Assembly (NCBI GenBank): GCA_021796215.1
Contig: JAJYOK010000004.1
Span: forward strand, 30,217-94,216
Direction of reading: 5' to 3'
Length of the DNA stretch: 64,000 nt
Source of the DNA: Bacteroidota bacterium
GTDB lineage: Bacteria > Bacteroidota > Ignavibacteria > UBA10030 > UBA8401
In this document: positions 1-64,000 of the stretch, in pieces
Position numbering within the stretch: the first letter of the stretch is position 1
Layout: every line of letters begins with the position of its first letter
The notes under the pieces: model-generated
The model's database searches: none
Told to the model about the DNA's origin: nothing
What the model saw: the letters and a program-made list of their open reading frames with translations, nothing else
Translations under genes and position numbers: made by a program

Positions 1-2001
1 GATTGCCATTGCGAGAGCCTGACGCTGTACCTGCCTCGGCAGCCGGCGGGTTTGTAACCAATTGCACAATGTCGTCATAATGGATTTTTGTACCAGGCGC
101 CGGCAATTGCCGCGTCACAACATCGCCACTGCCGGAGATAGAAACGTGAAATCCATTGTCGTCAAGTATTTGCAGCGCTGTCGTTGTTTTCACATTACAA
201 ACATTCGGAACTGAAATAAGCGAAGTATCTTCGTCCCGGTGATTGATTGCAATCTGATTTTTTGAAAACAGTCCATTGTTGTTCACAATGCGTTCTGTAA
301 TCGCCTTAAAAATCGGAGCGCTTGCCAAAGCTCCTGTGTATCCGTTTTTCGGGTTTTCCATCATCACAAGCAAAACGATCGTCGGATTATCTACAGGGAA
401 AAACCCGACAAAGGATGCATTATAATTTCCAGGCGCGTATTTTCCATCTACATATTTTCTCGAAGTTCCGGTCTTTCCCGCGATCGTAATTCCCTGAACC
501 CGTGCCGACTGTCCTGTGCCGTGTTCAACAACATCAAGAAAAAGAGTTTTCAAGAGCTGGTCCGTTTCCGGAGAAAGAACTCGCCGGACTTTTTCCGGTT
601 CCTCGATGCCGACAATATTTCCCTGCTCATCAATTTCTTTGCTGAAGATATACGGCTTCATGAGCGTGCCGCCGTTTGCAAGCGCGGCATACGCGGCAAT
701 AATTTGAAGCGGAGTCACACCGACTTCATAACCGTATGCCATTGAATTTAACGTTGCGCCCGACCATTCAACCGGTTTTTTTAAATCGCCGCTCACTTCA
801 CCCGGAAGTTCGATGCCCGTTGTCATTCCGAACCCAAAATTTCTTGCTTCGGTGTACAACCGTTCAGCTCCGACAATGTCGCCGACTTTTGCAAACACAA
901 TGTTGCTCGAAAACTCAAGCGCTTGTGTGAATGTGATCATTCCGTTTTCATGCGTGTCGCGGATAATGCGAAATCTTCCTCCGTTTAACGGAACTTTGTA
1001 CGTTCCGTTCTCGGCAAAAAACATTTGGTCCGGTTTTACAAGATCATTTTCCAGTGCGGCACTCGCAGTCACAAGCTTAAATACGGAACCCGGTTCGACC
1101 ATATCCGCGATCGCGCGAACTTTCAACGCCTCCATGGAAACATTCGAAAGCGCATTCGGATGCACGCTTGGATAATGCGCCATCGCCAGCACCGCGCCCG
1201 TGTTCGGATCGAGCATGATTGCGACACCTGCGTCAGCATTTGCCCGCTCAGCGCCTTTCGTCAACTCATCTTCGACAATGGATTGATACGCGACATCAAG
1301 CGTGAGCACAACCGAATGTCCGTTGACCGGCTCTTCTCTCGGGAAATCTGTTGACGGGCGCGTTCTGCCAAGTCCATCGCGCTGCATAATGACATAGCCG
1401 TCTTTTCCGCGAAGCTGTTTGTCAAACGTGTACTCCGCACCGCTGATGCCGACATTATCAATGTTGGTGCAGCCGACCACTTGCCCGCCGATTTCATCGT
1501 AATGATATAAACGCTTCGGCTCGTTCAAGGTGACAACACCGGCAAGCTTGCTGATATCGAATGACCGTGCAACGCTCGGTGCAATGTGGCGCTCAAGCCA
1601 TACGAAACGTTTTTCGCTCCGAAGTTTTTGAAGATATACTGTTTCCGTTTTCCCAAAAACGCGGGAGAACGCGTGCGCAACTTTTCCGGCGTTATCACCG
1701 ACAATTTTGGGATCTGCCGCATACGAAACGAACATCGAATTCGACGCCAGCACATTGCCATTGCGATCGTAAATATTCCCGCGCGTTGCCGGAAGAATAA
1801 CTTTCGCTTCATATTGTTTCCGCGCAATTGCCTGATATTTCGACGCATCCATAATTTGAATCTTCACGAGCTTGGCTAATGCAACAGTGAATGCAAGCAG
1901 CAGAAAAATCTTGACGAAGAGCAATCTGCCGTTCTTCGATTTGTGTACTTCTGTTGCCTGCGCAGCAGAACTATTTATTTCTGTTTTTTTGCGCGAAAAC
2001 A
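1..2001 (-). CDS. ftsI: Peptidoglycan D,D-transpeptidase FtsI (PBP3), 3' end off-window
   Basis: Minus-strand translation from the ATG at 2001 gives MFSRKKTEINSS... with an N-terminal TM segment. It carries the penicillin-binding motifs SVFK (SxxK) and KTGT. It lies directly downstream of ftsL/rsmH/mraZ. The ORF runs off the left edge, so it is absent from the ORF track. Confidence 0.8.
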
Positions 2002-2012
2002 TTGCTCGCCGC

Positions 2013-2453
2013 TTACTTTCCTGTTAGCTCATCAACTTTGTCACGATCAATTTCAATCCACACCGGCGCTTCTTTCGGATTGGTCATTCCAAGCCCGGCC
2101 GCCAATGTGCCGATACGATCCAAGCTCGATTTTCGGTTGATCTCTGCTTTCAATACTTCATTTGCGCTGACGATAGCGTTGTAACGGTTTGTCAGATCGT
2201 TCACTTCTTTCGCAAGTTGATTTACTGCAATCACGTTGCTTGTATAGAGCAAGCTCGCAACTGCCAACAAAAAAAGAGCACCGACAATATTAAAGGTCGA
2301 GTGTTTCCGTTTTTCCGTTTTTTTATTCGGGCGAATGGCGTACGCCGGTGCTGTTGCCTGCGGATCAGCAATGACATCGCCATTATAAATTTGACGGTCC
2401 CGCGGCTCAACATCATCAGAAAGCACCGTTGTTCGTGCAGGTATCGCCATCAA
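2013..2453 (-). CDS. ftsL: Cell division protein FtsL-like (small bitopic membrane/coiled-coil protein)
   Basis: 146 aa with one hydrophobic segment (FNIVGALFLLAVASLLY) followed by a coiled-coil-like region. Its position between rsmH and ftsI matches the canonical dcw order. The start overlaps the rsmH stop by 4 nt. Confidence 0.55.
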   Translation of the reverse strand: MMAIPARTTVLSDDVEPRDRQIYNGDVIADPQATAPAYAIRPNKKTEKRKHSTFNIVGALFLLAVASLLYTSNVIAVNQLAKEVNDLTNRYNAIVSANEVLKAEINRKSSLDRIGTLAAGLGMTNPKEAPVWIEIDRDKVDELTGK

Positions 2454-3403
2454 AGCCTTTCTGCTACGCGCATTTTTGCACTTCGCGAACGCGGGTTTTC
2501 CCGCCTTTCTCCGTCGGTAGCTACAACCGGTTTTCTCGTGATAATGCGTAACCTCGGAACACGCGGCACATCCGGCACTAATTTATGTCCCGAGAGAATT
2601 TTGTCGGCAGCTTCTTCCTGAAAAAAATTCTTTACAATTCTATCTTCCAGCGAGTGATATGAGATTACGACAATGCGCCCGCCGACAGCAAGAACTTCCA
2701 TCGCGTCACGGAGTGTTTGCGACAAATTCCCGAGTTCATTATTCACTTCAATACGTAACGCTTGAAAAATCCTGGCTAATGTTTTCACCGAAAACCTTCC
2801 GCCGGCTTTTTTTTCTACAACAAAAGCAAGGTCGCCTGTCGTTTCAATTTTCTTTTCCGCACGATGTTCAACGAGCGCCCGTGCAACACGCTGGGAAAAT
2901 TTTTCTTCGCCATACGACCAAAAAATTCTCGCTAACTCTTGTTCCGAATATGTATTCACCACTGTTCGTGCATCAAGCATTTGCCGTTTGTCCATTCTCA
3001 TATCAAGCACATCATTCGTGCGGAATGAAAATCCTTTTGAACCTTCGTCCAACTGAAACGACGACACGCCGAGGTCCAGCAATAATCCGTGAATCTGTTG
3101 AATGTTCTGTTGGCGAAGAATTGCCTGGATATTCGAGACATTGTCATGCACCAAAATTAAGCGGCCGCTCTTAGTGAACTGTTGCAAATCCACAGTAGAA
3201 GAAAACCGCTGTTGAGCTTCCGCAATGGCGTCGGCGTCCGCATCAATCCCGAGAAGAATTCCGCCCGGTGAAATTTTTTTTGCAACCGTCTCAGCATGGC
3301 CGCCGCCGCCAAGCGTTCCATCAACATATACGCCGCCCGCTGTTGTGATAAGCGCATCAACAGCTTCCTTACGCAAAACGGGAATGTGGTATTCATTGCT
3401 CAC
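2450..3403 (-). CDS. rsmH: 16S rRNA (cytosine1402-N4)-methyltransferase RsmH (MraW)
   Basis: 317 aa with a GTLGGGGHAE SAM-binding motif and overall MraW architecture. It sits between mraZ and ftsL. Confidence 0.9.
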   Translation of the reverse strand: MSNEYHIPVLRKEAVDALITTAGGVYVDGTLGGGGHAETVAKKISPGGILLGIDADADAIAEAQQRFSSTVDLQQFTKSGRLILVHDNVSNIQAILRQQNIQQIHGLLLDLGVSSFQLDEGSKGFSFRTNDVLDMRMDKRQMLDARTVVNTYSEQELARIFWSYGEEKFSQRVARALVEHRAEKKIETTGDLAFVVEKKAGGRFSVKTLARIFQALRIEVNNELGNLSQTLRDAMEVLAVGGRIVVISYHSLEDRIVKNFFQEEAADKILSGHKLVPDVPRVPRLRIITRKPVVATDGERRENPRSRSAKMRVAERL

Positions 3404-3431
3404 GCAATTCGGTTGAAAAACAAATGCTTTC

Positions 3432-3884
3432 TTATTCTGCCGCCGGTTTCAATACTGCCGCGGCAACATTTTCATAGCTGTCATGCTGCGATGCGATGTA
3501 TTCATCGTACATCCGCGGGTTCCATACTTCAATATGTTCCAGCACGCCTAGGATCAGCACTTCGTTTTCAATTTTCGCAAATTGCAAAAGTTCTTTGGGA
3601 AGGATGATGCGGGATTGACCGTCAAGCTGCGCTTCAGTCGCCCATTGCAATAATGTCCTCATCACAAAGCGATGCTTCGGATCGGAGGATGACAGCTTTC
3701 GAATTGACTGTTCAAGCTTTGCCCATTCGTCATTCGGATAAATGAACAGACAAGATTCAAACCCTCGTGTAATGACAAAAAGATCGTTGGCATCCGAAGA
3801 AACATTCTTCCGCATTTTTGCGGGAATGTTTATCCGGCCTTTACTGTCCACCGAATAACTAAATGAACCTTTAAATGTCGACAT
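3432..3884 (-). CDS. mraZ: Transcriptional regulator MraZ
   Basis: 150 aa starting MSTFKGSFSYSVDSKGRINIPAKMRK, with duplicated MraZ/SpoVT-AbrB-like halves. It is the first gene of the dcw cluster. Confidence 0.9.
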   Translation of the reverse strand: MSTFKGSFSYSVDSKGRINIPAKMRKNVSSDANDLFVITRGFESCLFIYPNDEWAKLEQSIRKLSSSDPKHRFVMRTLLQWATEAQLDGQSRIILPKELLQFAKIENEVLILGVLEHIEVWNPRMYDEYIASQHDSYENVAAAVLKPAAE

Positions 3885-3923
3885 TGTTTATCCCACGAAA
3901 TAATTAAAATCACTCTTTTCGCT

Positions 3924-3949
3924 TCTTTTCCTTCCCACTAACCACCCAC
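3924..3949 (-). promoter_or_regulatory. Three direct GTGGG repeats (10-11 bp spacing) upstream of mraZ: putative MraZ operator
   Basis: On the plus strand, CCCAC occurs at 3924, 3935 and 3945. On the minus strand this reads GTGGG-N5-GTGGG-N6-GTGGG. MraZ is known to bind direct TGGGN repeats with ~10-bp periodicity in its own promoter. The repeats lie 40-60 nt upstream of the mraZ start. Confidence 0.45.
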
Positions 3950-4195
3950 TTTTACCCACAAACATGCACGAAATGTACGCAATTCTCAGATAAAGTCAAG
4001 CGAAAAATATCAGATTTTTTGTGTTTTGTTGTGAATATCACACAAGTCAACACTTTTGAGGCGAGGAATGCTTTGGAGGGCGTCTATCTGTGGTTATTGC
4101 AAGAAGCAAAAATAAAAAAGCGGCAGGTTTCCCTTGCTTAGGCTGCGTGAAATACCTTGGATCTTATTTGAATTCCGGAAAGAATTTTGGTGCTA

Positions 4196-4492
4196 TTACC
4201 CGCCGGCAATGGCACCGATAACAAGAAACGGTTCTTCTCCCGAAACGACTTTGTCTGGTAACCGTGTGTCCAAAGATTCAAGAGAAATATCTTCCCCGCA
4301 TGCGAAGAAACGCAAGAAGGGCCGTCGCTGTTGAGTGCCATGATCCCGAATTGTCCCGCGTAACATTGGAAATTTTTTTTCAAGTGCATCGAGAACCGAA
4401 GAGATCGTGACGGTTCCTTCTACCGCGACCTGAACTTCGGCATCCGACCGTGCCAGTGTTCGTAAGTGGTATGGAAGAATAACGCGTATCAT
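4196..4492 (-). CDS. MoaD/ThiS-family ubiquitin-like small protein (C-terminal Gly-Gly)
   Basis: 98 aa starting [15 protein letters not shown] and ending ...VIGAIAGG. Size and the terminal GG are typical of sulfur-carrier/ubiquitin-like beta-grasp proteins. It abuts the SnoaL-like gene (stop 4493 / start 4492). Confidence 0.6.
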
Positions 4493-4894
4493 TTAGAACA
4501 TGCCGTTGCCATTCGGAGAGTCAGCCGGTACCTGCTGTCCGACATCCCACATTTCAATAATCTTATCGTCCCGAAAGCGGAACAGGTGAACAACGGCAAC
4601 GCCTTTTTCACCGGGGCTCATGACAACATTGGAGTGCACTGCAACAAGGTCGCCATCGCCAAGAACATTCTTAATATAAATTTGTGTGTTGGGGAATTTG
4701 TTGTGAGCTTCAATCATCCCTTGCTTGAGCGCAGAAAATTCCGCTGCAAAGTACGGGTTATGATGCTTGCCGTGCATGTCAACATATTTTTCGTATGCTT
4801 CATCGGCGCGGCGAGCCACAACAAGTTTTAGAAATTCAACGGCGGACTGTTTATGATCCTTCATGATGATTTTTTTTAATAACAAGACCGTCAT
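4493..4894 (-). CDS. SnoaL-like (NTF2-fold) protein, putative ester cyclase
   Basis: 133 aa. The MKDHKQSAVEFLKLVVARRADEAYEKYV...IIEMWDV pattern fits SnoaL/NTF2-like proteins. The start could be the internal ATG at 4864. Confidence 0.55.
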   Translation of the reverse strand: MTVLLLKKIIMKDHKQSAVEFLKLVVARRADEAYEKYVDMHGKHHNPYFAAEFSALKQGMIEAHNKFPNTQIYIKNVLGDGDLVAVHSNVVMSPGEKGVAVVHLFRFRDDKIIEMWDVGQQVPADSPNGNGMF

Positions 4895-4944
4895 CCCCGA
4901 AAGGATTCCTTTGGGACAGGAATGACGTAGTCATTGAATTGCTT

Positions 4945-6132
4945 TCAATTCAATGTTTGAACTTCGACGGAAAACACAGCGGGGAGGTTCTCCGCAATCG
5001 CACTCCAATTATCCCCGCCGTCCGGCGACATATATACTTGCCCGCCTGTAGTTCCGAAATAAATTCCGCATGAATCGAGCGAGTCCACTGCCATCGCATC
5101 GCGCAAAATGTTGACATAGCAATCGCGTTGAGGTAAACCTTTTGTAAGCGGTTCCCATTCGTTTCCACCGGACTTACTTCGGTACACGCGCAATTTCCCT
5201 TCCGGCGGAAAATGTTCCGAGTCGCTCTTAATCGGGATGACATAAATGGTATTCGGCTCGTGCGCGTGAACGTCAACCACAAATCCGAAATCAGACGGCA
5301 AGTTGCCGCTCACCTCTTTCCAATTTTCACCGGCATCGTCGCTGCGCATAACGTCCCAATGTTTTTGCATGAAGAGAACATTTGGACGCGAAGGGTGCAT
5401 AGCAATGCGATGAACACAATGGCCGACTTCGGCTTTGGGATCAGGAATATATTCTGACCGTAGTCCCTGGTTGATCGGTTTCCATGTCTTCCCGCCATCA
5501 TCGGTACGAAATACGCCGGCGGAGGAGATTGCAATGTAGATTCGATTGTGATTTTTGTGATCGAGAAGAATTGTATGCAGTCCCATGCCTCCTGCACCGG
5601 GTGCCCATTTAGGTCCGGTACCGTGGCCGCGCAATCCCGCCATTTCATTCCATGTTTGCCCGCCATCGGTTGTGCGGAACAGCGCGGCATCTTCCACACC
5701 GGCATATACTGTATTTGCATCTGTAAGCGACGGCTCAAGATGCCACACGCGCTTGAATTCCCACGGATGCTGCGTTCCATCGTACCACTGATGCGTGGTG
5801 AGCGGTTTGCCGGTTTCGGGAGAAGTGTCATAGACGAACTTGTTGCTTTCAGCTTTGGGAAAACCTTCAGGAGTTTTTGTCGGCTCGCCCGGTTTTGTGC
5901 CTGGCTGAAACCAGGTTTTCCCAGCATCATCCGAGCGTTGTATGATTTGCCCGAACCAGCCGCTTGTTTGCGACGCATACAAGCGATTCGGATCAACCGG
6001 TGAGCCTTTGACATGATAAATTTCCCAGCCTGCAAAGTGGGGACCGCTGACATCCCATTTTGTGCGTTTTCCGTCAGATGCCAGGATGAATGCCCCTTTG
6101 TGCGTGCCGACCAATACTCTAACTCCGCTCAT
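4945..6132 (-). CDS. BNR/Asp-box repeat beta-propeller protein (sialidase-like / Ycf48-like fold)
   Basis: 395 aa with at least five Asp-box motifs ([39 protein letters not shown]). Confidence 0.75.
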
Positions 6133-6247
6133 TTTTAATTCTCCTTTTTAAGTAAGATATAGGTTATTTGCATTTCCGCAATTTACTGTTGAAGAGAAAA
6201 AAATCTTTTAGATTATTTATGTTCGTAGTGGAGCACAACAACACCTG

Positions 6248-6306
6248 ATTTGAAAGTTTTCATATCAACCAATCTGAGGTTGATTTTGTTCCTCAGACTT
6301 TCAAAG
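6248..6306. promoter_or_regulatory. Nested inverted repeat in the PhnB/BNR intergenic region
   Basis: A 9-bp outer arm TTTGAAAGT (6249-6257) pairs with ACTTTCAAA (6297-6305). Inside it, a 6-bp arm CTGAGG (6274-6279) pairs with CCTCAG (6291-6296). The element lies in the 297-bp gap upstream of the BNR gene start. Confidence 0.3.
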
Positions 6307-6429
6307 AGGCGTCTTCCGCTTCTACAAATAATCGGGTGAACCGCAAATCAGTACTCATCAACCAAGCCGCAGCGCGTATCAATTTTCCTTTTATTTCAGA
6401 GTGCCGCGGCTTGCTCTCTCAGCAATGAA

Positions 6430-6861
6430 TTATTTTTGCTTAGGGTACGTGTAATTTATCATCCAGTGTATTCCGAATCTGTCAGTAAACATTCCGAAGT
6501 ACGCTCCCCAGAATTCGTCCTTGAGCGGCTGTTCGATTTTACCGCCGACTGAAAGTCCGTCGTAGAGTTTTTTTGCCTCTTCCTTACTGTCCGCCTCGAT
6601 TGAAATATGGAAGTTATTGCCGGCGGTTAGTTTGTGTCCCATGGATTCAAGAGCATCGGTTCCCATTAAAACGTTTCCTTTGCCAATCGGAAGCGAAATG
6701 TGCATTAGCTTGTCTTTTTCATTTGCCGATACACTATCCGCTACGGGCGTTTCTTTAAATCGCTGGATTGCAATGAACTCTCCGCCGAATACCGATTTAT
6801 AGAACTTAAACGCCTCCTCGGTGTTTCCCGGGAAATTCAAATACGGATTGAATGTTGCCAT
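6430..6861 (-). CDS. VOC-family protein, PhnB-like (3-demethylubiquinone-9 3-methyltransferase-like domain)
   Basis: 143 aa with the typical PhnB pattern (MATFNPYLNFPGNTEEAFKFYKSVFG...IHWMIN). Confidence 0.75.
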   Translation of the reverse strand: MATFNPYLNFPGNTEEAFKFYKSVFGGEFIAIQRFKETPVADSVSANEKDKLMHISLPIGKGNVLMGTDALESMGHKLTAGNNFHISIEADSKEEAKKLYDGLSVGGKIEQPLKDEFWGAYFGMFTDRFGIHWMINYTYPKQK

Positions 6862-6900
6862 GATGATATCTCCTCTTGTATTATGAAATAATGATTTTAA

Positions 6901-7326
6901 TTATTGATTAATGATTTTCTCTTTTTGAAATGGAATGAGTGTGCGCAGTAAATCATCGCGCAAGTACAATCCGCCCCAAATTAATATTCCAACATAAATC
7001 GGAAATAACGCTGTGCTGAACAATGGGGCGTTAATACGCAATTGCGTTGCAACTGCACCGCCAAGATATCCAGTCAACAAGACCGCTCCAAAAATTGAAG
7101 CGCGCGGAATCATGTAGATAATGAGACAAACGAGTTCAATAACTCCGAGAGTGACCGAAAGTCCGACCGGGTATCCAAGCTGTTTGAATGATTCCACGAC
7201 GGGCGGGATTATTATTAAATGGATAATGCTGTCGAAGAGCAAAAACAGAATGGCGACGCCGCTAAGAACGCGTGCGGTCCAAAGTCTCCTTTTCGAGACC
7301 GCAGATAATGCTGAGGCTGGCTGCAT
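6901..7326 (-). CDS. DoxX-family membrane protein
   Basis: 141 aa with 3-4 predicted TM helices, typical DoxX size and hydrophobic pattern. Confidence 0.6.
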   Translation of the reverse strand: MQPASALSAVSKRRLWTARVLSGVAILFLLFDSIIHLIIIPPVVESFKQLGYPVGLSVTLGVIELVCLIIYMIPRASIFGAVLLTGYLGGAVATQLRINAPLFSTALFPIYVGILIWGGLYLRDDLLRTLIPFQKEKIINQ

Positions 7327-7370
7327 GGAGTATCTCCTTCGAACTTATTAAAAATTTATTAATTCCCGTT

Positions 7371-8288
7371 TTACCCTTGCTCGTACACTTGTTTCAATTT
7401 TGCAATGTCGTACTTTTTCATCGGTAAAAATGCTTGGGTTATCCGGTCTATTTGTCCGCGTGTACCGTTTTGCATCATTTCACCCATTGCAGCGGGCCAA
7501 ACCTGCCACGAGAGACCATACTTATCTTTGAGCCAGCCGCACTGCTCAGCTTTCGGGTCGGCGGAAAGCTTTCCCCAGAAATAATCTATTTCTTCTTGAG
7601 TGTCGCAGGGAATAAGAAAAGATATTGCTTCATTGAATGTGAACTTGTGGTCGCGAGCGCTGTCCATTGCGGCAACCCACTGGCTGTTAATCATGAAGTC
7701 GGAAAACATGATTGTTCCTTCTTTCTCCGGTTCCATTCCTTTGGGGTAGCGGATGATATTTCCTCGTTTTGTATCTTGAAATATCGAGAGATAGAAATTG
7801 CTCGCTTCTTCTGCTTTGCCGCAAACAGCTTTCACAAACAAAAGCGATGGAACAATAAATGGCCGCTCTTCGCCGTCAGGATTTGATAAAATAAGCTGCC
7901 ATGTAAGTCCATATTTATCCTGTATCCAGCCATAGCGTTCGCTGAACGGATATTTGTCGAGCGGCATAAGCGCTGTGCCGCCTTGTGACATTTTCTCCCA
8001 CATTGCATCTAAATTCTTCCGTGCATTTTTGTCTCTTGATGGATCAAAATTTAGGATAAATGAGATTGAAGGATTGAACTTGAAAAGCGGCCCCGCGCTG
8101 ATTGCCATGAACGGCTGCTCAGAAAGCTCAAAAGAAACAAGGTCGGCATCACCCGAAGGCGTGTTGCGAAGTGTGATGAAGTTTGTGACTTTCGAATTCG
8201 GAAAAACAGAAGCATAAAACTCGGCGGCTTCTTTTGCTTCTTTATCGAACCACAAATGCGGCGTGATTTTATGTTTGAGTGTTACCAT
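7371..8288 (-). CDS. Tandem two-domain VOC/PhnB-like protein
   Basis: 305 aa with two repeats, each ending in the WGWIQDKYGLTWQL / WLKDKYGLSWQV motif characteristic of PhnB-like (PF06983) domains. Confidence 0.75.
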   Translation of the reverse strand: MVTLKHKITPHLWFDKEAKEAAEFYASVFPNSKVTNFITLRNTPSGDADLVSFELSEQPFMAISAGPLFKFNPSISFILNFDPSRDKNARKNLDAMWEKMSQGGTALMPLDKYPFSERYGWIQDKYGLTWQLILSNPDGEERPFIVPSLLFVKAVCGKAEEASNFYLSIFQDTKRGNIIRYPKGMEPEKEGTIMFSDFMINSQWVAAMDSARDHKFTFNEAISFLIPCDTQEEIDYFWGKLSADPKAEQCGWLKDKYGLSWQVWPAAMGEMMQNGTRGQIDRITQAFLPMKKYDIAKLKQVYEQG

Positions 8289-8315
8289 GGTGCATTTCTC
8301 CTCTCAGTAATGGAA

Positions 8316-8684
8316 TCAGTATCGTTTCTCTTCGTTAAGTCCTCCATCAACAGGACGGACTTCGATGCTACCCAAGCGTGCCGAGGGCCACTGTGATGCA
8401 ATACGAATCGCTTCGTTCAAATCTTTTGCGTTGATGAGAAAGAATCCGCCGAGCGTTTCTTTTGTTTCGGCGAAAGGACCGTCCGTAATGGAAAGTTTTC
8501 CGCTGCGAACACGAACCGTTGATGCGGTGCGAATACTCTGGAGCGGCTCTGCCGTAATAAGCTGTCCGCGCTTTTGAAGTTCCTCAACGTAGCTCATCGT
8601 TTCGCGCCGGAGAATATCCCATTCATTTCTTGAGAGAGTGCTCAGCACATTTTCTTCTTCATACGCCAAACATAGATACTTCAT
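8316..8684 (-). CDS. YCII-related (DGPF) family protein
   Basis: 122 aa with the DGPFAETKE motif and ...LINAKDLNEAI typical of YciI-like/DGPF proteins. Confidence 0.8.
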   Translation of the reverse strand: MKYLCLAYEEENVLSTLSRNEWDILRRETMSYVEELQKRGQLITAEPLQSIRTASTVRVRSGKLSITDGPFAETKETLGGFFLINAKDLNEAIRIASQWPSARLGSIEVRPVDGGLNEEKRY

Positions 8685-8725
8685 ATTCCCACCTCTAACT
8701 TTTTAAGCCGGCGTTTGTTTTGATT

Positions 8726-9178
8726 TCAATTTCTATGTTTCTCAATCGCTTCCTTTACTACTTTACTTTCCCCGGCTTTCCGCACATCGGCAGGCATTTC
8801 CGACATTTCAAATATTTGTCGTACCTCAATCACTGCACCTGAATGAACCTTTACAGCCGGACAACGTTTCGCCCATTCGACGGCTTCTTCTTTCGACTTC
8901 ACATTAATCAACCAGTAACCGCCGACCACTTCTTTTGCTTCAATAAAAGGTCCGTCGGTAACAGTTGTTTTTCCGTCTTTGAATGTGACGCGCGCGCCTT
9001 TCAGTAAGGGATGAAGTCCGTCGAGCGAGATGAGCACTCCGGCTTTTGCGAGTTCTTCATTGTATTTCATCATTGCGGCGACGGCTTCGGCCGGCGGAGC
9101 AAAATTTGCATCGGCTTTTTGTTTCGGCGATGCGTCCGGCTGGTATTCCGGCGGAATCATAAACATCATGAATCTCAT
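8726..9178 (-). CDS. YCII-related (DGPF) family protein, N-terminally extended paralog
   Basis: 150 aa with the DGPFIEAKE motif plus WLINVKSKEEAVEWAKR. A strong RBS (AAGGAGA) sits 8 nt upstream. Confidence 0.75.
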   Translation of the reverse strand: MRFMMFMIPPEYQPDASPKQKADANFAPPAEAVAAMMKYNEELAKAGVLISLDGLHPLLKGARVTFKDGKTTVTDGPFIEAKEVVGGYWLINVKSKEEAVEWAKRCPAVKVHSGAVIEVRQIFEMSEMPADVRKAGESKVVKEAIEKHRN

Positions 9179-9218
9179 TGTTGTATCTCCTTATGTAAAA
9201 ATGATTGAATTTATTGAT

Positions 9219-9245
9219 TCACTATATAGTCGTTTGACACCGGCA
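9219..9245 (-). promoter_or_regulatory. Candidate ECF-sigma-type promoter (TGTCGA-N17-CGAC) upstream of a YCII gene
   Basis: The minus strand reads TGTCGA (9245..9240), a 17-nt spacer, then CGAC (9222..9219). This is about 50 nt upstream of the start of the YCII gene 8726..9178. It resembles ECF -35 (GTC-containing) and -10 (CGxC) elements. An ECF sigma gene is encoded 2 kb upstream on the same strand. Confidence 0.3.
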
Positions 9246-9409
9246 AAAATCGACAACTGAATTCGATTTTTTTTACTCGTTTCTTTCCGGCGACCCGATA
9301 AGGCTGCTTCAGACATTTAATTATTTCGTTATCAATTTGTTTGGAATCGGTAATACTTCCCTGATGCGTGACCATGCTGCTCTCCCGCGCCTTCAAACCG
9401 CGTGTTGCT

Positions 9410-10489
9410 TCAGAATTTACAGTGCACTTCTTTTATTCCCAAAAATCGTCCGAGTTCTTCAGCTGTTTGTTGAATGGAATATTTCTCTTGCTTGCTGTGT
9501 GCACGAAAAAAATTCGTCTCCACGAGAAGATTTTTTTTCTCAATCGTTCGTTTCCATAATCCGGTAACTCTTCCGTCAATTACAATCGGAGGACGAAAGA
9601 TACCGTTTGCAGAAACAGAAATTGTTTGATGTTTTTTATCTATGCTCGCACTTCTGTCTGCGTAGCTGATGAGGAATTCGTCATAAGCGGGGAGAAGAAA
9701 AATGGAATCATATTTTTGCGGCAGGGACAAGGAGTTAGAAAGCCAGTATGTATTTCCATTAATAGTCTTGGCAACGAGCTTAGAGTTGATCGTCTCCAGC
9801 GCATTCCTCGCATCTGTCATTGACAGGCCAGACCACCATGAAAAATCTTGTACCGTTGCGGGAGCGCGGCTGGAAAAATATCTTTGAGCAAGGACCGCCA
9901 TTGATTTTTCTCTGTCAAGGGTTTTCTTTTTCGCAACTCTTTTTTCAAGAAGCGCGTACGTCTGCTTTTTTCCGTTTGTTTTCCCGCTGCAAATTAGTCC
10001 CTCCAGTTCCGCTCGCATGAGAAGATGTGACGATCTGTTCTCGTCAGTTCTGATCTTTGCTTTGGTGAGTTCGGCGACGAGTTCATCACGCGTCAAATGG
10101 TTGTCCGGAGTCAACGCTTTTTCTATGACGCGAGCGCTTTTCGCAAGAATCGCATTCGTGAGTCCAAGCGACTTTTCTCTGAATTTCATTGAAGCGATAA
10201 TTTGCGGCGCTGTAAGTTCGAGCATCCAATAAATATCATCTGCGGAAACAAAATGCCACGTGGGACGCATGAGATGTGTGCGAAGGATTTCTCCTTTATC
10301 CAACGCCGCCTCGATCATTTTGTCCGTCGCGTTAGGAAGCCGCGTTCCGACGGCTAATTTCGCCATCGGAAAATCCTGTGCCTGCATCGCACCCATCCAC
10401 GTTACAAGCTCTTTGGCAGAAGTGAATTTTTTTGTTGTAATTTGCTGATTGAATAAACGAAGAGCCGCGATGTCAGTCAGACTAATCAT
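9410..10489 (-). CDS. YcaQ-family winged-helix DNA-binding protein (DNA glycosylase/crosslink-repair-like)
   Basis: 359 aa. The N-terminal MISLTDIAALRLFNQQI... and overall length fit the YcaQ/DUF1006 winged-helix family. Confidence 0.65.
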   Translation of the reverse strand: MISLTDIAALRLFNQQITTKKFTSAKELVTWMGAMQAQDFPMAKLAVGTRLPNATDKMIEAALDKGEILRTHLMRPTWHFVSADDIYWMLELTAPQIIASMKFREKSLGLTNAILAKSARVIEKALTPDNHLTRDELVAELTKAKIRTDENRSSHLLMRAELEGLICSGKTNGKKQTYALLEKRVAKKKTLDREKSMAVLAQRYFSSRAPATVQDFSWWSGLSMTDARNALETINSKLVAKTINGNTYWLSNSLSLPQKYDSIFLLPAYDEFLISYADRSASIDKKHQTISVSANGIFRPPIVIDGRVTGLWKRTIEKKNLLVETNFFRAHSKQEKYSIQQTAEELGRFLGIKEVHCKF

Positions 10490-10506
10490 TCAAACTCCCA
10501 TTTCCA

Positions 10507-10884
10507 TTAAACATGATTCGCTTTCGATCTCACTTGCCGGCGCTCGCCATTCGTGTTCACCAGTTCTCTCACAGGTCGTACTTCAATACAGCCGACTTGC
10601 GCCGGCGGAATCTTCGCCGCGATTTGAATGGCTTCATCGAAGCCCTTCGCGTCGATCAAATAAAAACCAGCGAGCTGCTCTTTCGTTTCCGCAAAAGGTC
10701 CATCAATGATAGACACTTTTCCGTTTCGCACTCTTACAGTTTTTGCAGTGTTTGTTCGCTGCAGTGCCTCCGATGCAATGCATTGTCCGTTTTTCCTTAT
10801 CGCTGCATCATACTCCATGCACTCGTCATCGGTCATGGCACCAATCTTTTCTTCTTCGCCGTAAACAAGGCAAATATATTTCAT
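10507..10884 (-). CDS. YCII-related (DGPF) family protein
   Basis: 125 aa with the DGPFAETKEQLAGFYLIDAKGFDEAI motif. It is paralogous to 8316..8684. Confidence 0.8.
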   Translation of the reverse strand: MKYICLVYGEEEKIGAMTDDECMEYDAAIRKNGQCIASEALQRTNTAKTVRVRNGKVSIIDGPFAETKEQLAGFYLIDAKGFDEAIQIAAKIPPAQVGCIEVRPVRELVNTNGERRQVRSKANHV

Positions 10885-10945
10885 GTTAGCTCCATGTTTA
10901 ATTCTACATATATCTCAAACAACTTTTCTCAATATAAAATTGATT

Positions 10946-11368
10946 TCATGGGAGCGGTTGAGGACTCCACGAGACCTCCCACAAGTGTCCATCCGGGTCT
11001 TCGAAATAACCGTGGTATCCTCCCCAGAATGCTTTCTGTGCGGGCTTTACTATCGTCGCACCAGCTTGCGCTGCCAACGTCATCACCGAGTCAACTTCGT
11101 CAGTATTTTTCACATTGTAGCCGATTGAAAATTCGGTAGAAGCACGAGGTGCGAGCGGAACATTTGCGTCCCAGGCTAAATCCTTTCTGGAATAGATTGC
11201 GAGGGTCATTCCATTGCTCATGCCGAAAAATGCTACCTCACCATGTTCAAATTCTTTTCCGACTATTCCCTTGGAAGGAAAGCCCAATCCTTCATGATAA
11301 AATTTGTAAGCTCGTTCAAGGCTGTCAACGCCGAGCGTCAGAATTGCAAATCGCGGCTCCATAACCAT
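10946..11368 (-). CDS. VOC-family (glyoxalase/bleomycin-resistance fold) protein
   Basis: 140 aa. MVMEPRFAILTLGVDSLERAYKFYHEGLGF...HLWEVSW is typical of the VOC beta-alpha-beta-beta-beta module. Confidence 0.7.
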   Translation of the reverse strand: MVMEPRFAILTLGVDSLERAYKFYHEGLGFPSKGIVGKEFEHGEVAFFGMSNGMTLAIYSRKDLAWDANVPLAPRASTEFSIGYNVKNTDEVDSVMTLAAQAGATIVKPAQKAFWGGYHGYFEDPDGHLWEVSWSPQPLP

Positions 11369-11404
11369 TTCTCACTTGTTAAATTTATAATCCACGAAAA
11401 CGTG

Positions 11405-12655
11405 TTATCTCAGTTCATTCAGTCTTTTTTCAAGAAATCTTTTCTCCGGCTCTTGTTGAGCTAGTGAAAGCGCCCGCTCGTAGGAGTTTTGTGCATCGTT
11501 CGTTCTTCCTAACCTTCTGCATAATTCTGCACGCGCCGAATGTGCTAAATGGTACTCTGCTAAGTCGCCGCGCGCAAGTATGGAATCAATAATATCCAAA
11601 CCTGCCTGAGGCCCGTCGCGCATCGCCACGGCAACCGCACGATTCAATTCAATTACCGGCGACGGCTCAATGCGAAGCAGAACATCGTACAAGCCGACAA
11701 TTTCCCGCCAGTCCGTTGCATCAGCGGTTGGCGCTTCTGCATGCACAGCTGCGATTGCTGCCTGAAGCGTGTACGGTCCGAACCGCTGCGTGGAAAGCAC
11801 ACGCTCAACCAGTGCAACACCTTCTTTGATTTGTTCGCCGTTCCACAAAGAGCGATCCTGATTTTCCAACAAAATTAAATTACCGTCTGCTGAAGTGCGG
11901 GCGGTGCGCCGCGATTCCTGCAGAAGCATCAAAGCTAAGAGTCCCATCACTTCCGGCTCCGGAAGTAATTCCATCAACAGTTGTCCGAGACGTATCGCAT
12001 CGCCGGAGAGATCGGCTCGCGTCAGTTCCTCGCCGAATGTCGCAGAGTATCCTTCGTTGAAGACGAGATAAATTACCTGAAGCACGGTATCTAAACGCGC
12101 CGGCAATTCTGCTTGCGATGGTACCTGGTATGGAATACGGGCGTCGCGGATTTTTGCTTTAGCACGAACAATGCGCTGTGCGATTGTGGAAGGCGTTGTG
12201 AGGAATGCGTGCGCAATTTCTTCCGTCGTGAGGTCGCACACTTCCCGCAATGTGAGAGCAACGCGTGCATCGGGCGATAACGCCGGATGACAGCAAGTGA
12301 AAATCAGCCGCAGTTCATCGTCTTCAATATTTTTGTCTATCTGTTCGGCGGGATCAATGGTATCCGCTTCGAGCTGGTCGGCAACTTGTTCAAACGAGGA
12401 ATCAAACTTCGCCCGCCGCCGCATGCCGTCAATGGCTCTGAAGCGCCCGGCGGAAACGAGCCACGCGCGGGGATTTGCAGGAATGCCCTCGCGAAGCCAT
12501 TCTTCAGCCGCTGCCGCAAATGCATCGTGCATCGCATCCTCGGCAACATCGAAATCACCAAGCAAACGAATGAGCGTCGCAAGAATGCGGCGTGATTCGG
12601 CGCTGTAAACCTTTTCGAGCGTTTGACGAATGTGTTCTGGAGAACTTTCCGCCAC
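11405..12655 (-). CDS. ECF-family RNA polymerase sigma factor with long C-terminal TPR-like extension (ECF42-like)
   Basis: The sigma-2 region reads [38 protein letters not shown] and the sigma-4 HTH reads ...[16 protein letters not shown]. About 200 aa of helical-repeat C-terminal extension follow. The track ORF extends to 12823 but has no sigma-like sequence there. I place the start at the GTG at 12655 (GGGAAG 7 nt upstream). DGPF/YCII genes follow on the same strand. Confidence 0.75.
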
Positions 12656-12843
12656 TGGGCTTCCCTTCTGAATTATATTGCAAAATACTTTATGCGGAGG
12701 AAAAAGGCAAGAATTGATAATCTTGCGGAAACTTCCCTCCCTACTATCCAATTCCACCGATCTCAGTTGAGATTCTTGCCTTTCTTTTGTAGCTTCTCGA
12801 AAGCTTACGTCACCATGCACCAAAGAAAAGAAGGGAAAAAATT

Positions 12844-14229
12844 ATGGCGATCCGTATATTGTGTCTGCTTTTCGTCGCTCAGATTCTCTTTGCCGGCGAG
12901 GACCCGCGTATGAAAAACGCAACCCGCGAAGACAAGAACGGCTGGATATATATCCATCTCGAAGGAACGCCGCGTGAGATCGGTTATCAGCACGGCTCAC
13001 TGCTCGCAAAAGAAATTGACGATGTCATGCAGATGTTCGCGTACTATCTGAAAGGATCGACGCAGAAGGACTGGAATTTCTACCGCGACGCCGCCGAACG
13101 GATGTTCTGGCCCAAGCTCGACAAGGAATATCAGGAGGAAATTGAAGGAATCGCCGAAGGAATTCAGGCGCACGGTTATAAGTACGATAACATTGACATC
13201 ACCGCGCTGAACGGCAACATCGAGCTCGTTTCGTACTATCTTCCTTACCTTGCCAACAAAGCGAAAAAAGATTCCATGAACAATCGCGCGCCCGGTTATT
13301 GCAGCGCGTTCATTGCAAACGGAAGCTACACCGCGGACGGCAAGATCGTCATCGCGCATAACAACTGGAGCGAATACATCATCGGTGAACGATGGAATGT
13401 CATCGCCGATATTGCACCCGCGAGCGGCCACCGCATTCTTATGGATTGCATGCCCGGACTGATTCACAGCGGCGACGATTTCGTCATCAACGACGCCGGC
13501 ATTCTCTACACCGAAACCACCATCACGCAGTTCAAAGGATTCGACGAAACAAAAACGCCGGAGTTTATGCGGGCGCGCAAGGCGGCGCAATATGCCGGCA
13601 GCATAGACGACTTCATTAAAATTATGAGCACTGATAACAACGGTGGCTACGCGAACGATTGGCTTGTCGGTGACATCAAAACGAATGAAATCGTACGGGT
13701 CGAGCTTGGATTGAAAAACATCCGCGTGTGGCGCACGTTCGACGGCGTGTATGTCGGTTCGAATTTTCCAAGCGACGAAAAACTGACGAAAGAAGAAACG
13801 ACATTTAATCCGAACGATTCAACCAATTCACCGAACGCGCGCAAGATTCGCTGGGAACAATTGGTGAATGAGCACAAAGGGAAGATCAACGCGGACATGG
13901 CAATGGTGTTCGAGGGCGACCACATTAATGCATTGGAAGGCGTGAAGACAAGCGGGCGCTGTGTTATTTGCGGACACAATGACGAAGACCCGCACGGTAC
14001 ACCGGAATTCAGTTGGGCGCCGTTTTTTCCTGCCGGCGCTGTTCAGGGAAAAGTCTGCTCAACGTCGCTCGCAAAGGAAATGAAATTCTGGGCGCACATG
14101 GGGCATCCGTGCGGAGAAGATTTTATTGCGTCGGCATTTTTTGAAAAGCATCCGGAATTTCAGTGGCAGGCAAAATATCTTCACGACATGAAATCGTACC
14201 CATGGACGTTGTTTGAATCGAAACACTGA
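12844..14229 (+). CDS. Secreted Ntn-hydrolase-like protein (peptidase C45 / acyl-CoA:6-APA acyltransferase-like)
   Basis: 461 aa with an N-terminal signal peptide (MAIRILCLLFVAQILFAG). An internal G-C site (APGYCSAF) resembles the autoproteolytic Gly-Cys nucleophile site of C45/Ntn hydrolases. Confidence 0.45.
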   Translation: MAIRILCLLFVAQILFAGEDPRMKNATREDKNGWIYIHLEGTPREIGYQHGSLLAKEIDDVMQMFAYYLKGSTQKDWNFYRDAAERMFWPKLDKEYQEEIEGIAEGIQAHGYKYDNIDITALNGNIELVSYYLPYLANKAKKDSMNNRAPGYCSAFIANGSYTADGKIVIAHNNWSEYIIGERWNVIADIAPASGHRILMDCMPGLIHSGDDFVINDAGILYTETTITQFKGFDETKTPEFMRARKAAQYAGSIDDFIKIMSTDNNGGYANDWLVGDIKTNEIVRVELGLKNIRVWRTFDGVYVGSNFPSDEKLTKEETTFNPNDSTNSPNARKIRWEQLVNEHKGKINADMAMVFEGDHINALEGVKTSGRCVICGHNDEDPHGTPEFSWAPFFPAGAVQGKVCSTSLAKEMKFWAHMGHPCGEDFIASAFFEKHPEFQWQAKYLHDMKSYPWTLFESKH

Positions 14230-14252
14230 CAGCGCGTAATAAGTGTGATCGT

Positions 14253-14900
14253 TTACCGCAGCGCCATCACAGTGCGCACAAGAAAAAATAATGCTATCAC
14301 AAGAAGTGAAACGCCAAATCCGATTGTGGTTCGCCGGATGGCTTGCTCTGAAAAAAAATGTTTCACTTTGTGCACGCCCACAGCTAAAACTGAAAGGTAT
14401 GAAGCGATTCCCAATGCTCCTGAAAAAAGATACAGTGCCGTCTCGAATGGTGTTAAATTGCCTATCAAACCTATGCTCTTGAAAAACTGCGCGCCCATCA
14501 GCCACCATGCGACCATCAGCGGATTTGTGACTGCCAGCGAAAATCCTGTGAAAAACGCGACGTTCTTTTTATTCAATGATTGGTTTGCACTGCTATCTAT
14601 CACTTGTTGCGAACGTGCCTGACGAATAACCCAGATTCCGATCACAAGAGTAATCGCCATTCCAACGATCCAAAAAATTGCAACGACCTTTGGTTCCTGG
14701 AGGAAAGGAGCGATTCCCCAAAATGCAATCACGCCGTACATTGTATCTGAAAGTACAGAGCCTGCCACCAAGATTAAGGCTGAAGACAAATATCCGTTGA
14801 TTGATCGCCGTGCAATTTCCAACTGAGTCGCACCGACCGGTATCGCGGCAATGAATCCCACGCCATAAACACAGATTGCAAAAAGCAGAAGTTTCAGCAT
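14253..14900 (-). CDS. LysE/RhtB-family amino-acid exporter
   Basis: 215 aa with six predicted TM helices and the LysE-type N-terminal pattern (GFIAAIPVGATQLEI). Confidence 0.7.
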   Translation of the reverse strand: MLKLLLFAICVYGVGFIAAIPVGATQLEIARRSINGYLSSALILVAGSVLSDTMYGVIAFWGIAPFLQEPKVVAIFWIVGMAITLVIGIWVIRQARSQQVIDSSANQSLNKKNVAFFTGFSLAVTNPLMVAWWLMGAQFFKSIGLIGNLTPFETALYLFSGALGIASYLSVLAVGVHKVKHFFSEQAIRRTTIGFGVSLLVIALFFLVRTVMALR

Positions 14901-14909
14901 TGAGCCGTG

Positions 14910-16385
14910 TTAGTTTATTGTTCTTCGGTAAACAGCCGGGCTTGCCGCAGTTTCTGCTGTGCGAACATATTCATGGCTGCGTACCTGTCTAAAGTAGGAA
15001 AGAATGTAGTCCGTTATCTCTTTCGCTTCCAGTCCATGAAAACACCTTACCTCTTTGCAAGACTTTCCCCATTTGTTGACACAGGTGATATTTCTGCACG
15101 GCGCACGTGCGACAAACACTTTCGAAGGCGCTAATTGGTTCGCAGGGACATGATCTTTTAGCCGAGAATCGTAGCCGTACATTTTTGAATCTCCGGAACC
15201 GAACACAGTGATCACCGACGTATTGTTCTTCAACGTTTCGCTTTTGTGGATGGAAACTTTCCATGAAGCCGCAATATGAACTGGCCCGGTGTCGCTCGAA
15301 AGAAACATGTTGCATGAATCAATCAGTGCGGCGTATACACTGACGGATAAATGCGGAACAATCACGATTTTCTTCTGAAGAGATTTTGGAATAGCAGACA
15401 CAACCATTTGCTCTGACAATTCTTGAGAATAACTGGCCCCCAGCAACACTGCATCAATAAGCTGAGAAGTAAGAACATTCTGCAAAATTTCGATTTGAAG
15501 AGAAAGCGGCATTCGTGTGTAGTGCGATGTTGCATCGGGGTTGAAAAACAGTAAGTGCTTTTCATGAAGCAGACCGTACCGCTCAAGAAAATTATGCGCT
15601 TCATGGATTGCACTATATGTGAGGTAAATTGAATTTCCTTTAACCATAGCAGGGGAGTGCGTTTCTTGTTCTGAATTATGAATATGTCGAGAGGATACAA
15701 TCGGCGACAGAAGATTTTCCAAAAGAGTATGAGTAGCATCTGAAATATGCCGTTGTCCGTTCTGCTGTTTCCAGCGCCGAATAATGTGTGATGCCAAAGG
15801 AATATACATTCGCACAACGATTGCTTTCGTATCGAGAACATCGTTTGCAATGAACGGACAATAATTAATAATCACAGAATAGCGCGTGCTTTTCACAATG
15901 TTATTGACCATTGCAAGATCGTTTCTTGTTGGGATGCCGGCACCGTTAAAAACCTTGTAAACGTGATTGACCGCCGGCAAATCAGCCACAAGTTCGCCGC
16001 CAGTCTGATTGCAGAGATAATCGATCCGTGAAAACGGGAAATAGTGCCGCAGCACTTCGAGAGCCTGCTGAAGCATGATAGCATCCCCGATATTTATATC
16101 AGCAACGACAAGTATTGCGTCGAAATTTTTCGCCTTTTTCAGGATGTGTCTATATCTCGCCAGGTAAAAAGAATACACTACACCATTACCCAATAGTGTT
16201 TGAAACACTTTCTGAAAAAAAACCGGAACGATTGAAGGAAACATGTCTGTTAAACGATCCAATAAATGGAAAGCGGCCTTTGAAAGTCCTTTGTTTGTCA
16301 TGGCTTTTTCGATCTCCGAAAAACTGTCAACGTAATTACTCCCCCCATTTACAGCACCGTTGCTGGAACAATAATTTTTTGACAC
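14910..16385 (-). CDS. Glycosyltransferase family 9 (heptosyltransferase-like) with ~90-aa N-terminal extension
   Basis: The N-terminal Rossmann segment (AILVVADINIGDAIMLQQALEVL) resembles the GT9 ILIIRLSSLGD motif. The C-terminal SSDTGPVHIAASW..VFGSGD resembles the GT9 NDSGPMHLAAA..LFGPT motif. A Cys-rich tail (CRNITCVNKWGKSC) resembles the tail of the second GT9 gene at 34056. The start is uncertain. Confidence 0.55.
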   Translation of the reverse strand: MSKNYCSSNGAVNGGSNYVDSFSEIEKAMTNKGLSKAAFHLLDRLTDMFPSIVPVFFQKVFQTLLGNGVVYSFYLARYRHILKKAKNFDAILVVADINIGDAIMLQQALEVLRHYFPFSRIDYLCNQTGGELVADLPAVNHVYKVFNGAGIPTRNDLAMVNNIVKSTRYSVIINYCPFIANDVLDTKAIVVRMYIPLASHIIRRWKQQNGQRHISDATHTLLENLLSPIVSSRHIHNSEQETHSPAMVKGNSIYLTYSAIHEAHNFLERYGLLHEKHLLFFNPDATSHYTRMPLSLQIEILQNVLTSQLIDAVLLGASYSQELSEQMVVSAIPKSLQKKIVIVPHLSVSVYAALIDSCNMFLSSDTGPVHIAASWKVSIHKSETLKNNTSVITVFGSGDSKMYGYDSRLKDHVPANQLAPSKVFVARAPCRNITCVNKWGKSCKEVRCFHGLEAKEITDYILSYFRQVRSHEYVRTAETAASPAVYRRTIN

Positions 16386-16559
16386 TTCAAATTCCGATCG
16401 GTTTCAATTTTCAACCGGCTCGTGTAATGATCTCACCGAATTGTTCACAACAAACCGCATTCCCTTTCTGGTAAACAGCTTGCAGAAAAACTCAGAGTGT
16501 AATCAAAAAAAATATATTATGTTTATGAAAAGACGCTGAAAATTTTTGGAGAGGCAATA

Positions 16560-16622
16560 ATGATGGGTAAAAAAAGAGAGATAATCACGACAATTATAAT
16601 TTGTTTATTGAAAAACCGTTAG
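16560..16622 (+). CDS. 20-codon Ile/Thr-rich upstream ORF (MMGKKREIITTIIICLLKNR)
   Basis: A strong SD (GGAGAGG) lies 5 nt before the ATG-ATG. 5 Ile, 2 Thr and 2 Leu in 20 codons give leader-peptide-like composition. A 7-bp hairpin (TGCCTGC...GCAGGCA, 16641-16675) follows, and the rsmA start is 89 nt downstream. Confidence 0.25.
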   Translation: MMGKKREIITTIIICLLKNR

Positions 16623-16710
16623 ATGTTGTTTATATTTTCGTGCCTGCATGTCAAGGTGCTTACAACACGCAGGCAGGCGATTGTCATTATTGCACACATT
16701 CAGAAGCGAA

Positions 16711-17541
16711 ATGAGCCGCCCAAAAAAATCATTAGGACAGAATTTTCTTCACGACGCGAACATTGCGCGCAAAATTGTTGATTCAATGCATTTGCAACGT
16801 GATAATCGCGTCGTTGAAATTGGTCCCGGCAAAGGAGCCCTAACAGGCTTTTTGCTTGAAAAACTTTCCCATCTCACGGCAATCGAATTAGACGATGAGC
16901 TTGCCTTACAACTGCGGGCAACATTTAGCGAAAAGCTGACGCTCATTCTCGGCGATGTGCTGAAAGTTGACCTCAAGACGCTAGCGAAGCAATTGGGCGG
17001 AAAGGTACGAATAGCAGGAAATATTCCGTACAATATTACCAGCCCGATTTTATTTTGGGTTATTGATGCGCGTGAATCGGTGCGCGACTGCACATTGATG
17101 ATGCAGCACGAAGTCGCTCAACGGTTGACAGCGAAACCGCGCACTAAAGATTATGGAATTCTGTCCGTGTTTGCTCAATATTATGCTGCACCAAAATTAC
17201 TCTTCAGCGTTTCTCCGAAATCATTTACTCCGGTCCCGGAAGTCACGTCAGCAATTGTGTACTTGAATTTTTCCGGCGGCGGACCGCAGCAGCCGCAGGC
17301 ACTGAATGACAGCATTTTTCGCGCAGTTGTTCGCGGCACATTCGGTAAACGACGGAAAACGCTCCGCAATGGTCTGCGCGGACTCGGTGTTCCAGCGCAA
17401 GAATTAAAAAATATTTCCTTATCTCTCAATCGCCGTCCGGAAGAGCTGACTGTAACGGAGTTTGTTTCGCTTGCGGATGAGTTGACACGGCACAATGTAA
17501 ATATTTCTTTCCACTCAACCAGACAAAAACATGATGCATAA
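16711..17541 (+). CDS. rsmA: 16S rRNA (adenine1518/1519-N6)-dimethyltransferase RsmA/KsgA
   Basis: MSRPKKSLGQNFLHDANIARKIVD...VVEIGPGKGALT (SAM motif) and NIPYNITSPIL are KsgA hallmarks. The track ORF starts at 16648; the conserved start is the ATG at 16711. Confidence 0.9.
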   Translation: MSRPKKSLGQNFLHDANIARKIVDSMHLQRDNRVVEIGPGKGALTGFLLEKLSHLTAIELDDELALQLRATFSEKLTLILGDVLKVDLKTLAKQLGGKVRIAGNIPYNITSPILFWVIDARESVRDCTLMMQHEVAQRLTAKPRTKDYGILSVFAQYYAAPKLLFSVSPKSFTPVPEVTSAIVYLNFSGGGPQQPQALNDSIFRAVVRGTFGKRRKTLRNGLRGLGVPAQELKNISLSLNRRPEELTVTEFVSLADELTRHNVNISFHSTRQKHDA

Positions 17542-18493
17542 CAGCTCAGAGAGTCCTTTGAACATGACGAAATTTCGCAATTGGCTCTCAGCACTGACAG
17601 CGGCAGACGCCGCTACAGTTTTTTTTCTCACGATCCTTTCGATTGTGAATTTGATTTTTGCTTCGCGCGTCGAACAATGGGCTGGATTGATTCTTCTCAA
17701 CTGCGCGCTTACGTCAGGAATTATTTTTGCTGCCAATCGTTCTCTGCATTCATCATCAACAAAGCTGCAGTTCATCCATGACTGGTATCTGGTTGCGATG
17801 GTTTTATTCATTTTCAAAGAAACCTACTGGATGGTGCATCCGATTCATCCGTACGATTACGACTGGTTACTTATTAAAATTGACCGGACATTATTTGGCG
17901 TTGACCCGACGCGATGGCTGGAGCAATGGGCAAGCCCGCTAGTGACGGAAATTCTCCAAATCAGTTACACATCGTACTATTTCATCCTTCTTTCAGTTTT
18001 CACCGAATTGTATCTGGAGAAACGGCGCACGGAGTTTTTATCCGCGGGATTTTTTATTGTGTACGGCTTTTATCTTTCCTACATAGGATACTTTTTATTG
18101 CCTGCCGTCGGGCCGCGATTTGCGTTGTACAATTTTAGTTCTTTGAACCATGACCTGCCCGGGCTTTTTCTCACAAATTTTTTACGCGATTTTGTGAATA
18201 CCGGAGAATCCATTTCGAAAGGTATGGCAAATGCAGTGGCGTTTGCGCAGCGCGATGTGTTTCCAAGCGGGCACACGCAGCTCACGCTTATTGCGCTTTA
18301 TCTCGCGTTCCATTTCCGTCTTCACGTCCGGTGGGTGCTGCTGGCGCTGGGTTCACTGCTGATTATTTCCACCGTTTATTTACGTTATCATTATGGCGTG
18401 GATGTTCTTGCCGGCGTTTTATTTTTTCTCTTCACAATTTGGAGCGCCAAAAAGTTGGAAAGTTGGTGGGAAACGAAGAAAGAGATGCTCTAA
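17531..18493 (+). CDS. PAP2-superfamily integral membrane protein (phosphatase/IPC-synthase-like)
   Basis: Multi-TM, with the PAP2 signature motifs FPSGHT (PSGH) and RYHYGVDVLAG (SRxxxxxHxxxD-like). The start is possibly at 17564 (MTKF...). Confidence 0.55.
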   Translation: MMHNSSESPLNMTKFRNWLSALTAADAATVFFLTILSIVNLIFASRVEQWAGLILLNCALTSGIIFAANRSLHSSSTKLQFIHDWYLVAMVLFIFKETYWMVHPIHPYDYDWLLIKIDRTLFGVDPTRWLEQWASPLVTEILQISYTSYYFILLSVFTELYLEKRRTEFLSAGFFIVYGFYLSYIGYFLLPAVGPRFALYNFSSLNHDLPGLFLTNFLRDFVNTGESISKGMANAVAFAQRDVFPSGHTQLTLIALYLAFHFRLHVRWVLLALGSLLIISTVYLRYHYGVDVLAGVLFFLFTIWSAKKLESWWETKKEML

Positions 18494-18501
18494 ACGTTCG
18501 C

Positions 18502-18525
18502 TTGCCTTCGAGGGCAATTTTTTGT
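18502..18525 (+). terminator. Rho-independent terminator (first of a tandem pair) after the PAP2 gene
   Basis: TTGCC-ttcgag-GGCAA hairpin followed by TTTTTTGTATTTT. Confidence 0.45.
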
Positions 18526-18538
18526 ATTTTATTGCCGT

Positions 18539-18572
18539 TCAAAAAAATCCCGCTGTGTGAAGCGGGATTTTG
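18539..18572 (+). terminator. Rho-independent terminator, A-run/T-run flanked (potentially bidirectional)
   Basis: AAAAAAATCCCGCtgtgtgaaGCGGGATTTTGATTCTTT: a 7-bp GC-rich stem followed by a U-run. Confidence 0.6.
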
Positions 18573-18612
18573 ATTCTTTACTCCAAATGAGTCCCTTTGG
18601 AAAAAGTATCAT

Positions 18613-18687
18613 GGTGGCCATAGTTCAGTTGGTTAGAATGCCAGGTTGTGGCCCTGGAGGTCGTGGGTTCAAGTCCCACTGGCCACC
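18613..18687 (+). tRNA. tRNA-His (anticodon GTG) with encoded G-1
   Basis: Cloverleaf read by eye. The 8-bp acceptor stem pairs G(-1)GTGGCCA with TGGCCAC-C. The D arm is GTTC/GAAT, the anticodon stem CCAGG/CCTGG with loop TTGTGGC (GTG), the T arm GTGGG-TTCAAGT-CCCAC. The 3' CCA is not encoded (CAA follows). Confidence 0.8.
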
Positions 18688-18776
18688 CAAGATACATTAA
18701 GAAGTAAAATGAAAAATTGAAAGGGTCCATAAAGTTTCAAACCCTTTTTACAATTTTTACATTTTCATTTACTAAA

Positions 18777-18849
18777 GTCCCCATCGTCTAGAGGCCTAGG
18801 ACCGGAGCTTTTCAAGCTTCTAACACGAGTTCGAATCTCGTTGGGGACA
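18777..18849 (+). tRNA. tRNA-Glu (anticodon TTC)
   Basis: GTCCCCATCGTCTAGAGGCCTAGGAC... closely matches bacterial tRNA-Glu. The anticodon stem is GGAGC/GCTTC with loop TTTTCAA (TTC). The T arm is ACGAG-TTCGAAT-CTCGT and the acceptor GTCCCCA/TGGGGAC. CCA is not encoded. Confidence 0.85.
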
Positions 18850-18951
18850 CAAACTTAGGTGGTCATCCTAACTAATCGAATTTAAGTGTTCCTCATTTCT
18901 TAAAACTTTCGTCTCAAACTCCGCACGCACTATACCCCTATTACATTCCAT

Positions 18952-20892
18952 TCAACATAATACTTCAAATACAACGATCGGTTTTTCCAAACCTTTGACA
19001 TGAATTGGCTCAAGTTTCTTCGTACGGACAAAGTCTTTGACAAGGAGATACGTCGACTCTGAAATCAGTATTCCCCCGACTGGGGCGTTGGATTCTAGCC
19101 GTTGCGCAAGATTCACATCGGATCCAAGAACGGTGTACTCCATTCTTTGTGTCGAACCTAAGTCACCGACGACTACATAGCCTGTGTTTATTCCGATTCG
19201 AATACGCAGTGGTAATCGTCCGGCGGGTTCCCACTTTGCCCGCAGTTCCGCGCACTTACGTTGCATATCAATTGCAGCCTTGACGCATCGCAGTGCATGA
19301 TCCGACTGAGGCTCTGGTGCGCCGTAAAATACCATCAACCCGTCGCCGATAAATTTATCCACCGTTCCTCCATATTTGAACACTATCTCCGTCATTACGC
19401 CGAAATATTCATTCAATGTTGCGCTAATTTCTTCCGGTGACTTTGTCGAAGAATATGTTGTGAAGCTCTTAATATCGCTGAACATGACGGTTACTTCTTG
19501 CTTATGCGGTTTTGTACTAAGCGTATTCGGATTATCGATCATTTGTTTCACGACAGACGGAGGAAAATATGTCTCAAACTTGGAACGAAGCTTTTCTTTC
19601 TCCTTTTCCTCTGTGATATACCGTGACGCTACAATGGCTGTCACGGCAAAACCGCCTAACATCAACGGACGAACGATCTCGACGATCACCCCCATGTAGA
19701 TAAATAAAAGACTCGCCGTCACCAGGTATATAAAAACAAGCATGACCGATGCAGTCGTAAATTTTACCGAAGAATATTGCATGCTAAATATCGCTATACA
19801 GGTTGCTATGCATATCTCGATTAACGTCATGATAAATTCCGGCACTGATTGCAGAAATTGTCGTGTGAGAATGGTATTTAACACGTTCGAGTGAAGACCA
19901 ACAAGAGGAAAATTATTTTCAAAAGGCGTTGGCCCTGTATCAGAAATACCCGTCGAAACATCTCCCACAAGACCGATGGAACCAGCATATTCATCTTTAT
20001 AGGCTGCAATTTCCTCTCTGTCCTGAGCCACATCTAATAACTGTATGAATCCCACATGACGCATTGCCCCCCAACCGCCGATCCAGTTAATGAGCATATT
20101 TCCATTTTCATCAACGGGTATACTAACGTCTATTTTTTTTCCCGCTTGCATGATGGCATCATGTAAAGTTATCTGCCTTTTAGTGTCAATGCTGATTTTA
20201 TCTGGAGAGACTTTCCAGTAATCGCAAACGAGACGCATTATCATGCTTGGATAATAATCGCCTTTGTATCGAATAAGAAGGGGAACACGTCGATAGACCC
20301 CATCGATATCCGGCCGGACGCTAATAAAGCCGACGCCGCGCGACGCTTTCACAAGATCAGGCCAAGAAAGCAGAGTTGTTCCTGCAAAATAGAAATTATT
20401 CTCCGCGTTTGCTCGAAGCCTCCATGAAGTAGAGTCAAGAAAACTGATTGCCTGTTTTGATTTTGCGAACGGCTTACCGCGAGAATTCTCAAGGCTGAAC
20501 GCCACCGGTAAGTACACTCGATTTGCCTCCCGAACCGAGGCAACCATCAAGCTGTCGTCAACCATGTTGACTTTTTGGGCAAAGAGAATGTCGAATGCTA
20601 TAGCTGAAAATTCCATTTTCGAAAGCACACTTACTACTTGCGCATAATAACGGCGGGGGAAATAATAGCCAAGGCTCTCAATGGTGGAATTGGCAATATC
20701 AATATGAACAATTGAAGAATCGTATGTAGGCGGGTTCACAACGCTACGGATCAAAAATAATCTATCAACAGCTTGAAGGTTCCACGATTCGAAAACACCG
20801 GGGAGAATAAAAAAGAGGGTGCGTATTAGTAAAAAAGAGACAGCCGTTATGAAAGCGGCGCTCTTCAATCTTTGTTTTTTATTTATGGTCAA
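18952..20892 (-). CDS. CHASE2-domain sensor fused to class III adenylate/guanylate cyclase
   Basis: 646 aa. An N-terminal TM helix is followed by a ~300-aa extracytoplasmic region with CHASE2-like features, then 3 TM helices, then a cyclase catalytic domain with the motifs VTVMFSDIKSFT, KFIGDGLMVFYGAP and RIGINTGYVVVGDLGS. Confidence 0.8.
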   Translation of the reverse strand: MTINKKQRLKSAAFITAVSFLLIRTLFFILPGVFESWNLQAVDRLFLIRSVVNPPTYDSSIVHIDIANSTIESLGYYFPRRYYAQVVSVLSKMEFSAIAFDILFAQKVNMVDDSLMVASVREANRVYLPVAFSLENSRGKPFAKSKQAISFLDSTSWRLRANAENNFYFAGTTLLSWPDLVKASRGVGFISVRPDIDGVYRRVPLLIRYKGDYYPSMIMRLVCDYWKVSPDKISIDTKRQITLHDAIMQAGKKIDVSIPVDENGNMLINWIGGWGAMRHVGFIQLLDVAQDREEIAAYKDEYAGSIGLVGDVSTGISDTGPTPFENNFPLVGLHSNVLNTILTRQFLQSVPEFIMTLIEICIATCIAIFSMQYSSVKFTTASVMLVFIYLVTASLLFIYMGVIVEIVRPLMLGGFAVTAIVASRYITEEKEKEKLRSKFETYFPPSVVKQMIDNPNTLSTKPHKQEVTVMFSDIKSFTTYSSTKSPEEISATLNEYFGVMTEIVFKYGGTVDKFIGDGLMVFYGAPEPQSDHALRCVKAAIDMQRKCAELRAKWEPAGRLPLRIRIGINTGYVVVGDLGSTQRMEYTVLGSDVNLAQRLESNAPVGGILISESTYLLVKDFVRTKKLEPIHVKGLEKPIVVFEVLC

Positions 20893-21586
20893 TCGTGATA
20901 GTTTTGCTATAAAAATTGACGGCGGAGATTTCTGTGGCGAGCGTTGCGATGTCGAGGCGTCTCGGATGCATCGTGTCGGTCAGTGTGCCGCGAACATTGC
21001 CCGCAATCACTACCGGTCGCTCAGCAACAGTGGAGAATGTTCTGAACTGCTTCTTCAAATCTTGAATTTCTTTAATGACAACATCCCCGGCTTTTACCTT
21101 CTGGCTATTCTCTGCATGTATGAAATCCTTCAGTTTGTGTTCAAGTGCGATTAAACGTGTAGGAGACGCGAGAATGTAAAATGTTTCTTCTCCGGTAATG
21201 GTATCCAGAGTAAACCAAGCCCGGCCCTTTGGGATATAGTAATTCTCATCAACTGTGAGACCGCTGTCGAACATCTCTAACGAATAGGGAAATACTAAGT
21301 TGAGATCAGTGTTCGAGCTTTTGTGAATAATGTAGACAAACGTTTTCTGTATGACATACACAAACAATTTAATCTCGTCGCCGCTCTTGAGCAAAGTGTC
21401 GCGCGTAACAGCCGAAACACTCTTTTCACCTTGGGCACCGGACCGTGCAGCAAATACCCATTTAAACTTGATGTTTGCCTGGTTCGTCGAATCCTGTGCC
21501 GCACAAAGGGAGAACATGCAAATCACTGCACACGCCGCCCCAATGAATACGCTGACCTTGCGAAATGTCATAGTTCTTCCTTTCAT
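20879..21586 (-). CDS. Secreted DUF4384-like protein
   Basis: 235 aa with a signal peptide (MTFRKVSVFIGAACAVICMFSLCAAQ) and a beta-rich body. It overlaps the cyclase gene by 14 nt and lies 13 nt after the caspase gene. Assignment to DUF4384 rests on size and context recall and needs a profile search. Confidence 0.4.
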   Translation of the reverse strand: MKGRTMTFRKVSVFIGAACAVICMFSLCAAQDSTNQANIKFKWVFAARSGAQGEKSVSAVTRDTLLKSGDEIKLFVYVIQKTFVYIIHKSSNTDLNLVFPYSLEMFDSGLTVDENYYIPKGRAWFTLDTITGEETFYILASPTRLIALEHKLKDFIHAENSQKVKAGDVVIKEIQDLKKQFRTFSTVAERPVVIAGNVRGTLTDTMHPRRLDIATLATEISAVNFYSKTITIDHK

Positions 21587-21599
21587 TCGGGAGGAGTGA

Positions 21600-23975
21600 T
21601 CAGTGCGCTACTAGAGATATTGTCATATCTTTGTCGTAGTTCCCTTGGTTTCTGGTTGGATGCTGGTTTCCGTTCGTTTCTCGTTTCACTTTCTCTTCTA
21701 CATAATCCATTAGTTCTCCAATGGTTACAGTGTAGTCGTTATTGATATCAGCTGCGCCTTTCATCCCTTCTAGCAAAAAATAAGTGAACACACCATGTCC
21801 ATATTTCTCTAATTCCTGCGACACCTCACCTGCCTGGCTTGCTGTAAAGACGATCGTCCCTTCTTTGGCTTTAGAAAGATCAGAAAGATACTGGTTGATG
21901 AGATTTGTCTCGGACAACGACATTCCCCGCGTTGCAAGATCAGAGCTGATACCTCCGCTGTGACACGCATCGGAAAAAACTACAACACGCTTTGAAGGGA
22001 TATAACGAGTGAGTGCAGTGCTCACATCCCACATCGGGAATGCTGTTGTCTCAAGTGAATTAGGATCAGTGTCATAGGCGAGCAGGTAATTGTTGTTGGT
22101 ATTTGCAGGTTCAGATGCACCGTGCCCAGCAAAGTAAATGATCACGAGGTCATTTTCTATCGTTTGACGGAGAAAATTATAGAGCGCCTCCTTGATATTC
22201 CGGAGCGTTGCATCTTTGTTGAGCAAGATTTGCATGTGTGCCGATTCGAATCCTCCACCCGCAGGAGTTTTCAGGAAATCAGCAAATTCCTTAGCATCAC
22301 GATCAGCAAATTTAAGATTTTTAATTTGCGGATTTTGATACTCAGAAATTCCAACAACTACAGCCCACTGCTCCGGCTGGTTCGACGTACGCCTTACAAC
22401 ATCCGGATTTGGTGCAACCGATGCATTCAAGGTACGGCGGGTAATGTCAAATGATTTGGTGATCTTTTCTCCGTTTTTTGCAGACACAGTCAATACCAGT
22501 TGATTAAAGCCCGCGGAAAGAAAAATCTTTTCTTTGCTTTCAGCACCGATTATTCCGCGAACGGAATTTTCTTTATTTATTATTTCAACCGTATTGAGAG
22601 TGACGATATACCTCACATAATCAAACCAGACTCTGAAATCCAAATCGGTGCTTACTTGGTCGGTTTCGAAGACCTCTTTCGGTGAAAGTATTTCAAGCGC
22701 GGCGTCTTTCGAAAAACGTTGAATTTGAATATGGCTGACAGCCGTGTTTCCGCGTTTGTCGGTAGCGGTAACAATGATATTATTCATTCCAATAGTCGGG
22801 AGCTTTACCGTTGCAGAAAACCGTTTCGATTTCAGTTTTCCTGTTGCCCCTGCATCAATCAGTATGAACTTGTCGTTGCCAATCGTTGCCTCCTTCACGT
22901 CGTTTTCATCCGATGCAATACACGCAACATCAATTTGAGGTGCATAAATCTTGAAGACCTCGTTCTCTTTGGTACGAGGGTGCTCGACAACAACTTGAGG
23001 TGGAATCGTATCAGGCTTTTCCGAGAGCACTCGATATGTCTTTACGGCACCATGTACGGTGGTTGCTACCAATACCGGCGACACGGGCGAAAATGCAACA
23101 AGATTAAAAGAATCTGCTGAGTCAGAAATCGTTGTTGCCAGCGTTCTCGTTTTCAGATTCCAACATTGAATAACATTGCTTGCCGTTGCAAGCCACAAAT
23201 TATCGGCGCTATACGAAAGGGAGCTTACAATCCCCGACCGTGACTTCAAATATTGAAGCGGCGTGTAATTTGGAATCCCCCACATGCGAACCGTAGAATC
23301 CGCAAATGCAGCAGCCAAAAATTTTCCGTCCGGACTAAAGCGCAATGTGTTCATTTGCACGAGCGATGAAGTCGAGAACTTTTTTGATACTGTCAAAGTG
23401 GCAATATCTAGGATTTGTATATATCCATCACTTGTCCCTGAAGCAGCATATTTTCCATCAGGCGTAAAGGCGAGAGCCAAAACTTCACCGTCACTTTTCG
23501 GAAATGAACCAATCGCGTTTCCACCTTGCCAGAGTTTTGTTTCGTGGTCCGATCCTCCTGAAATCATTTTTCCGGACATACTGACATCGATAGCCCTCAC
23601 TCCTAACGCTGCAACATGAGCTTCTATCTCCTCTACCTGCGAGGTGTCGGGAATCCCCCAAATCATTATCTTACCATTGGCAGTGCTGGCAATGAGAGAT
23701 GTTCCGCTCGGAGCGAACGCAAGTCCAAATATCCCGCCGCTTTTTGTAGCGAGAGAATATCTTTCGCTGAGTGTGAACGGATCGACAACTTTAATTGTCT
23801 TGCCAGTTCCACTCAGGGCTATGAAGTTCCCCTTAGGGCTAAAGCTAACGGCGTAAAAAGGATATTGTTGAAGCACCGCTTTGCCCACTGGTTCCACATA
23901 AATTTCTTGGGCAAAGATTGAGAACGGAAAGACCAAAAAGAGCAGGTTGCCTATCAAAGACTTGCTAGACCTCAT
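21600..23975 (-). CDS. Secreted WD40-repeat / caspase-like (peptidase C14) fusion protein
   Basis: 791 aa with an N-terminal Sec signal (MRSSKSLIGNLLFLVFPFSIFAQE). A WD40-like propeller region is followed by a C-terminal C14 domain. The His block is ...LVIIYFAGHGAS... and the Cys block is ...VVVFSDACHSGGIS... (caspase catalytic dyad). Confidence 0.8.
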   Translation of the reverse strand: MRSSKSLIGNLLFLVFPFSIFAQEIYVEPVGKAVLQQYPFYAVSFSPKGNFIALSGTGKTIKVVDPFTLSERYSLATKSGGIFGLAFAPSGTSLIASTANGKIMIWGIPDTSQVEEIEAHVAALGVRAIDVSMSGKMISGGSDHETKLWQGGNAIGSFPKSDGEVLALAFTPDGKYAASGTSDGYIQILDIATLTVSKKFSTSSLVQMNTLRFSPDGKFLAAAFADSTVRMWGIPNYTPLQYLKSRSGIVSSLSYSADNLWLATASNVIQCWNLKTRTLATTISDSADSFNLVAFSPVSPVLVATTVHGAVKTYRVLSEKPDTIPPQVVVEHPRTKENEVFKIYAPQIDVACIASDENDVKEATIGNDKFILIDAGATGKLKSKRFSATVKLPTIGMNNIIVTATDKRGNTAVSHIQIQRFSKDAALEILSPKEVFETDQVSTDLDFRVWFDYVRYIVTLNTVEIINKENSVRGIIGAESKEKIFLSAGFNQLVLTVSAKNGEKITKSFDITRRTLNASVAPNPDVVRRTSNQPEQWAVVVGISEYQNPQIKNLKFADRDAKEFADFLKTPAGGGFESAHMQILLNKDATLRNIKEALYNFLRQTIENDLVIIYFAGHGASEPANTNNNYLLAYDTDPNSLETTAFPMWDVSTALTRYIPSKRVVVFSDACHSGGISSDLATRGMSLSETNLINQYLSDLSKAKEGTIVFTASQAGEVSQELEKYGHGVFTYFLLEGMKGAADINNDYTVTIGELMDYVEEKVKRETNGNQHPTRNQGNYDKDMTISLVAH

Positions 23976-24155
23976 GTTGTCCTTTGCTTTGGAGTGAGGT
24001 GACCCACAAACTTTAGCGCGTGATTACGCAAGGAGTATCGTGAAAAATGCCTTCTTTGTCAAGTTCTGAAGTCACATAGAAATTTGAAAGTTGATTGACT
24101 TAAAAGGCATGGTTTTATATATTTTACCTGCTTCTGTTGGATGCCTGTATTGTTT

Positions 24156-24175
24156 TTAACCTTCATAAAGGTTAA
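24156..24175 (+). promoter_or_regulatory. Perfect 8-bp palindrome TTAACCTT-cata-AAGGTTAA covering the SD of the TPR gene
   Basis: The element ends 3 nt before the ATG at 24178. The 3' arm contains the only SD-like AAGG. As RNA it would form an 8-bp hairpin masking the RBS. As DNA it would be a dyad operator. Confidence 0.3.
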
Positions 24176-24177
24176 AA

Positions 24178-26100
24178 TTGATGAAGAAACGTCTACTCAC
24201 AATATTTTTTCTGTACCTCTCCCTATTTACTAATCTCTGGACACAACCGTCTTCTGATCAAGTCAAATTAAAAATTGCAGAAAAATCAGGTTTCTTGGGG
24301 ATGGGGAAGCCGAGATGGATAACTCTTTCACTTTCTACATCAACTAAAGATCGAGACCTTAACAGCGAAAATGTCAACAGTGGTCCTCTTTATTATTTCA
24401 TAATCCAAAACGATGGTGACTGGAAACTTGATGAAGATTTCAAAAACGAAAATCTTCCACGATTGAAGATCATGCAAGACTCATCTGCAACTTCTGTGCA
24501 ATACAGCGACGCGATTATGACCGAAAGTGAAAATAGTTCCCTCCTTGTCGGCTTCCCAAAAACTTTTGCTATTTATAGGCCCTTCTTTTTTACGATTCCC
24601 GTCGGCGACACTGTTTCGAAAATCGAAATGACCGTACCAATGTCACTCTGGCCAGGGTTTTCTCAAATTACGCAATATTATAGGGAGGGCGAGAATGCTT
24701 TCCAGGCTGGTGAATTCAAAACTGCGGTGCTTTCTTTCAATACTATTATCAAAGACTACAATCTTAATATTTTTCCTGCCTATGAAGAATCTAAGCGGAA
24801 GCGGCTCGCTGCTTTTGAACAATTTTATTTGTACACGACCAACTCTTTTTCTAATACCTTGAACAACACTTCTATAGATTTGAACCGGAAAATTGACAGC
24901 GTTGTGGATATCATTTCTCGCTTTCAATATGTAGAAGATTCGCTTCCAGCTCCATCGCTCGGAATTGCAGCAACAGATCCATCTTTGATCCCATTACTCG
25001 ATGAAGCGAAAAGCTCTCTCAATCGTTCTACTTTCGTGCTTGACTCACTTCATGATGCTCTTGACGATTTGAACGTCCGCTGGATTATTACTGGTTCAAC
25101 AGGCGACAAAATGGACTTTCGATATCGGTACATGATCGAAACACTTGCCTACGCTTTCTCCTCTATTCCATTTTTCGATTCGAGTACATCAAAATTAACA
25201 TTTTCCATTTCTGACGACCTATCCGCTCGATTGAAGAAATACAACCTTGATCAATCGTACGAAACGTTTCTTCGCCTAGCAAACAAACGCTGGAAGACAA
25301 AGCAAACATTATTCCCTCCAGATTTCCTAAACAACTTAGAACGCGATTCAAGTCAATTCGCTCTTCCGTTCTTTGATGTTTTAAAAGCAGTTGCCGATTT
25401 CTATAATACCGATTTCGCCGGCAGCACATTATCAATATTTCAGGTCTTCAGAAGATCGTATGACCATGAGCTGGCAGGCAGACTGGATGAACTTCGTATC
25501 CTTATTGAAACGAAGGAGAGAAAAGTCCCGCCTGACGCTTTACAACACTTAAGCGACGGAATAGCTGCTGAACAGCGGGGAGAGACAGATTCAGCGGCAG
25601 AGCATTACAGGGATGCGATGTTAATTGCCGGGGACTATGCCCCCGCAGCGTTTGCGCTGGGTAAACTGTACGAACGGACCGGCGACTCTTACAAGGCGAA
25701 TAATTTTTTCCAAAAAGCAATTTCAACTGATTCTGTGTACTACTCAGCATACCGATTTCTCTATCTCAATTATATAAGAACTGCTAACTTCAAACCGATG
25801 ATAGATCTTCTCTCTGCTGCGATAGCCCACGGAAATGATTTCTTCAATATCCATTATTACCTTGGAATTGCTTATAACGGCGCCGGTCTCTCTGACGAGG
25901 CTGTAAAACAATACGACCGCGCTCTCGAACTTAACCCCAACAGCGTTGATGCAAATATTCAAGAAGGGATTGCATATCAGAACATGAAGTCATATACGAA
26001 AGCCAGGGAATATTACACCAGAGCAATTCAAATTGACCCAGAAAACCAGGCTGCCACTGATAACTTGAAACGTCTTGACGAGCTTCAGAAAAAATTCTAA
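24178..26100 (+). CDS. Secreted protein with C-terminal TPR repeats
   Basis: 640 aa with a signal peptide (MMKKRLLTIFFLYLSLFTNLWTQ). The C-terminal ~170 aa show TPR-like 34-aa periodicity (AEHYRDAMLIAGDYAPAAFALGKLYERTGD...AVKQYDRALELNPNSVDANIQEGIAYQNM...). It is divergent from the caspase operon. Confidence 0.6.
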   Translation: MMKKRLLTIFFLYLSLFTNLWTQPSSDQVKLKIAEKSGFLGMGKPRWITLSLSTSTKDRDLNSENVNSGPLYYFIIQNDGDWKLDEDFKNENLPRLKIMQDSSATSVQYSDAIMTESENSSLLVGFPKTFAIYRPFFFTIPVGDTVSKIEMTVPMSLWPGFSQITQYYREGENAFQAGEFKTAVLSFNTIIKDYNLNIFPAYEESKRKRLAAFEQFYLYTTNSFSNTLNNTSIDLNRKIDSVVDIISRFQYVEDSLPAPSLGIAATDPSLIPLLDEAKSSLNRSTFVLDSLHDALDDLNVRWIITGSTGDKMDFRYRYMIETLAYAFSSIPFFDSSTSKLTFSISDDLSARLKKYNLDQSYETFLRLANKRWKTKQTLFPPDFLNNLERDSSQFALPFFDVLKAVADFYNTDFAGSTLSIFQVFRRSYDHELAGRLDELRILIETKERKVPPDALQHLSDGIAAEQRGETDSAAEHYRDAMLIAGDYAPAAFALGKLYERTGDSYKANNFFQKAISTDSVYYSAYRFLYLNYIRTANFKPMIDLLSAAIAHGNDFFNIHYYLGIAYNGAGLSDEAVKQYDRALELNPNSVDANIQEGIAYQNMKSYTKAREYYTRAIQIDPENQAATDNLKRLDELQKKF

Positions 26101-26124
26101 CTGTTTGCGCAGGCGAATTTTTTA

Positions 26125-27213
26125 TTAATCTACCACCACCGCTTCTCTTACCAACCGAATTCCGAATTTCTCAAACACACGGTTTTCAATTTCCGTAGCA
26201 AGCGCAAGCACGTCGTTCGCAGTACCGCCGCAATTAATAATTGCGAGAGAATGATTTGATGAAATTCCAGCGCCTACTTTGCGATAGCTTTTTGCAAATC
26301 CTGCCTTTTCAACCAACCATGCTGCAGAAATTTTCATCTTCTCTTCAAAAGAAAACACCGGGACCTCAGAGCCATCGCCGATTTTTTTCCACAAATTCCT
26401 AAGCGAGGAATATTGCTTCCTCTCGACAATGGGGTTAAGAAAGAATGAACCTACCGATTTTGAATTCGGATCGTTCGGATCAACGAGCATGGATTTCTTT
26501 TTGCGAAGCGAGAGAACAACCTTGCGCACTGCTTCAAGCGATTCTCTTCCATCGGCAAGAGATGAAAGCGGGACCGCCGCTTCAACGTTTTTTTTAACTT
26601 CGGGATAATGAATTGTCGGACGGCCATTCTTATGCAAGCGAAACGAAACTTCTGTCACGACAAACTTTCCTAAATCCTGAAACTTGAATCGGCTTGTGCG
26701 ATACGAAAATCCACATTCGGCATTCTTCAATATTTTTTCTTGCAGTGTTGCCCGTTCGAGCACTTTTACCTCTTCAATCGTGTCCTTCACTTCCTGCCCG
26801 TACGCACCGACATTTTGGATCGGCGTTCCTCCGGTAAATCCCGGAATTCCTGAAAGACATTCAATCCCGCCAAGTCCTTTTTCAATACACGCGTGCACGA
26901 AAGCGTCCCACACCTCGCCTGCTGCCGCGCGGGCAATCATCCATTCGCCGTCATCGTCAAAATGAATTCCTTTCAAAGCAATTTTCAAAACCACTCCGGA
27001 AAATCCAGCATCCGAAAAAATGATGTTGCTTCCGCCGCCCAGCACTTGCACGGGCAAATGTTCGTGCTTTCCGAATTCCAGTCCTGCGCAGATGTGCTCA
27101 ACGGTTTTGCATTCTAAAAAATATTTAGCGGACCCGCCAAGTCCAATGGTGGTTAGCGGCGCAAGCGGAATGTTTTTTCGGATTGGAAGCTGTTCTGCGG
27201 TTGTCAGCATCAA
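26125..27213 (-). CDS. murB: UDP-N-acetylenolpyruvoylglucosamine reductase MurB
   Basis: 362 aa with an FAD-binding N-terminus (LAPLTTIGLGGSAKYF...VLGGGSNII) and the MurB C-terminal domain. Confidence 0.85.
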   Translation of the reverse strand: MMLTTAEQLPIRKNIPLAPLTTIGLGGSAKYFLECKTVEHICAGLEFGKHEHLPVQVLGGGSNIIFSDAGFSGVVLKIALKGIHFDDDGEWMIARAAAGEVWDAFVHACIEKGLGGIECLSGIPGFTGGTPIQNVGAYGQEVKDTIEEVKVLERATLQEKILKNAECGFSYRTSRFKFQDLGKFVVTEVSFRLHKNGRPTIHYPEVKKNVEAAVPLSSLADGRESLEAVRKVVLSLRKKKSMLVDPNDPNSKSVGSFFLNPIVERKQYSSLRNLWKKIGDGSEVPVFSFEEKMKISAAWLVEKAGFAKSYRKVGAGISSNHSLAIINCGGTANDVLALATEIENRVFEKFGIRLVREAVVVD

Positions 27214-27321
27214 ATAAAATTGTTTATAAAAGTAATAAATGTTTGTTAAGTGTAATCAAAAATTGAGAATGACGCAACCGGTGGCAAGATGTGAGAACAG
27301 AATCAAATTCTGAAACTCAAA

Positions 27322-28311
27322 TCACGTCGAAGATACTGTTGGGGAAGAAGTTGCATTTCCCGTTAGACTCCACGTTTGCCCGATTGTATCGAGCACAATG
27401 TGCTCTGTTGTTACGGCTTTTTTCAGTCTCTCGATCGGCTCGTGCACCGGCTCATCACTTTGAATGAATGTTCCCCAGTGCATCGGAAGAAAATTCCTCG
27501 CACCCATTTGATCTGCCATTGCCAGCGATTGTTCCGGTGTCGCGTGATTGCGAATCCAAGGATTGTACGTCCCGATAGGCATCATCGCAAGTTCGACCGG
27601 TATATTTCTTTCTTTCAATTTTTTGAAGAATTCCTGATACGCCGTATCGCCGCCAAACACAATGGTTTTCCCGTTTTTTGAAACGCGATATGCATTGTAG
27701 CTTCGCCCGTTTCTATTACCGCGCGAGCGATCCTCTTCCCACGGATAACGCCAACCGAAATGTTTCACCTGCAACCCTTCAATTTCCACATCGCCAATCA
27801 TTATTTTTTCTTCCCAATCAAGCTCATAAATTTTTTTGAAGTCCAAGCCGTCGAGCACATCGGCAGTATTTTTTGCGACGATCACCGGCGTATCCAGTGA
27901 AAATCTTTTCAGCGTCGGAAGATCGCAATGATCCATGTGTGCATGGGAAACAAGAATAAGATCAATCGGCGGAAGTTCGTCAAACTTTAACGCGGGTTTG
28001 ACAAGTCGTTTCGGACCGACGGTAACCAATCCGAGAATATTGACACCGACACGCTCGGAGAAAACAGGGTCAGTAATAATGTGCGTTCCAAAAAAATTAA
28101 TAAAGATCGTCGAGTGACCGATCCATGCGGCGGTAATCGTTGCATTGCTCCACGTTTGCGGATTGGGATGAAACGGTGCAGGCGCTGTTTTGTTATCATT
28201 GAAAATATAATTCCACCACGAACGCTTATGATTCTGCTCCTGTGCAATGAGCATACCCGGCGCCGCTATGCTTGCGCCGAGCGCTGCAAGAAATTTCCGG
28301 CGAGTTGTCAT
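27322..28311 (-). CDS. MBL-fold metallo-hydrolase, Tat/Sec-exported
   Basis: 329 aa with a twin-Arg-like signal (MTTRRKFLAALGASIAAPGMLIAQ) and the motifs HSTIFI...THIITDP and VSHAHMDHCD (HxHxDH). Confidence 0.7.
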   Translation of the reverse strand: MTTRRKFLAALGASIAAPGMLIAQEQNHKRSWWNYIFNDNKTAPAPFHPNPQTWSNATITAAWIGHSTIFINFFGTHIITDPVFSERVGVNILGLVTVGPKRLVKPALKFDELPPIDLILVSHAHMDHCDLPTLKRFSLDTPVIVAKNTADVLDGLDFKKIYELDWEEKIMIGDVEIEGLQVKHFGWRYPWEEDRSRGNRNGRSYNAYRVSKNGKTIVFGGDTAYQEFFKKLKERNIPVELAMMPIGTYNPWIRNHATPEQSLAMADQMGARNFLPMHWGTFIQSDEPVHEPIERLKKAVTTEHIVLDTIGQTWSLTGNATSSPTVSST

Positions 28312-28384
28312 TGATGAAAATTAAATTGTGAAATTCCCGAAAGGCATTTTGAATTTTTAACAGCTTTGATAAAAATAAAATTCT

Positions 28385-28744
28385 TCACACTTGTGTTTTT
28401 TCTCTCTGGCTTTTCGGCAGGCTCGCTGCGACAAGTTCAAACGAGTGATCAATCATCGTTAAGAGTTCTTTGTCGGAAATAGAGCCGTCTATTATTATTG
28501 TATTCCAATGCTTCTTGTTCATGTGGTACCCTGGTGTTACGGCGCGATAGCGCTCGCGCAAATCCAGCGCCAGCGACGGCTCGCATTTGAGATTAATCGT
28601 GAGTGGAATATCATCAAGCATTACAAGAAGGAACATTTTTCCAAAAATCTTAAAGACGAGCGCACTTTCACCAAAAGGAAATTCCTCGGTTATTTTTCCT
28701 TTCTTTCTCAAACAATGCCGTCGGATCGCTTCCAAGTCCATCAC
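28385..28744 (-). CDS. MmcQ/YjbR-family protein
   Basis: 119 aa. The MDLEAIRRHCLRKKGKITEEFPFGESALVFKI... pattern fits the MmcQ/YjbR family. Confidence 0.55.
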   Translation of the reverse strand: MMDLEAIRRHCLRKKGKITEEFPFGESALVFKIFGKMFLLVMLDDIPLTINLKCEPSLALDLRERYRAVTPGYHMNKKHWNTIIIDGSISDKELLTMIDHSFELVAASLPKSQREKTQV

Positions 28745-28899
28745 AATAACATTTGTATAACTTCTCCTTCGTTTCTTTTAAAAATACGAAGGAGGTTTAT
28801 TGGATAAGTGGTTTGTTGGATTGACGAAAAAAAAATCCAATGATCCAGCAATCTTCGCTAATTGCAACTCCCGCGGAGTTCTCATCTTCTGAACTTCTT

Positions 28900-30780
28900 T
28901 TACAATGTGTCCCCGCGGAGCATCCGGATACGTTTCCGCGCTTCGTTAACGTACAGCGACTGCGGGTACGATGCAAGGAGTTGCTCATACGCTTGTATTG
29001 CTTTTTCTTTATTATGAAAAGTATTTTGATAAAGCTCGGCTATCTTGAACTGTACCTTGTCGCGCAGAATACTGTTCGGATAATCGGCAAGCAGCTTTTG
29101 ATACGCCGTCAATGCGCTGTCTTCCTTTGCGAGCGTTGTAAGAATTTCTGCTTTCTTCACAAGCGCATCGTCCGCGAGCGGCGCTGCAGAATATAACCCG
29201 ATAATATCATCAAGGTTGGCAAGCGCCTCGTTCAATTTTTTCTGACGGACAAGAAATTCTGCGCTCGCATATTTGCGCAATGCGTCAGGATACGCGGCTT
29301 GGTTTTCATTGATGAAATACTGCAGCACCAATGCGTCGTTCGATTCATCTGTTCCAAGATTTGCAGTGAGCGGCTTCAATTCAGCAAGCGAACCGCTGAA
29401 ATCTCCTTTGAAATACTGAATCTCAGCAAGCCGGAATTGCGCCTGTGTTTTCTGCGCTGCCGCCGCATTTCGTGCCGACATCACGGCAAAGAACATTTTC
29501 GCCGCCTGTCCAAGATTCCCTTTGGCAATATAAATATCGCCTTTCGCCGCTTGAATGGTTGCCGCCATCGAATTATCGGGAATGAACACAAGCACCGAAT
29601 CGAATACCCGCAGTGCACCGTCAAGATCGAAAAACGAATGATACCGGATGTAACCGACACGATAGAGTGATTGCGCAGCGATTTCTGTTTTAGGATATTC
29701 CGCCGCTAACTTCATATACAAAGCAGCGGCGCCTTCATACGTCGGCTCGGATTCAAGGGGAAATGTCGAAGAGCTTTTGACCTCCTCATTTGCAGCAAGG
29801 GCGGCGCTGTCGCTTTGCGCGCTCAGTTCTTCAATGCACCGCGCATAACCGAACTTCGCCTGCGGAATGTAGGGAAGAGAAGAATGCTGAAAATCCTTTT
29901 GGGACTGGTCAATTGCAGCGCGATATGCTTTTGTGGCAACGGCGTATGCTTTGTCATGAAAAACGCGCTCCGCAAAACCGAACAATTCATTTCCGTTTGA
30001 GCTGATCATTCCTTCAAGCCGTTCAACAATTTCAAATGCTTTGCCGTAATGTTTTCCTTCCATGTACAGCCAAACGAGCAACCGCAATAAACCAATATTA
30101 TTCTTTTCTTTTGCAACAGTTGTTTCTGTTATGTGCACGGCTTCCGCAAGCCCCGCCTCTTTTGAAGTATAGAACGACATGCGCGATTCGACGTAACCAA
30201 GCTGACTGTCGTTTTGTTCAAGCAATTTCAAATATTCTTTTGTCGCATCGCTGTAATTCATCATCAACGCATAGAGCGATGCAAGTTCATTCACAAACAG
30301 TGAAGGATCATTCAGTTCTTGGCGGGCACGAAGATACGTCGCAATCGTTTTATCAAACAGCCGGTCTTGCGATTGAACTGAAGCTACAAGCCGGTACATT
30401 CCTAAATTTTTTGGCGCGAGCGCAATCACTGCATTCCACATTGAATCCGCCCTTGCTTCTTCGCTGTTGCTGTAGTACAAACTTCCCAATTCAACCATCA
30501 CGTTCGGATCGTTGTGAAAACGCTCCAAGCGTTGAAGACTGAGCTGGATTGCGTCGGAATAATTTTTCTGCATCGTATACGAACGCCAAAGCCCATCGAA
30601 GTACACATAATTTGATGAATCCGATGCAAGCAATTCCTGATACATTTGCACGGCTCTGTCAAATTCTCCCGCCTGTTCAAATGCCTGTGCAAGCTTCAGC
30701 TTGTTCACCGCATCAGGCGATTGAGATTGCGCCGTTGAAACAGCGATCATTATTCCTACAAGGATTGCAAAAGATTTCAT
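28900..30780 (-). CDS. Secreted tetratricopeptide-repeat protein
   Basis: The start is taken at MKSFAILVGIMIAVSTAQSQ (signal peptide, ATG at 30780). The track ORF extends to 30864. Multiple TPR-like repeats run throughout and the C-terminus is YbgF-like. Confidence 0.6.
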   Translation of the reverse strand: MKSFAILVGIMIAVSTAQSQSPDAVNKLKLAQAFEQAGEFDRAVQMYQELLASDSSNYVYFDGLWRSYTMQKNYSDAIQLSLQRLERFHNDPNVMVELGSLYYSNSEEARADSMWNAVIALAPKNLGMYRLVASVQSQDRLFDKTIATYLRARQELNDPSLFVNELASLYALMMNYSDATKEYLKLLEQNDSQLGYVESRMSFYTSKEAGLAEAVHITETTVAKEKNNIGLLRLLVWLYMEGKHYGKAFEIVERLEGMISSNGNELFGFAERVFHDKAYAVATKAYRAAIDQSQKDFQHSSLPYIPQAKFGYARCIEELSAQSDSAALAANEEVKSSSTFPLESEPTYEGAAALYMKLAAEYPKTEIAAQSLYRVGYIRYHSFFDLDGALRVFDSVLVFIPDNSMAATIQAAKGDIYIAKGNLGQAAKMFFAVMSARNAAAAQKTQAQFRLAEIQYFKGDFSGSLAELKPLTANLGTDESNDALVLQYFINENQAAYPDALRKYASAEFLVRQKKLNEALANLDDIIGLYSAAPLADDALVKKAEILTTLAKEDSALTAYQKLLADYPNSILRDKVQFKIAELYQNTFHNKEKAIQAYEQLLASYPQSLYVNEARKRIRMLRGDTL

Positions 30781-30906
30781 ATTGAAGAAATATACCAAAT
30801 TTTGTTCCGTTTTCAATACATCCACGCAGCGCTCACTTGCGGTATAGTTTTGATTCCTGTACATTTCTCAAACCTATTTAACTGATAACAACTCTATGGA
30901 GTTCAA

Positions 30907-31794
30907 ATGAAAACGTGCCTGTTTTTTTTCACCCTTCTTATTGCCGCATCCCCTTTGCCATCTCAAACGTTGTCAACGCGCTACGGAACCTACGGCACGC
31001 TGATCGTCACACAGCTTTCCACTGCACCGTTCCCTCATCCGCAGAGAGCAAACGGACACATGTACGACAGCACGCTGTATTCTGCCGCAGAACATTACAG
31101 CGACAGCAGTGTTGCAATTTTTATTCCGAAGGGATTTCGAAAAACCGCAAGCACGGATTTTGTCGTTCATTTCCACGGCTGGAATAACAACATTGATTCC
31201 GTGCTCGCTCAGTACCATCTTATAGAACAATTTTCCTCCAGCAAAAAAAATGCAATTCTTATTGTACCGCAGGGGCCGCGCAATGCGCCTGATTCTTTCG
31301 GTGGAAAATTAGAAGACAAGGACGGATTCAAAAAATTTATGGCTGACATTGTGAAGCTGCTTGTTAAAGAGAAAAAGATTCGGACATCAAGAATTGGAAA
31401 TATTATTCTATCCGGGCACAGCGGCGGCTATCATGTCATTTCATTTATTCTGATGCGCGGCGGATTGACGAATCACATTCGGGAAGTGTATCTTTTCGAT
31501 GCGCTGTACGGCGAAACGGAGAAATTTGTGTACTGGTTTACGCATCAGAATGGAAAACTTATTGACATTTACACGCAGGATGGCGGCACGAAAGCTGAGA
31601 CAGAAAGCTTGATTGATGATCTAAACGGCTGGAATATTCCGTGCTTTGCACGCAACGAGGCCGACGCTTCACCGCGTGATTTACGAACTCATCGTCTTGT
31701 GTTTCTCTTTTCAGACCTCATACACAATGAAGTCGTGAGCGCGCATAACAATTTCGAACAGTATCTCAAGGCAAGCATTTTGAAGAATAAATGA
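30907..31794 (+). CDS. Secreted alpha/beta-hydrolase-fold protein (putative esterase)
   Basis: 295 aa with a signal peptide, a nucleophile elbow GHSGG (LSGHSGGYH) and no other family match by eye. Confidence 0.5.
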   Translation: MKTCLFFFTLLIAASPLPSQTLSTRYGTYGTLIVTQLSTAPFPHPQRANGHMYDSTLYSAAEHYSDSSVAIFIPKGFRKTASTDFVVHFHGWNNNIDSVLAQYHLIEQFSSSKKNAILIVPQGPRNAPDSFGGKLEDKDGFKKFMADIVKLLVKEKKIRTSRIGNIILSGHSGGYHVISFILMRGGLTNHIREVYLFDALYGETEKFVYWFTHQNGKLIDIYTQDGGTKAETESLIDDLNGWNIPCFARNEADASPRDLRTHRLVFLFSDLIHNEVVSAHNNFEQYLKASILKNK

Positions 31795-31833
31795 TTTCGC
31801 GTGGAAATATTAAGAGGATTTTTTAGAAAAAAT

Positions 31834-34071
31834 CTACAGCATTTCTACTAATCGCTGCTTCAGCATCGTGTTTCGCTCGCGCACGTCATTATTTCTGACG
31901 GCTATGGCGAGCGCTTTCGTTTCGCCGACAAGGATAAGCAGCTCGCGCGCACGGGTGACGGCGGTATAGACAAGATTCCGTTGCAGCATAATGTAATGTG
32001 TCGTTGACAGCGGCACAATTACCGCTTTGAATTCATTCCCCTGGCTTTTGTGAATCGTCATCGCATACGCCAGCGTCAATTCATCGAGATGTTCGAAATC
32101 ATATTCAACAGTGCGCCCGTAAAAATTCACAAGCAGCAATCCTTCCTCTTTATCAACGCCTGCAACGCGGCCGATGTCGCCGTTGAATATATCCTTGTCA
32201 TAATTATTTTTTACCTGCATCACTTTATCGCCGTATAGAAATTTTCGCTCGCTTCCCTGCCAGCAGATTTTTGCGTGGCCGTTCAGTGCGTGTTGCAGCG
32301 CTTTGTTCAATTCGCGAACGCCGGATAACGACTGATGCATCGGCGAAAGCACCTGAATATCTTCGAACGCATCATAACGAAAATTCTGCGGGAGAATTGT
32401 CGAACACAAGCCGACAACTTTTTTCTGAATCTCGTCCTGCGAACTTTCTTCAATCAACTGAAAATCAGCGCTGAACTTCGGCGCTTCGCCTTGATTGATC
32501 CGGTGTGAATTAAGAATGATCGAGCTTTGTTCCGCTTGTCGGAAAATTGTATCGAGCCGTACGGTGAGTATTTTTTCCGATTCAATCAAATCGCGCAGAA
32601 CTTGCCCTGGTCCGACCGATGGAAGCTGGTCAACATCTCCCACCAGCACAAGCTGCGACTCCGGTTTTACTGCGGCAAGAAGCGCGGCGAATAATTGAAT
32701 ATCAACCATGGACATTTCATCCACGATGAGCAAACTGCAATCAAGCGGCGATTCAGCATCGCGCCGGAATAATCCGGATTGCGGTTCATACTCAAGCAAG
32801 CGATGAATTGTCTTCGCTTCACGGCCCGTCAAATCTGCAAGACGCTTCGCCGCGCGCCCGGTTGGTGCGCACAGTAAATAACCCACGCCCAGCTCATCGG
32901 CAAGTTCGATGATGCCGTTCACGCAAAGAGTTTTTCCTGTACCCGGACCGCCGGTGAGAATGGTGACCGGCTGCTGGATGGCGTGAAGAATCGCATCGCG
33001 CTGTTTTATATCGAATGCAATTTTGTGGCGATGTTCAAGGTGCGAGAGTGATAGAGATAATTTCTCGTTTGAAAATGGTTTCGCCCCTTTGCGAAGAAGC
33101 TGTTCCAGCTTTCGTGCGGATTCTTTTTCTGCTTCGTGAAGCGGGAAAGGAAAAAGCCGTTCACCTTCTTCAACAAGAAAATTGTTATGAATACTGGAAA
33201 CGGCGGCGCGCTCAATCTTCGCTTCATCAACAGAAAGCAGTTCCGCGGCGCGGCGAACGAGTTCTTCTTTCGGAAGATAACAGTGCCCGGCAGCGCGGCA
33301 CGCTTCGTCCAGCACAAATCGGATTCCCGCTTCAAGCCGGTAACCGCTTTCTTTTTCAACGCCGATTTTCTGCGCAATCGAATCGGCGATCTGAAATCCG
33401 ATTCCGGAAATATCCTGAATAAGCTGGTACGGATTATTCTGCACAACGCCGACAGCACCGTTGCCGTACGTCTTAAAAATTTTTATCGCATGGCTCGTGC
33501 CGATGTCGTACGATTTTAAAAATGCAAGCACATCCTGCATTGCCCGCATTGTTGAAGCCGCCTCGGTAATCATTACCAGCTTCTTTCTGCCGACACCTTC
33601 CACTTCTAATAATCGGTTCGGAGTTTTTTCCAGAATTTCTAAAGTTTTTGTCCCGAATTTTTTCACGATGCGTGAAGCAAACGCAGGTCCGATGCCGCGA
33701 ATCAATCCGGATGCAAGATATTCCTCAATACCGTGCAGCGATGTCGGTGCGTGAACTTCGTACTGCTCAAACTGAAATTGCTTTCCGTATTTTGCATGTG
33801 TTACCCATTTCCCCGTTACGGAATAGGTATCTCCTTCATGCGGCTGCATCATGTACCCGACAATCGAGATCGTCGTGCCGTCGGCTTTCAATCCCGCCTG
33901 CGGCTGAGCTTTCAGCAATCCGATGAGATAACCGTTCTCGTCATTCTGGTAGATGATTTTGTGAAGAACGCCGTGGAAAGTTTCGGGGTTAGAGCTTCGA
34001 TTTTTAAGTCTAAAGTTCAAAGTTCTTAGTCCAAAGTTTTTCTCTGGTTCATAATTCAGGATTTCTCCCAC
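31834..34071 (-). CDS. recD2: ATP-dependent RecD-like DNA helicase (RecD2 / helicase superfamily 1)
   Basis: 745 aa with a Walker A motif (LTGGPGTGKT), SF1 motifs (LVGDVDQLPSVGPG, TIHKSQG) and N-terminal HhH/OB-like regions typical of RecD2. Confidence 0.8.
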   Translation of the reverse strand: MGEILNYEPEKNFGLRTLNFRLKNRSSNPETFHGVLHKIIYQNDENGYLIGLLKAQPQAGLKADGTTISIVGYMMQPHEGDTYSVTGKWVTHAKYGKQFQFEQYEVHAPTSLHGIEEYLASGLIRGIGPAFASRIVKKFGTKTLEILEKTPNRLLEVEGVGRKKLVMITEAASTMRAMQDVLAFLKSYDIGTSHAIKIFKTYGNGAVGVVQNNPYQLIQDISGIGFQIADSIAQKIGVEKESGYRLEAGIRFVLDEACRAAGHCYLPKEELVRRAAELLSVDEAKIERAAVSSIHNNFLVEEGERLFPFPLHEAEKESARKLEQLLRKGAKPFSNEKLSLSLSHLEHRHKIAFDIKQRDAILHAIQQPVTILTGGPGTGKTLCVNGIIELADELGVGYLLCAPTGRAAKRLADLTGREAKTIHRLLEYEPQSGLFRRDAESPLDCSLLIVDEMSMVDIQLFAALLAAVKPESQLVLVGDVDQLPSVGPGQVLRDLIESEKILTVRLDTIFRQAEQSSIILNSHRINQGEAPKFSADFQLIEESSQDEIQKKVVGLCSTILPQNFRYDAFEDIQVLSPMHQSLSGVRELNKALQHALNGHAKICWQGSERKFLYGDKVMQVKNNYDKDIFNGDIGRVAGVDKEEGLLLVNFYGRTVEYDFEHLDELTLAYAMTIHKSQGNEFKAVIVPLSTTHYIMLQRNLVYTAVTRARELLILVGETKALAIAVRNNDVRERNTMLKQRLVEML

Positions 34072-35168
34072 AGATCTTTCTTATCTTCTATCTTCCATTT
34101 TTCATTCACTAATCTCTTCTTCACCTCCCGCAACACTTCTTCCACCGAAAGAAGTTTCATGCATTCCATATACTCATCTCCCGTGCGGTTGCAAACATTA
34201 AGATGGCACGGATGGCACGGAACGTCTTTTCGAAGCGCACTGTGTTTCGATGAGCCATCGGGAAATTCCTGTGTGTACGGAAACCAAATATTTTCTTCGC
34301 CGGGTCCAAAAATTCCGATCGTCGGAGTTCCAACTGCAACAGCAATGTGCATCGGTCCGCAGTCGTTCGTGACAAAAACAGAACATTGTGAAAGAACGGC
34401 CGCCAATTTCCGCAGCGGGAGAACCGGAAGCGTAAAAACTTTTCCCGACGCAAGCCGCTGCACTTTCTGTATAACGTCAAGATCATTTGGACCGGCGGTA
34501 AAAAATGCCGGTGTGCTCAACTCTTTTGCTATCCGGCCGCTCAACTCAGCAAATCGTTCCGGCAGCCACATTTTGCTGGGCCACGTCGCACCGGGATGAA
34601 TCGCAACTATCCGTTTCGTTACATCAATGCCCTGTTGTTTCAAGAACTCAAGCGCATCAGCTTTTTCTTTTCCTGTTAAAAATATTTCTGTCTTGTAATG
34701 CAGCGGTTGAATGCCTGCCGCTTTCAACGATTGGTAATGAAAATCAATTGCCGATTTGGGCGTTCCATCATCGCGGATGCGAATGGTATACAGCTTTCCC
34801 CGCAGGTGAAGGTCGCCGCCAACACGCACAGGAGCGCCCGTCGCAAATGTCAACAATGCGCTGCGCGGATTGCAAAACAGATCAATCGCAAGATCGAATT
34901 TTTTCTTCCGTAGAAGAGCCGCGATGCGCACCTGTTCAAGAAACGTGTTCCGGCTGAAAACCCCTTTGGAGCTGAAATTAAATGGAATAATTTCGTTGAG
35001 GTACGGATTATGTTCGAGCAGCGAAACGCTCTGCGCGTCGCCGAGATAAGCAAGGTACGCATCGGGAAATGTATCGCGAAGTGTCCGGATGAGCGGCGTC
35101 GTCAGCACAACATCGCCGATAAATTTCATCCGCGTCAGTAAAATACGGCGGAACGTTTTCTCCATCAA
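34056..35168 (-). CDS. Glycosyltransferase family 9 (ADP-heptose:LPS heptosyltransferase-like)
   Basis: 370 aa with the motifs RILLTRMKFIGDVVLTTPLIRTL and TNDCGPMHIAVAVGTPTIGIFGP. It overlaps recD2 by 16 nt. Confidence 0.8.
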   Translation of the reverse strand: MMEKTFRRILLTRMKFIGDVVLTTPLIRTLRDTFPDAYLAYLGDAQSVSLLEHNPYLNEIIPFNFSSKGVFSRNTFLEQVRIAALLRKKKFDLAIDLFCNPRSALLTFATGAPVRVGGDLHLRGKLYTIRIRDDGTPKSAIDFHYQSLKAAGIQPLHYKTEIFLTGKEKADALEFLKQQGIDVTKRIVAIHPGATWPSKMWLPERFAELSGRIAKELSTPAFFTAGPNDLDVIQKVQRLASGKVFTLPVLPLRKLAAVLSQCSVFVTNDCGPMHIAVAVGTPTIGIFGPGEENIWFPYTQEFPDGSSKHSALRKDVPCHPCHLNVCNRTGDEYMECMKLLSVEEVLREVKKRLVNEKWKIEDKKDLWEKS

Positions 35169-35177
35169 TCCTTCTTT

Positions 35178-36608
35178 TTATCTCCAGCGGTCAACAAAGT
35201 ATTGCCACGCATAATCGTTTATTGAATACGGCACGATATCATAATACACCGGCTCAGTGTCATCGCTCTGCGGAACCATCCTGAACGGAATCGAGAGCGT
35301 TGTGCTGCCAGCTGTGTAATACCAGGTTTCGTACAGCGAAGCCTGACAGTCAACATATTCGGGCGGCCCGCACACAAGGTACACAATTCCCATCGGAGTT
35401 TTCCACCCTTCCATACATGCAGTGAACAATTCGTTTGCTTCGCGCAACCGCTGCTGAAACGCCTGCATTTTTTCTGCCCCGCCGTGCCGCTTCCAAAAAC
35501 CGGCGATGATGGCAATACGCATGCTGTCGGTATGTGCGTTCAACAGACTATCCGTCTCAGAGCCGCGCGCCAGAAACAACATTGCATCTGCAAGCTCGGC
35601 GGGGGAGACGACGTCAGGAAACGACGGCGTTGTTACAAGCACTTTCAGCGAATTAACGGTGCTATCTGATATCCCGTTTCGTGTGCGTACAATTGTCCGG
35701 ACAATTTCAACATACCGCTCCGGCGGTTTCGGATAAAATTGTATAAGCTGCAATGTTCCGTTTGATGAAGCGGTCATTACCGAGTCCTTCCGGTACAGGA
35801 CGGAATCGAATTTTTGTCCGCATGGACTGAATCGCCGAAAATATCCGAGCGCCGTCGGTGCGGAATAATAATAAGGACGCGGCGGTGTGACTTTTGAAAC
35901 TCTGTACGAAAATGAAACGCGCAGTGAATCACCGGCGTGCACATTGTATACTTCCTGAAAAATTCCAAGCGAATCTTTCAGCAATGCGAGCGACGTTGGA
36001 AATGCCGGACGCAGAGAAATACCGTTTTTACCCGCGGTCACATTTTCAAGAAGAAGAAAATCGCTGGCAGCAATACTTGTATCCCCAAGTTGAAAACCCT
36101 TTTGGGGAGGATTTTCAATGTGAAAATTACGCGCCGTGATTTTTTTACGTCTGCGGTACTGTAGTCCTGAACCGTTATCAACCGCACTCATTTCAAGCAT
36201 GTATGTCCCCGGCGGCGCCGGTACCGTCAACAAAAATGCATCAATTTGTGACGACACTGATTCGTCGTACGTGCGCGCAGTGACCGAGCGCTGAACATCT
36301 TTTGACTGCAAAATATCGCCGTTTTCACTCCGGAGAACAACGGAAAACGTGTACGACCCGAAAAATCCGTTGTCAGCCTTTTCGAAATGAAGATGCTGAT
36401 ACGGAATACTGTAATAGACATCTATGCGCCCGCTGTCGCCCGATGCAACATTCATGATATACGAAGAGAACGTCGGCAGCGCTAGTTTTTTGTACTGCCG
36501 CGACACAAAACAATCGGAGATCGTCTCCGAACTTAATGAGCAGCCGCTCATCATCACAACACTGAGAACGGCACACATCAGAACGAATTGCAGCCGTTGT
36601 TTCATCAA
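35178..36608 (-). CDS. Lipoprotein with C-terminal GWxTD-like domain
   Basis: 476 aa with a lipobox (VVMMSGCSL). The C-terminal GWKTPMGIVYLVCGPPEYV resembles the GWxTD domain signature (GWxTD...Y..YG.P). Confidence 0.4.
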   Translation of the reverse strand: MMKQRLQFVLMCAVLSVVMMSGCSLSSETISDCFVSRQYKKLALPTFSSYIMNVASGDSGRIDVYYSIPYQHLHFEKADNGFFGSYTFSVVLRSENGDILQSKDVQRSVTARTYDESVSSQIDAFLLTVPAPPGTYMLEMSAVDNGSGLQYRRRKKITARNFHIENPPQKGFQLGDTSIAASDFLLLENVTAGKNGISLRPAFPTSLALLKDSLGIFQEVYNVHAGDSLRVSFSYRVSKVTPPRPYYYSAPTALGYFRRFSPCGQKFDSVLYRKDSVMTASSNGTLQLIQFYPKPPERYVEIVRTIVRTRNGISDSTVNSLKVLVTTPSFPDVVSPAELADAMLFLARGSETDSLLNAHTDSMRIAIIAGFWKRHGGAEKMQAFQQRLREANELFTACMEGWKTPMGIVYLVCGPPEYVDCQASLYETWYYTAGSTTLSIPFRMVPQSDDTEPVYYDIVPYSINDYAWQYFVDRWR

Positions 36609-38890
36609 TGGCCTCCCACGCGTTCTTCAACAAAACTGGACTCATCAATCCGTTCATCAATTTCTTGTTGAACGAATGTAGACGCGGCATAATTTTTTGC
36701 CTGCCAGAACATTGCCTTTGCCTGTTCGAACTCCCCGCTTCGATAGTACACTTCGCCGGCGCGCATTGCCGCGGCAAAACGAAGCACCGGATCATCGAAC
36801 TCGTTAATACCGCCGCTCCATAACTCTGCCGCATCCTGAAAGCGTTTCGTTCCATTTAATTCTTCCGCCATTAAATAATTTGCAATGGTACGTGTCGAAT
36901 TTTGCTGCTGAAGCCGAACGAGCATCGCCCGGCACGTAGAATCGTCGAGCTGCCCGTAATAAAAAAATTGGAGCGATTGGTTCAACTGCGGTTGTTCAAC
37001 GATCAAGCGCCGCAGTGCCGCTGTTTCTGAATACTGACCGCTGATATTCATTGACTCAATTTTCCGGTAACATTGCAGGGCTTCAAGCGGCTGCCCCTCC
37101 AGCCACAACGCATCGCCAAGAAGAAGCACAATCGCCGGGTTGAACCGAAGCATTGAACTGCCGGATAATTGACTAAATATTTCAATAACATGCTGCGGTT
37201 TCCTCTCCGCCAGCAGTGACTGAAACAGTCCCCGCAATGCAAACGCCGTCGGCGCTTCGTTATACGACGCCGAAAATTCATTTTCCGCCAGCGAATAATT
37301 TTTCACTTTGATTGCCTGTACGGCACGCGCGTTCCGTTCAGCCGTTACGCGTGCACAGACTTTATGAAAAATTGAAGGCTGTACAAATAAGGTTTCTACG
37401 GTTTCGCGCGGAAGAGAAGAATCATCAACTGAGCGGAGAAATTCTTTCCATTCACTGATAAGCACATCTATCGGCTCGCCATAGACGGTAACAAACGCGC
37501 CGGTTGGAAAAACACGCTTGAAGCGTTCAATGCCGGAGCGATCAATGAGAAACCGGCAAAAGGAGCCGGCAACAACATACGCGAATGCGCTTTGCTGTGT
37601 CATAAATCCCGTCGTTGAAAAAAGATTTTCTACTTGTCCCAACTCATGTTCGCGCAGCAGCGCTGCGGCATATTCATCCAGTGAATGATTTCCCCACCGC
37701 CAGTCAACAGCCATCGCAAGCCCTTCATTCAGCCCCATTTTATCGCTTGCCTCAATCACCGGCAATCCGAAATTTGCCGCCAGCGCATGCACCAGTTCGT
37801 GGCGGAACGTATCATGAAACGATGCCAGCGACAAGTGAATTTCGCGCAGCCACGGTTTTGTAATTTCGGTGTTCGCCGTTCCGATGAGCCGGCGCTTCGT
37901 TTCATCATTCGGATAGAGATAGACGGAAATTTTCTCGCCGGGCGGCAATATTTCCTGAAGGCGCTCAGAAACAATGCGGAACGCAAATTCTGCTTCAGCT
38001 TTCAACACCCTGACCTGCGGCGGCGAAAGTTTTTCTGGCGGCAAGTAAAAAATAAAATGTTCACTGATCGCCATTCCGCCAAGTTTTTGTTGAATCTCTT
38101 TAGCGGAAAATTCAATGTTCAGCGTATCGCGCGTGAAATGTCCGATCGCGAGCAGCGCAGCGCAGACGAGCGCTGCAGGAATCAGCACGCTGTCCCCTTT
38201 AAGCAAATGAAACTGCCGCAGGTTTTCGCGCAGTGATTGGCGCTTTGAATATTGTCCGAGGCAAAAGAAAAAAACAACGAAGAGCAGTAATGCGGCAATG
38301 AGCGTGAACTCGCGGAACAACACCAGCGTCGAAATATTATTCAACGTTTCGTCATATGTGAATCCGGGAAAATATCCGAGAATGAAATTGTACGCGAACA
38401 ACTGCGGCTTGAAATACGTTATGAACACAATCTGCAAAAGAATAACGATCACTGCCAACGTGTAGATGATGCGCGCATGCCGAAAGAACAACCTGATCAC
38501 CATCGCCAGCGCAACGGAAAAAATCATTGTGCAAACGGGAAGAAGAAGATAATACTCTGCACCCTGCACGAACGAACAATTCTTCACTGCAATCGCATTC
38601 ACGCTCATTGCAAAAAGCGGAATAACTAAAAGAAGTGCATTGACTTTCAGATAATCGAACGTAACGAACAGCCACGTGCGGCGCGTAAGTGGTTTTGTGA
38701 GATGGTCATTCAAAAAACTGATGGTGAGCATTCCGCTGATGAACGCAGTGGGAATCGTCATCAGTGCAGAAAATTCAAAGCCGAGATAATTAAAGAGCGG
38801 GACTTGCGTGAGCAAACCAGCGATGAGAAAATAAATCATCGCCATATTTTGGACAACGTGAAGACGGATGTAAGAGCGAAGAACGCGCAT
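36605..38890 (-). CDS. Polytopic membrane protein with HExxH...NEG peptidase-MA-like domain and C-terminal TPR region
   Basis: 761 aa with ~8 N-terminal TM helices. The central region carries HELVHALAANFG...MGLNEGLAMAV (gluzincin-like HExxH + E). C-terminal helical repeats follow. The start overlaps the GWxTD gene by 4 nt. Confidence 0.5.
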   Translation of the reverse strand: MRVLRSYIRLHVVQNMAMIYFLIAGLLTQVPLFNYLGFEFSALMTIPTAFISGMLTISFLNDHLTKPLTRRTWLFVTFDYLKVNALLLVIPLFAMSVNAIAVKNCSFVQGAEYYLLLPVCTMIFSVALAMVIRLFFRHARIIYTLAVIVILLQIVFITYFKPQLFAYNFILGYFPGFTYDETLNNISTLVLFREFTLIAALLLFVVFFFCLGQYSKRQSLRENLRQFHLLKGDSVLIPAALVCAALLAIGHFTRDTLNIEFSAKEIQQKLGGMAISEHFIFYLPPEKLSPPQVRVLKAEAEFAFRIVSERLQEILPPGEKISVYLYPNDETKRRLIGTANTEITKPWLREIHLSLASFHDTFRHELVHALAANFGLPVIEASDKMGLNEGLAMAVDWRWGNHSLDEYAAALLREHELGQVENLFSTTGFMTQQSAFAYVVAGSFCRFLIDRSGIERFKRVFPTGAFVTVYGEPIDVLISEWKEFLRSVDDSSLPRETVETLFVQPSIFHKVCARVTAERNARAVQAIKVKNYSLAENEFSASYNEAPTAFALRGLFQSLLAERKPQHVIEIFSQLSGSSMLRFNPAIVLLLGDALWLEGQPLEALQCYRKIESMNISGQYSETAALRRLIVEQPQLNQSLQFFYYGQLDDSTCRAMLVRLQQQNSTRTIANYLMAEELNGTKRFQDAAELWSGGINEFDDPVLRFAAAMRAGEVYYRSGEFEQAKAMFWQAKNYAASTFVQQEIDERIDESSFVEERVGGH

Positions 38891-39026
38891 GAAGATTCGA
38901 TGCCCGTGGTTTGAGGTTTGAGATCAGATTCAAGGTTCAAGTTTTACGTTTTTTGAACCGCCAAAAACCAGAACCACAAACCCCGAACCGACCAATTAAT
39001 TATTTTTCACAGAAAGATATAACTGC

Positions 39027-39791
39027 TCATTGATAATTGTTCAATGTTATCGCCGTTGCAACAATCGCTGCAGTTTCCGTCCGCAATCGCCTTTTGCCCA
39101 GAGAGACTTGCACAAATCCGTGATGTTCTGCAGTGCTGATTTCCTCATCTGTAAATCCGCCTTCAGGACCAATAACAATCAACACCGACTTCGGCGTTTC
39201 CCTATGCTTCAACGTCTCGGCGATGGAAAGCACATGGTCGGTCCGTTCGTACGGTATCATTTTCAGTTCGTACTCCGAAGAATGTTCCATCACAGCAGCC
39301 AACGGCGACACCGGATATATTTGCGGAAGGAATGAACGTCCCGACTGTTTCATCGCCGCAATGGCGACGCTGCGCCACCGCTCCACCCGCCGCGGCGACG
39401 TTTCGACACCGGTGATGAACGAAATAACGCGTGCTGTGCGAAGCGGAATAAACCGCCGGATGCCTAGCTCCGTTGCTTTTTCAACCACCCAATCCATTTT
39501 TGCGGGGTGCTTGAGAAGCGCAACGGCAAGCGTAACGTCAACGTCCGCTTCGTTCAACTGTTCTTCTACATGAAGCACTTCGCAATGCACTTCATGCTGA
39601 GAATCCTTTTGGGACTGATTCATTGCAGCAATCACCGCTTCATACGCTTTTCCCGCGCCGTCCACAACCCAGATCATGTCGCCGGGAATTTTTCTCAGCA
39701 CGCGGGCAATGTGCTTTGCTTCGTCACCGTCAATGATCAGTTCTTTTCCGTGCACTGCATCAGGACGGACATAAAAGTATTCGCTGCTCAT
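39027..39791 (-). CDS. rsmE: 16S rRNA (uracil1498-N3)-methyltransferase RsmE
   Basis: 254 aa with an N-terminal PUA-like domain and a SPOUT domain containing the IGPEGGFT motif. Confidence 0.85.
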   Translation of the reverse strand: MSSEYFYVRPDAVHGKELIIDGDEAKHIARVLRKIPGDMIWVVDGAGKAYEAVIAAMNQSQKDSQHEVHCEVLHVEEQLNEADVDVTLAVALLKHPAKMDWVVEKATELGIRRFIPLRTARVISFITGVETSPRRVERWRSVAIAAMKQSGRSFLPQIYPVSPLAAVMEHSSEYELKMIPYERTDHVLSIAETLKHRETPKSVLIVIGPEGGFTDEEISTAEHHGFVQVSLGKRRLRTETAAIVATAITLNNYQ

Positions 39792-39916
39792 GATGAAATG
39801 ATAAAAGAATTTACTTCAACAAACAAGTGGAAGGATAGGAATTAGAAATTAGGTATTAGATGTTGAGAGTTGGGTGTTTAATCAGATGTAGGACACCTCA
39901 AAGGCGCCCTGCATCT

Positions 39917-39957
39917 TCCAATAAAAAGCCATCACGCGTTTCGCACATGATGGCTTT
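39917..39957 (-). terminator. Rho-independent terminator of the YVTN-propeller gene
   Basis: On the minus strand, AAAGCCATCA-tgtgcgaaacgcg-TGATGGCTTT (10-bp stem) is followed by TTTTATTGG. Confidence 0.55.
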
Positions 39958-40076
39958 GGTTTTGAGACTTCAGAACACTTAAGGATTTCAGATGCTAGTC
40001 AGTCTCGTCATTGAATCATCTACTGGTATTTACCATTATTTTTAACTGTGCAGGAACTCTAGCGAAGTTTGGTTTT

Positions 40077-41108
40077 CTACTTCTCAAACCGCAAAACGGT
40101 GAACGTGTTCTGAATAATTGTCGGCCGCGTGCGCGGATGTTCCGGTGTCGGTGCAGGTGCGGGACCGAATTCCGCAGTCGCAGTAAAAACCGCATGAGTT
40201 GCGGGATCGAGTGCCATCGTGCGCGCGCCGCGCTGAGTAGCAATCGTTTCGACAACCGAAAATGTTGTCGGCGAATTTTCATGCACAACCGTGATCGTTC
40301 CGTCACCGCACGAAGCAAATGCGCATTCCGTTCCGGCATCGAACGCGCATGCATCAACTCCCTTACCAATAGGAAGTGCCGCAACAACTTTTCCGGTTTC
40401 GGTGCTGAGCACGATCATCGTATCGTTATGACATCCGGAAAAAAGAAGATGATGCTCGGCGTCAATCGCCAATCCCGAAGGCGAATCACCCGGCGCAATA
40501 GGCCAATGCGCTGTTGCCGTCAGCGTGCGGGAATCAACTGCGACAATTTCGTTTTTATTCTCAAGATTGATATATATGTATCCTTGTCCGTCAGCAGCGG
40601 CAAACTCCGGCCTTCCTCCAAGCGAGACGGTACCGGCAACAACTCCGGATTCCGCATTCACCGCTGTTGCGTCATCGCTTCCTCCGTTGCATGTAAATAT
40701 ATTTTTCGCTGCCGGGTCGTAGATGATCGCATCGGGTCTTTTTCCAACCGCAATTTCTTTAATGGTGTCGAGCGTTTTCAAATCGAACATTGTCACTGTC
40801 GAAGTTTTGCCGTTACTCGAAAATCCGTGGCCGAATTCGGGCGCGACTGCAACGCCGTGCACGCCTTCCGTTTTCGGAATTTCACCGACAATGGTATTGG
40901 AATCAATGTTGACGACAACGACATGGTCAGAGTGCGAAACATAAAGCCGGCGCGCGCCGGCATCCACCGAAAGATAATCCCATCCGCCTTCCCCGCCAAT
41001 GAGGATTTTTTTTGCGAGGTGGTAGCCCTGCGAAGTCTGTGCACCGCAGAGAGAAACAAGCAGAGCAAGTGCAAGTATGAGAGTAAATTTAAATATTTTC
41101 ATAGACAT
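40077..41108 (-). CDS. Secreted YVTN-family beta-propeller repeat protein
   Basis: 343 aa with a signal peptide (MSMKIFKFTLILALALLVSLCGAQ). ~40-aa repeats carry the YVxN/G-like cores RLYVSHSD, GVHGVAV and NIFTCNGG. It terminates at the hairpin at 39917-39957. Confidence 0.65.
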   Translation of the reverse strand: MSMKIFKFTLILALALLVSLCGAQTSQGYHLAKKILIGGEGGWDYLSVDAGARRLYVSHSDHVVVVNIDSNTIVGEIPKTEGVHGVAVAPEFGHGFSSNGKTSTVTMFDLKTLDTIKEIAVGKRPDAIIYDPAAKNIFTCNGGSDDATAVNAESGVVAGTVSLGGRPEFAAADGQGYIYINLENKNEIVAVDSRTLTATAHWPIAPGDSPSGLAIDAEHHLLFSGCHNDTMIVLSTETGKVVAALPIGKGVDACAFDAGTECAFASCGDGTITVVHENSPTTFSVVETIATQRGARTMALDPATHAVFTATAEFGPAPAPTPEHPRTRPTIIQNTFTVLRFEK

Positions 41109-41294
41109 TCCTTTATGAAGTGAAATAATGCTGCTGCGTCAACAAGCATCGTGTTGGACACCGATGGTGCTGTTTAGTTGAACGTGTTGGAAAAATAGTA
41201 TAGCTGGTTAAGAAAACCAAACTAATCGGTTTGCAAGTCGGGTGAAATCAGTGTACTTTTGTACAGTTATAAGTATTGAAGGGCTGGCATTTCC

Positions 41295-41966
41295 GTGAAA
41301 ATTTTAGTTGTCGAAGACGAAAAGAAAGTTGCGGCGTTCATCAAAAAAGGATTAGAGCAGGAACATTACACCGTAGATGTTGCCGCCAACGGCGAAGAAG
41401 GCGAGCAGCGCGCCTTTTCACAGCCGTATGATCTGCTGATTCTTGATATTCTGATGCCGAAAAAGGATGGTTTAACAATGCTGCAGGACATTCGCGCAAA
41501 AAATATCTCTGCGCCCGTCCTCATGATCACAGCAAAGGGAACAGTCGAAGACAAAGTGAAGGGGCTCGACACCGGAGCCGACGATTATCTTGTGAAGCCC
41601 TTCGCATTTGCCGAATTGCTCGCACGTGTCCGTTCGCTGTTACGCCGCAGAGGCAGCGACGCAGCCACGCATCTCACGATCGGAGATCTTACCCTCGACC
41701 TTGTTACGCACAAAGCAAAACGCGGCGGCCGTACTATAGAACTGACGGCAAAAGAATATATGCTGCTCGAATATTTCATGCGCAACAAGAACAACGTGTT
41801 GAGCAGAATGACGATTTCCGAACACATCTGGCATTACAATTTCGATACTGGAACGAATATCATTGATGTCTTCGTCAATCACTTGCGCACAAAAATTGAC
41901 GGGAAGTCGGAGAAGAGGTTAATTCACACTGTGCGCGGTGTCGGTTATATGTTGAAAGAAACTTAG
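41295..41966 (+). CDS. OmpR-family response regulator of the heavy-metal (CusR/CopR-like) subfamily
   Basis: GTG start. VKILVVEDEKK...DLLILDILMPKKDG...VLMITAKGTVEDKVKGLDTGADDYLVKPFAFAELLARVRSLLRR is near-identical in pattern to CusR. A winged-helix C-terminus follows. Confidence 0.85.
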   Translation: MKILVVEDEKKVAAFIKKGLEQEHYTVDVAANGEEGEQRAFSQPYDLLILDILMPKKDGLTMLQDIRAKNISAPVLMITAKGTVEDKVKGLDTGADDYLVKPFAFAELLARVRSLLRRRGSDAATHLTIGDLTLDLVTHKAKRGGRTIELTAKEYMLLEYFMRNKNNVLSRMTISEHIWHYNFDTGTNIIDVFVNHLRTKIDGKSEKRLIHTVRGVGYMLKET

Positions 41967-41975
41967 CGTTTTTCC

Positions 41976-43499
41976 ATGGAAAAAAATCCTGCCATACGGC
42001 CTAGTGTTATGAAATTCATTCATTCCATCCGTACAAAATTGACCCTGTGGTATTCACTTATCGTGTTTGCCACGCTGGTCGGTTTCGGCATCACCGCGTA
42101 TTACTACACGCAGGAAAAACTCTTTGCGAGCCTGGACTATTCTCTTCGCAACGAAGTGGTATGGCTGAAAGGCTTTATTGAGCCGCAGGCGAAAAAAATT
42201 AAGCTGAAACGTCCGAAGCGAAAACCACCAGTGAGTAAAAAACAGGAAAAAAAGATCCGCAAATCTCATGAAGTGGAAGTAACGAACGAAGACTCGCTCG
42301 AAGTTGATCAAATTTGGAATCAGATTTATGAGCACACGTTGCTCAGCCCGAAGAAACAAATCATTCAGATACGCGACCGCAATGGCGATGTACTGTACAA
42401 ATCGTACAGCCTTGGGAAAGAAGATATTTCGTTTGAAGATATTCCGTACAACACCATCAAGCTCGTGACGATTTATGATGCGACCGGACAGGCTTTGCGT
42501 CTCGCCGTGACGCAAAATGCGATCATGAAAATCTTCGTTGCGTACCCGGAAGCGGAAGTTTCCGAGGTGCTCGGGAGTCTTTTTTCAATTTTCATTTTGA
42601 TGGTGCCGGCAGCGTTTGTGCTTTCACTGCTCGGCGGATGGTTTCTTGCAACGCGCTCGCTGAAGCCGGTAGATCAGGTCACCGGAACGGCACGCGCAAT
42701 CACGGCGCAAAATCTCGACCAGCGCATTCCTCATTCCGGCGTTGATGACGAGATCGGCAGATTGATTTCGACCTTCAATGATATGATCGAGCGTCTGCAA
42801 AGCTCATTTGAAAATGTGAAACAATTTTCCGTTGACGCATCGCACGAACTCCGCACGCCGCTCACCGTGATGCGCGGTGAAGTTGAAATTGCACTTCGCT
42901 CAAAACAATCCGGCGAAGAATACCGCCGTATTCTTTCCAGCACGCTCGATGAAATTCTGCGCATGTCCGCTATCATCGAAAATCTTCTCATGCTCGCGAA
43001 AGGCGACATCGGGAAATCCGACCTGCATTTTGAGAGCGTTTCGCTTGCGGGTATTGTGCGGGATTTATCGGAAGACGGCGAGATGCTGGCGAAAACGAAA
43101 AATATTTCCGTGCACGTTGACGCATCCGGCGATATTTGCACCATCGGCGATCCCGTTCGCCTGCGCCAGCTTGTTCTTAACCTTCTCGAAAATGCGATCA
43201 AATATACGAACGAAAACGGCAATGTATGGATGTCGCTTTTCCGTGAAAATGGCTCAGCAAAAATAGTGGTAAAAGATACCGGAATCGGCATTCCGAAAGA
43301 AGCCCAAACAAAAATTTTTGACCGGTTTTACAGGGTTGATAAAGGGCGTTCCCGCGAAATGGGGGGCACAGGACTTGGGCTTTCCATCGCAAAATGGATT
43401 GTAGAATCACATGGCGGAACTATTTCGGTGGAAAGTGAGGTTAATAAAGGAAGCACATTTACGGTGGTTCTTCCATTGGAGACAGTTAATGCAAATTAA
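41976..43499 (+). CDS. Sensor histidine kinase, heavy-metal sensor (CusS-like) architecture
   Basis: TM, then periplasmic domain, then TM, then HAMP. The HisKA box is SHELRTPLT and the HATPase_c motifs are NLLENAIKYT, DTGIGIP and GGTGLGLSI. The start is possibly at 42009 (MKFIHSIRTKLTLWYS). Confidence 0.85.
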   Translation: MEKNPAIRPSVMKFIHSIRTKLTLWYSLIVFATLVGFGITAYYYTQEKLFASLDYSLRNEVVWLKGFIEPQAKKIKLKRPKRKPPVSKKQEKKIRKSHEVEVTNEDSLEVDQIWNQIYEHTLLSPKKQIIQIRDRNGDVLYKSYSLGKEDISFEDIPYNTIKLVTIYDATGQALRLAVTQNAIMKIFVAYPEAEVSEVLGSLFSIFILMVPAAFVLSLLGGWFLATRSLKPVDQVTGTARAITAQNLDQRIPHSGVDDEIGRLISTFNDMIERLQSSFENVKQFSVDASHELRTPLTVMRGEVEIALRSKQSGEEYRRILSSTLDEILRMSAIIENLLMLAKGDIGKSDLHFESVSLAGIVRDLSEDGEMLAKTKNISVHVDASGDICTIGDPVRLRQLVLNLLENAIKYTNENGNVWMSLFRENGSAKIVVKDTGIGIPKEAQTKIFDRFYRVDKGRSREMGGTGLGLSIAKWIVESHGGTISVESEVNKGSTFTVVLPLETVNAN

Positions 43500-43597
43500 T
43501 TTGACTCTTGAAGAGCAAAAACTTACGTTTGTGCCAGTTGTTGCCGTACAACATAATCCAACTTAACTAATCTAAACATTTTTCCGAGGAGGTTTTT

Positions 43598-43924
43598 ATG
43601 AACAGCAAGGTGTTGCGGCTTATTGTCGCATGGTGTGTTGCACTCGCCTTCACACTCCCTGCTTTCGCTCAAACACAGGAAGCGAAAAAAGAGCCGATGA
43701 AGCAGGAAAAAAAGGAGATGAAGACCGAGAAGAAGGGGATGAAGCATGAGAAGACGAAGATGTCAAGTGCGAAGAAAAAAATGAAAAGTGAAAAAAAGGA
43801 GATGAAGGGGGAAAAGAACGAAATGAAACATGAGAAGATGGAGATGAAAAAAAAGGAAATGAAAAAGGATAACATGAAGATGGAAAAGAAAGAAATGAAA
43901 AAAGACAATATGGAAAAGAAGTAA
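43598..43924 (+). CDS. Small secreted Met/Lys/Glu-rich repeat protein (candidate periplasmic Cu/Ag-binding protein)
   Basis: A strong SD (GAGGAGG) lies 8 nt upstream. The signal peptide is MNSKVLRLIVAWCVALAFTLPAFA. The mature 84 aa are built from E-K-K-E-M-K repeats and include two MKHEK (M-x-H) motifs, with ~17 Met in total. The gene sits directly downstream of the CusRS-like two-component system and is followed by a terminator. Confidence 0.5.
   Translation: MNSKVLRLIVAWCVALAFTLPAFAQTQEAKKEPMKQEKKEMKTEKKGMKHEKTKMSSAKKKMKSEKKEMKGEKNEMKHEKMEMKKKEMKKDNMKMEKKEMKKDNMEKK
43690..43921 (+). repeat. Imperfect tandem nucleotide repeats (GAGAAGAAGGRGATGAAG-like units) encoding the EKKEMK repeats
   Basis: GGAGATGAAG/GAAATGAAA units visibly recur. 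They produce long spurious antisense ORFs (43669..44046, 43763..44125). Confidence 0.6.
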
Positions 43925-43954
43925 TTTCCTTTTCTCGTTTCCCCTTTTTGTATC

Positions 43955-43988
43955 AAAGCCCTGCACAACGCAGGGCTTTGTTGTTTTT
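43955..43988 (+). terminator. Rho-independent terminator after the Met-rich protein gene
   Basis: AAAGCCCTGC-acaac-GCAGGGCTTT (10-bp stem) followed by GTTGTTTTT. Confidence 0.6.
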
Positions 43989-43991
43989 GCG

Positions 43992-45323
43992 GTGCGGGAA
44001 ATCGCATCGCAATTGCACGATATATTCCTTCTCCGTATCTTGTCAAGAAAAAATCTCATGCCGGCGCATCGCCCACAGAAACTCACCACCGCTGTACAAA
44101 GAGCTCTTCGGACAGTATTTTCCATCTTCCGCTCTCAAGAGCACCCGCTCACCGGAGTGTACAAAATTCAGGTTGTCTCGCTGCAGGAAGAACTCGAACA
44201 CCCGGAGTCGCTTCCGAAAGAACTGCGCTACGCTCTTCTCCAAAATCCGTCGTTGAAAGAACGTATTGAATCTGTTTTAAACAATGGAAAAACAATCGGC
44301 GTACGCACTGTGCAGAAAACTCCGGAACGTGTGCTCAGCGCCATCAACAGCATTTCACAATTCAGCCAGCACAAAACAATTGTCACATGGCTTCCCGCAC
44401 TATTGACGCGGCAGGAATCTCCACGAATGCTTCCTTCTGACCACGAGCGCGCAGCAGCCCACAATGTCGATCTGAATCGTGAAGTTACACACATCCTGGA
44501 CCACCGGCTGGAATTCAAAAAGTTCATGATCATTGATGACAGCCATGTGGGGTTGACATCTGAAGATAGATCGCTTATTGACGCTCTCAACGAACTCATC
44601 ACACCTATTGTACTGAAACATGTTGTCAGCCGGATGACATTTGACAACGCCGATACGCGAACTGCGGTAGCTCAATCCATTCTCAAAGCGCTGCTCATTA
44701 TCGGGCCGATCACGCAGGTGTTGGAACAATACACCCATGGCTTCGGAAAAATTTTTGCTGCATCAATGGATGATATTCTTTCTGAAGTTGCAGAATTGTT
44801 TGCGCTGCACGGCTCCGGTTTCCGGTGGAAGCAGCTCGTTCAACGCATGAAGATTCTCGTTCCTATTTTCGCGCTTGCTTCGTACGGCGCTTATCATGTT
44901 GATACGCTGATTGATGAACAGCATTTCGCGCTTGCCGGCATTTTGTTCGGCGCATCGGCAGTTGCACTTTCGCTTACCACCGCTTTGCAAAGTATTCGTC
45001 TATATAAACAATGCATAGATGCGTTGATTCATGATGAAAAATTACCGCCGGCACCGCCAGTGCGGCGCTGGCTTTTGGCAATCCGTCAGGATTTTACCAA
45101 TCCTGCGCGATTAGGATTATTTGTCGGCGCTTTGATTTCCCCGATTGCGGCAATGATTGTCTTTGTCGGACTTCCCTTTTTCGTTCACAACGGATGGGTG
45201 CTCGCACTTCTTGGCACAGCAGAAACACTGACAGCCGGTTTGTTTGTTGTTATCGCGCGCCGCTTGAATGCGTTACGATTTCAATTAACCATTTCACGTC
45301 TGCTGAACGGACACGGGCGTTAA
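43992..45323 (+). CDS. Hypothetical protein with C-terminal transmembrane helices
   Basis: 443 aa with no recognisable motif. The C-terminal ~150 aa are hydrophobic (3-4 TM). The start is uncertain (GTG at 43992 overlaps the terminator; ATG at 44058 is possible). Confidence 0.4.
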   Translation: MREIASQLHDIFLLRILSRKNLMPAHRPQKLTTAVQRALRTVFSIFRSQEHPLTGVYKIQVVSLQEELEHPESLPKELRYALLQNPSLKERIESVLNNGKTIGVRTVQKTPERVLSAINSISQFSQHKTIVTWLPALLTRQESPRMLPSDHERAAAHNVDLNREVTHILDHRLEFKKFMIIDDSHVGLTSEDRSLIDALNELITPIVLKHVVSRMTFDNADTRTAVAQSILKALLIIGPITQVLEQYTHGFGKIFAASMDDILSEVAELFALHGSGFRWKQLVQRMKILVPIFALASYGAYHVDTLIDEQHFALAGILFGASAVALSLTTALQSIRLYKQCIDALIHDEKLPPAPPVRRWLLAIRQDFTNPARLGLFVGALISPIAAMIVFVGLPFFVHNGWVLALLGTAETLTAGLFVVIARRLNALRFQLTISRLLNGHGR

Positions 45324-45433
45324 TGAAAAATGCTTCAGATATTGATCTGCCTGTGGCGGAGTTGCTTCTTCCTTTCTGAATCTGTATTTTCCCTGTTCAT
45401 TTCAGCCGCATTATTCACTAAAAATAGGATATT

Positions 45434-46855
45434 ATGGAACCACAAGTTGTAAGTCCGGCGGAGACAACTTTTTCTTCTGAACCGACGCTTGCCCGGCGCC
45501 TGACACTTGTCTCTGCCGTTATGGTTGTCATCGGCTCAGTGATCGGCTCGGGAATTTTCCTGACGCCGCAAAGCATCGCTGCAACAATCCAGATTCCGGG
45601 CATAATGATCTTTGTCTGGATTCTCACAGGCATTCTTACGCTCGCCGGCGCTCTTACCAATGCTGAAATTGCCGGATTGGTTCCCGAAGCGGGCGGGCAA
45701 TATGTTTTTTTCCGCGTGACATTCGGCGAACTCACAGCGTTTCTCTACGGCTGGACAACATTCATTGTGTATCAAACCGGTTCCATCGCTGCAATTGCTG
45801 TCGCATTCGGGCGTTACACCGGTTACTTCGTTCACCTGCCCCATTTCAGCCCTGCGCTTGAAGCATGGGAACTTCCGCTCATCGGCAATATTCATCCGTT
45901 CAACGATATCGGCGTAACGATGGTGGCAATTTCTGCGATTCTTATTCTTGCAGCAGTGAATTATTTCGGCGTTCAGTTCGGCGGTTTCGTGCAAAATATT
46001 TTTACTTTTTTGAAAGTTGCTGCCATCGGCGGCATCATTGTTCTTGCGTTCGGTTCAGGCAAAGGAAGCACCGCGCATTTCTTTCCGTTATGGGGAACAC
46101 CTGCATCCGGCGCACTGCTTGGCGCCATCGGCGTTGCCATGATCGCTACGCTCTGGTCATACGACGGCTGGAACAGTCTTACATATCTTGCCGGTGAAGT
46201 AAAAGAGCCACAGCGCAATATTCCCCGTGCGCTCATTCTTGGTACGATTGCTGTGATCATTATTTACGTTCTGACCAATCTAGCGTACTTATACATTCTT
46301 CCCATTGGTGAGATTGCAACATCAAAACTTGTTGCGGCAGATACGATGGAGAGAATTTTCGCCGGCTACGGCGGCGCAATTATTGCCGCGATGGTGATGA
46401 TTTCAACCTTCGGTACGGTGAACGCAACTTCGATGACGACAGCGCGGGTGTATTTTGCAATGGCGAAAGATAAATTATTTTTTAAATCGCTCGGCGAGGT
46501 GCATCCGAAATACAGAACGCCGGCAAAATCATTGGTTGTTCAGGCGGTGTGGGCGTCTCTTTTGACACTCACCGGAACGTACGATCAAATTTTCACCTAT
46601 GTTATCTTCGCCGGATGGATTTTTTATGCGTTAGGCGCCGCCGCCGTATTCATTCTGCGGAAAAAAATGCCAAACGCAGCGCGTCCGTACAAGGTGCCGG
46701 GCTATCCGTACGTGCCGATCGTTTTCATCATCGTTGCAACGTGGTTTGTGTTCAATACTATTGTTCACCAAACTGCGGATTCTATGGTGGGATTGCTTCT
46801 TGTTGCGGCTGGAATTCCTTTTTATTTGTATTGGAAGAAACAAATGTCGGCGTAA
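45434..46855 (+). CDS. APC-superfamily amino-acid permease
   Basis: 473 aa with 12 predicted TM helices. The N-terminal ...VIGSGIFLTPQ... motif is typical of APC transporters. Confidence 0.85.
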   Translation: MEPQVVSPAETTFSSEPTLARRLTLVSAVMVVIGSVIGSGIFLTPQSIAATIQIPGIMIFVWILTGILTLAGALTNAEIAGLVPEAGGQYVFFRVTFGELTAFLYGWTTFIVYQTGSIAAIAVAFGRYTGYFVHLPHFSPALEAWELPLIGNIHPFNDIGVTMVAISAILILAAVNYFGVQFGGFVQNIFTFLKVAAIGGIIVLAFGSGKGSTAHFFPLWGTPASGALLGAIGVAMIATLWSYDGWNSLTYLAGEVKEPQRNIPRALILGTIAVIIIYVLTNLAYLYILPIGEIATSKLVAADTMERIFAGYGGAIIAAMVMISTFGTVNATSMTTARVYFAMAKDKLFFKSLGEVHPKYRTPAKSLVVQAVWASLLTLTGTYDQIFTYVIFAGWIFYALGAAAVFILRKKMPNAARPYKVPGYPYVPIVFIIVATWFVFNTIVHQTADSMVGLLLVAAGIPFYLYWKKQMSA

Positions 46856-46873
46856 GAGATTCCCGTTAAGATT

Positions 46874-46908
46874 GAAAAAAAAAGCCCCGATTACGGGGCT
46901 TTTTTTAT
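46874..46908. terminator. Bidirectional rho-independent terminator between convergent genes
   Basis: AAAAAAAAAGCCCCG-atta-CGGGGCTTTTTTTATT: a 9-bp GC-rich stem flanked by an A-run and a T-run. Confidence 0.65.
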
Positions 46909-46926
46909 TCTCTTCGTGTACAACCT

Positions 46927-49900
46927 TTAGAAATCTTCCCCTAACGAAATATAATATTTCGGAATCGAGAATCCGGCAACGTTGTACGACCATGCAACAT
47001 CAAATCTCAGCGGCAGACCAAAAAGAATAATGCGCATGCCGAATCCTGTTCCCACCAGCAAATCTTTTGTAACAGTGCCGCCAGAAGAACTTTTCGCGAG
47101 ACCCTGCCACGTCCCCGTGTTCGTCCAGGCTGATCCGACATCGAGAAATGCTACGCCGGTAATATTCTGAAATGCGAGCGGCACGCCGCCGGTTACTAAA
47201 TACTGAATCAACGGAAAGCGCAATTCGTAATTCATCAATGCGAACTTCGTTCCGTTCTGTGCATTGTAATTGAATCCGCGCAGCGGCAATGCCGGAGTGA
47301 GAAATGCGTAATCGGCAACACTTTGAATCGGAATCGTCCCGTTTTCAAATTCACGATTGAGCCAGCCGTCAGTCCCGCCGATGAAAAAATGCTGCGGGTT
47401 CGCTCCCATGCTCAAACCGCCGGACCATCGCGCAACGAAATCATAATCACGCCAAAACGAGAGGTACGTTCGGTAATCAAGAGTGAATGTTTGGAAATTG
47501 AGCGAGTTCGCTCCGAGAGACGGGCTGAACATTCCTGAAATATTGTACCGCTTGCCGTTGTTCGGCGCCGTATAACCCCACAGCGTATTGTCATGAATGT
47601 AACTGACTTGCGGAATGATTAACGAGCGCTGTTGTGCCGGCTCAAAATTGAAATCGAGATTTTCCATCGAAAGGTTGAGCCACATCAACTCAAAATCCAT
47701 CCGGTTAAATCTGTCAAACGGATACGACGCTGAACCGCCGATGCCCCACGTCTGAAAACGGTACAGCGCGGTGCTCATTACCTGCGGGTTATAATCGTTC
47801 ATGTACAAGAAGCGCGCGCTGTGAAATCCCTGGATACCGTAATCAATACGCTTCGGTAAATAGTAATAGGCAAAAAGATAATCACTGTTTTTGAGATCGA
47901 GCATCAGGTTCGTTAAAAAATAAATCTGGTGGTCGCCAAGCATATCGCTGAACGCCATCATCGTCGTACCTTCCACTCCGTAGAATGTGCTGTAGCCGGC
48001 ATTACCGTAAACAATATCGGGAGTGAAATCGAGCTTGTACTTATTCACCTTGTAATTCCCGTTCTCATCCACATTGTCTGTGAGAGAAAATTTCTTGTCA
48101 TCAAGCGATCCAAACTGATCGAGCTTTTTCTCTTTTTCTTTTTTCGCTTCATCGGCAAACACATAGGTGCCGAAATCAATGTGAACATTTTTGCCGTACA
48201 CTCCGCTCGTATCGGCCGCTGAACGGTTTGCGACAGCAATGGATGATGTGTCTTTCTTCGCAGCCGTGGAATCCGCAGCAGCAACGGACGGTGATTCCTC
48301 TGCGATTAGATTTTTCATGAACTCTGTCGGCTCGAGCGATGCAACGGCGAGCTTCTTTTCGAACGGCATCTTCATCACAAAAATATCGAACCCCGCATGG
48401 TCCAGCGCTGAAAACGTAAGCTTATTTCCATCTGCAGAAACTGAAAGCTGGTACACACCCGCGATGGAATTTGTGATCGGCCAGTCGTCGCCGGTGACTA
48501 GATTGCGTTCATAAATATTATTGATGCCGTTGCGGTCGGAAATGTAAAGCATTTTTTTACCGTCGGGCGAAAGCGCAGGCGATGTTTCGTCGCTGTGTGG
48601 GTAATCAGTAATGCGCTGAATCTCTTTTGTCTCTGCATTGATCGCATACAGGTCAAGCTGTGAATAATCGTAATGCTCCATTCTGAAATCCGGTGGACGG
48701 CTTTGCAGTGAGAGATGGTCGCCGCGATCCGAAGAGAAGTAAATTGTCTTTCCGTCGGGAGACCAAACCGGATCAGCATCGGAGAAAACGTCGTCAGTTA
48801 AATTCGTCAATGTTTTTGTCGTCATATCATAAACATAGACATCGGAATTCTGATCCTTGTCGCCGATAAACGCCAGCTTGTCGCCTTGATGCGACCAATT
48901 GACGGAGAAAATTCCGTCCAATCCGAATTCCAGTTTCTCCTTATCACCGCTTGCAACATCAACGATAAAAATCGCATCCTGATCGCCGCTTTTTACTGCC
49001 AACGCAATTTTCTTTCCGTCCGGCGACCATGAAATTCCCGGCGTCAGCAGATGAAGCTCTTCAAAATTTTTCGTCTGCTGCCCATCAACAATTTTTGTCA
49101 CTTTATTATCAATGGTGGACATGATGTACACATCGAAATACTCGTCACGATCGGAAATGAATGCAATTTTGTCGCCTTGAGGAGAAATGGCGGGGCTAGT
49201 ATTATAAAAATTGCCGTCTTTATAATGATTGGTTAACCGTGTTGCGAAATCGGCAGGATCGTCCCGCTTCGCGATGTCAGGCCAGTACGTTACTTTCAAC
49301 TCTTTCTGCCATCGCTGGTTCAATTCTTCAATGCTCAGGCCGAGTGTGCTCTTGAATCCTTGTTCCACGCTTCGCGTCCCTTTAATGCGATTCAGGATCT
49401 CACCGATTTTTTGTTCACCATATTTGTTCGCGATATAATACCACACCGATTGGCCGCCGCGATATGCAAAATAACCGTTCAAATAATCAATAGGAACGAG
49501 GTACGTATGAATCGTCGCGTCGCGCATGAACATATCGGAATTGGTGTCCCACTTCAGCGATTCGTATTCTGCCAATCCTTCGTTGAACCACATCGGCAGT
49601 TGTAAACGGATATTGTTTGAAATCATGGATTGAATAGAGCCGCCGTAAAACATATCGTTCACCACCGCGTGAACAAGCTCGTGATGAATGACATGTCGAA
49701 ATTGACGAAAGCTTCCTTCAAATGGAATCACCATGCGATTCTTGAACAACTCCGTAACGCCGCCGATTCCTTCCTCAAGATATTCCGAAACAACATTGGT
49801 CTGTTGAAAATCGTTATGAGAATTGTACACCATAATCGAAATCCGGTTGTTGATCTGGTACCGGAAATCATTGCTAATCATCGTGTATGCCGACTCCGCC

Positions 49901-50091
49901 GCCGCCGCAGTGAAATTTGCAAGATACTCGCCCCCCTGGCTGAAGTAAATATCGAAATGATTGGTTTGAATATAGTACCAATGGAAATTTTTGTATTGGA
50001 CTTTATTCTTTCCGAACTCTGTATCCTGTGACATTGCCGTCACAGCGCAAAGCGCAAGCAGCGCCGCAATACACCACTGACGAATGTTCAT
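46927..50091 (-). CDS. Outer-membrane Omp85-family barrel protein with N-terminal HExxH...NEG metallopeptidase-like domain and PD40 (TolB-like) beta-propeller repeats
   Basis: The start is taken at MNIRQWCIAALLALCAVTAMSQ (signal peptide, ATG at 50091). The track ORF extends to 50151. HHELVHAVV...WFNEGLAEY is a gluzincin-like motif. Repeated SPDGKKIA/SPDGKTIYF/SPDGKKMLY match the PD40 motif. The C-terminus ...GTGFGMRIILFGLPLRFDVAWSY...ISLGEDF matches the Omp85/bacterial-surface-antigen barrel, with a terminal Phe. Confidence 0.55.
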   Translation of the reverse strand: MNIRQWCIAALLALCAVTAMSQDTEFGKNKVQYKNFHWYYIQTNHFDIYFSQGGEYLANFTAAAAESAYTMISNDFRYQINNRISIMVYNSHNDFQQTNVVSEYLEEGIGGVTELFKNRMVIPFEGSFRQFRHVIHHELVHAVVNDMFYGGSIQSMISNNIRLQLPMWFNEGLAEYESLKWDTNSDMFMRDATIHTYLVPIDYLNGYFAYRGGQSVWYYIANKYGEQKIGEILNRIKGTRSVEQGFKSTLGLSIEELNQRWQKELKVTYWPDIAKRDDPADFATRLTNHYKDGNFYNTSPAISPQGDKIAFISDRDEYFDVYIMSTIDNKVTKIVDGQQTKNFEELHLLTPGISWSPDGKKIALAVKSGDQDAIFIVDVASGDKEKLEFGLDGIFSVNWSHQGDKLAFIGDKDQNSDVYVYDMTTKTLTNLTDDVFSDADPVWSPDGKTIYFSSDRGDHLSLQSRPPDFRMEHYDYSQLDLYAINAETKEIQRITDYPHSDETSPALSPDGKKMLYISDRNGINNIYERNLVTGDDWPITNSIAGVYQLSVSADGNKLTFSALDHAGFDIFVMKMPFEKKLAVASLEPTEFMKNLIAEESPSVAAADSTAAKKDTSSIAVANRSAADTSGVYGKNVHIDFGTYVFADEAKKEKEKKLDQFGSLDDKKFSLTDNVDENGNYKVNKYKLDFTPDIVYGNAGYSTFYGVEGTTMMAFSDMLGDHQIYFLTNLMLDLKNSDYLFAYYYLPKRIDYGIQGFHSARFLYMNDYNPQVMSTALYRFQTWGIGGSASYPFDRFNRMDFELMWLNLSMENLDFNFEPAQQRSLIIPQVSYIHDNTLWGYTAPNNGKRYNISGMFSPSLGANSLNFQTFTLDYRTYLSFWRDYDFVARWSGGLSMGANPQHFFIGGTDGWLNREFENGTIPIQSVADYAFLTPALPLRGFNYNAQNGTKFALMNYELRFPLIQYLVTGGVPLAFQNITGVAFLDVGSAWTNTGTWQGLAKSSSGGTVTKDLLVGTGFGMRIILFGLPLRFDVAWSYNVAGFSIPKYYISLGEDF

Positions 50092-50174
50092 ACGTCCTTC
50101 CCTCTTGACACACAGAATGTAATCATCACCTGTTACCTTGTTACACTTCAACGCACAGACAATTTAAAAAGTGC

Positions 50175-52379
50175 CTATGCGTGTTTATGGTTTTTTTTTC
50201 TTTTTTTCGTTGTTTTTAGTGCAGTTTTCATTTTTTTTGATACTGCTTCGGACACATAGGCGAAATCAATTTCACGGTTTTCGACATCTACGCGAGCAAC
50301 CTTTACTCTGATAGCATCACCCAGCCGAAATGTGCGCCCGTGGCGCTGCCCGACAAGCGAATACTGTTTCTCATTGTGGACGTAATAATCGTCGTCAATA
50401 TTGCGAACGTGAAGCATTCCTTCCACGAGCAAATCATTGATTTCAATAAAGATTCCAAAATGAGTGACGCCGGAAATAATTCCATCGAACTCGTCGCCCA
50501 TGTGCTGCTTCATGTATTCCGCCTGCATGACCTTGATCGAAGCACGCTCGGCTTCCATTGCAACGCGCTCGCGCTCCGACGACCAACGGCACATTTCCGG
50601 CAGGCGCGATGTATAATGTTTGCGCTGTGCTTGTGTCATGCCGTGCGCATATTCTTCAAGCAATCTGTGCACGATCAGATCGGGATAGCGACGGATCGGC
50701 GAAGTGAAATGCGTGTAGTAGTCGAATCCCAAACCGTAATGCCCGATGTTCTTTTCAGAATATACCGCTTTTGCCATCGAACGCAAAGCAACTTCGGTAA
50801 TCACATTTTCGTCCGGCGTTCCCTTCACATCGTTCAGCAATTTCTGCAAAGCTTTAGACGAAACAGACGATGTCACGTTTAATGTGTAGCCGAATTTCTG
50901 CACAAACAACGAAAGTTCGCGCAATTTCTCCGTGTCAGGCGCATCGTGAATACGATACACAAACGGAGAAATACCTGCTCCGTTTTTCGGCAGCCCGATA
51001 TGTTTCGCCACGGTTTGATTTGCCATCAGCATACACTCTTCCACAAGCTGGTGGCTTTTCAACCGCTCTTTGATAAGCACTTCGACCGGTTTCCCGGATT
51101 TATCATAACGGAATTTCGCTTCTCGCGTATCGAAGTCAACACTGCCGCTTTTCATTCTTTTTTCACGAAGCGTTGCAGCAAGAGTCCACAACTTAGTAAG
51201 CTCGCGGACAAAATCTCCTTCTCCGCTGTCAAGAATTTTTTCCACCTCTTCATATGTAAACCGCCGTTTTGAATTGATCACACTTTTTACGATCGAATAA
51301 GCGGCGACTTTTCCTTTCACAGAAATATCCATGAAACAGGTGTACGCAAACCGGTCAACGTGCGGATTGAGGCTGCACAAATTGTTCGACAGCTTTTCCG
51401 GCAGCATCGGCACAACTTGGTTCGCCAGATACACACTCGTGCCGCGCTTGTATGCTTCTGCATCCAGCGGCGTATTCTCTTTCACGTACGCACTGACATC
51501 AGCAATATGAACTCCGAGCCGAAATGTCTCGCTGTTGAGTTGTTCGATAGAAATTGCATCGTCAAAATCTTTTGCATCCACTGGATCAATCGTAAGACAT
51601 GTGAGCGATCGAAGGTCAGTACGGCGCGCAATTTCTTCTTCGGGAAGTGTGTCGGGAATGCCCCGCACGTATTCCTCAACATCACGCGGAAAACTTGTCG
51701 GAAGATGGAATGCCTTGATCACTGATTTGATCTCTGCGCTCACTTCGCCGGCACGTCCGATAATCTCGACGATTGATCCTTCCGGATTCAGAAGGTCAGA
51801 TTCCCACGATTCGAATTTCACAACCACTTTGTCGCCGGGCTGCGCCCCGTTGATTTTATCCTGCGGAATGTAAATATCGCGCGGCACCGTATTGTCATCG
51901 GGAATAACGAAAAAGAAGCTTTTGCTTTGTTCCAGCGTGCCGACAATTTCGGAATTCGCCCGCTGCAAGACCGCGATAATTTCTCCTTCGCGGCGTTCCT
52001 CATAATTTTTCTGATGCTTTTTGTGTGCGGCAAAGAGCGCGACCTCAACAGTATCGCCGTTCATCCCCGTGCTGAGAAATTTCGGCCCGATGTAAATTTC
52101 CTCTCGCGGATGTTCACCGACCTTAACAATGCCGTGTCCCTGTTTGTAGATTGTGAGTGTTCCTTCAATGCCGTGTGCCGGCGACCGGCGCGCATATCCT
52201 TTGCCGCGCGTATGCGACAATGTTTTCTCATCTACCATCCCGTGCAGGACGGTGCGCAGCTCTTGGAATGCTTCTTCATCACGGATACCGAGCCGCCGTG
52301 CCACTTGCCGGGACTTCAATGCTGTATTCGGGTGCTGATCAAAAAATTCAACCACACTGCGTTTAATTGTTTCGCTCAT
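50175..52379 (-). CDS. rnr: Ribonuclease R
   Basis: 734 aa with N-terminal HTH/cold-shock-like regions, an RNB catalytic domain, a C-terminal S1 domain and a basic tail (KKRKKNHKHA). Confidence 0.9.
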   Translation of the reverse strand: MSETIKRSVVEFFDQHPNTALKSRQVARRLGIRDEEAFQELRTVLHGMVDEKTLSHTRGKGYARRSPAHGIEGTLTIYKQGHGIVKVGEHPREEIYIGPKFLSTGMNGDTVEVALFAAHKKHQKNYEERREGEIIAVLQRANSEIVGTLEQSKSFFFVIPDDNTVPRDIYIPQDKINGAQPGDKVVVKFESWESDLLNPEGSIVEIIGRAGEVSAEIKSVIKAFHLPTSFPRDVEEYVRGIPDTLPEEEIARRTDLRSLTCLTIDPVDAKDFDDAISIEQLNSETFRLGVHIADVSAYVKENTPLDAEAYKRGTSVYLANQVVPMLPEKLSNNLCSLNPHVDRFAYTCFMDISVKGKVAAYSIVKSVINSKRRFTYEEVEKILDSGEGDFVRELTKLWTLAATLREKRMKSGSVDFDTREAKFRYDKSGKPVEVLIKERLKSHQLVEECMLMANQTVAKHIGLPKNGAGISPFVYRIHDAPDTEKLRELSLFVQKFGYTLNVTSSVSSKALQKLLNDVKGTPDENVITEVALRSMAKAVYSEKNIGHYGLGFDYYTHFTSPIRRYPDLIVHRLLEEYAHGMTQAQRKHYTSRLPEMCRWSSERERVAMEAERASIKVMQAEYMKQHMGDEFDGIISGVTHFGIFIEINDLLVEGMLHVRNIDDDYYVHNEKQYSLVGQRHGRTFRLGDAIRVKVARVDVENREIDFAYVSEAVSKKMKTALKTTKKRKKNHKHA

Positions 52380-52395
52380 AAATATCTTTCACTGG

Positions 52396-55300
52396 TTAAA
52401 AAACAATTCGGTAGTACAAGCGAATGCCGCTTGTCGGACGGCGCGGGTCGCTCGGTTCTACCGATTCAACTTTTCGGTTCACTTCAAGCATGAGATTGCG
52501 AAGATTCTGGTCGCCGGTGACCGAACTCAGCGGCAATTGCACGCTGACATTTGCATTATTGATGTCATTGAATACTCTTCCTCCAAACGACCAGTACGCA
52601 TCAGCAACCTCGCCGCTGAGCCGCAAATCTGTCGCTGCACCAACTGAACGGACTTCGGCGCTCGAAACGAACGAGATATTGTTTGAGCGCATAAAATCCA
52701 TCAACACGCCGGACAACATTGTATTGGCAAAACCGGAAACCACGGAATACCCGATCGCACCGCCAACACCAAGATTGTTTGCGATGCCTTGCTTATCGTT
52801 CGACGTCAAATCGTCGCGGAATTTGCCCGGCGTTCCTGCCGATGAAGTGAGAAGAAATGCAATTGCATCGGCTTCCACGTCGCCCGTCCGTTCCGTTTCG
52901 ATATTGTTATTATCAATCGTCGAAAGCCCGATTTTGACTTTCGGCTCATAGCGCGTTCCGGAAATTGTCAGCGAGACGACTACTTTTTCCGTCGTTGAAT
53001 CGTTCACCAAATGTGTTCCGGTATATTGTGCACTGATGTCCAGCTTCGGATTATCCGGCTTCCCGGTAAATATCAAACTTCCGCTTGCATCAAACTGCTT
53101 ATAGAATTTATAATTTGACCGGTCGGAAACATTGATTGTTCCCGTTAGGCGGACATCGCCTCCTTCTTTGCTCAGGTTCAGCTTACCATTCAAATCGGCG
53201 AACAATTCTTCGTTTGTTGCGGCATTAAAAATCATTGTAATCTGTACAACGCCTTGTGTTTGAATGGTGAGATCATATCCGAGTCCGTCAAGAAATGAAG
53301 CTTCGGCAATATTGTGTTCCGCATTTTTTTGCCGGGCAAACGCTTGCAGACTTTGTTGAAGCAAAGTATCAACATGCCGCTTCGAAGTATCGTCAACAAC
53401 CGTCACCTTGACAAATCGTGAAGACGCTGACGTTAATGATTGCCGTGTCGGCGGGAACACAAGCTGCGCTTGTTTCACATAAATCGTTCCGGTCACATTT
53501 GATCGTGCATAATTACCTTCGAACCTGATGCCGTCATCACCGGTTGCAGCAACAAGATCGCCGTACACAGATTGCGTTGCAGTGCGTGATGCTTTCTGCA
53601 GCACCATCAATTCTCCTTTTGCAAGAAGATGATAGACCGATGGCACAAATCCATGCAGCATGACGGAACCATCGAGTGTGACTTTGCCATTGGGCCAATC
53701 GTTGCTTGTATTTGCAATTGTGAACTGCGAAAAAGAAATTGTGCTGTCGCGAAATTGAATGGTGCCGTTGGTTTTGTATACGATATTATTCGACATCATT
53801 CTGAACGCTCCGTCGTGAAGCTCGGCCGAGCCGCCGAAGATAGGCGAGGCAAGTGAGCCGTTGCAAAAAACGGTTCCTGTCATTTTACCGTTCACATCTT
53901 CAACACCCGGAAGGAAAGGACTCAGAATGCTCAGTTGAAAATCATTTGCGGCGAAGCTAAGATTTAGTCCCGGCAAATCAAAGCGATGATCTGTCGCAGT
54001 GAACGAAAGATCAACCGGCATCATTCCGGTAAACAGCAGCTGGCTTTGGCTTCCATTTTGCTGTTCGCGATACAGCGCAACTTGAACGGCTGCTTGTTTA
54101 TCGTGATAGAAAACACCGGCATCAATTGTTCCAAAATAAGATTCGCGAAAGGTGACATCACCGGCAACCATGTGTGCACGGATAACTGGCTCCTGCGTTG
54201 TTCCGGAAATTGAGCATTCAGCCTGCACTGTACCTCCAAACGCCAGCGCATTTGATTGAAAATTCTGTGAACTGCTGCCATAGTACATATCGCTTGGCGA
54301 AAAATTCTGAAGATTCATAAACCCTTTGATGTCTCCCTTAAAGCCGAGTTCACCGCCAAGACTCAGTTGTTCATCCTGATGAACGAACATGACAGAATCA
54401 AGCTGAATACCGCTCGGTGTAATTTTCGCTGTCACCGGCACCGTGTTATTCAACTCGTATCCTCGATAGCGAAGCGAACAATGATCGAAACGAAGATGAT
54501 ACGCCGATGGCTGCACTTCAATGCGTCCATCCACACCGACGCCGAGCGTTGTATCAAGCGAGCCTGAAATAGAATATCGCCCGATGCGATTGCGGTACAC
54601 GTAATCTACTGACGCCTTTTTGAATTGTGTCTCGTTGATAAAAATACTACCAGCAGAAGCTTTGACTGTAACAGAAGGACCATCCCGGAGCGAAAGCAAA
54701 CTGTCCGGACGTAAATTGCTCAAACGATATGCCACACTGCCGTTTTCCACCAGCACAAATCCCTGCGAAAGAGGATAACGCCCCGAGCGAACTGAAACAG
54801 TACCTTCAGTGAAAAGAGTATCCACCGTTCCTTCAAGCACACCTTCCACTGAACCGGCCATCGTGAATCCATTTTCACCAAACAAATAGGCAACCGGTTC
54901 AATGTTTTTCACCTGAAGTAAATAATGAACACGCTGAACGGGTTGAACAGATTCATAACGCATAGCGGATAAATTTTTCTGCAATGTATCTATAGAAAGA
55001 TGTGCTGCCGCCGTTGAATCGAAAATTGCGCGTTGGACAAGAAATGTTTTCGAAAAACCATGCTCTTGCACCGCAATGATATCCGCGATGTTCTTGTACG
55101 AAAACAAGCCGTTGATAGAAAGGTCCGCGACAGGAGAGTGCACCTCAATCAACTTTTGATGAAGTGAATCCTGCGCAATTTTTACTGTCGCCCGCCCTCC
55201 TTCAAACATACGCGTTCCAAAACGCGAGCGGTCAAATTGCAGCCACACATCGGCGTTCGTTTCTTCGAGGGATAGATTTTTCCCTTGTATGCCGAACGTT

Positions 55301-56925
55301 AATGAACAATCGGAACTGAATTGTTCTTCTTTTAGAAAAGGTGAAAAATCAAAATGAGTCAGACCGCCGCTGAATGTGTAGCGTGTTCCATCTGCCGCAT
55401 GGAAATCCATCATTCCGTTGAAAGACGCCGATCCGTGTGTTGATGTAAAAGCTGCTTCTGTCCGGATAACTTTCTTCAATGCCGAAATAGTCATTGCCGC
55501 ATGATGTACTTCAACGGAATGAATGAGCGAGGAATCCACCTGTACCGACGCTGTCGAGTTCAAATCTTCGATAGATGTTCCTTCGCCGTGAATTGATGCC
55601 GCAAAATTCATTCGCGAATTAAGAAAAGCCTCGGGAAAAAACCGGGCAAGATCAATAGCATGTCCGTTGGCAGTTGCTTCATATTTCATCACGGCGCCGG
55701 TAAGATTCATTGAGGCATCCGCAGTAAAGACACCTCCGGCAGTATTTGTCTGTACCGTCGCCTGAAAATCGAGAGGCTTTCCAATGTAATGAAAATCGAG
55801 CTTCACCTCGCCGAGATCCGGGAACGCAGGAATATGAAAGAACGGCAACAGGTCGGGAACATCCTGCGGTTGAACCACCGACCCTTTCGATTCAATATTC
55901 ATTGTAAGGTCTGCCGGACGATGAAGGTTCGATAACGTGCCGGAAAGAATTATTGTTGAGCGGCGCGTGGTCGCATCCAATTCTTTGATCTGCAGGTTGC
56001 CGAACTCGCCGTCAATGTGCGCGTTGAGATTAACGGAGCCGCGCAAAAAATTGAGCGATGGAAGAAATCGCTGAAGGTCTTCGGCGGCAACAGTGCTTGA
56101 AGTAACTTTGACAGACACCGGAACCGTACGCAGCGCGGCAAGATCGGGAATCTTAAAAACATCCACCGCGTGCATTGTGGCTGAGACTTCAACGTGCGAT
56201 TGCGGCGTGAGGATAACAAGATTTGTCACTTCAGCGCCTTGCCGGAAATGATGAATATGAGCCGCAAGGTGATTCAGTTTCAATCCGTTGTCCGGCGATT
56301 CAAACGAGATATTATTAATTGTAATATCCTGTTCCCGTTCTGAAATAACGCCCTTCAAATCAATCGCAATACGTTGTACATCAAGATCCGAGAAATCAAC
56401 TGTGCGGCGTGCAATGGAATCGGGCAGCCCTCGGTTTCCTTCTGCTGTTGAATCTATCATCCGAAAACGAGCGTCGTTAATTTTCAAATTTTTCACAGAA
56501 ACGACCCACGGTGACGGTGTGGTATCCGGCACAGATTTACTCTTTGCAAGATGGTCAACATTCCAGCTTCCGTCGGGGTATCGAATCAGCGTTACGGAAA
56601 GATAATTCAGCGAAACCCCGCCGAGAGAAATTCGCTTATTCCACGCGGCAAGCGGATCGTACCGAACAACAATCTTTCCGCTTTCAACAAAAGGATGATC
56701 ATCAACATACATGATGAGCGTATCCATTGAAAATCCCGTCACGAGATTCCCATGAATCTGACCAAGATACACACGTGCGTTGAGATTATTCTGCAGAAGA
56801 GTATAGAGTGTTGAACGGAGAGTTTCCTTAAATGTTCTGGTCTGGGAAAAGAGCGCTACAACAACAAGCAGTGTTACGATAGATGCGCCGATGTACAGCA
56901 ATATTTTTGAAACTTTTCGCGTCAT
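52396..56925 (-). CDS. tamB: Translocation and assembly module protein TamB (AsmA-like, DUF490 C-terminus)
   Basis: 1509 aa with a single N-terminal TM anchor (ILLYIGASIVTLLVVVALF). The body is long and beta-rich. The C-terminus ...LMLEVNRKVESVEPSD..SGIRLYYRIVF is typical of the TamB/DUF490 family. Confidence 0.7.
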   Translation of the reverse strand: MTRKVSKILLYIGASIVTLLVVVALFSQTRTFKETLRSTLYTLLQNNLNARVYLGQIHGNLVTGFSMDTLIMYVDDHPFVESGKIVVRYDPLAAWNKRISLGGVSLNYLSVTLIRYPDGSWNVDHLAKSKSVPDTTPSPWVVSVKNLKINDARFRMIDSTAEGNRGLPDSIARRTVDFSDLDVQRIAIDLKGVISEREQDITINNISFESPDNGLKLNHLAAHIHHFRQGAEVTNLVILTPQSHVEVSATMHAVDVFKIPDLAALRTVPVSVKVTSSTVAAEDLQRFLPSLNFLRGSVNLNAHIDGEFGNLQIKELDATTRRSTIILSGTLSNLHRPADLTMNIESKGSVVQPQDVPDLLPFFHIPAFPDLGEVKLDFHYIGKPLDFQATVQTNTAGGVFTADASMNLTGAVMKYEATANGHAIDLARFFPEAFLNSRMNFAASIHGEGTSIEDLNSTASVQVDSSLIHSVEVHHAAMTISALKKVIRTEAAFTSTHGSASFNGMMDFHAADGTRYTFSGGLTHFDFSPFLKEEQFSSDCSLTFGIQGKNLSLEETNADVWLQFDRSRFGTRMFEGGRATVKIAQDSLHQKLIEVHSPVADLSINGLFSYKNIADIIAVQEHGFSKTFLVQRAIFDSTAAAHLSIDTLQKNLSAMRYESVQPVQRVHYLLQVKNIEPVAYLFGENGFTMAGSVEGVLEGTVDTLFTEGTVSVRSGRYPLSQGFVLVENGSVAYRLSNLRPDSLLSLRDGPSVTVKASAGSIFINETQFKKASVDYVYRNRIGRYSISGSLDTTLGVGVDGRIEVQPSAYHLRFDHCSLRYRGYELNNTVPVTAKITPSGIQLDSVMFVHQDEQLSLGGELGFKGDIKGFMNLQNFSPSDMYYGSSSQNFQSNALAFGGTVQAECSISGTTQEPVIRAHMVAGDVTFRESYFGTIDAGVFYHDKQAAVQVALYREQQNGSQSQLLFTGMMPVDLSFTATDHRFDLPGLNLSFAANDFQLSILSPFLPGVEDVNGKMTGTVFCNGSLASPIFGGSAELHDGAFRMMSNNIVYKTNGTIQFRDSTISFSQFTIANTSNDWPNGKVTLDGSVMLHGFVPSVYHLLAKGELMVLQKASRTATQSVYGDLVAATGDDGIRFEGNYARSNVTGTIYVKQAQLVFPPTRQSLTSASSRFVKVTVVDDTSKRHVDTLLQQSLQAFARQKNAEHNIAEASFLDGLGYDLTIQTQGVVQITMIFNAATNEELFADLNGKLNLSKEGGDVRLTGTINVSDRSNYKFYKQFDASGSLIFTGKPDNPKLDISAQYTGTHLVNDSTTEKVVVSLTISGTRYEPKVKIGLSTIDNNNIETERTGDVEADAIAFLLTSSAGTPGKFRDDLTSNDKQGIANNLGVGGAIGYSVVSGFANTMLSGVLMDFMRSNNISFVSSAEVRSVGAATDLRLSGEVADAYWSFGGRVFNDINNANVSVQLPLSSVTGDQNLRNLMLEVNRKVESVEPSDPRRPTSGIRLYYRIVF

Positions 56926-57417
56926 TCATGCCTTCAATGACTCTGCGTACCGCGCTTTGATCACATCTATGATATTCGTTGTCGAACGATTTGGAAGAAA
57001 CGGTATTGTCAACACAGTACCTCCGGCGGCTTCGACCACATCTTTTCCCACAACATTGTTCACATTCCAATCAGCGCCCTTCACCAGCACGTCCGGCACG
57101 ATTGCAGAAATGATTTCGAACGGCGTCTCTTGTCCGAAGATGCAGACTGCATCCACCGGCACGAGCTGCGAAACAAGATATGCGCGGTCATCTTCCGGAA
57201 CGATGGGGCGAAGCGGCCCTTTAATCCGTCGCACCGATTCATCGCTGTTGATGCCGACAATTAACACGTCGCCAAGACGTTTTGCGGCGGCAAGATATTC
57301 AACGTGTCCGCGATGAAGAATATCAAACACGCCGTTCGTAAAAACTACTTTTTTCTTTTCATCTTTCCATCTTTTGCGCGCACGCAGGAGATCGGAAAGA
57401 ATGTACGTCTTATCCAT
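56926..57417 (-). CDS. hldC: D-glycero-beta-D-manno-heptose 1-phosphate adenylyltransferase (HldE domain II as a stand-alone protein)
   Basis: 163 aa. VVFTNGVFDILHRGHVEYL carries the cytidylyltransferase HxGH motif, and the size is RfaE2-like. Confidence 0.8.
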   Translation of the reverse strand: MDKTYILSDLLRARKRWKDEKKKVVFTNGVFDILHRGHVEYLAAAKRLGDVLIVGINSDESVRRIKGPLRPIVPEDDRAYLVSQLVPVDAVCIFGQETPFEIISAIVPDVLVKGADWNVNNVVGKDVVEAAGGTVLTIPFLPNRSTTNIIDVIKARYAESLKA

Positions 57418-57558
57418 AACTTATAAAATTCTAAATCCGAACATCGGATCTCAAACAAACCAAAAATTCTAATTTACAAAACGTTTCTTTTTGAACCTTT
57501 GGTATTTGTGCTTTGGCATTGTTTCGAAATTAGAAATTAGCGCTCCGTGTTTTTTTTC

Positions 57559-58554
57559 TTACGGATCAACAAGAATTGCCGTCTTCAGCGCTAAAGGCTC
57601 AATCGGCACGATACCGACTTCACCACAGACAACGCCCGCGGCATGATTGGCAAGCTCGGCCGCTTCGCGAATCGAAACGCCGCTCGCCAATGCCATTGTC
57701 AATGTTGCAATAACGGTATCGCCCGCGCCGGAAACATCCGCTACTTTACGTGCCTGCGTCGGAATATGTGTTACACTGGAATCTGCTTCGATGAGTGTCA
57801 TCCCGTTTTCTCCGCGCGTCAGCAAAATGGTTTCCGCGTTCAGCCTCTGGAGAACTTCTTTTCCTGCCGCAACAAGTTCTTCCTCCGTTACAAGCTTTTT
57901 ACCCAGCGCCTCTTCCAGCTCTTTCTTGTTCGGCTTAAAGACAGAAACATTTTTATACTCGAAAAAATTGTTGAACTTCGGATCAACGGCAATAATCGTT
58001 CGATTCTCTTTCGCGCTTTTCACAACCCGATGAATCAGCGGCTTCGCCACAACGCCTTTATTGTAATCTTCAATAATGATACCGTCGAGCGAACCGGCAT
58101 GTTCCCTCACAATTGAAAATATCTTCTCACGAACGGCAGTTGAAATTTCTTTTTTTCGTTCGTGATCAATTCTCACCACATGCTGGCTATGCGCAATCAC
58201 CCGCGTTTTTACCGTTGTCGGGCGTGACTCATCCACCACCAAGCCTGCGGTTGAACAATGCTCATGCTCCAAAATTTCCCCGATACGCTTCCCGTTGAGA
58301 TCGTTGCCAATAACGCCGATCAATAACGGGCTGCCGCCAAGCGATTGTATATTATGTGCAACGTTCGCCGCACCGCCCAAGCGCTCGGTTTCACTCTCAA
58401 CTTCGACAACGGGAACGGGAGCTTCAGGAGAAATACGCCCGACGCTTCCCCACACGTATTTGTCGAGCATCAGGTCCCCAATTACGGCAATTCGTTTATT
58501 CTTAAAACGCTGAAGAATATCGTTGAGTTTCGATTCGGAGAAAGAAGATGACAC
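57559..58554 (-). CDS. hldA: D-glycero-beta-D-manno-heptose-7-phosphate kinase (HldE domain I, PfkB family)
   Basis: Ribokinase-like motifs are present: RIAVIGDLMLDKYVWG, GGAANVA and DVSGAGDTVIA (anion hole). I take the GTG start at 58554 (AGGA 7 nt upstream). The track ORF (start 58893) adds 113 non-homologous residues. Confidence 0.75.
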   Translation of the reverse strand: MSSSFSESKLNDILQRFKNKRIAVIGDLMLDKYVWGSVGRISPEAPVPVVEVESETERLGGAANVAHNIQSLGGSPLLIGVIGNDLNGKRIGEILEHEHCSTAGLVVDESRPTTVKTRVIAHSQHVVRIDHERKKEISTAVREKIFSIVREHAGSLDGIIIEDYNKGVVAKPLIHRVVKSAKENRTIIAVDPKFNNFFEYKNVSVFKPNKKELEEALGKKLVTEEELVAAGKEVLQRLNAETILLTRGENGMTLIEADSSVTHIPTQARKVADVSGAGDTVIATLTMALASGVSIREAAELANHAAGVVCGEVGIVPIEPLALKTAILVDP

Positions 58555-58894
58555 GCGGAATCCTGTAAAGTTCTGGCATTTATTGAAAATATAGGTATTT
58601 GCACTGCGACAAGCAAGAAATGCGGCGGTACACGTACCGCCGTTTGAACTCCGTCCATTTTTCTGTATCTTTTTCCATTCCGCCAAAAGATGAGGCTCCA
58701 AAGAAGCTCTATTCGAACACGGCGGATTTTCAACCTTGCTGAATCCGCCGCAGGCGGCTCCGGCAGGGGTAGGTGCGTTTGCACAGATGATGTCTGACGG
58801 CGCTTTCCTGCCATCTGACATCTCCGGTCGAAAAAACGTCAGACAGCACTGAACGCTGTCAGATGTTTTCAAAAACGGTACTGAAATCAACATT

Positions 58895-61800
58895 ATGTTA
58901 GATGAGATAAAAAAGAAAATTTTTTCTGCTCCGGAGTTCTTACAACTCGCTCAACACTCATTCTCTGACCGTGAGCCTGTCATAGTGCACGGTATCGCCG
59001 GTTCACTTCGTGCGTTTGTAGCATCATTTCTCTTTGAAGAATTTTCCGGGCAGATCGTGATTGTCGCTTCGGAAAAAGATACCGCCGAACAATTACGCGA
59101 CGATTGCGCACAGCTTTTGTCGGATTCAAATGTGCATTTGTACACCATCGAACCGCTTCATGATGCACAATCACTTGATATGACTGCGCCGATCAATCAG
59201 GTGGAAACGCTGCGTGCATTGAGTGCAAACGCGGCTGGCATTTACGTGACGCATGCGACAGCGCTGGCATACAGTGTTCCGGGGAAAAAAGATTTTTCAG
59301 CGTCGGTGATTGAGCTGAGCGTGCATTCGGAAATTCCATTTCAACAGTTTCTTGACAGGCTTACCGAGCGCGGCTTTGAGCGCACGCCGCTGGTCGAATC
59401 GTACGGCGATTTTGCCGTGCGCGGCGGAATCGTGGATGTATTTCCTTTTATCGGTGAACATCCGGTGCGGCTGGAATTTTGGGGCGACACAGTTGAATCC
59501 ATCCGTGAGTTCGATGCGCTGTCGCAGCGTTCGATTCGCGAACTGCAGTCGGTCAGCATTGTTCCCGACATGAAGAAACTCACTGCCACTTCGGAGAAAT
59601 TACCGCTGACAGAATTGTTTTCTTCAGACCTGCCTGCCGGACAGCCAGGAGCGCTTTTTATTCTCGACGATCCTCAGCTTCTTGAAAAAGAATTTCAGGA
59701 ATTGGAGTCCGAGGGTGTGGCAACGGATTTTTCTTTCGCCGATATCATGCCGCGGATTGAAAAATTCCCACGCTGCGTACATTCAGTGCTTCATAAATCT
59801 TCTGAAAACAACATTGACTTTCATTCTCTTTCTCAACCCACTTGTAACGGCAGCGTGAAAATTTTTCTAAGCCACGCCGCGGAATTTTCTTCCAAAGGAT
59901 TTGATGTTGTCGTCACATCAGATACTCAGGGGGAACTGGACAGAATTCAGGAGTTGATTGAAGAAGAAGCGGTTCGAGGCTCGGGATTCGAGTTCCGAGA
60001 TGAGATACCTGAAAATGAAGACTCTCAGTCCTTCAGCTCTGAATATCAGGATTCGCGCCACAGACCTCAAACCACAAACCTCAAACCTGCTTTTCCGATT
60101 CGCTACTCCACAGAATCATTCCATTCAGGTTTCGTTTTTCCTTCCGCACGCACAGCGCTGTTCACCGAGCATGAAATTTTCGGACGTATCAAGCGGCGCG
60201 GCGTTCAGAAACGACGGCGTTTTAAAGGCATCTCGCAAAAAGAATTGCAGTCGCTTCACCGCGGCGATTTTGTCGTTCATGTTGATCACGGCATCGGAAA
60301 ATTTATTGGACTTCAAAAGATCAGAGTCGGAGGAACGGAACAGGAAGCTGCGAAGCTCGAATATGCCGAACAGGGAATCCTTTTCGTCAATCTGAATTAT
60401 ATCAACCGGATTCAAAAGTATTCTTCAGCCGAAGGGCGCATTCCGCTTCTTAATAAATTAGGAAGTGCAGAATGGGAAAAATTAAAATCGCGTGCCAAGA
60501 AAAAGATCAAAGACATCGCCCGCGACTTGATTCTGCTTTATGCAAAACGAAAACACGAACCCGGATTTTCCTTTTCACACGATTCGCATTGGCAGAAGGA
60601 AATGGAAGCATCATTCATTTTTGAAGACACGCCTGACCAGGCAAAGGCAACGCTCGATGTAAAGGCGGACATGGAAATCGCGAACCCGATGGATCGGCTG
60701 ATCTGCGGCGACGTCGGATTCGGAAAAACTGAAGTTGCCGTGCGGGCGGCGTTCAAAGCAGTGCAGGACGGAAAACAAGCAGCTGTGCTTGTTCCGACAA
60801 CAATTCTTGCACAGCAGCATTTTGTCACATTTTCGGATCGGCTTCACCGTTATCCGGTACGCATCGAATCGCTTTCACGATTCAAATCTGCAAAAGAACA
60901 GAAAAAGATTTTGGAAGATTTGAAATCCGGCACGGTGGATATCGTCATTGGAACGCATCGCCTGCTTTCGAAAGATGTTGCGTTCAAGGAACTCGGTTTG
61001 TTGATCATTGATGAAGAGCAGCGGTTCGGCGTAGCGGCAAAAGAAAAATTACGCAAAATGAAATCTGTCGTTGACACTCTTTCGCTCACGGCGACACCGA
61101 TTCCGCGCACGCTTCATTTTTCGCTCATGGGCGCGCGCGATCTGTCCATTATCAACACACCGCCTCGAAATCGGCTGCCGATTTATACTGAGATTGCGCA
61201 GTTCGACAAAAAACTGATTCGTGAAGCGGTGCTGCGGGAAATCCATCGCGGCGGCCAAGTATTCATTGTCAACGACCGCATTAGCAATATTGATATGTTC
61301 ACCGCGACGCTTCAGGAATTTATTCCCGAAGCGAAATTTCGAATTGCCCACGGACAAATGCACGGGCACGAACTGGAGAAAGTGATGGTAGAGTTCCTCG
61401 ACAAAAAATTTGATGTCCTTGTTGCAACGAAGATCATCGAATCGGGACTCGACATTCCGAACGTAAATACGATGATCATTAATCGCGCAGACCGGTTCGG
61501 GTTGGCAGAATTATATCAACTGCGCGGGCGCGTCGGCCGGTCGAATGTGCAGGCGTATGCGTACTTGCTTGTGCCGCCGATTTCTTCACTTCCGAAAGCG
61601 ACACTCCAGCGCTTACAAGCAATTGAAGAATATACTGAACTCGGCTCCGGCTTCAATCTTGCCATGCGCGATCTCGAAATACGCGGTGCGGGAAATTTGC
61701 TTGGCGCACAGCAAAGCGGATTTATTATGGAAATGGGATTCGAGATGTACACGAAAATTCTTGAAGAAGCCGTGGGCGAATTAAAGACACAGGAATTTTC

Positions 61801-62308
61801 TGAACTGTTTGCCGCTCAGCCGGCGGCAATCGCACACCAAACAGATACACTTATAGAAGCCGACCTCGATGCATACATTCCCGATTTTTATGTTGAAGAC
61901 GATTCGGAGCGGCTTGATTTTTACCGGCGGTTATACAAAGCAGCAACGCAGCGTGCAGTTGACGAGCTTCGCCTCGAGTTGCAAGATCGTTTCGGCACAC
62001 CGATAGAAGAAGCGGAAAATCTTTTTGCGCTTGCGTCGCTGCGCATTCTCGCCGCCCAAACCGGCTTTCGCAAGGTGGAGCTTAACAAGCGTACGCTGCG
62101 ATTATATTTCCCGCCCGAAACTGAAAAAGAATTTTACGAAAGCGGAATGTTTCAATCGGCGATGACAAAAGCCGGGGAACTGACATCGCCGGCGCTTACG
62201 TTGAAGCAGGAAATGAAAAATTTATTTTTGCAGGCATTTCTCTCCAAAGAATCCGGCGTTGAACGCGTGAATGAAGCGCAGGCAATTCTTGAAGCGCTGA
62301 AACAATGA
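58895..62308 (+). CDS. mfd: Transcription-repair coupling factor Mfd
   Basis: 1137 aa with UvrB-homology N-terminal domains, an RNAP-interacting domain, SF2 translocase motifs (GDVGFGKTEVA, DEEQRFGV, QLRGRVGRS) and a C-terminal D7. Confidence 0.9.
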   Translation: MLDEIKKKIFSAPEFLQLAQHSFSDREPVIVHGIAGSLRAFVASFLFEEFSGQIVIVASEKDTAEQLRDDCAQLLSDSNVHLYTIEPLHDAQSLDMTAPINQVETLRALSANAAGIYVTHATALAYSVPGKKDFSASVIELSVHSEIPFQQFLDRLTERGFERTPLVESYGDFAVRGGIVDVFPFIGEHPVRLEFWGDTVESIREFDALSQRSIRELQSVSIVPDMKKLTATSEKLPLTELFSSDLPAGQPGALFILDDPQLLEKEFQELESEGVATDFSFADIMPRIEKFPRCVHSVLHKSSENNIDFHSLSQPTCNGSVKIFLSHAAEFSSKGFDVVVTSDTQGELDRIQELIEEEAVRGSGFEFRDEIPENEDSQSFSSEYQDSRHRPQTTNLKPAFPIRYSTESFHSGFVFPSARTALFTEHEIFGRIKRRGVQKRRRFKGISQKELQSLHRGDFVVHVDHGIGKFIGLQKIRVGGTEQEAAKLEYAEQGILFVNLNYINRIQKYSSAEGRIPLLNKLGSAEWEKLKSRAKKKIKDIARDLILLYAKRKHEPGFSFSHDSHWQKEMEASFIFEDTPDQAKATLDVKADMEIANPMDRLICGDVGFGKTEVAVRAAFKAVQDGKQAAVLVPTTILAQQHFVTFSDRLHRYPVRIESLSRFKSAKEQKKILEDLKSGTVDIVIGTHRLLSKDVAFKELGLLIIDEEQRFGVAAKEKLRKMKSVVDTLSLTATPIPRTLHFSLMGARDLSIINTPPRNRLPIYTEIAQFDKKLIREAVLREIHRGGQVFIVNDRISNIDMFTATLQEFIPEAKFRIAHGQMHGHELEKVMVEFLDKKFDVLVATKIIESGLDIPNVNTMIINRADRFGLAELYQLRGRVGRSNVQAYAYLLVPPISSLPKATLQRLQAIEEYTELGSGFNLAMRDLEIRGAGNLLGAQQSGFIMEMGFEMYTKILEEAVGELKTQEFSELFAAQPAAIAHQTDTLIEADLDAYIPDFYVEDDSERLDFYRRLYKAATQRAVDELRLELQDRFGTPIEEAENLFALASLRILAAQTGFRKVELNKRTLRLYFPPETEKEFYESGMFQSAMTKAGELTSPALTLKQEMKNLFLQAFLSKESGVERVNEAQAILEALKQ

Positions 62309-62323
62309 AAGAAAAATTTTCCC

Positions 62324-62920
62324 ATGAATAAAATTACGACAGTTATTTTTGACCTTGGCAGAGTATTGATGGATATTGACTTCAGTGCATTTTCGCGCGC
62401 ACTACAATTGAACCACGGCGGCACCAGTGTTTTCTCCGAGAAAAAACTTGAATTATTGGCATTCAACTACGAAACAGGGAAAATTACAACCGACGAATTT
62501 TTTACCTCACTTGATGCATTTTTCAATAAGCGATTTTCTCGCGGACAATTATTCAACGCGTGGAACGCTATCGTTGGCGGCGAAAAAAAAGATATGACAC
62601 CAATCGTTGCGCGCATTCAGCAACAATGCCGCACGGCTATTTTGAGCAATACAAACGAAACGCACTTTCAATACGCCGCCTCGACAATACCGCTCATTCA
62701 AAAGATACCTCTTCGCTTTTTATCGTATGAAATCGGCGCCGTAAAACCCGACCCGCACGTGTACCTTCATGTTATTAACGCTTTGAATTCCGATCCGTCA
62801 GCGCTTCTTTTTATCGATGACATACCGGAAAATATCTCTGCAGCGCATGCCGCCGGAATGAAAGGAATTATTTTTCAAACACCCGCACAATTGCTCCACG
62901 AACTGGCGGCAATTTTGTAA
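62324..62920 (+). CDS. HAD-superfamily hydrolase
   Basis: 198 aa. Motif I is VIFDLGRVLMD and motifs III/IV read K...FIDDIPENI, giving a HAD-IA-like layout. Confidence 0.6.
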   Translation: MNKITTVIFDLGRVLMDIDFSAFSRALQLNHGGTSVFSEKKLELLAFNYETGKITTDEFFTSLDAFFNKRFSRGQLFNAWNAIVGGEKKDMTPIVARIQQQCRTAILSNTNETHFQYAASTIPLIQKIPLRFLSYEIGAVKPDPHVYLHVINALNSDPSALLFIDDIPENISAAHAAGMKGIIFQTPAQLLHELAAIL

Positions 62921-63197
62921 CAAAGTTTCACACTCCGGATTACACGAAAAAATATTCTTCAGTAACAGCTTTCCCAAAAAATAAACCGGGCTGGGAACAT
63001 CTATCCCCTGCTAATGATCTGTGAATTTTTTGCCCGGTCATCTGCAATGTTTGCGCACTAAATCTGAAGCCCGCATTTGATAAATGCGTAAAACTCTTCT
63101 TTTTTATCCAATTCTTTTGCTGGCACATAGCTTGCTGGTATTCTACTCAAGCAAAGTGAAACTGTGTGAATGACATGTAACTCGGAGGGAGGATAGC

Positions 63198-63608
63198 ATG
63201 GAACGAAGAACATGGTTGACGGCATTTGTGTTTGTGCTCGCACTAACGGTAACAGACAACAACAATATGTTGTCGCAACAACGCGCCAAACGCACTTATA
63301 CACTCCAGAGAATTTCTCTACAAACGTGGCGCGACCCTGACGGTATTGTGCGGCTTTCCTGGCAGCAGCCAAAAACCGGCCGCGTACAATATTATTTAAT
63401 ATATCGCGGCGTTATACACGGCGCCGCTGCGTTTACCTTAATTGATTCAACTACTTTGCTGCACTCCGCCGACGCACCACGGAATATTCCATTCCCCGAC
63501 CTGACATATTTTGTTGTCGCAAAAATGAAAGGCGGAAAAATTATTGTCAGCGTTCCTGGAATGGTAACAATGCCTGAGCGGTACGTTGCACAGCGCGGCG
63601 TGGAATAG
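63198..63608 (+). CDS. Hypothetical small secreted protein
   Basis: 136 aa with an N-terminal signal-like segment (MERRTWLTAFVFVLALTV) and no recognisable motifs. An AGGGAGG SD lies upstream. Confidence 0.35.
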   Translation: MERRTWLTAFVFVLALTVTDNNNMLSQQRAKRTYTLQRISLQTWRDPDGIVRLSWQQPKTGRVQYYLIYRGVIHGAAAFTLIDSTTLLHSADAPRNIPFPDLTYFVVAKMKGGKIIVSVPGMVTMPERYVAQRGVE

Positions 63609-63659
63609 CACGAATCATCTTCACAGTACCAAAAAGAAAATTGTTTTGTGAGAAAAAAA

Positions 63660-64000
63660 TGAAATTATTCATGGTTGTTGCAGCAATTGTTATAACGGGA
63701 ATTGCTGGATGTTCAAATTCATCGAACCCAACGGGACCGCAAACTGGTCAAGGGGAAATGAAAATGTACATGATTGATGCACCGGCAGCTTTTGATTCTG
63801 TTATCATTATGGTTGACAGTGTTGAAGTACACATGGAAAGCGAAGCCGATGATTCCATCAGTCGCGACGATTCAACCGAAAACGACAGTGACGGCGGCGG
63901 ATGGATGACTGTGAATACAATGCCGGCACAGTACGATTTGCTAACACTGCAGAACGGTGTAGCAGCAGTGCTGGGGGACACTCTGCTTCCTGCAGGACAT
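63660..64000 (+). CDS. DUF4382-like lipoprotein, 3' end off-window
   Basis: It has a lipobox (ITGIAGCSNSS) followed by MKMYMIDAPAAFDSVIIMVDSVEVH, resembling the DUF4382 N-terminus. No stop codon occurs before the window end. Confidence 0.4.

Follow-up and report, generated by a model that had tools for sequence, protein, structure and literature searches.

A WD40-Omp85-type protein encoded behind tamB in Ignavibacteria combines a predicted zinc metallopeptidase, a TolB-type propeller and an Omp85 barrel

We analysed a 64,000-nucleotide stretch of an Ignavibacteria contig (GenBank JAJYOK010000004.1; hereafter the window) in which, according to the ORF list of the window, an uninterrupted ORF occupies positions 46927-50151 of the minus strand. 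A first-pass annotation of the same DNA had claimed this ORF, and we confirm it with a shifted start: TTG 50151 is merely the longest possible extension of the frame, and the true start is likely to be ATG 50091, which has a GGAAGG just 5′ of it. Homologs are 1030-1090 aa long and their alignment begins at the Met of this ATG. The product (hereafter the target) has 1054 aa, with an exact residue-for-residue match in a public protein collection (P0241), and its parts follow one another in the order SPase-I signal peptide, peptidase, propeller, linker and barrel (Table 1).

The same-strand neighbours rnr, tamB and heptose genes reported by the first-pass annotation are indeed in place, with gaps of 83, 16, 0 and 141 nt from the target upstream through rnr, tamB and the split hldE. 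No terminator-like site was found between rnr and the target gene. On the other side, a terminator-like hairpin sits between the target stop codon and a convergent amino-acid permease gene, and is the predicted close of the target's transcription unit.

Table 1. Features of the target gene, its product and its surroundings, in window coordinates.
Feature	Position	Strand	Basis or remark
WD40-Omp85-type gene, complete	46927..50091	-	1054 codons + stop; GGAAGG + ATG 50091, P0241
Signal peptide, residues 1-21 (MNIRQWCIAALLALCAVTAMS)	50029..50091	-	Cleavage before Gln22 predicted from A1 column counts
Gluzincin (clan MA) zinc-metallopeptidase catalytic domain, residues 38-290	49222..49980	-	AF2 model gives the same 38-290 limits
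HELVH zinc-binding/catalytic motif, residues 137-141	49669..49683	-	H137, E138, H141 invariant, 58/58
NEGLAEY, residues 170-176	49564..49584	-	E171, G172, E175, Y176 invariant in A1
Six-bladed TolB-type PD40 beta-propeller, residues 296-574	48370..49206	-	Pfam PD40 E = 3e-29
Linker, residues 575-708 (~130 aa)	47968..48369	-	Ala/Lys/Ser/Asp-rich, mostly disordered in model
16-strand Omp85 beta-barrel, residues 709-1054, end ...YYISLGEDF	46930..47967	-	PF01103, Foldseek, DSSP
Loop-6 lid-lock P-L-R-G-F, residues 936-940	47272..47286	-	P936, R938, G939 invariant; 940 Y/F in 58/58
Strand-13 F-x-D-x-G, residues 982-986, partner of loop-6 arginine	47134..47148	-	F982, D984, G986 invariant, 58 homologs
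Bidirectional terminator-like hairpin AAAAAAAGCCCCGATTACGGGGCTTTTTTT	46877..46906		13-pair stem, 6 GC pairs
Upstream block hldE-tamB-rnr	50175..58893	-	Context; same order in 39-48 related loci
rnr	50175-52379	-	Pfam RNB
tamB	52396-56925	-	PF04357, 78.4 bits on C-terminal 450 aa
hldE cytidylyltransferase (split hldE)	56926-57417	-	Pfam CTP_transf_like
hldE kinase (split hldE)	57559-58893	-	Pfam PfkB

Conservation counts refer to an alignment (A1) of 58 homologs with 60-90% identity. Structural statements refer to a full-length AF2 model, with strands assigned by DSSP and comparisons made by Foldseek; the pTM of 0.60 leaves the inter-domain geometry uncertain. The signal peptide noted in the first pass is borne out and is predicted to be of the SPase-I type. 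Gln22 is found in 57 of the 58 homologs and Cys15 in just 8, and the (A/S)-Q junction kept in the family fits SPase I. Because Gln22 is near-invariant and Cys15 is unconserved, we assign the signal to SPase I, and the low count of Cys15 rules out a lipoprotein signal.

The HHELVH...NEGLAEY motif, described earlier as gluzincin-like, lies in a domain that scores 57.8 bits with Pfam Peptidase_MA_2 (cut-off 32.4) and that has a metallopeptidase fold. The HExxH and a Glu further on are conserved family-wide and the catalytic fold is thermolysin-like, as in clan MA(E) gluzincins. E171, 29 residues past H141, is what we take to be the third zinc ligand, going by the gluzincin family. The invariance of H137, E138, H141, E171, E175 and Y176 across the 58 homologs argues for a working peptidase, and we consider the domain probably active. 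Pfam puts it only in the catch-all Peptidase_MA_2; among the nearest folds are those of secreted collagenases (M9) and of M30 enzymes. Its closest counterparts among gluzincins are M9 (collagenases), M30 (hyicolysin/lugdulysin) and M1 (aminopeptidase N, tricorn factor F3), but the identity is just 12-15% and the accessory domains of those families are missing. The first-pass annotation had also proposed that the module is reused in the window, and we find it again in a membrane/TPR protein (36605-38890) that contains HELVHA...NEGLA. Against the target peptidase, this protein gives an hhalign probability of 95.2% (E = 2.8e-8, 189 columns) and a pairwise BLAST E of 0.08, and its Pfam Peptidase_MA_2 score of 14.6 bits is under threshold. 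Judged by the profile match, its peptidase domain is a distant homolog of that of the target, visible at profile level only.

Where the first pass had counted at least three PD40 repeats, the propeller holds six SP(D/Q)G(K/D)-type signatures (residues 303, 356, 400, 444, 508 and 552), and in the model its 23 strands fall into six sets, each of three to four. Both the sequence profile (7MX5, E = 1.5e-25) and Foldseek (~1e-13) identify it as TolB. The linker that follows has pLDDT < 50 at residues 599-669 and 689-708 and two conserved islands, at about 632-645 and 675-708; D639, F645, D675, Y685, F689, P691, D692, Y695 and G696 are invariant. No POTRA domain was found in a Pfam scan of the full-length protein or in a scan of the linker only at E <= 10. 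With the linker modelled as disordered, the proposal that a peptidase and a propeller stand in for POTRA domains is upheld.

The full-length Pfam scan missed the Omp85 domain, and the PF01103 match came from the isolated C-terminal 364 aa (47.2 bits, cut-off 24, E = 2.9e-12). The model places 16 strands across residues 709-1049 with pLDDT mostly 70-92, and the Foldseek matches of the barrel are to TamA (4C00, 1.8e-10) and to many BamA chains (~1e-9 to 3e-10), with TMt up to 0.64. The C-terminus is aromatic, being Phe in 48 of the 58 homologs. The barrel also has both lid-lock motifs of the superfamily, defined as (L/M)RG(W/Y) in loop 6 and FxDxG in strand 13 (PMC11358297); its loop-6 sequence L937-R938-G939-F940 fits the wider form (V/L/M)RG(F/Y/W). 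Profile, fold and motifs together place the target in the Omp85 superfamily, as its C-terminus had suggested in the first pass, and the conservation of the two motifs in 58 homologs argues for a native Omp85 barrel. Such full conservation of the lid-lock is seen in functional insertases and translocases; a passive anchor would not need it, which counts against the envelope-protease reading given below.

Bacteria, mitochondria and chloroplasts depend on the Omp85 superfamily to build their outer membranes, and to our knowledge nearly all that is known about it derives from POTRA-bearing members. By identical architecture and fold assignments, the target is a member of the WD40-Omp85 subfamily: a TolB-like PD40 propeller precedes the barrel, a clan MA domain resembling M1/M9 peptidases lies ahead of the propeller at the N-terminus, and POTRA domains are missing. 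The first-pass annotation had called this architecture atypical, which holds against BamA and TamA; however, it is not new and has been on record since 2014 as the WD40-Omp85 (‘WD40-like’) subfamily of Omp85/TpsB (Heinz & Lithgow 2014, Front Microbiol 5:370, PMC4104836). Table S3 of that study lists fold matches for about 95 members to the BamA/TamA barrel (4K3B/4C00), to TolB (2W8B/2IVZ) and to aminopeptidases (1Z5H, 4KXD, 4AR1, 3QNF), with no POTRA matches for the cluster, and shows several paralogs per genome, also in phyla with TamA. In the published domain profiles, PF01103 is accompanied by several PF07676; the peptidase domain is absent from the discussion in the main text of PMC4104836, and a 2024 paper cites the subfamily as having “WD40 and peptidase domains” (PMC11358297). 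Database relatives (clusters) in the ortholog group of the target number over 7,000, and the group is present in at least 571 GTDB species, the majority of them Ignavibacteria and Kryptonia. Some of the catalogued accessions presumably come from Ignavibacterium album and Melioribacter roseus. The subfamily is thus abundant, occurs in several phyla and has an intact zinc site and intact barrel motifs, yet it is uncharacterised. No new kind of system emerges from this window; what it adds is a clear-cut and well-supported case of the architecture, evidence from sequence conservation that the peptidase is probably active, and a conserved but non-universal position behind tamB in Ignavibacteria that leads to a testable hypothesis.

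We give roughly even chances to the target being an outer-membrane-anchored, periplasm-facing envelope protease, and of the two ideas in the first-pass annotation we favour this one, an Omp85-anchored protease, over a TamA substitute or TamB partner. By analogy with BamA, TamA and FhaC, the N-terminus would leave the barrel on the periplasmic side, and the long tether would keep peptidase and propeller together in the periplasm, beneath the outer membrane. TolB binds disordered peptides, and in tricorn and S9 peptidases the propeller controls substrate access. The propeller of the target would, on this analogy, capture or filter unfolded polypeptide segments, which the zinc site would then cut. 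Such a protein would work close to the outer membrane, in protein quality control or in the turnover of peptides, and would be neither a BamA/TamA-type insertase nor a replacement for TamA.

The target shares its propeller with TolB and its barrel with BamA, and differs from both in what surrounds them. It has no N-terminal TolA-binding domain, its gene lies outside any tol-pal operon, a protease and a barrel are joined to its propeller, and we rejected it as TolB (TIGR02800, 160 bits with the cut-off at 343, over the propeller part of the profile only). Several databases name the target ‘Tol biopolymer transport system component’ because of the TolB-like propeller, an over-annotation; this name and others in common use for such proteins, for instance ‘biopolymer transporter Tol’, are misleading. 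As to BamA, the barrel fold and motifs are alike and TIGR03303 aligns over the barrel (E = 8.3e-10), but POTRA1-5 are missing and the score, 37.7 bits where the cut-off is 297, is much too low for an ortholog. Unlike BamA, which is essential and universal, the target family is accessory and has paralogs. Heinz & Lithgow put forward a specialised insertase, akin to BamA fused with BamB. In that case a subset of outer-membrane proteins would be folded actively by the barrel, with the propeller serving as scaffold in the manner of BamB and the peptidase trimming or destroying stalled substrates. All Omp85 hallmarks are kept in the barrel, as this suggestion would have it, but the propeller is six-bladed and TolB-like instead of eight-bladed and BamB-like, about 130 disordered linker residues would not fix a scaffold at the lateral gate, and no POTRA is present for substrate delivery. 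We consider such an insertase distinctly unlikely.

In PlpD, a patatin-Omp85 protein (type Vd), an enzyme domain likewise lies N-terminal to an Omp85 barrel, and this passenger is exported. The target could be built for a similar type-V-like self-export, in which the barrel moves its own peptidase-propeller to the cell surface and the low-complexity linker spans the pore, giving a surface or released protease that might feed on extracellular protein. The position of the passenger is consistent with this, as is the topology raised for other non-POTRA Omp85 proteins (PMC4104836); the flexible linker is long enough for threading the barrel, and the lid-lock motifs known from functional translocases are retained. 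The secreted collagenases and M30 enzymes among the closest peptidase folds, and the amino-acid permease gene that neighbours the target in its closest relatives, point the same way. However, the permease neighbour is restricted to the nearest clade (14-15 loci), the peptidase and propeller are globular and would have to unfold to pass the pore, and there is no evident autocleavage site. Furthermore, the PlpD passenger is a lipase, and PlpD-type proteins usually carry one POTRA (PMC4104836 Table S2), whereas Pfam scans of the target find neither patatin nor POTRA. On balance we regard self-export as unlikely.

TamA and TamL resemble the target in the 16-strand Omp85 barrel and the lid-lock motifs, and the target gene lies near tamB. 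TamA has one to three POTRA domains and TamL more, on the periplasmic side of the barrel. In contrast, the target has no POTRA and no lipobox (TamL has one), and carries in their stead a protease and a propeller that together span about 570 residues. It scores 13.5 bits with the TamA model NF047950 (cut-off 625) and 24.7 bits with the TamL model NF052279 (cut-off 400). These values, with the BamA score already given, led us to reject it as an ortholog of any of the three.

The first-pass annotation had also suggested following the co-occurrence with tamB across genomes. In 46 of 63 informative loci hldE-tamB-rnr is found upstream of the target ortholog, and in 2 loci (L038, L064) the block is inverted relative to the target and still adjacent; it is missing in 17 of the 63, which belong to several separate clades. 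The order survives the divergence of TamB to 23-30% identity, a counterpoint to the envelope-protease reading.

These data bear on whether the target is the outer-membrane partner of TamB in Ignavibacteria, replacing or supplementing TamA/TamL with a propeller-protease in the place of POTRA domains. Consistent with such a partnership are the shared strand, the tight spacing, the stretch from rnr to the target without a terminator, the order kept even between divergent TamBs, the adjacency even in inverted loci, and a neighbouring TamB that is a true PF04357 protein. The partners of TamB also vary by phylum: in Borrelia it pairs with BamA (PMC5582053), in Bacteroidota with TamL (PMC12045153). 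However, the unrelated rnr lies between the two genes, linkage is lost in more than a quarter of the loci, and inverted loci cannot co-transcribe them; the target has no POTRA for a TamA/TamL-like interface and its barrel falls far under both cut-offs. WD40-Omp85 proteins also occur in phyla that have TamA, in several copies per genome, and the TamL (‘Lipo’) list in PMC4104836 Table S3 includes I7A4X8, which counts against the partnership. The support for the first-pass idea of a TamA substitute or TamB partner is one of gene order, and we find the idea very doubtful. I7A4X8 is, we assume, a Melioribacter (Ignavibacteria) protein. The observations named in the first pass as speaking against its reading, a C-terminus other than Omp85, an HExxH region without a metalloprotease fold and a canonical tamA adjacent in relatives, were not encountered. 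As tamL of Bacteroidota reportedly lies outside the operon of tamB and TamL is present in every species surveyed (PMC12045153), which also weighs against the partnership, a missing adjacent tamL is uninformative on the absence of TamL.

A further variant, which we hold to be highly improbable, would make the Ignavibacteria target the outer-membrane end of a TAM-like machine, with TamB, whose gene lies two genes upstream in a long-conserved array, docking on the POTRA-less barrel or the linker islands and the protease-propeller editing or clearing TamB cargo. If true, a TAM-like machine with a tethered protease-propeller would be a new build of the trans-envelope assembly module.

For the envelope protease that we favour, the link between tamB and the target is a conserved local gene order. 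We found no earlier report of this position behind hldE-tamB-rnr in Ignavibacteria. We take hldE-tamB-rnr-target to be an ancestral Ignavibacteria order; the target may be co-transcribed with envelope-biogenesis genes, and some functional coupling to TamB may exist. This upstream order is far more stable than the downstream neighbourhood of the target.

The longest minus-strand reading frame of the WD40-Omp85-type gene spans 46927-50151, the TTG at 50151 being merely the outermost possible start. The ATG at 50091 has GGAAGG just 5′ of it, its methionine is the point at which the alignments of all homologs begin, and the 1054-aa product translated from it (residues are numbered accordingly) is fully identical to P0241, a protein of the public collection encoded on a 184-kb NCBI/ENA contig. 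We found that AlphaFold2, Foldseek and Pfam support a peptidase, a propeller and an Omp85 barrel in this product, so that, domain by domain, the four structural statements of the first-pass annotation (signal peptide, gluzincin-like motif, PD40 repeats, Omp85-type C-terminus) are correct. None of the outcomes named as refuting them was observed, whether a C-terminus that fails to model as an Omp85 barrel, an HExxH region lacking a metalloprotease fold, or a canonical tamA adjacent in related genomes.

Features of the WD40-Omp85-type protein, its locus and other proteins of the window
Feature	Position	Strand	Description
WD40-Omp85-type gene	46927-50091	-
Signal peptide	residues 1-21	-	classical; putative cleavage before Gln22
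Peptidase domain	residues 38-290	-	Pfam Peptidase_MA_2, 57.8 bits vs cut-off 32.4
Invariant segment	residues 108-119 (49735-49770)	-	G-I-G-G-V-T-E-L-F-K-N-R
Propeller	residues 296-574	-	six PD40 signatures; six blades in model
Linker	residues 575-708	-	Ala/Lys/Ser/Asp-rich; mostly disordered in model
First linker island	residues 632-645 (48157-48198)	-	VYGxNVRIDFxNYVF
Second linker island	residues 675-708 (47968-48069)	-	NxDExGNYKVNKYKLNFSPDIVYGNAGYSTFYG
Barrel	residues 709-1054	-	16 strands in model
Bidirectional hairpin	46877-46906		strong; 3′ of the WD40-Omp85-type gene
hldE kinase (PfkB)	57559-58893	-	444-aa ORF; PfkB domain from residue 133
hldE cytidylyltransferase	56926-57417	-
ORF without Pfam match	43992-45323	+	443 aa
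Second HELVHA protein	36605-38890	-	761 aa; multi-pass hydrophobic N-terminus, distant Peptidase_MA_2-type domain, C-terminal TPRs
GWxTD-domain protein	35178-36608	-
Heptosyltransferase	34056-35168	-
Propeller-protease protein	21600-23975	-	791 aa; N-terminal WD40 propeller, C-terminal caspase-like Peptidase_C14/CHAT
Adenylate/guanylate cyclase	18952-20892	-	CHASE2 sensor

In the family alignment of 58 sequences, Gln22 is present in 57 and Cys15 in 8, which points to an SPase-I substrate and disfavours a lipoprotein. The domain-only AlphaFold2 model of the peptidase (pLDDT 81.8, pTM 0.81) superposes on gluzincin catalytic domains, giving the HExxH region a metalloprotease fold. Furthermore, H137, E138 and H141 of the HELVH motif and E171 of NEGLAEY are invariant across 58 homologs at 60-90% identity, so the zinc peptidase is probably active. 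The invariant segment lies about 23 residues 5′ of HExxH, in a low-confidence loop of the model. GAMEN is the substrate-anchoring motif of M1 aminopeptidases, and we take the position of this segment and its G-x-x-x-E pattern to resemble it; if the two were analogous, this would be a hint of exopeptidase behaviour.

The propeller, for which at least three repeats had been annotated, carries twice that number and matches TolB both by sequence profile (1.5e-25) and by Foldseek (~1e-13). A Pfam scan of the linker at E <= 10 returned no POTRA domain, and we rejected a degenerate POTRA hidden there. The two linker islands are strongly conserved within low-complexity sequence (D639, F645, D675, Y685, F689, P691, D692, Y695 and G696 are invariant) and are modelled at pLDDT <50 despite this conservation; they could be a docking surface, a plug or additional strands.

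For the barrel, the strand count expected of an Omp85 protein is accompanied by a PF01103 score above the cut-off (47.2 bits vs 24) and by Foldseek matches to TamA (4C00, 1.8e-10) and dozens of BamA chains. The PF01103 match is seen only when the barrel is scanned alone and is absent from the Pfam scan of the full-length protein. Similarly, sequence-only PDB searches, with the single protein or a 58-sequence profile, returned TolB and other propellers and neither the barrel nor the peptidase; assigning these two domains to known structures required fold comparison. The C-terminal residue is Phe, which is typical of outer-membrane barrels. Both lid-lock motifs, as defined for Omp85 proteins (PMC11358297), are invariant, namely L-R-G-F of loop 6 (937-940) and F-x-D-x-G of strand 13 (982-986).

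By profile score, the protein is none of BamA (TIGR03303, 37.7 bits vs a curated cut-off of 297), TamL (NF052279, 24.7 vs 400), TamA (NF047950, 13.5 vs 625) or TolB (TIGR02800, 160 vs 343), the TolB profile being matched in the propeller part only. The window contains no second Omp85 candidate. Across sources the family carries at least five differing names, among them Tol biopolymer transport system component, biopolymer transporter Tol, PD40 domain-containing protein, DPP IV N-terminal domain-containing protein, BamA/TamA family outer membrane protein and peptidase MA family metallohydrolase. Each captures just one of the three domains, and the Tol-type names over-read the propeller.

The first-pass annotation described this architecture rightly and called it atypical; atypical it is, but already catalogued. 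Among the ten subfamilies into which the Omp85/TpsB superfamily was divided in 2014, “WD40-Omp85” is defined by an N-terminal TolB-like propeller on an Omp85 barrel, with PF01103 and one to five PF07676 in Table S2, and a peptidase is nowhere discussed in the main text (Heinz & Lithgow 2014, PMC4104836). A 2024 paper describes the subfamily with “divergent WD40 and peptidase domains” (PMC11358297). The protein is thus a further member of a documented, uncharacterised kind; in the literature we found the 2014 classification and passing citations, and no functional study of the subfamily. Several accessions listed in 2014 we take to be entries of Ignavibacterium album and Melioribacter roseus, and others presumably belong to Rhodothermus, Salinibacter, Caldithrix, Chloroherpeton, myxobacteria, Geobacter, Gemmatimonas and Vibrio, apparently with several paralogs per genome. 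The remaining value lies in the conservation of the active site, in an Ignavibacteria-wide tamB array as a testable lead, and in a very widespread family. A homology search gave 7,268 matches among 8,000 candidates scored. Each of the best 120 is full-length, with 938-1109 aa and an identity of 59-94%, and the closest relatives are MAGs of Ignavibacteria type that carry the label Bacteroidota or Ignavibacteriales. Among GTDB species representatives, a strict-pattern scan detected proteins of this type in at least 571 species, and the 80 loci kept from it come from Ignavibacteria, Kryptonia and “Bacteroidota” MAGs.

To our knowledge, every Omp85 protein of known structure has its N-terminus emerging from the periplasmic face of the barrel, and the peptidase-propeller unit would accordingly be expected to hang in the periplasm below the outer membrane. 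By analogy with TolB, whose propeller binds disordered peptides, and with tricorn and S9 peptidases, whose propellers control entry to the active site, the propeller here could capture unfolded segments for cleavage. The protein combines an export signal with an intact zinc-peptidase site, a propeller of the peptide-binding type, a tether that is both long and flexible, and an Omp85 barrel that looks native; an outer-membrane-tethered envelope protease is its best-supported reading, held with moderate confidence. What a plain anchor chiefly leaves unexplained is that the lid-lock motifs are completely conserved. Beside the tethered protease stand two other readings of the protein: self-export to the surface in the manner of PlpD, which we consider rather unlikely, and a specialised insertase of the BamA-BamB type with built-in editing, which appears improbable.

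The locus bears on the partnership with TamB that had also been proposed. The neighbouring gene encodes a genuine TamB (PF04357, 78.4 bits), and hldE kinase, hldE cytidylyltransferase, tamB, rnr and the WD40-Omp85-type gene follow in this minus-strand order with gaps of 141, 0, 16 and 83 nt. No terminator-like site was seen between rnr and the last gene, and a strong hairpin follows the latter, making co-transcription plausible. Among 82 non-redundant retrieved loci, rnr lies upstream in 48-53 and tamB in 43-46; where the flank suffices to judge, the hldE-tamB-rnr block is kept in 46 of 63 loci and missing in 17. Linked and unlinked loci are intermixed in the NJ tree, which argues against paralogy of the tamB-less loci; they look like orthologs having lost synteny, and the pattern fits an ancestral gene order, repeatedly broken. 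In two related loci the block of four genes has been inverted at its original position (L038, 868-9087; L064, 938-9044; WD40-Omp85-type gene from 10001 in both), with hldE divergently transcribed relative to that gene, and here the block acts as a unit apart from it. A 62%-identity homolog on an 875-kb contig has an entirely different neighbourhood.

The tamB-side linkage is notably steadier across loci than the downstream neighbourhood. Against a partnership, an unrelated RNase R gene separates the two, the linkage is dispensable, and the protein has no POTRA. In addition, a 2025 study found TamL in all species examined and, in Bacteroidota, tamL and tamB not in one operon (PMC12045153). A partner of TamB appears improbable and ranks last among the readings. 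The only other recurring neighbours (histidine kinase and response regulator, TRAP transporter genes, amino-acid permease), considered as clues to function, occur in 14-19 loci each and look like ordinary local synteny. HldE, the enzyme of heptose activation, is divided here between two genes, one for the kinase and one for the cytidylyltransferase. The L001 ortholog of the hldE kinase is called at 304 aa, and the long N-terminal extension of the ORF is probably untranslated. The L001 counterpart of the ORF at 43992-45323 has 417 aa, also without Pfam match, and lies by the amino-acid permease and two-component genes.

Reuse of the peptidase module in the second HELVHA protein had been annotated as well. 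This protein has HELVH at residue 364 and NEGLA about 25 residues further, with H364, E365, H368 and E389 invariant in its family. The pairwise comparison is insignificant (E = 0.08), the peptidase profile of the WD40-Omp85-type family scores just 1.8 bits on it, and Peptidase_MA_2 stays under threshold at 14.6 bits. Profile-profile comparison aligns the whole domain, residues 276-492 with 43-272 (95.2% probability, E = 2.8e-8, 189 columns). Together with the invariant residues, this indicates that the same kind of peptidase domain is used twice in the window, but as distant homologs (~22% identity) and not a recent duplication. The second family is small (304 matches at E <= 1e-10, Ignavibacteria-type MAGs only) and annotated merely as “hypothetical” or “TPR”; its gene lies directly upstream of those for the GWxTD-domain protein and heptosyltransferase. 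It shares the protease-plus-TPR concept with E. coli BepA, an M48 enzyme. A further propeller-protease pairing within the window is the 791-aa WD40-Peptidase_C14/CHAT protein, two genes from the CHASE2-sensor cyclase.
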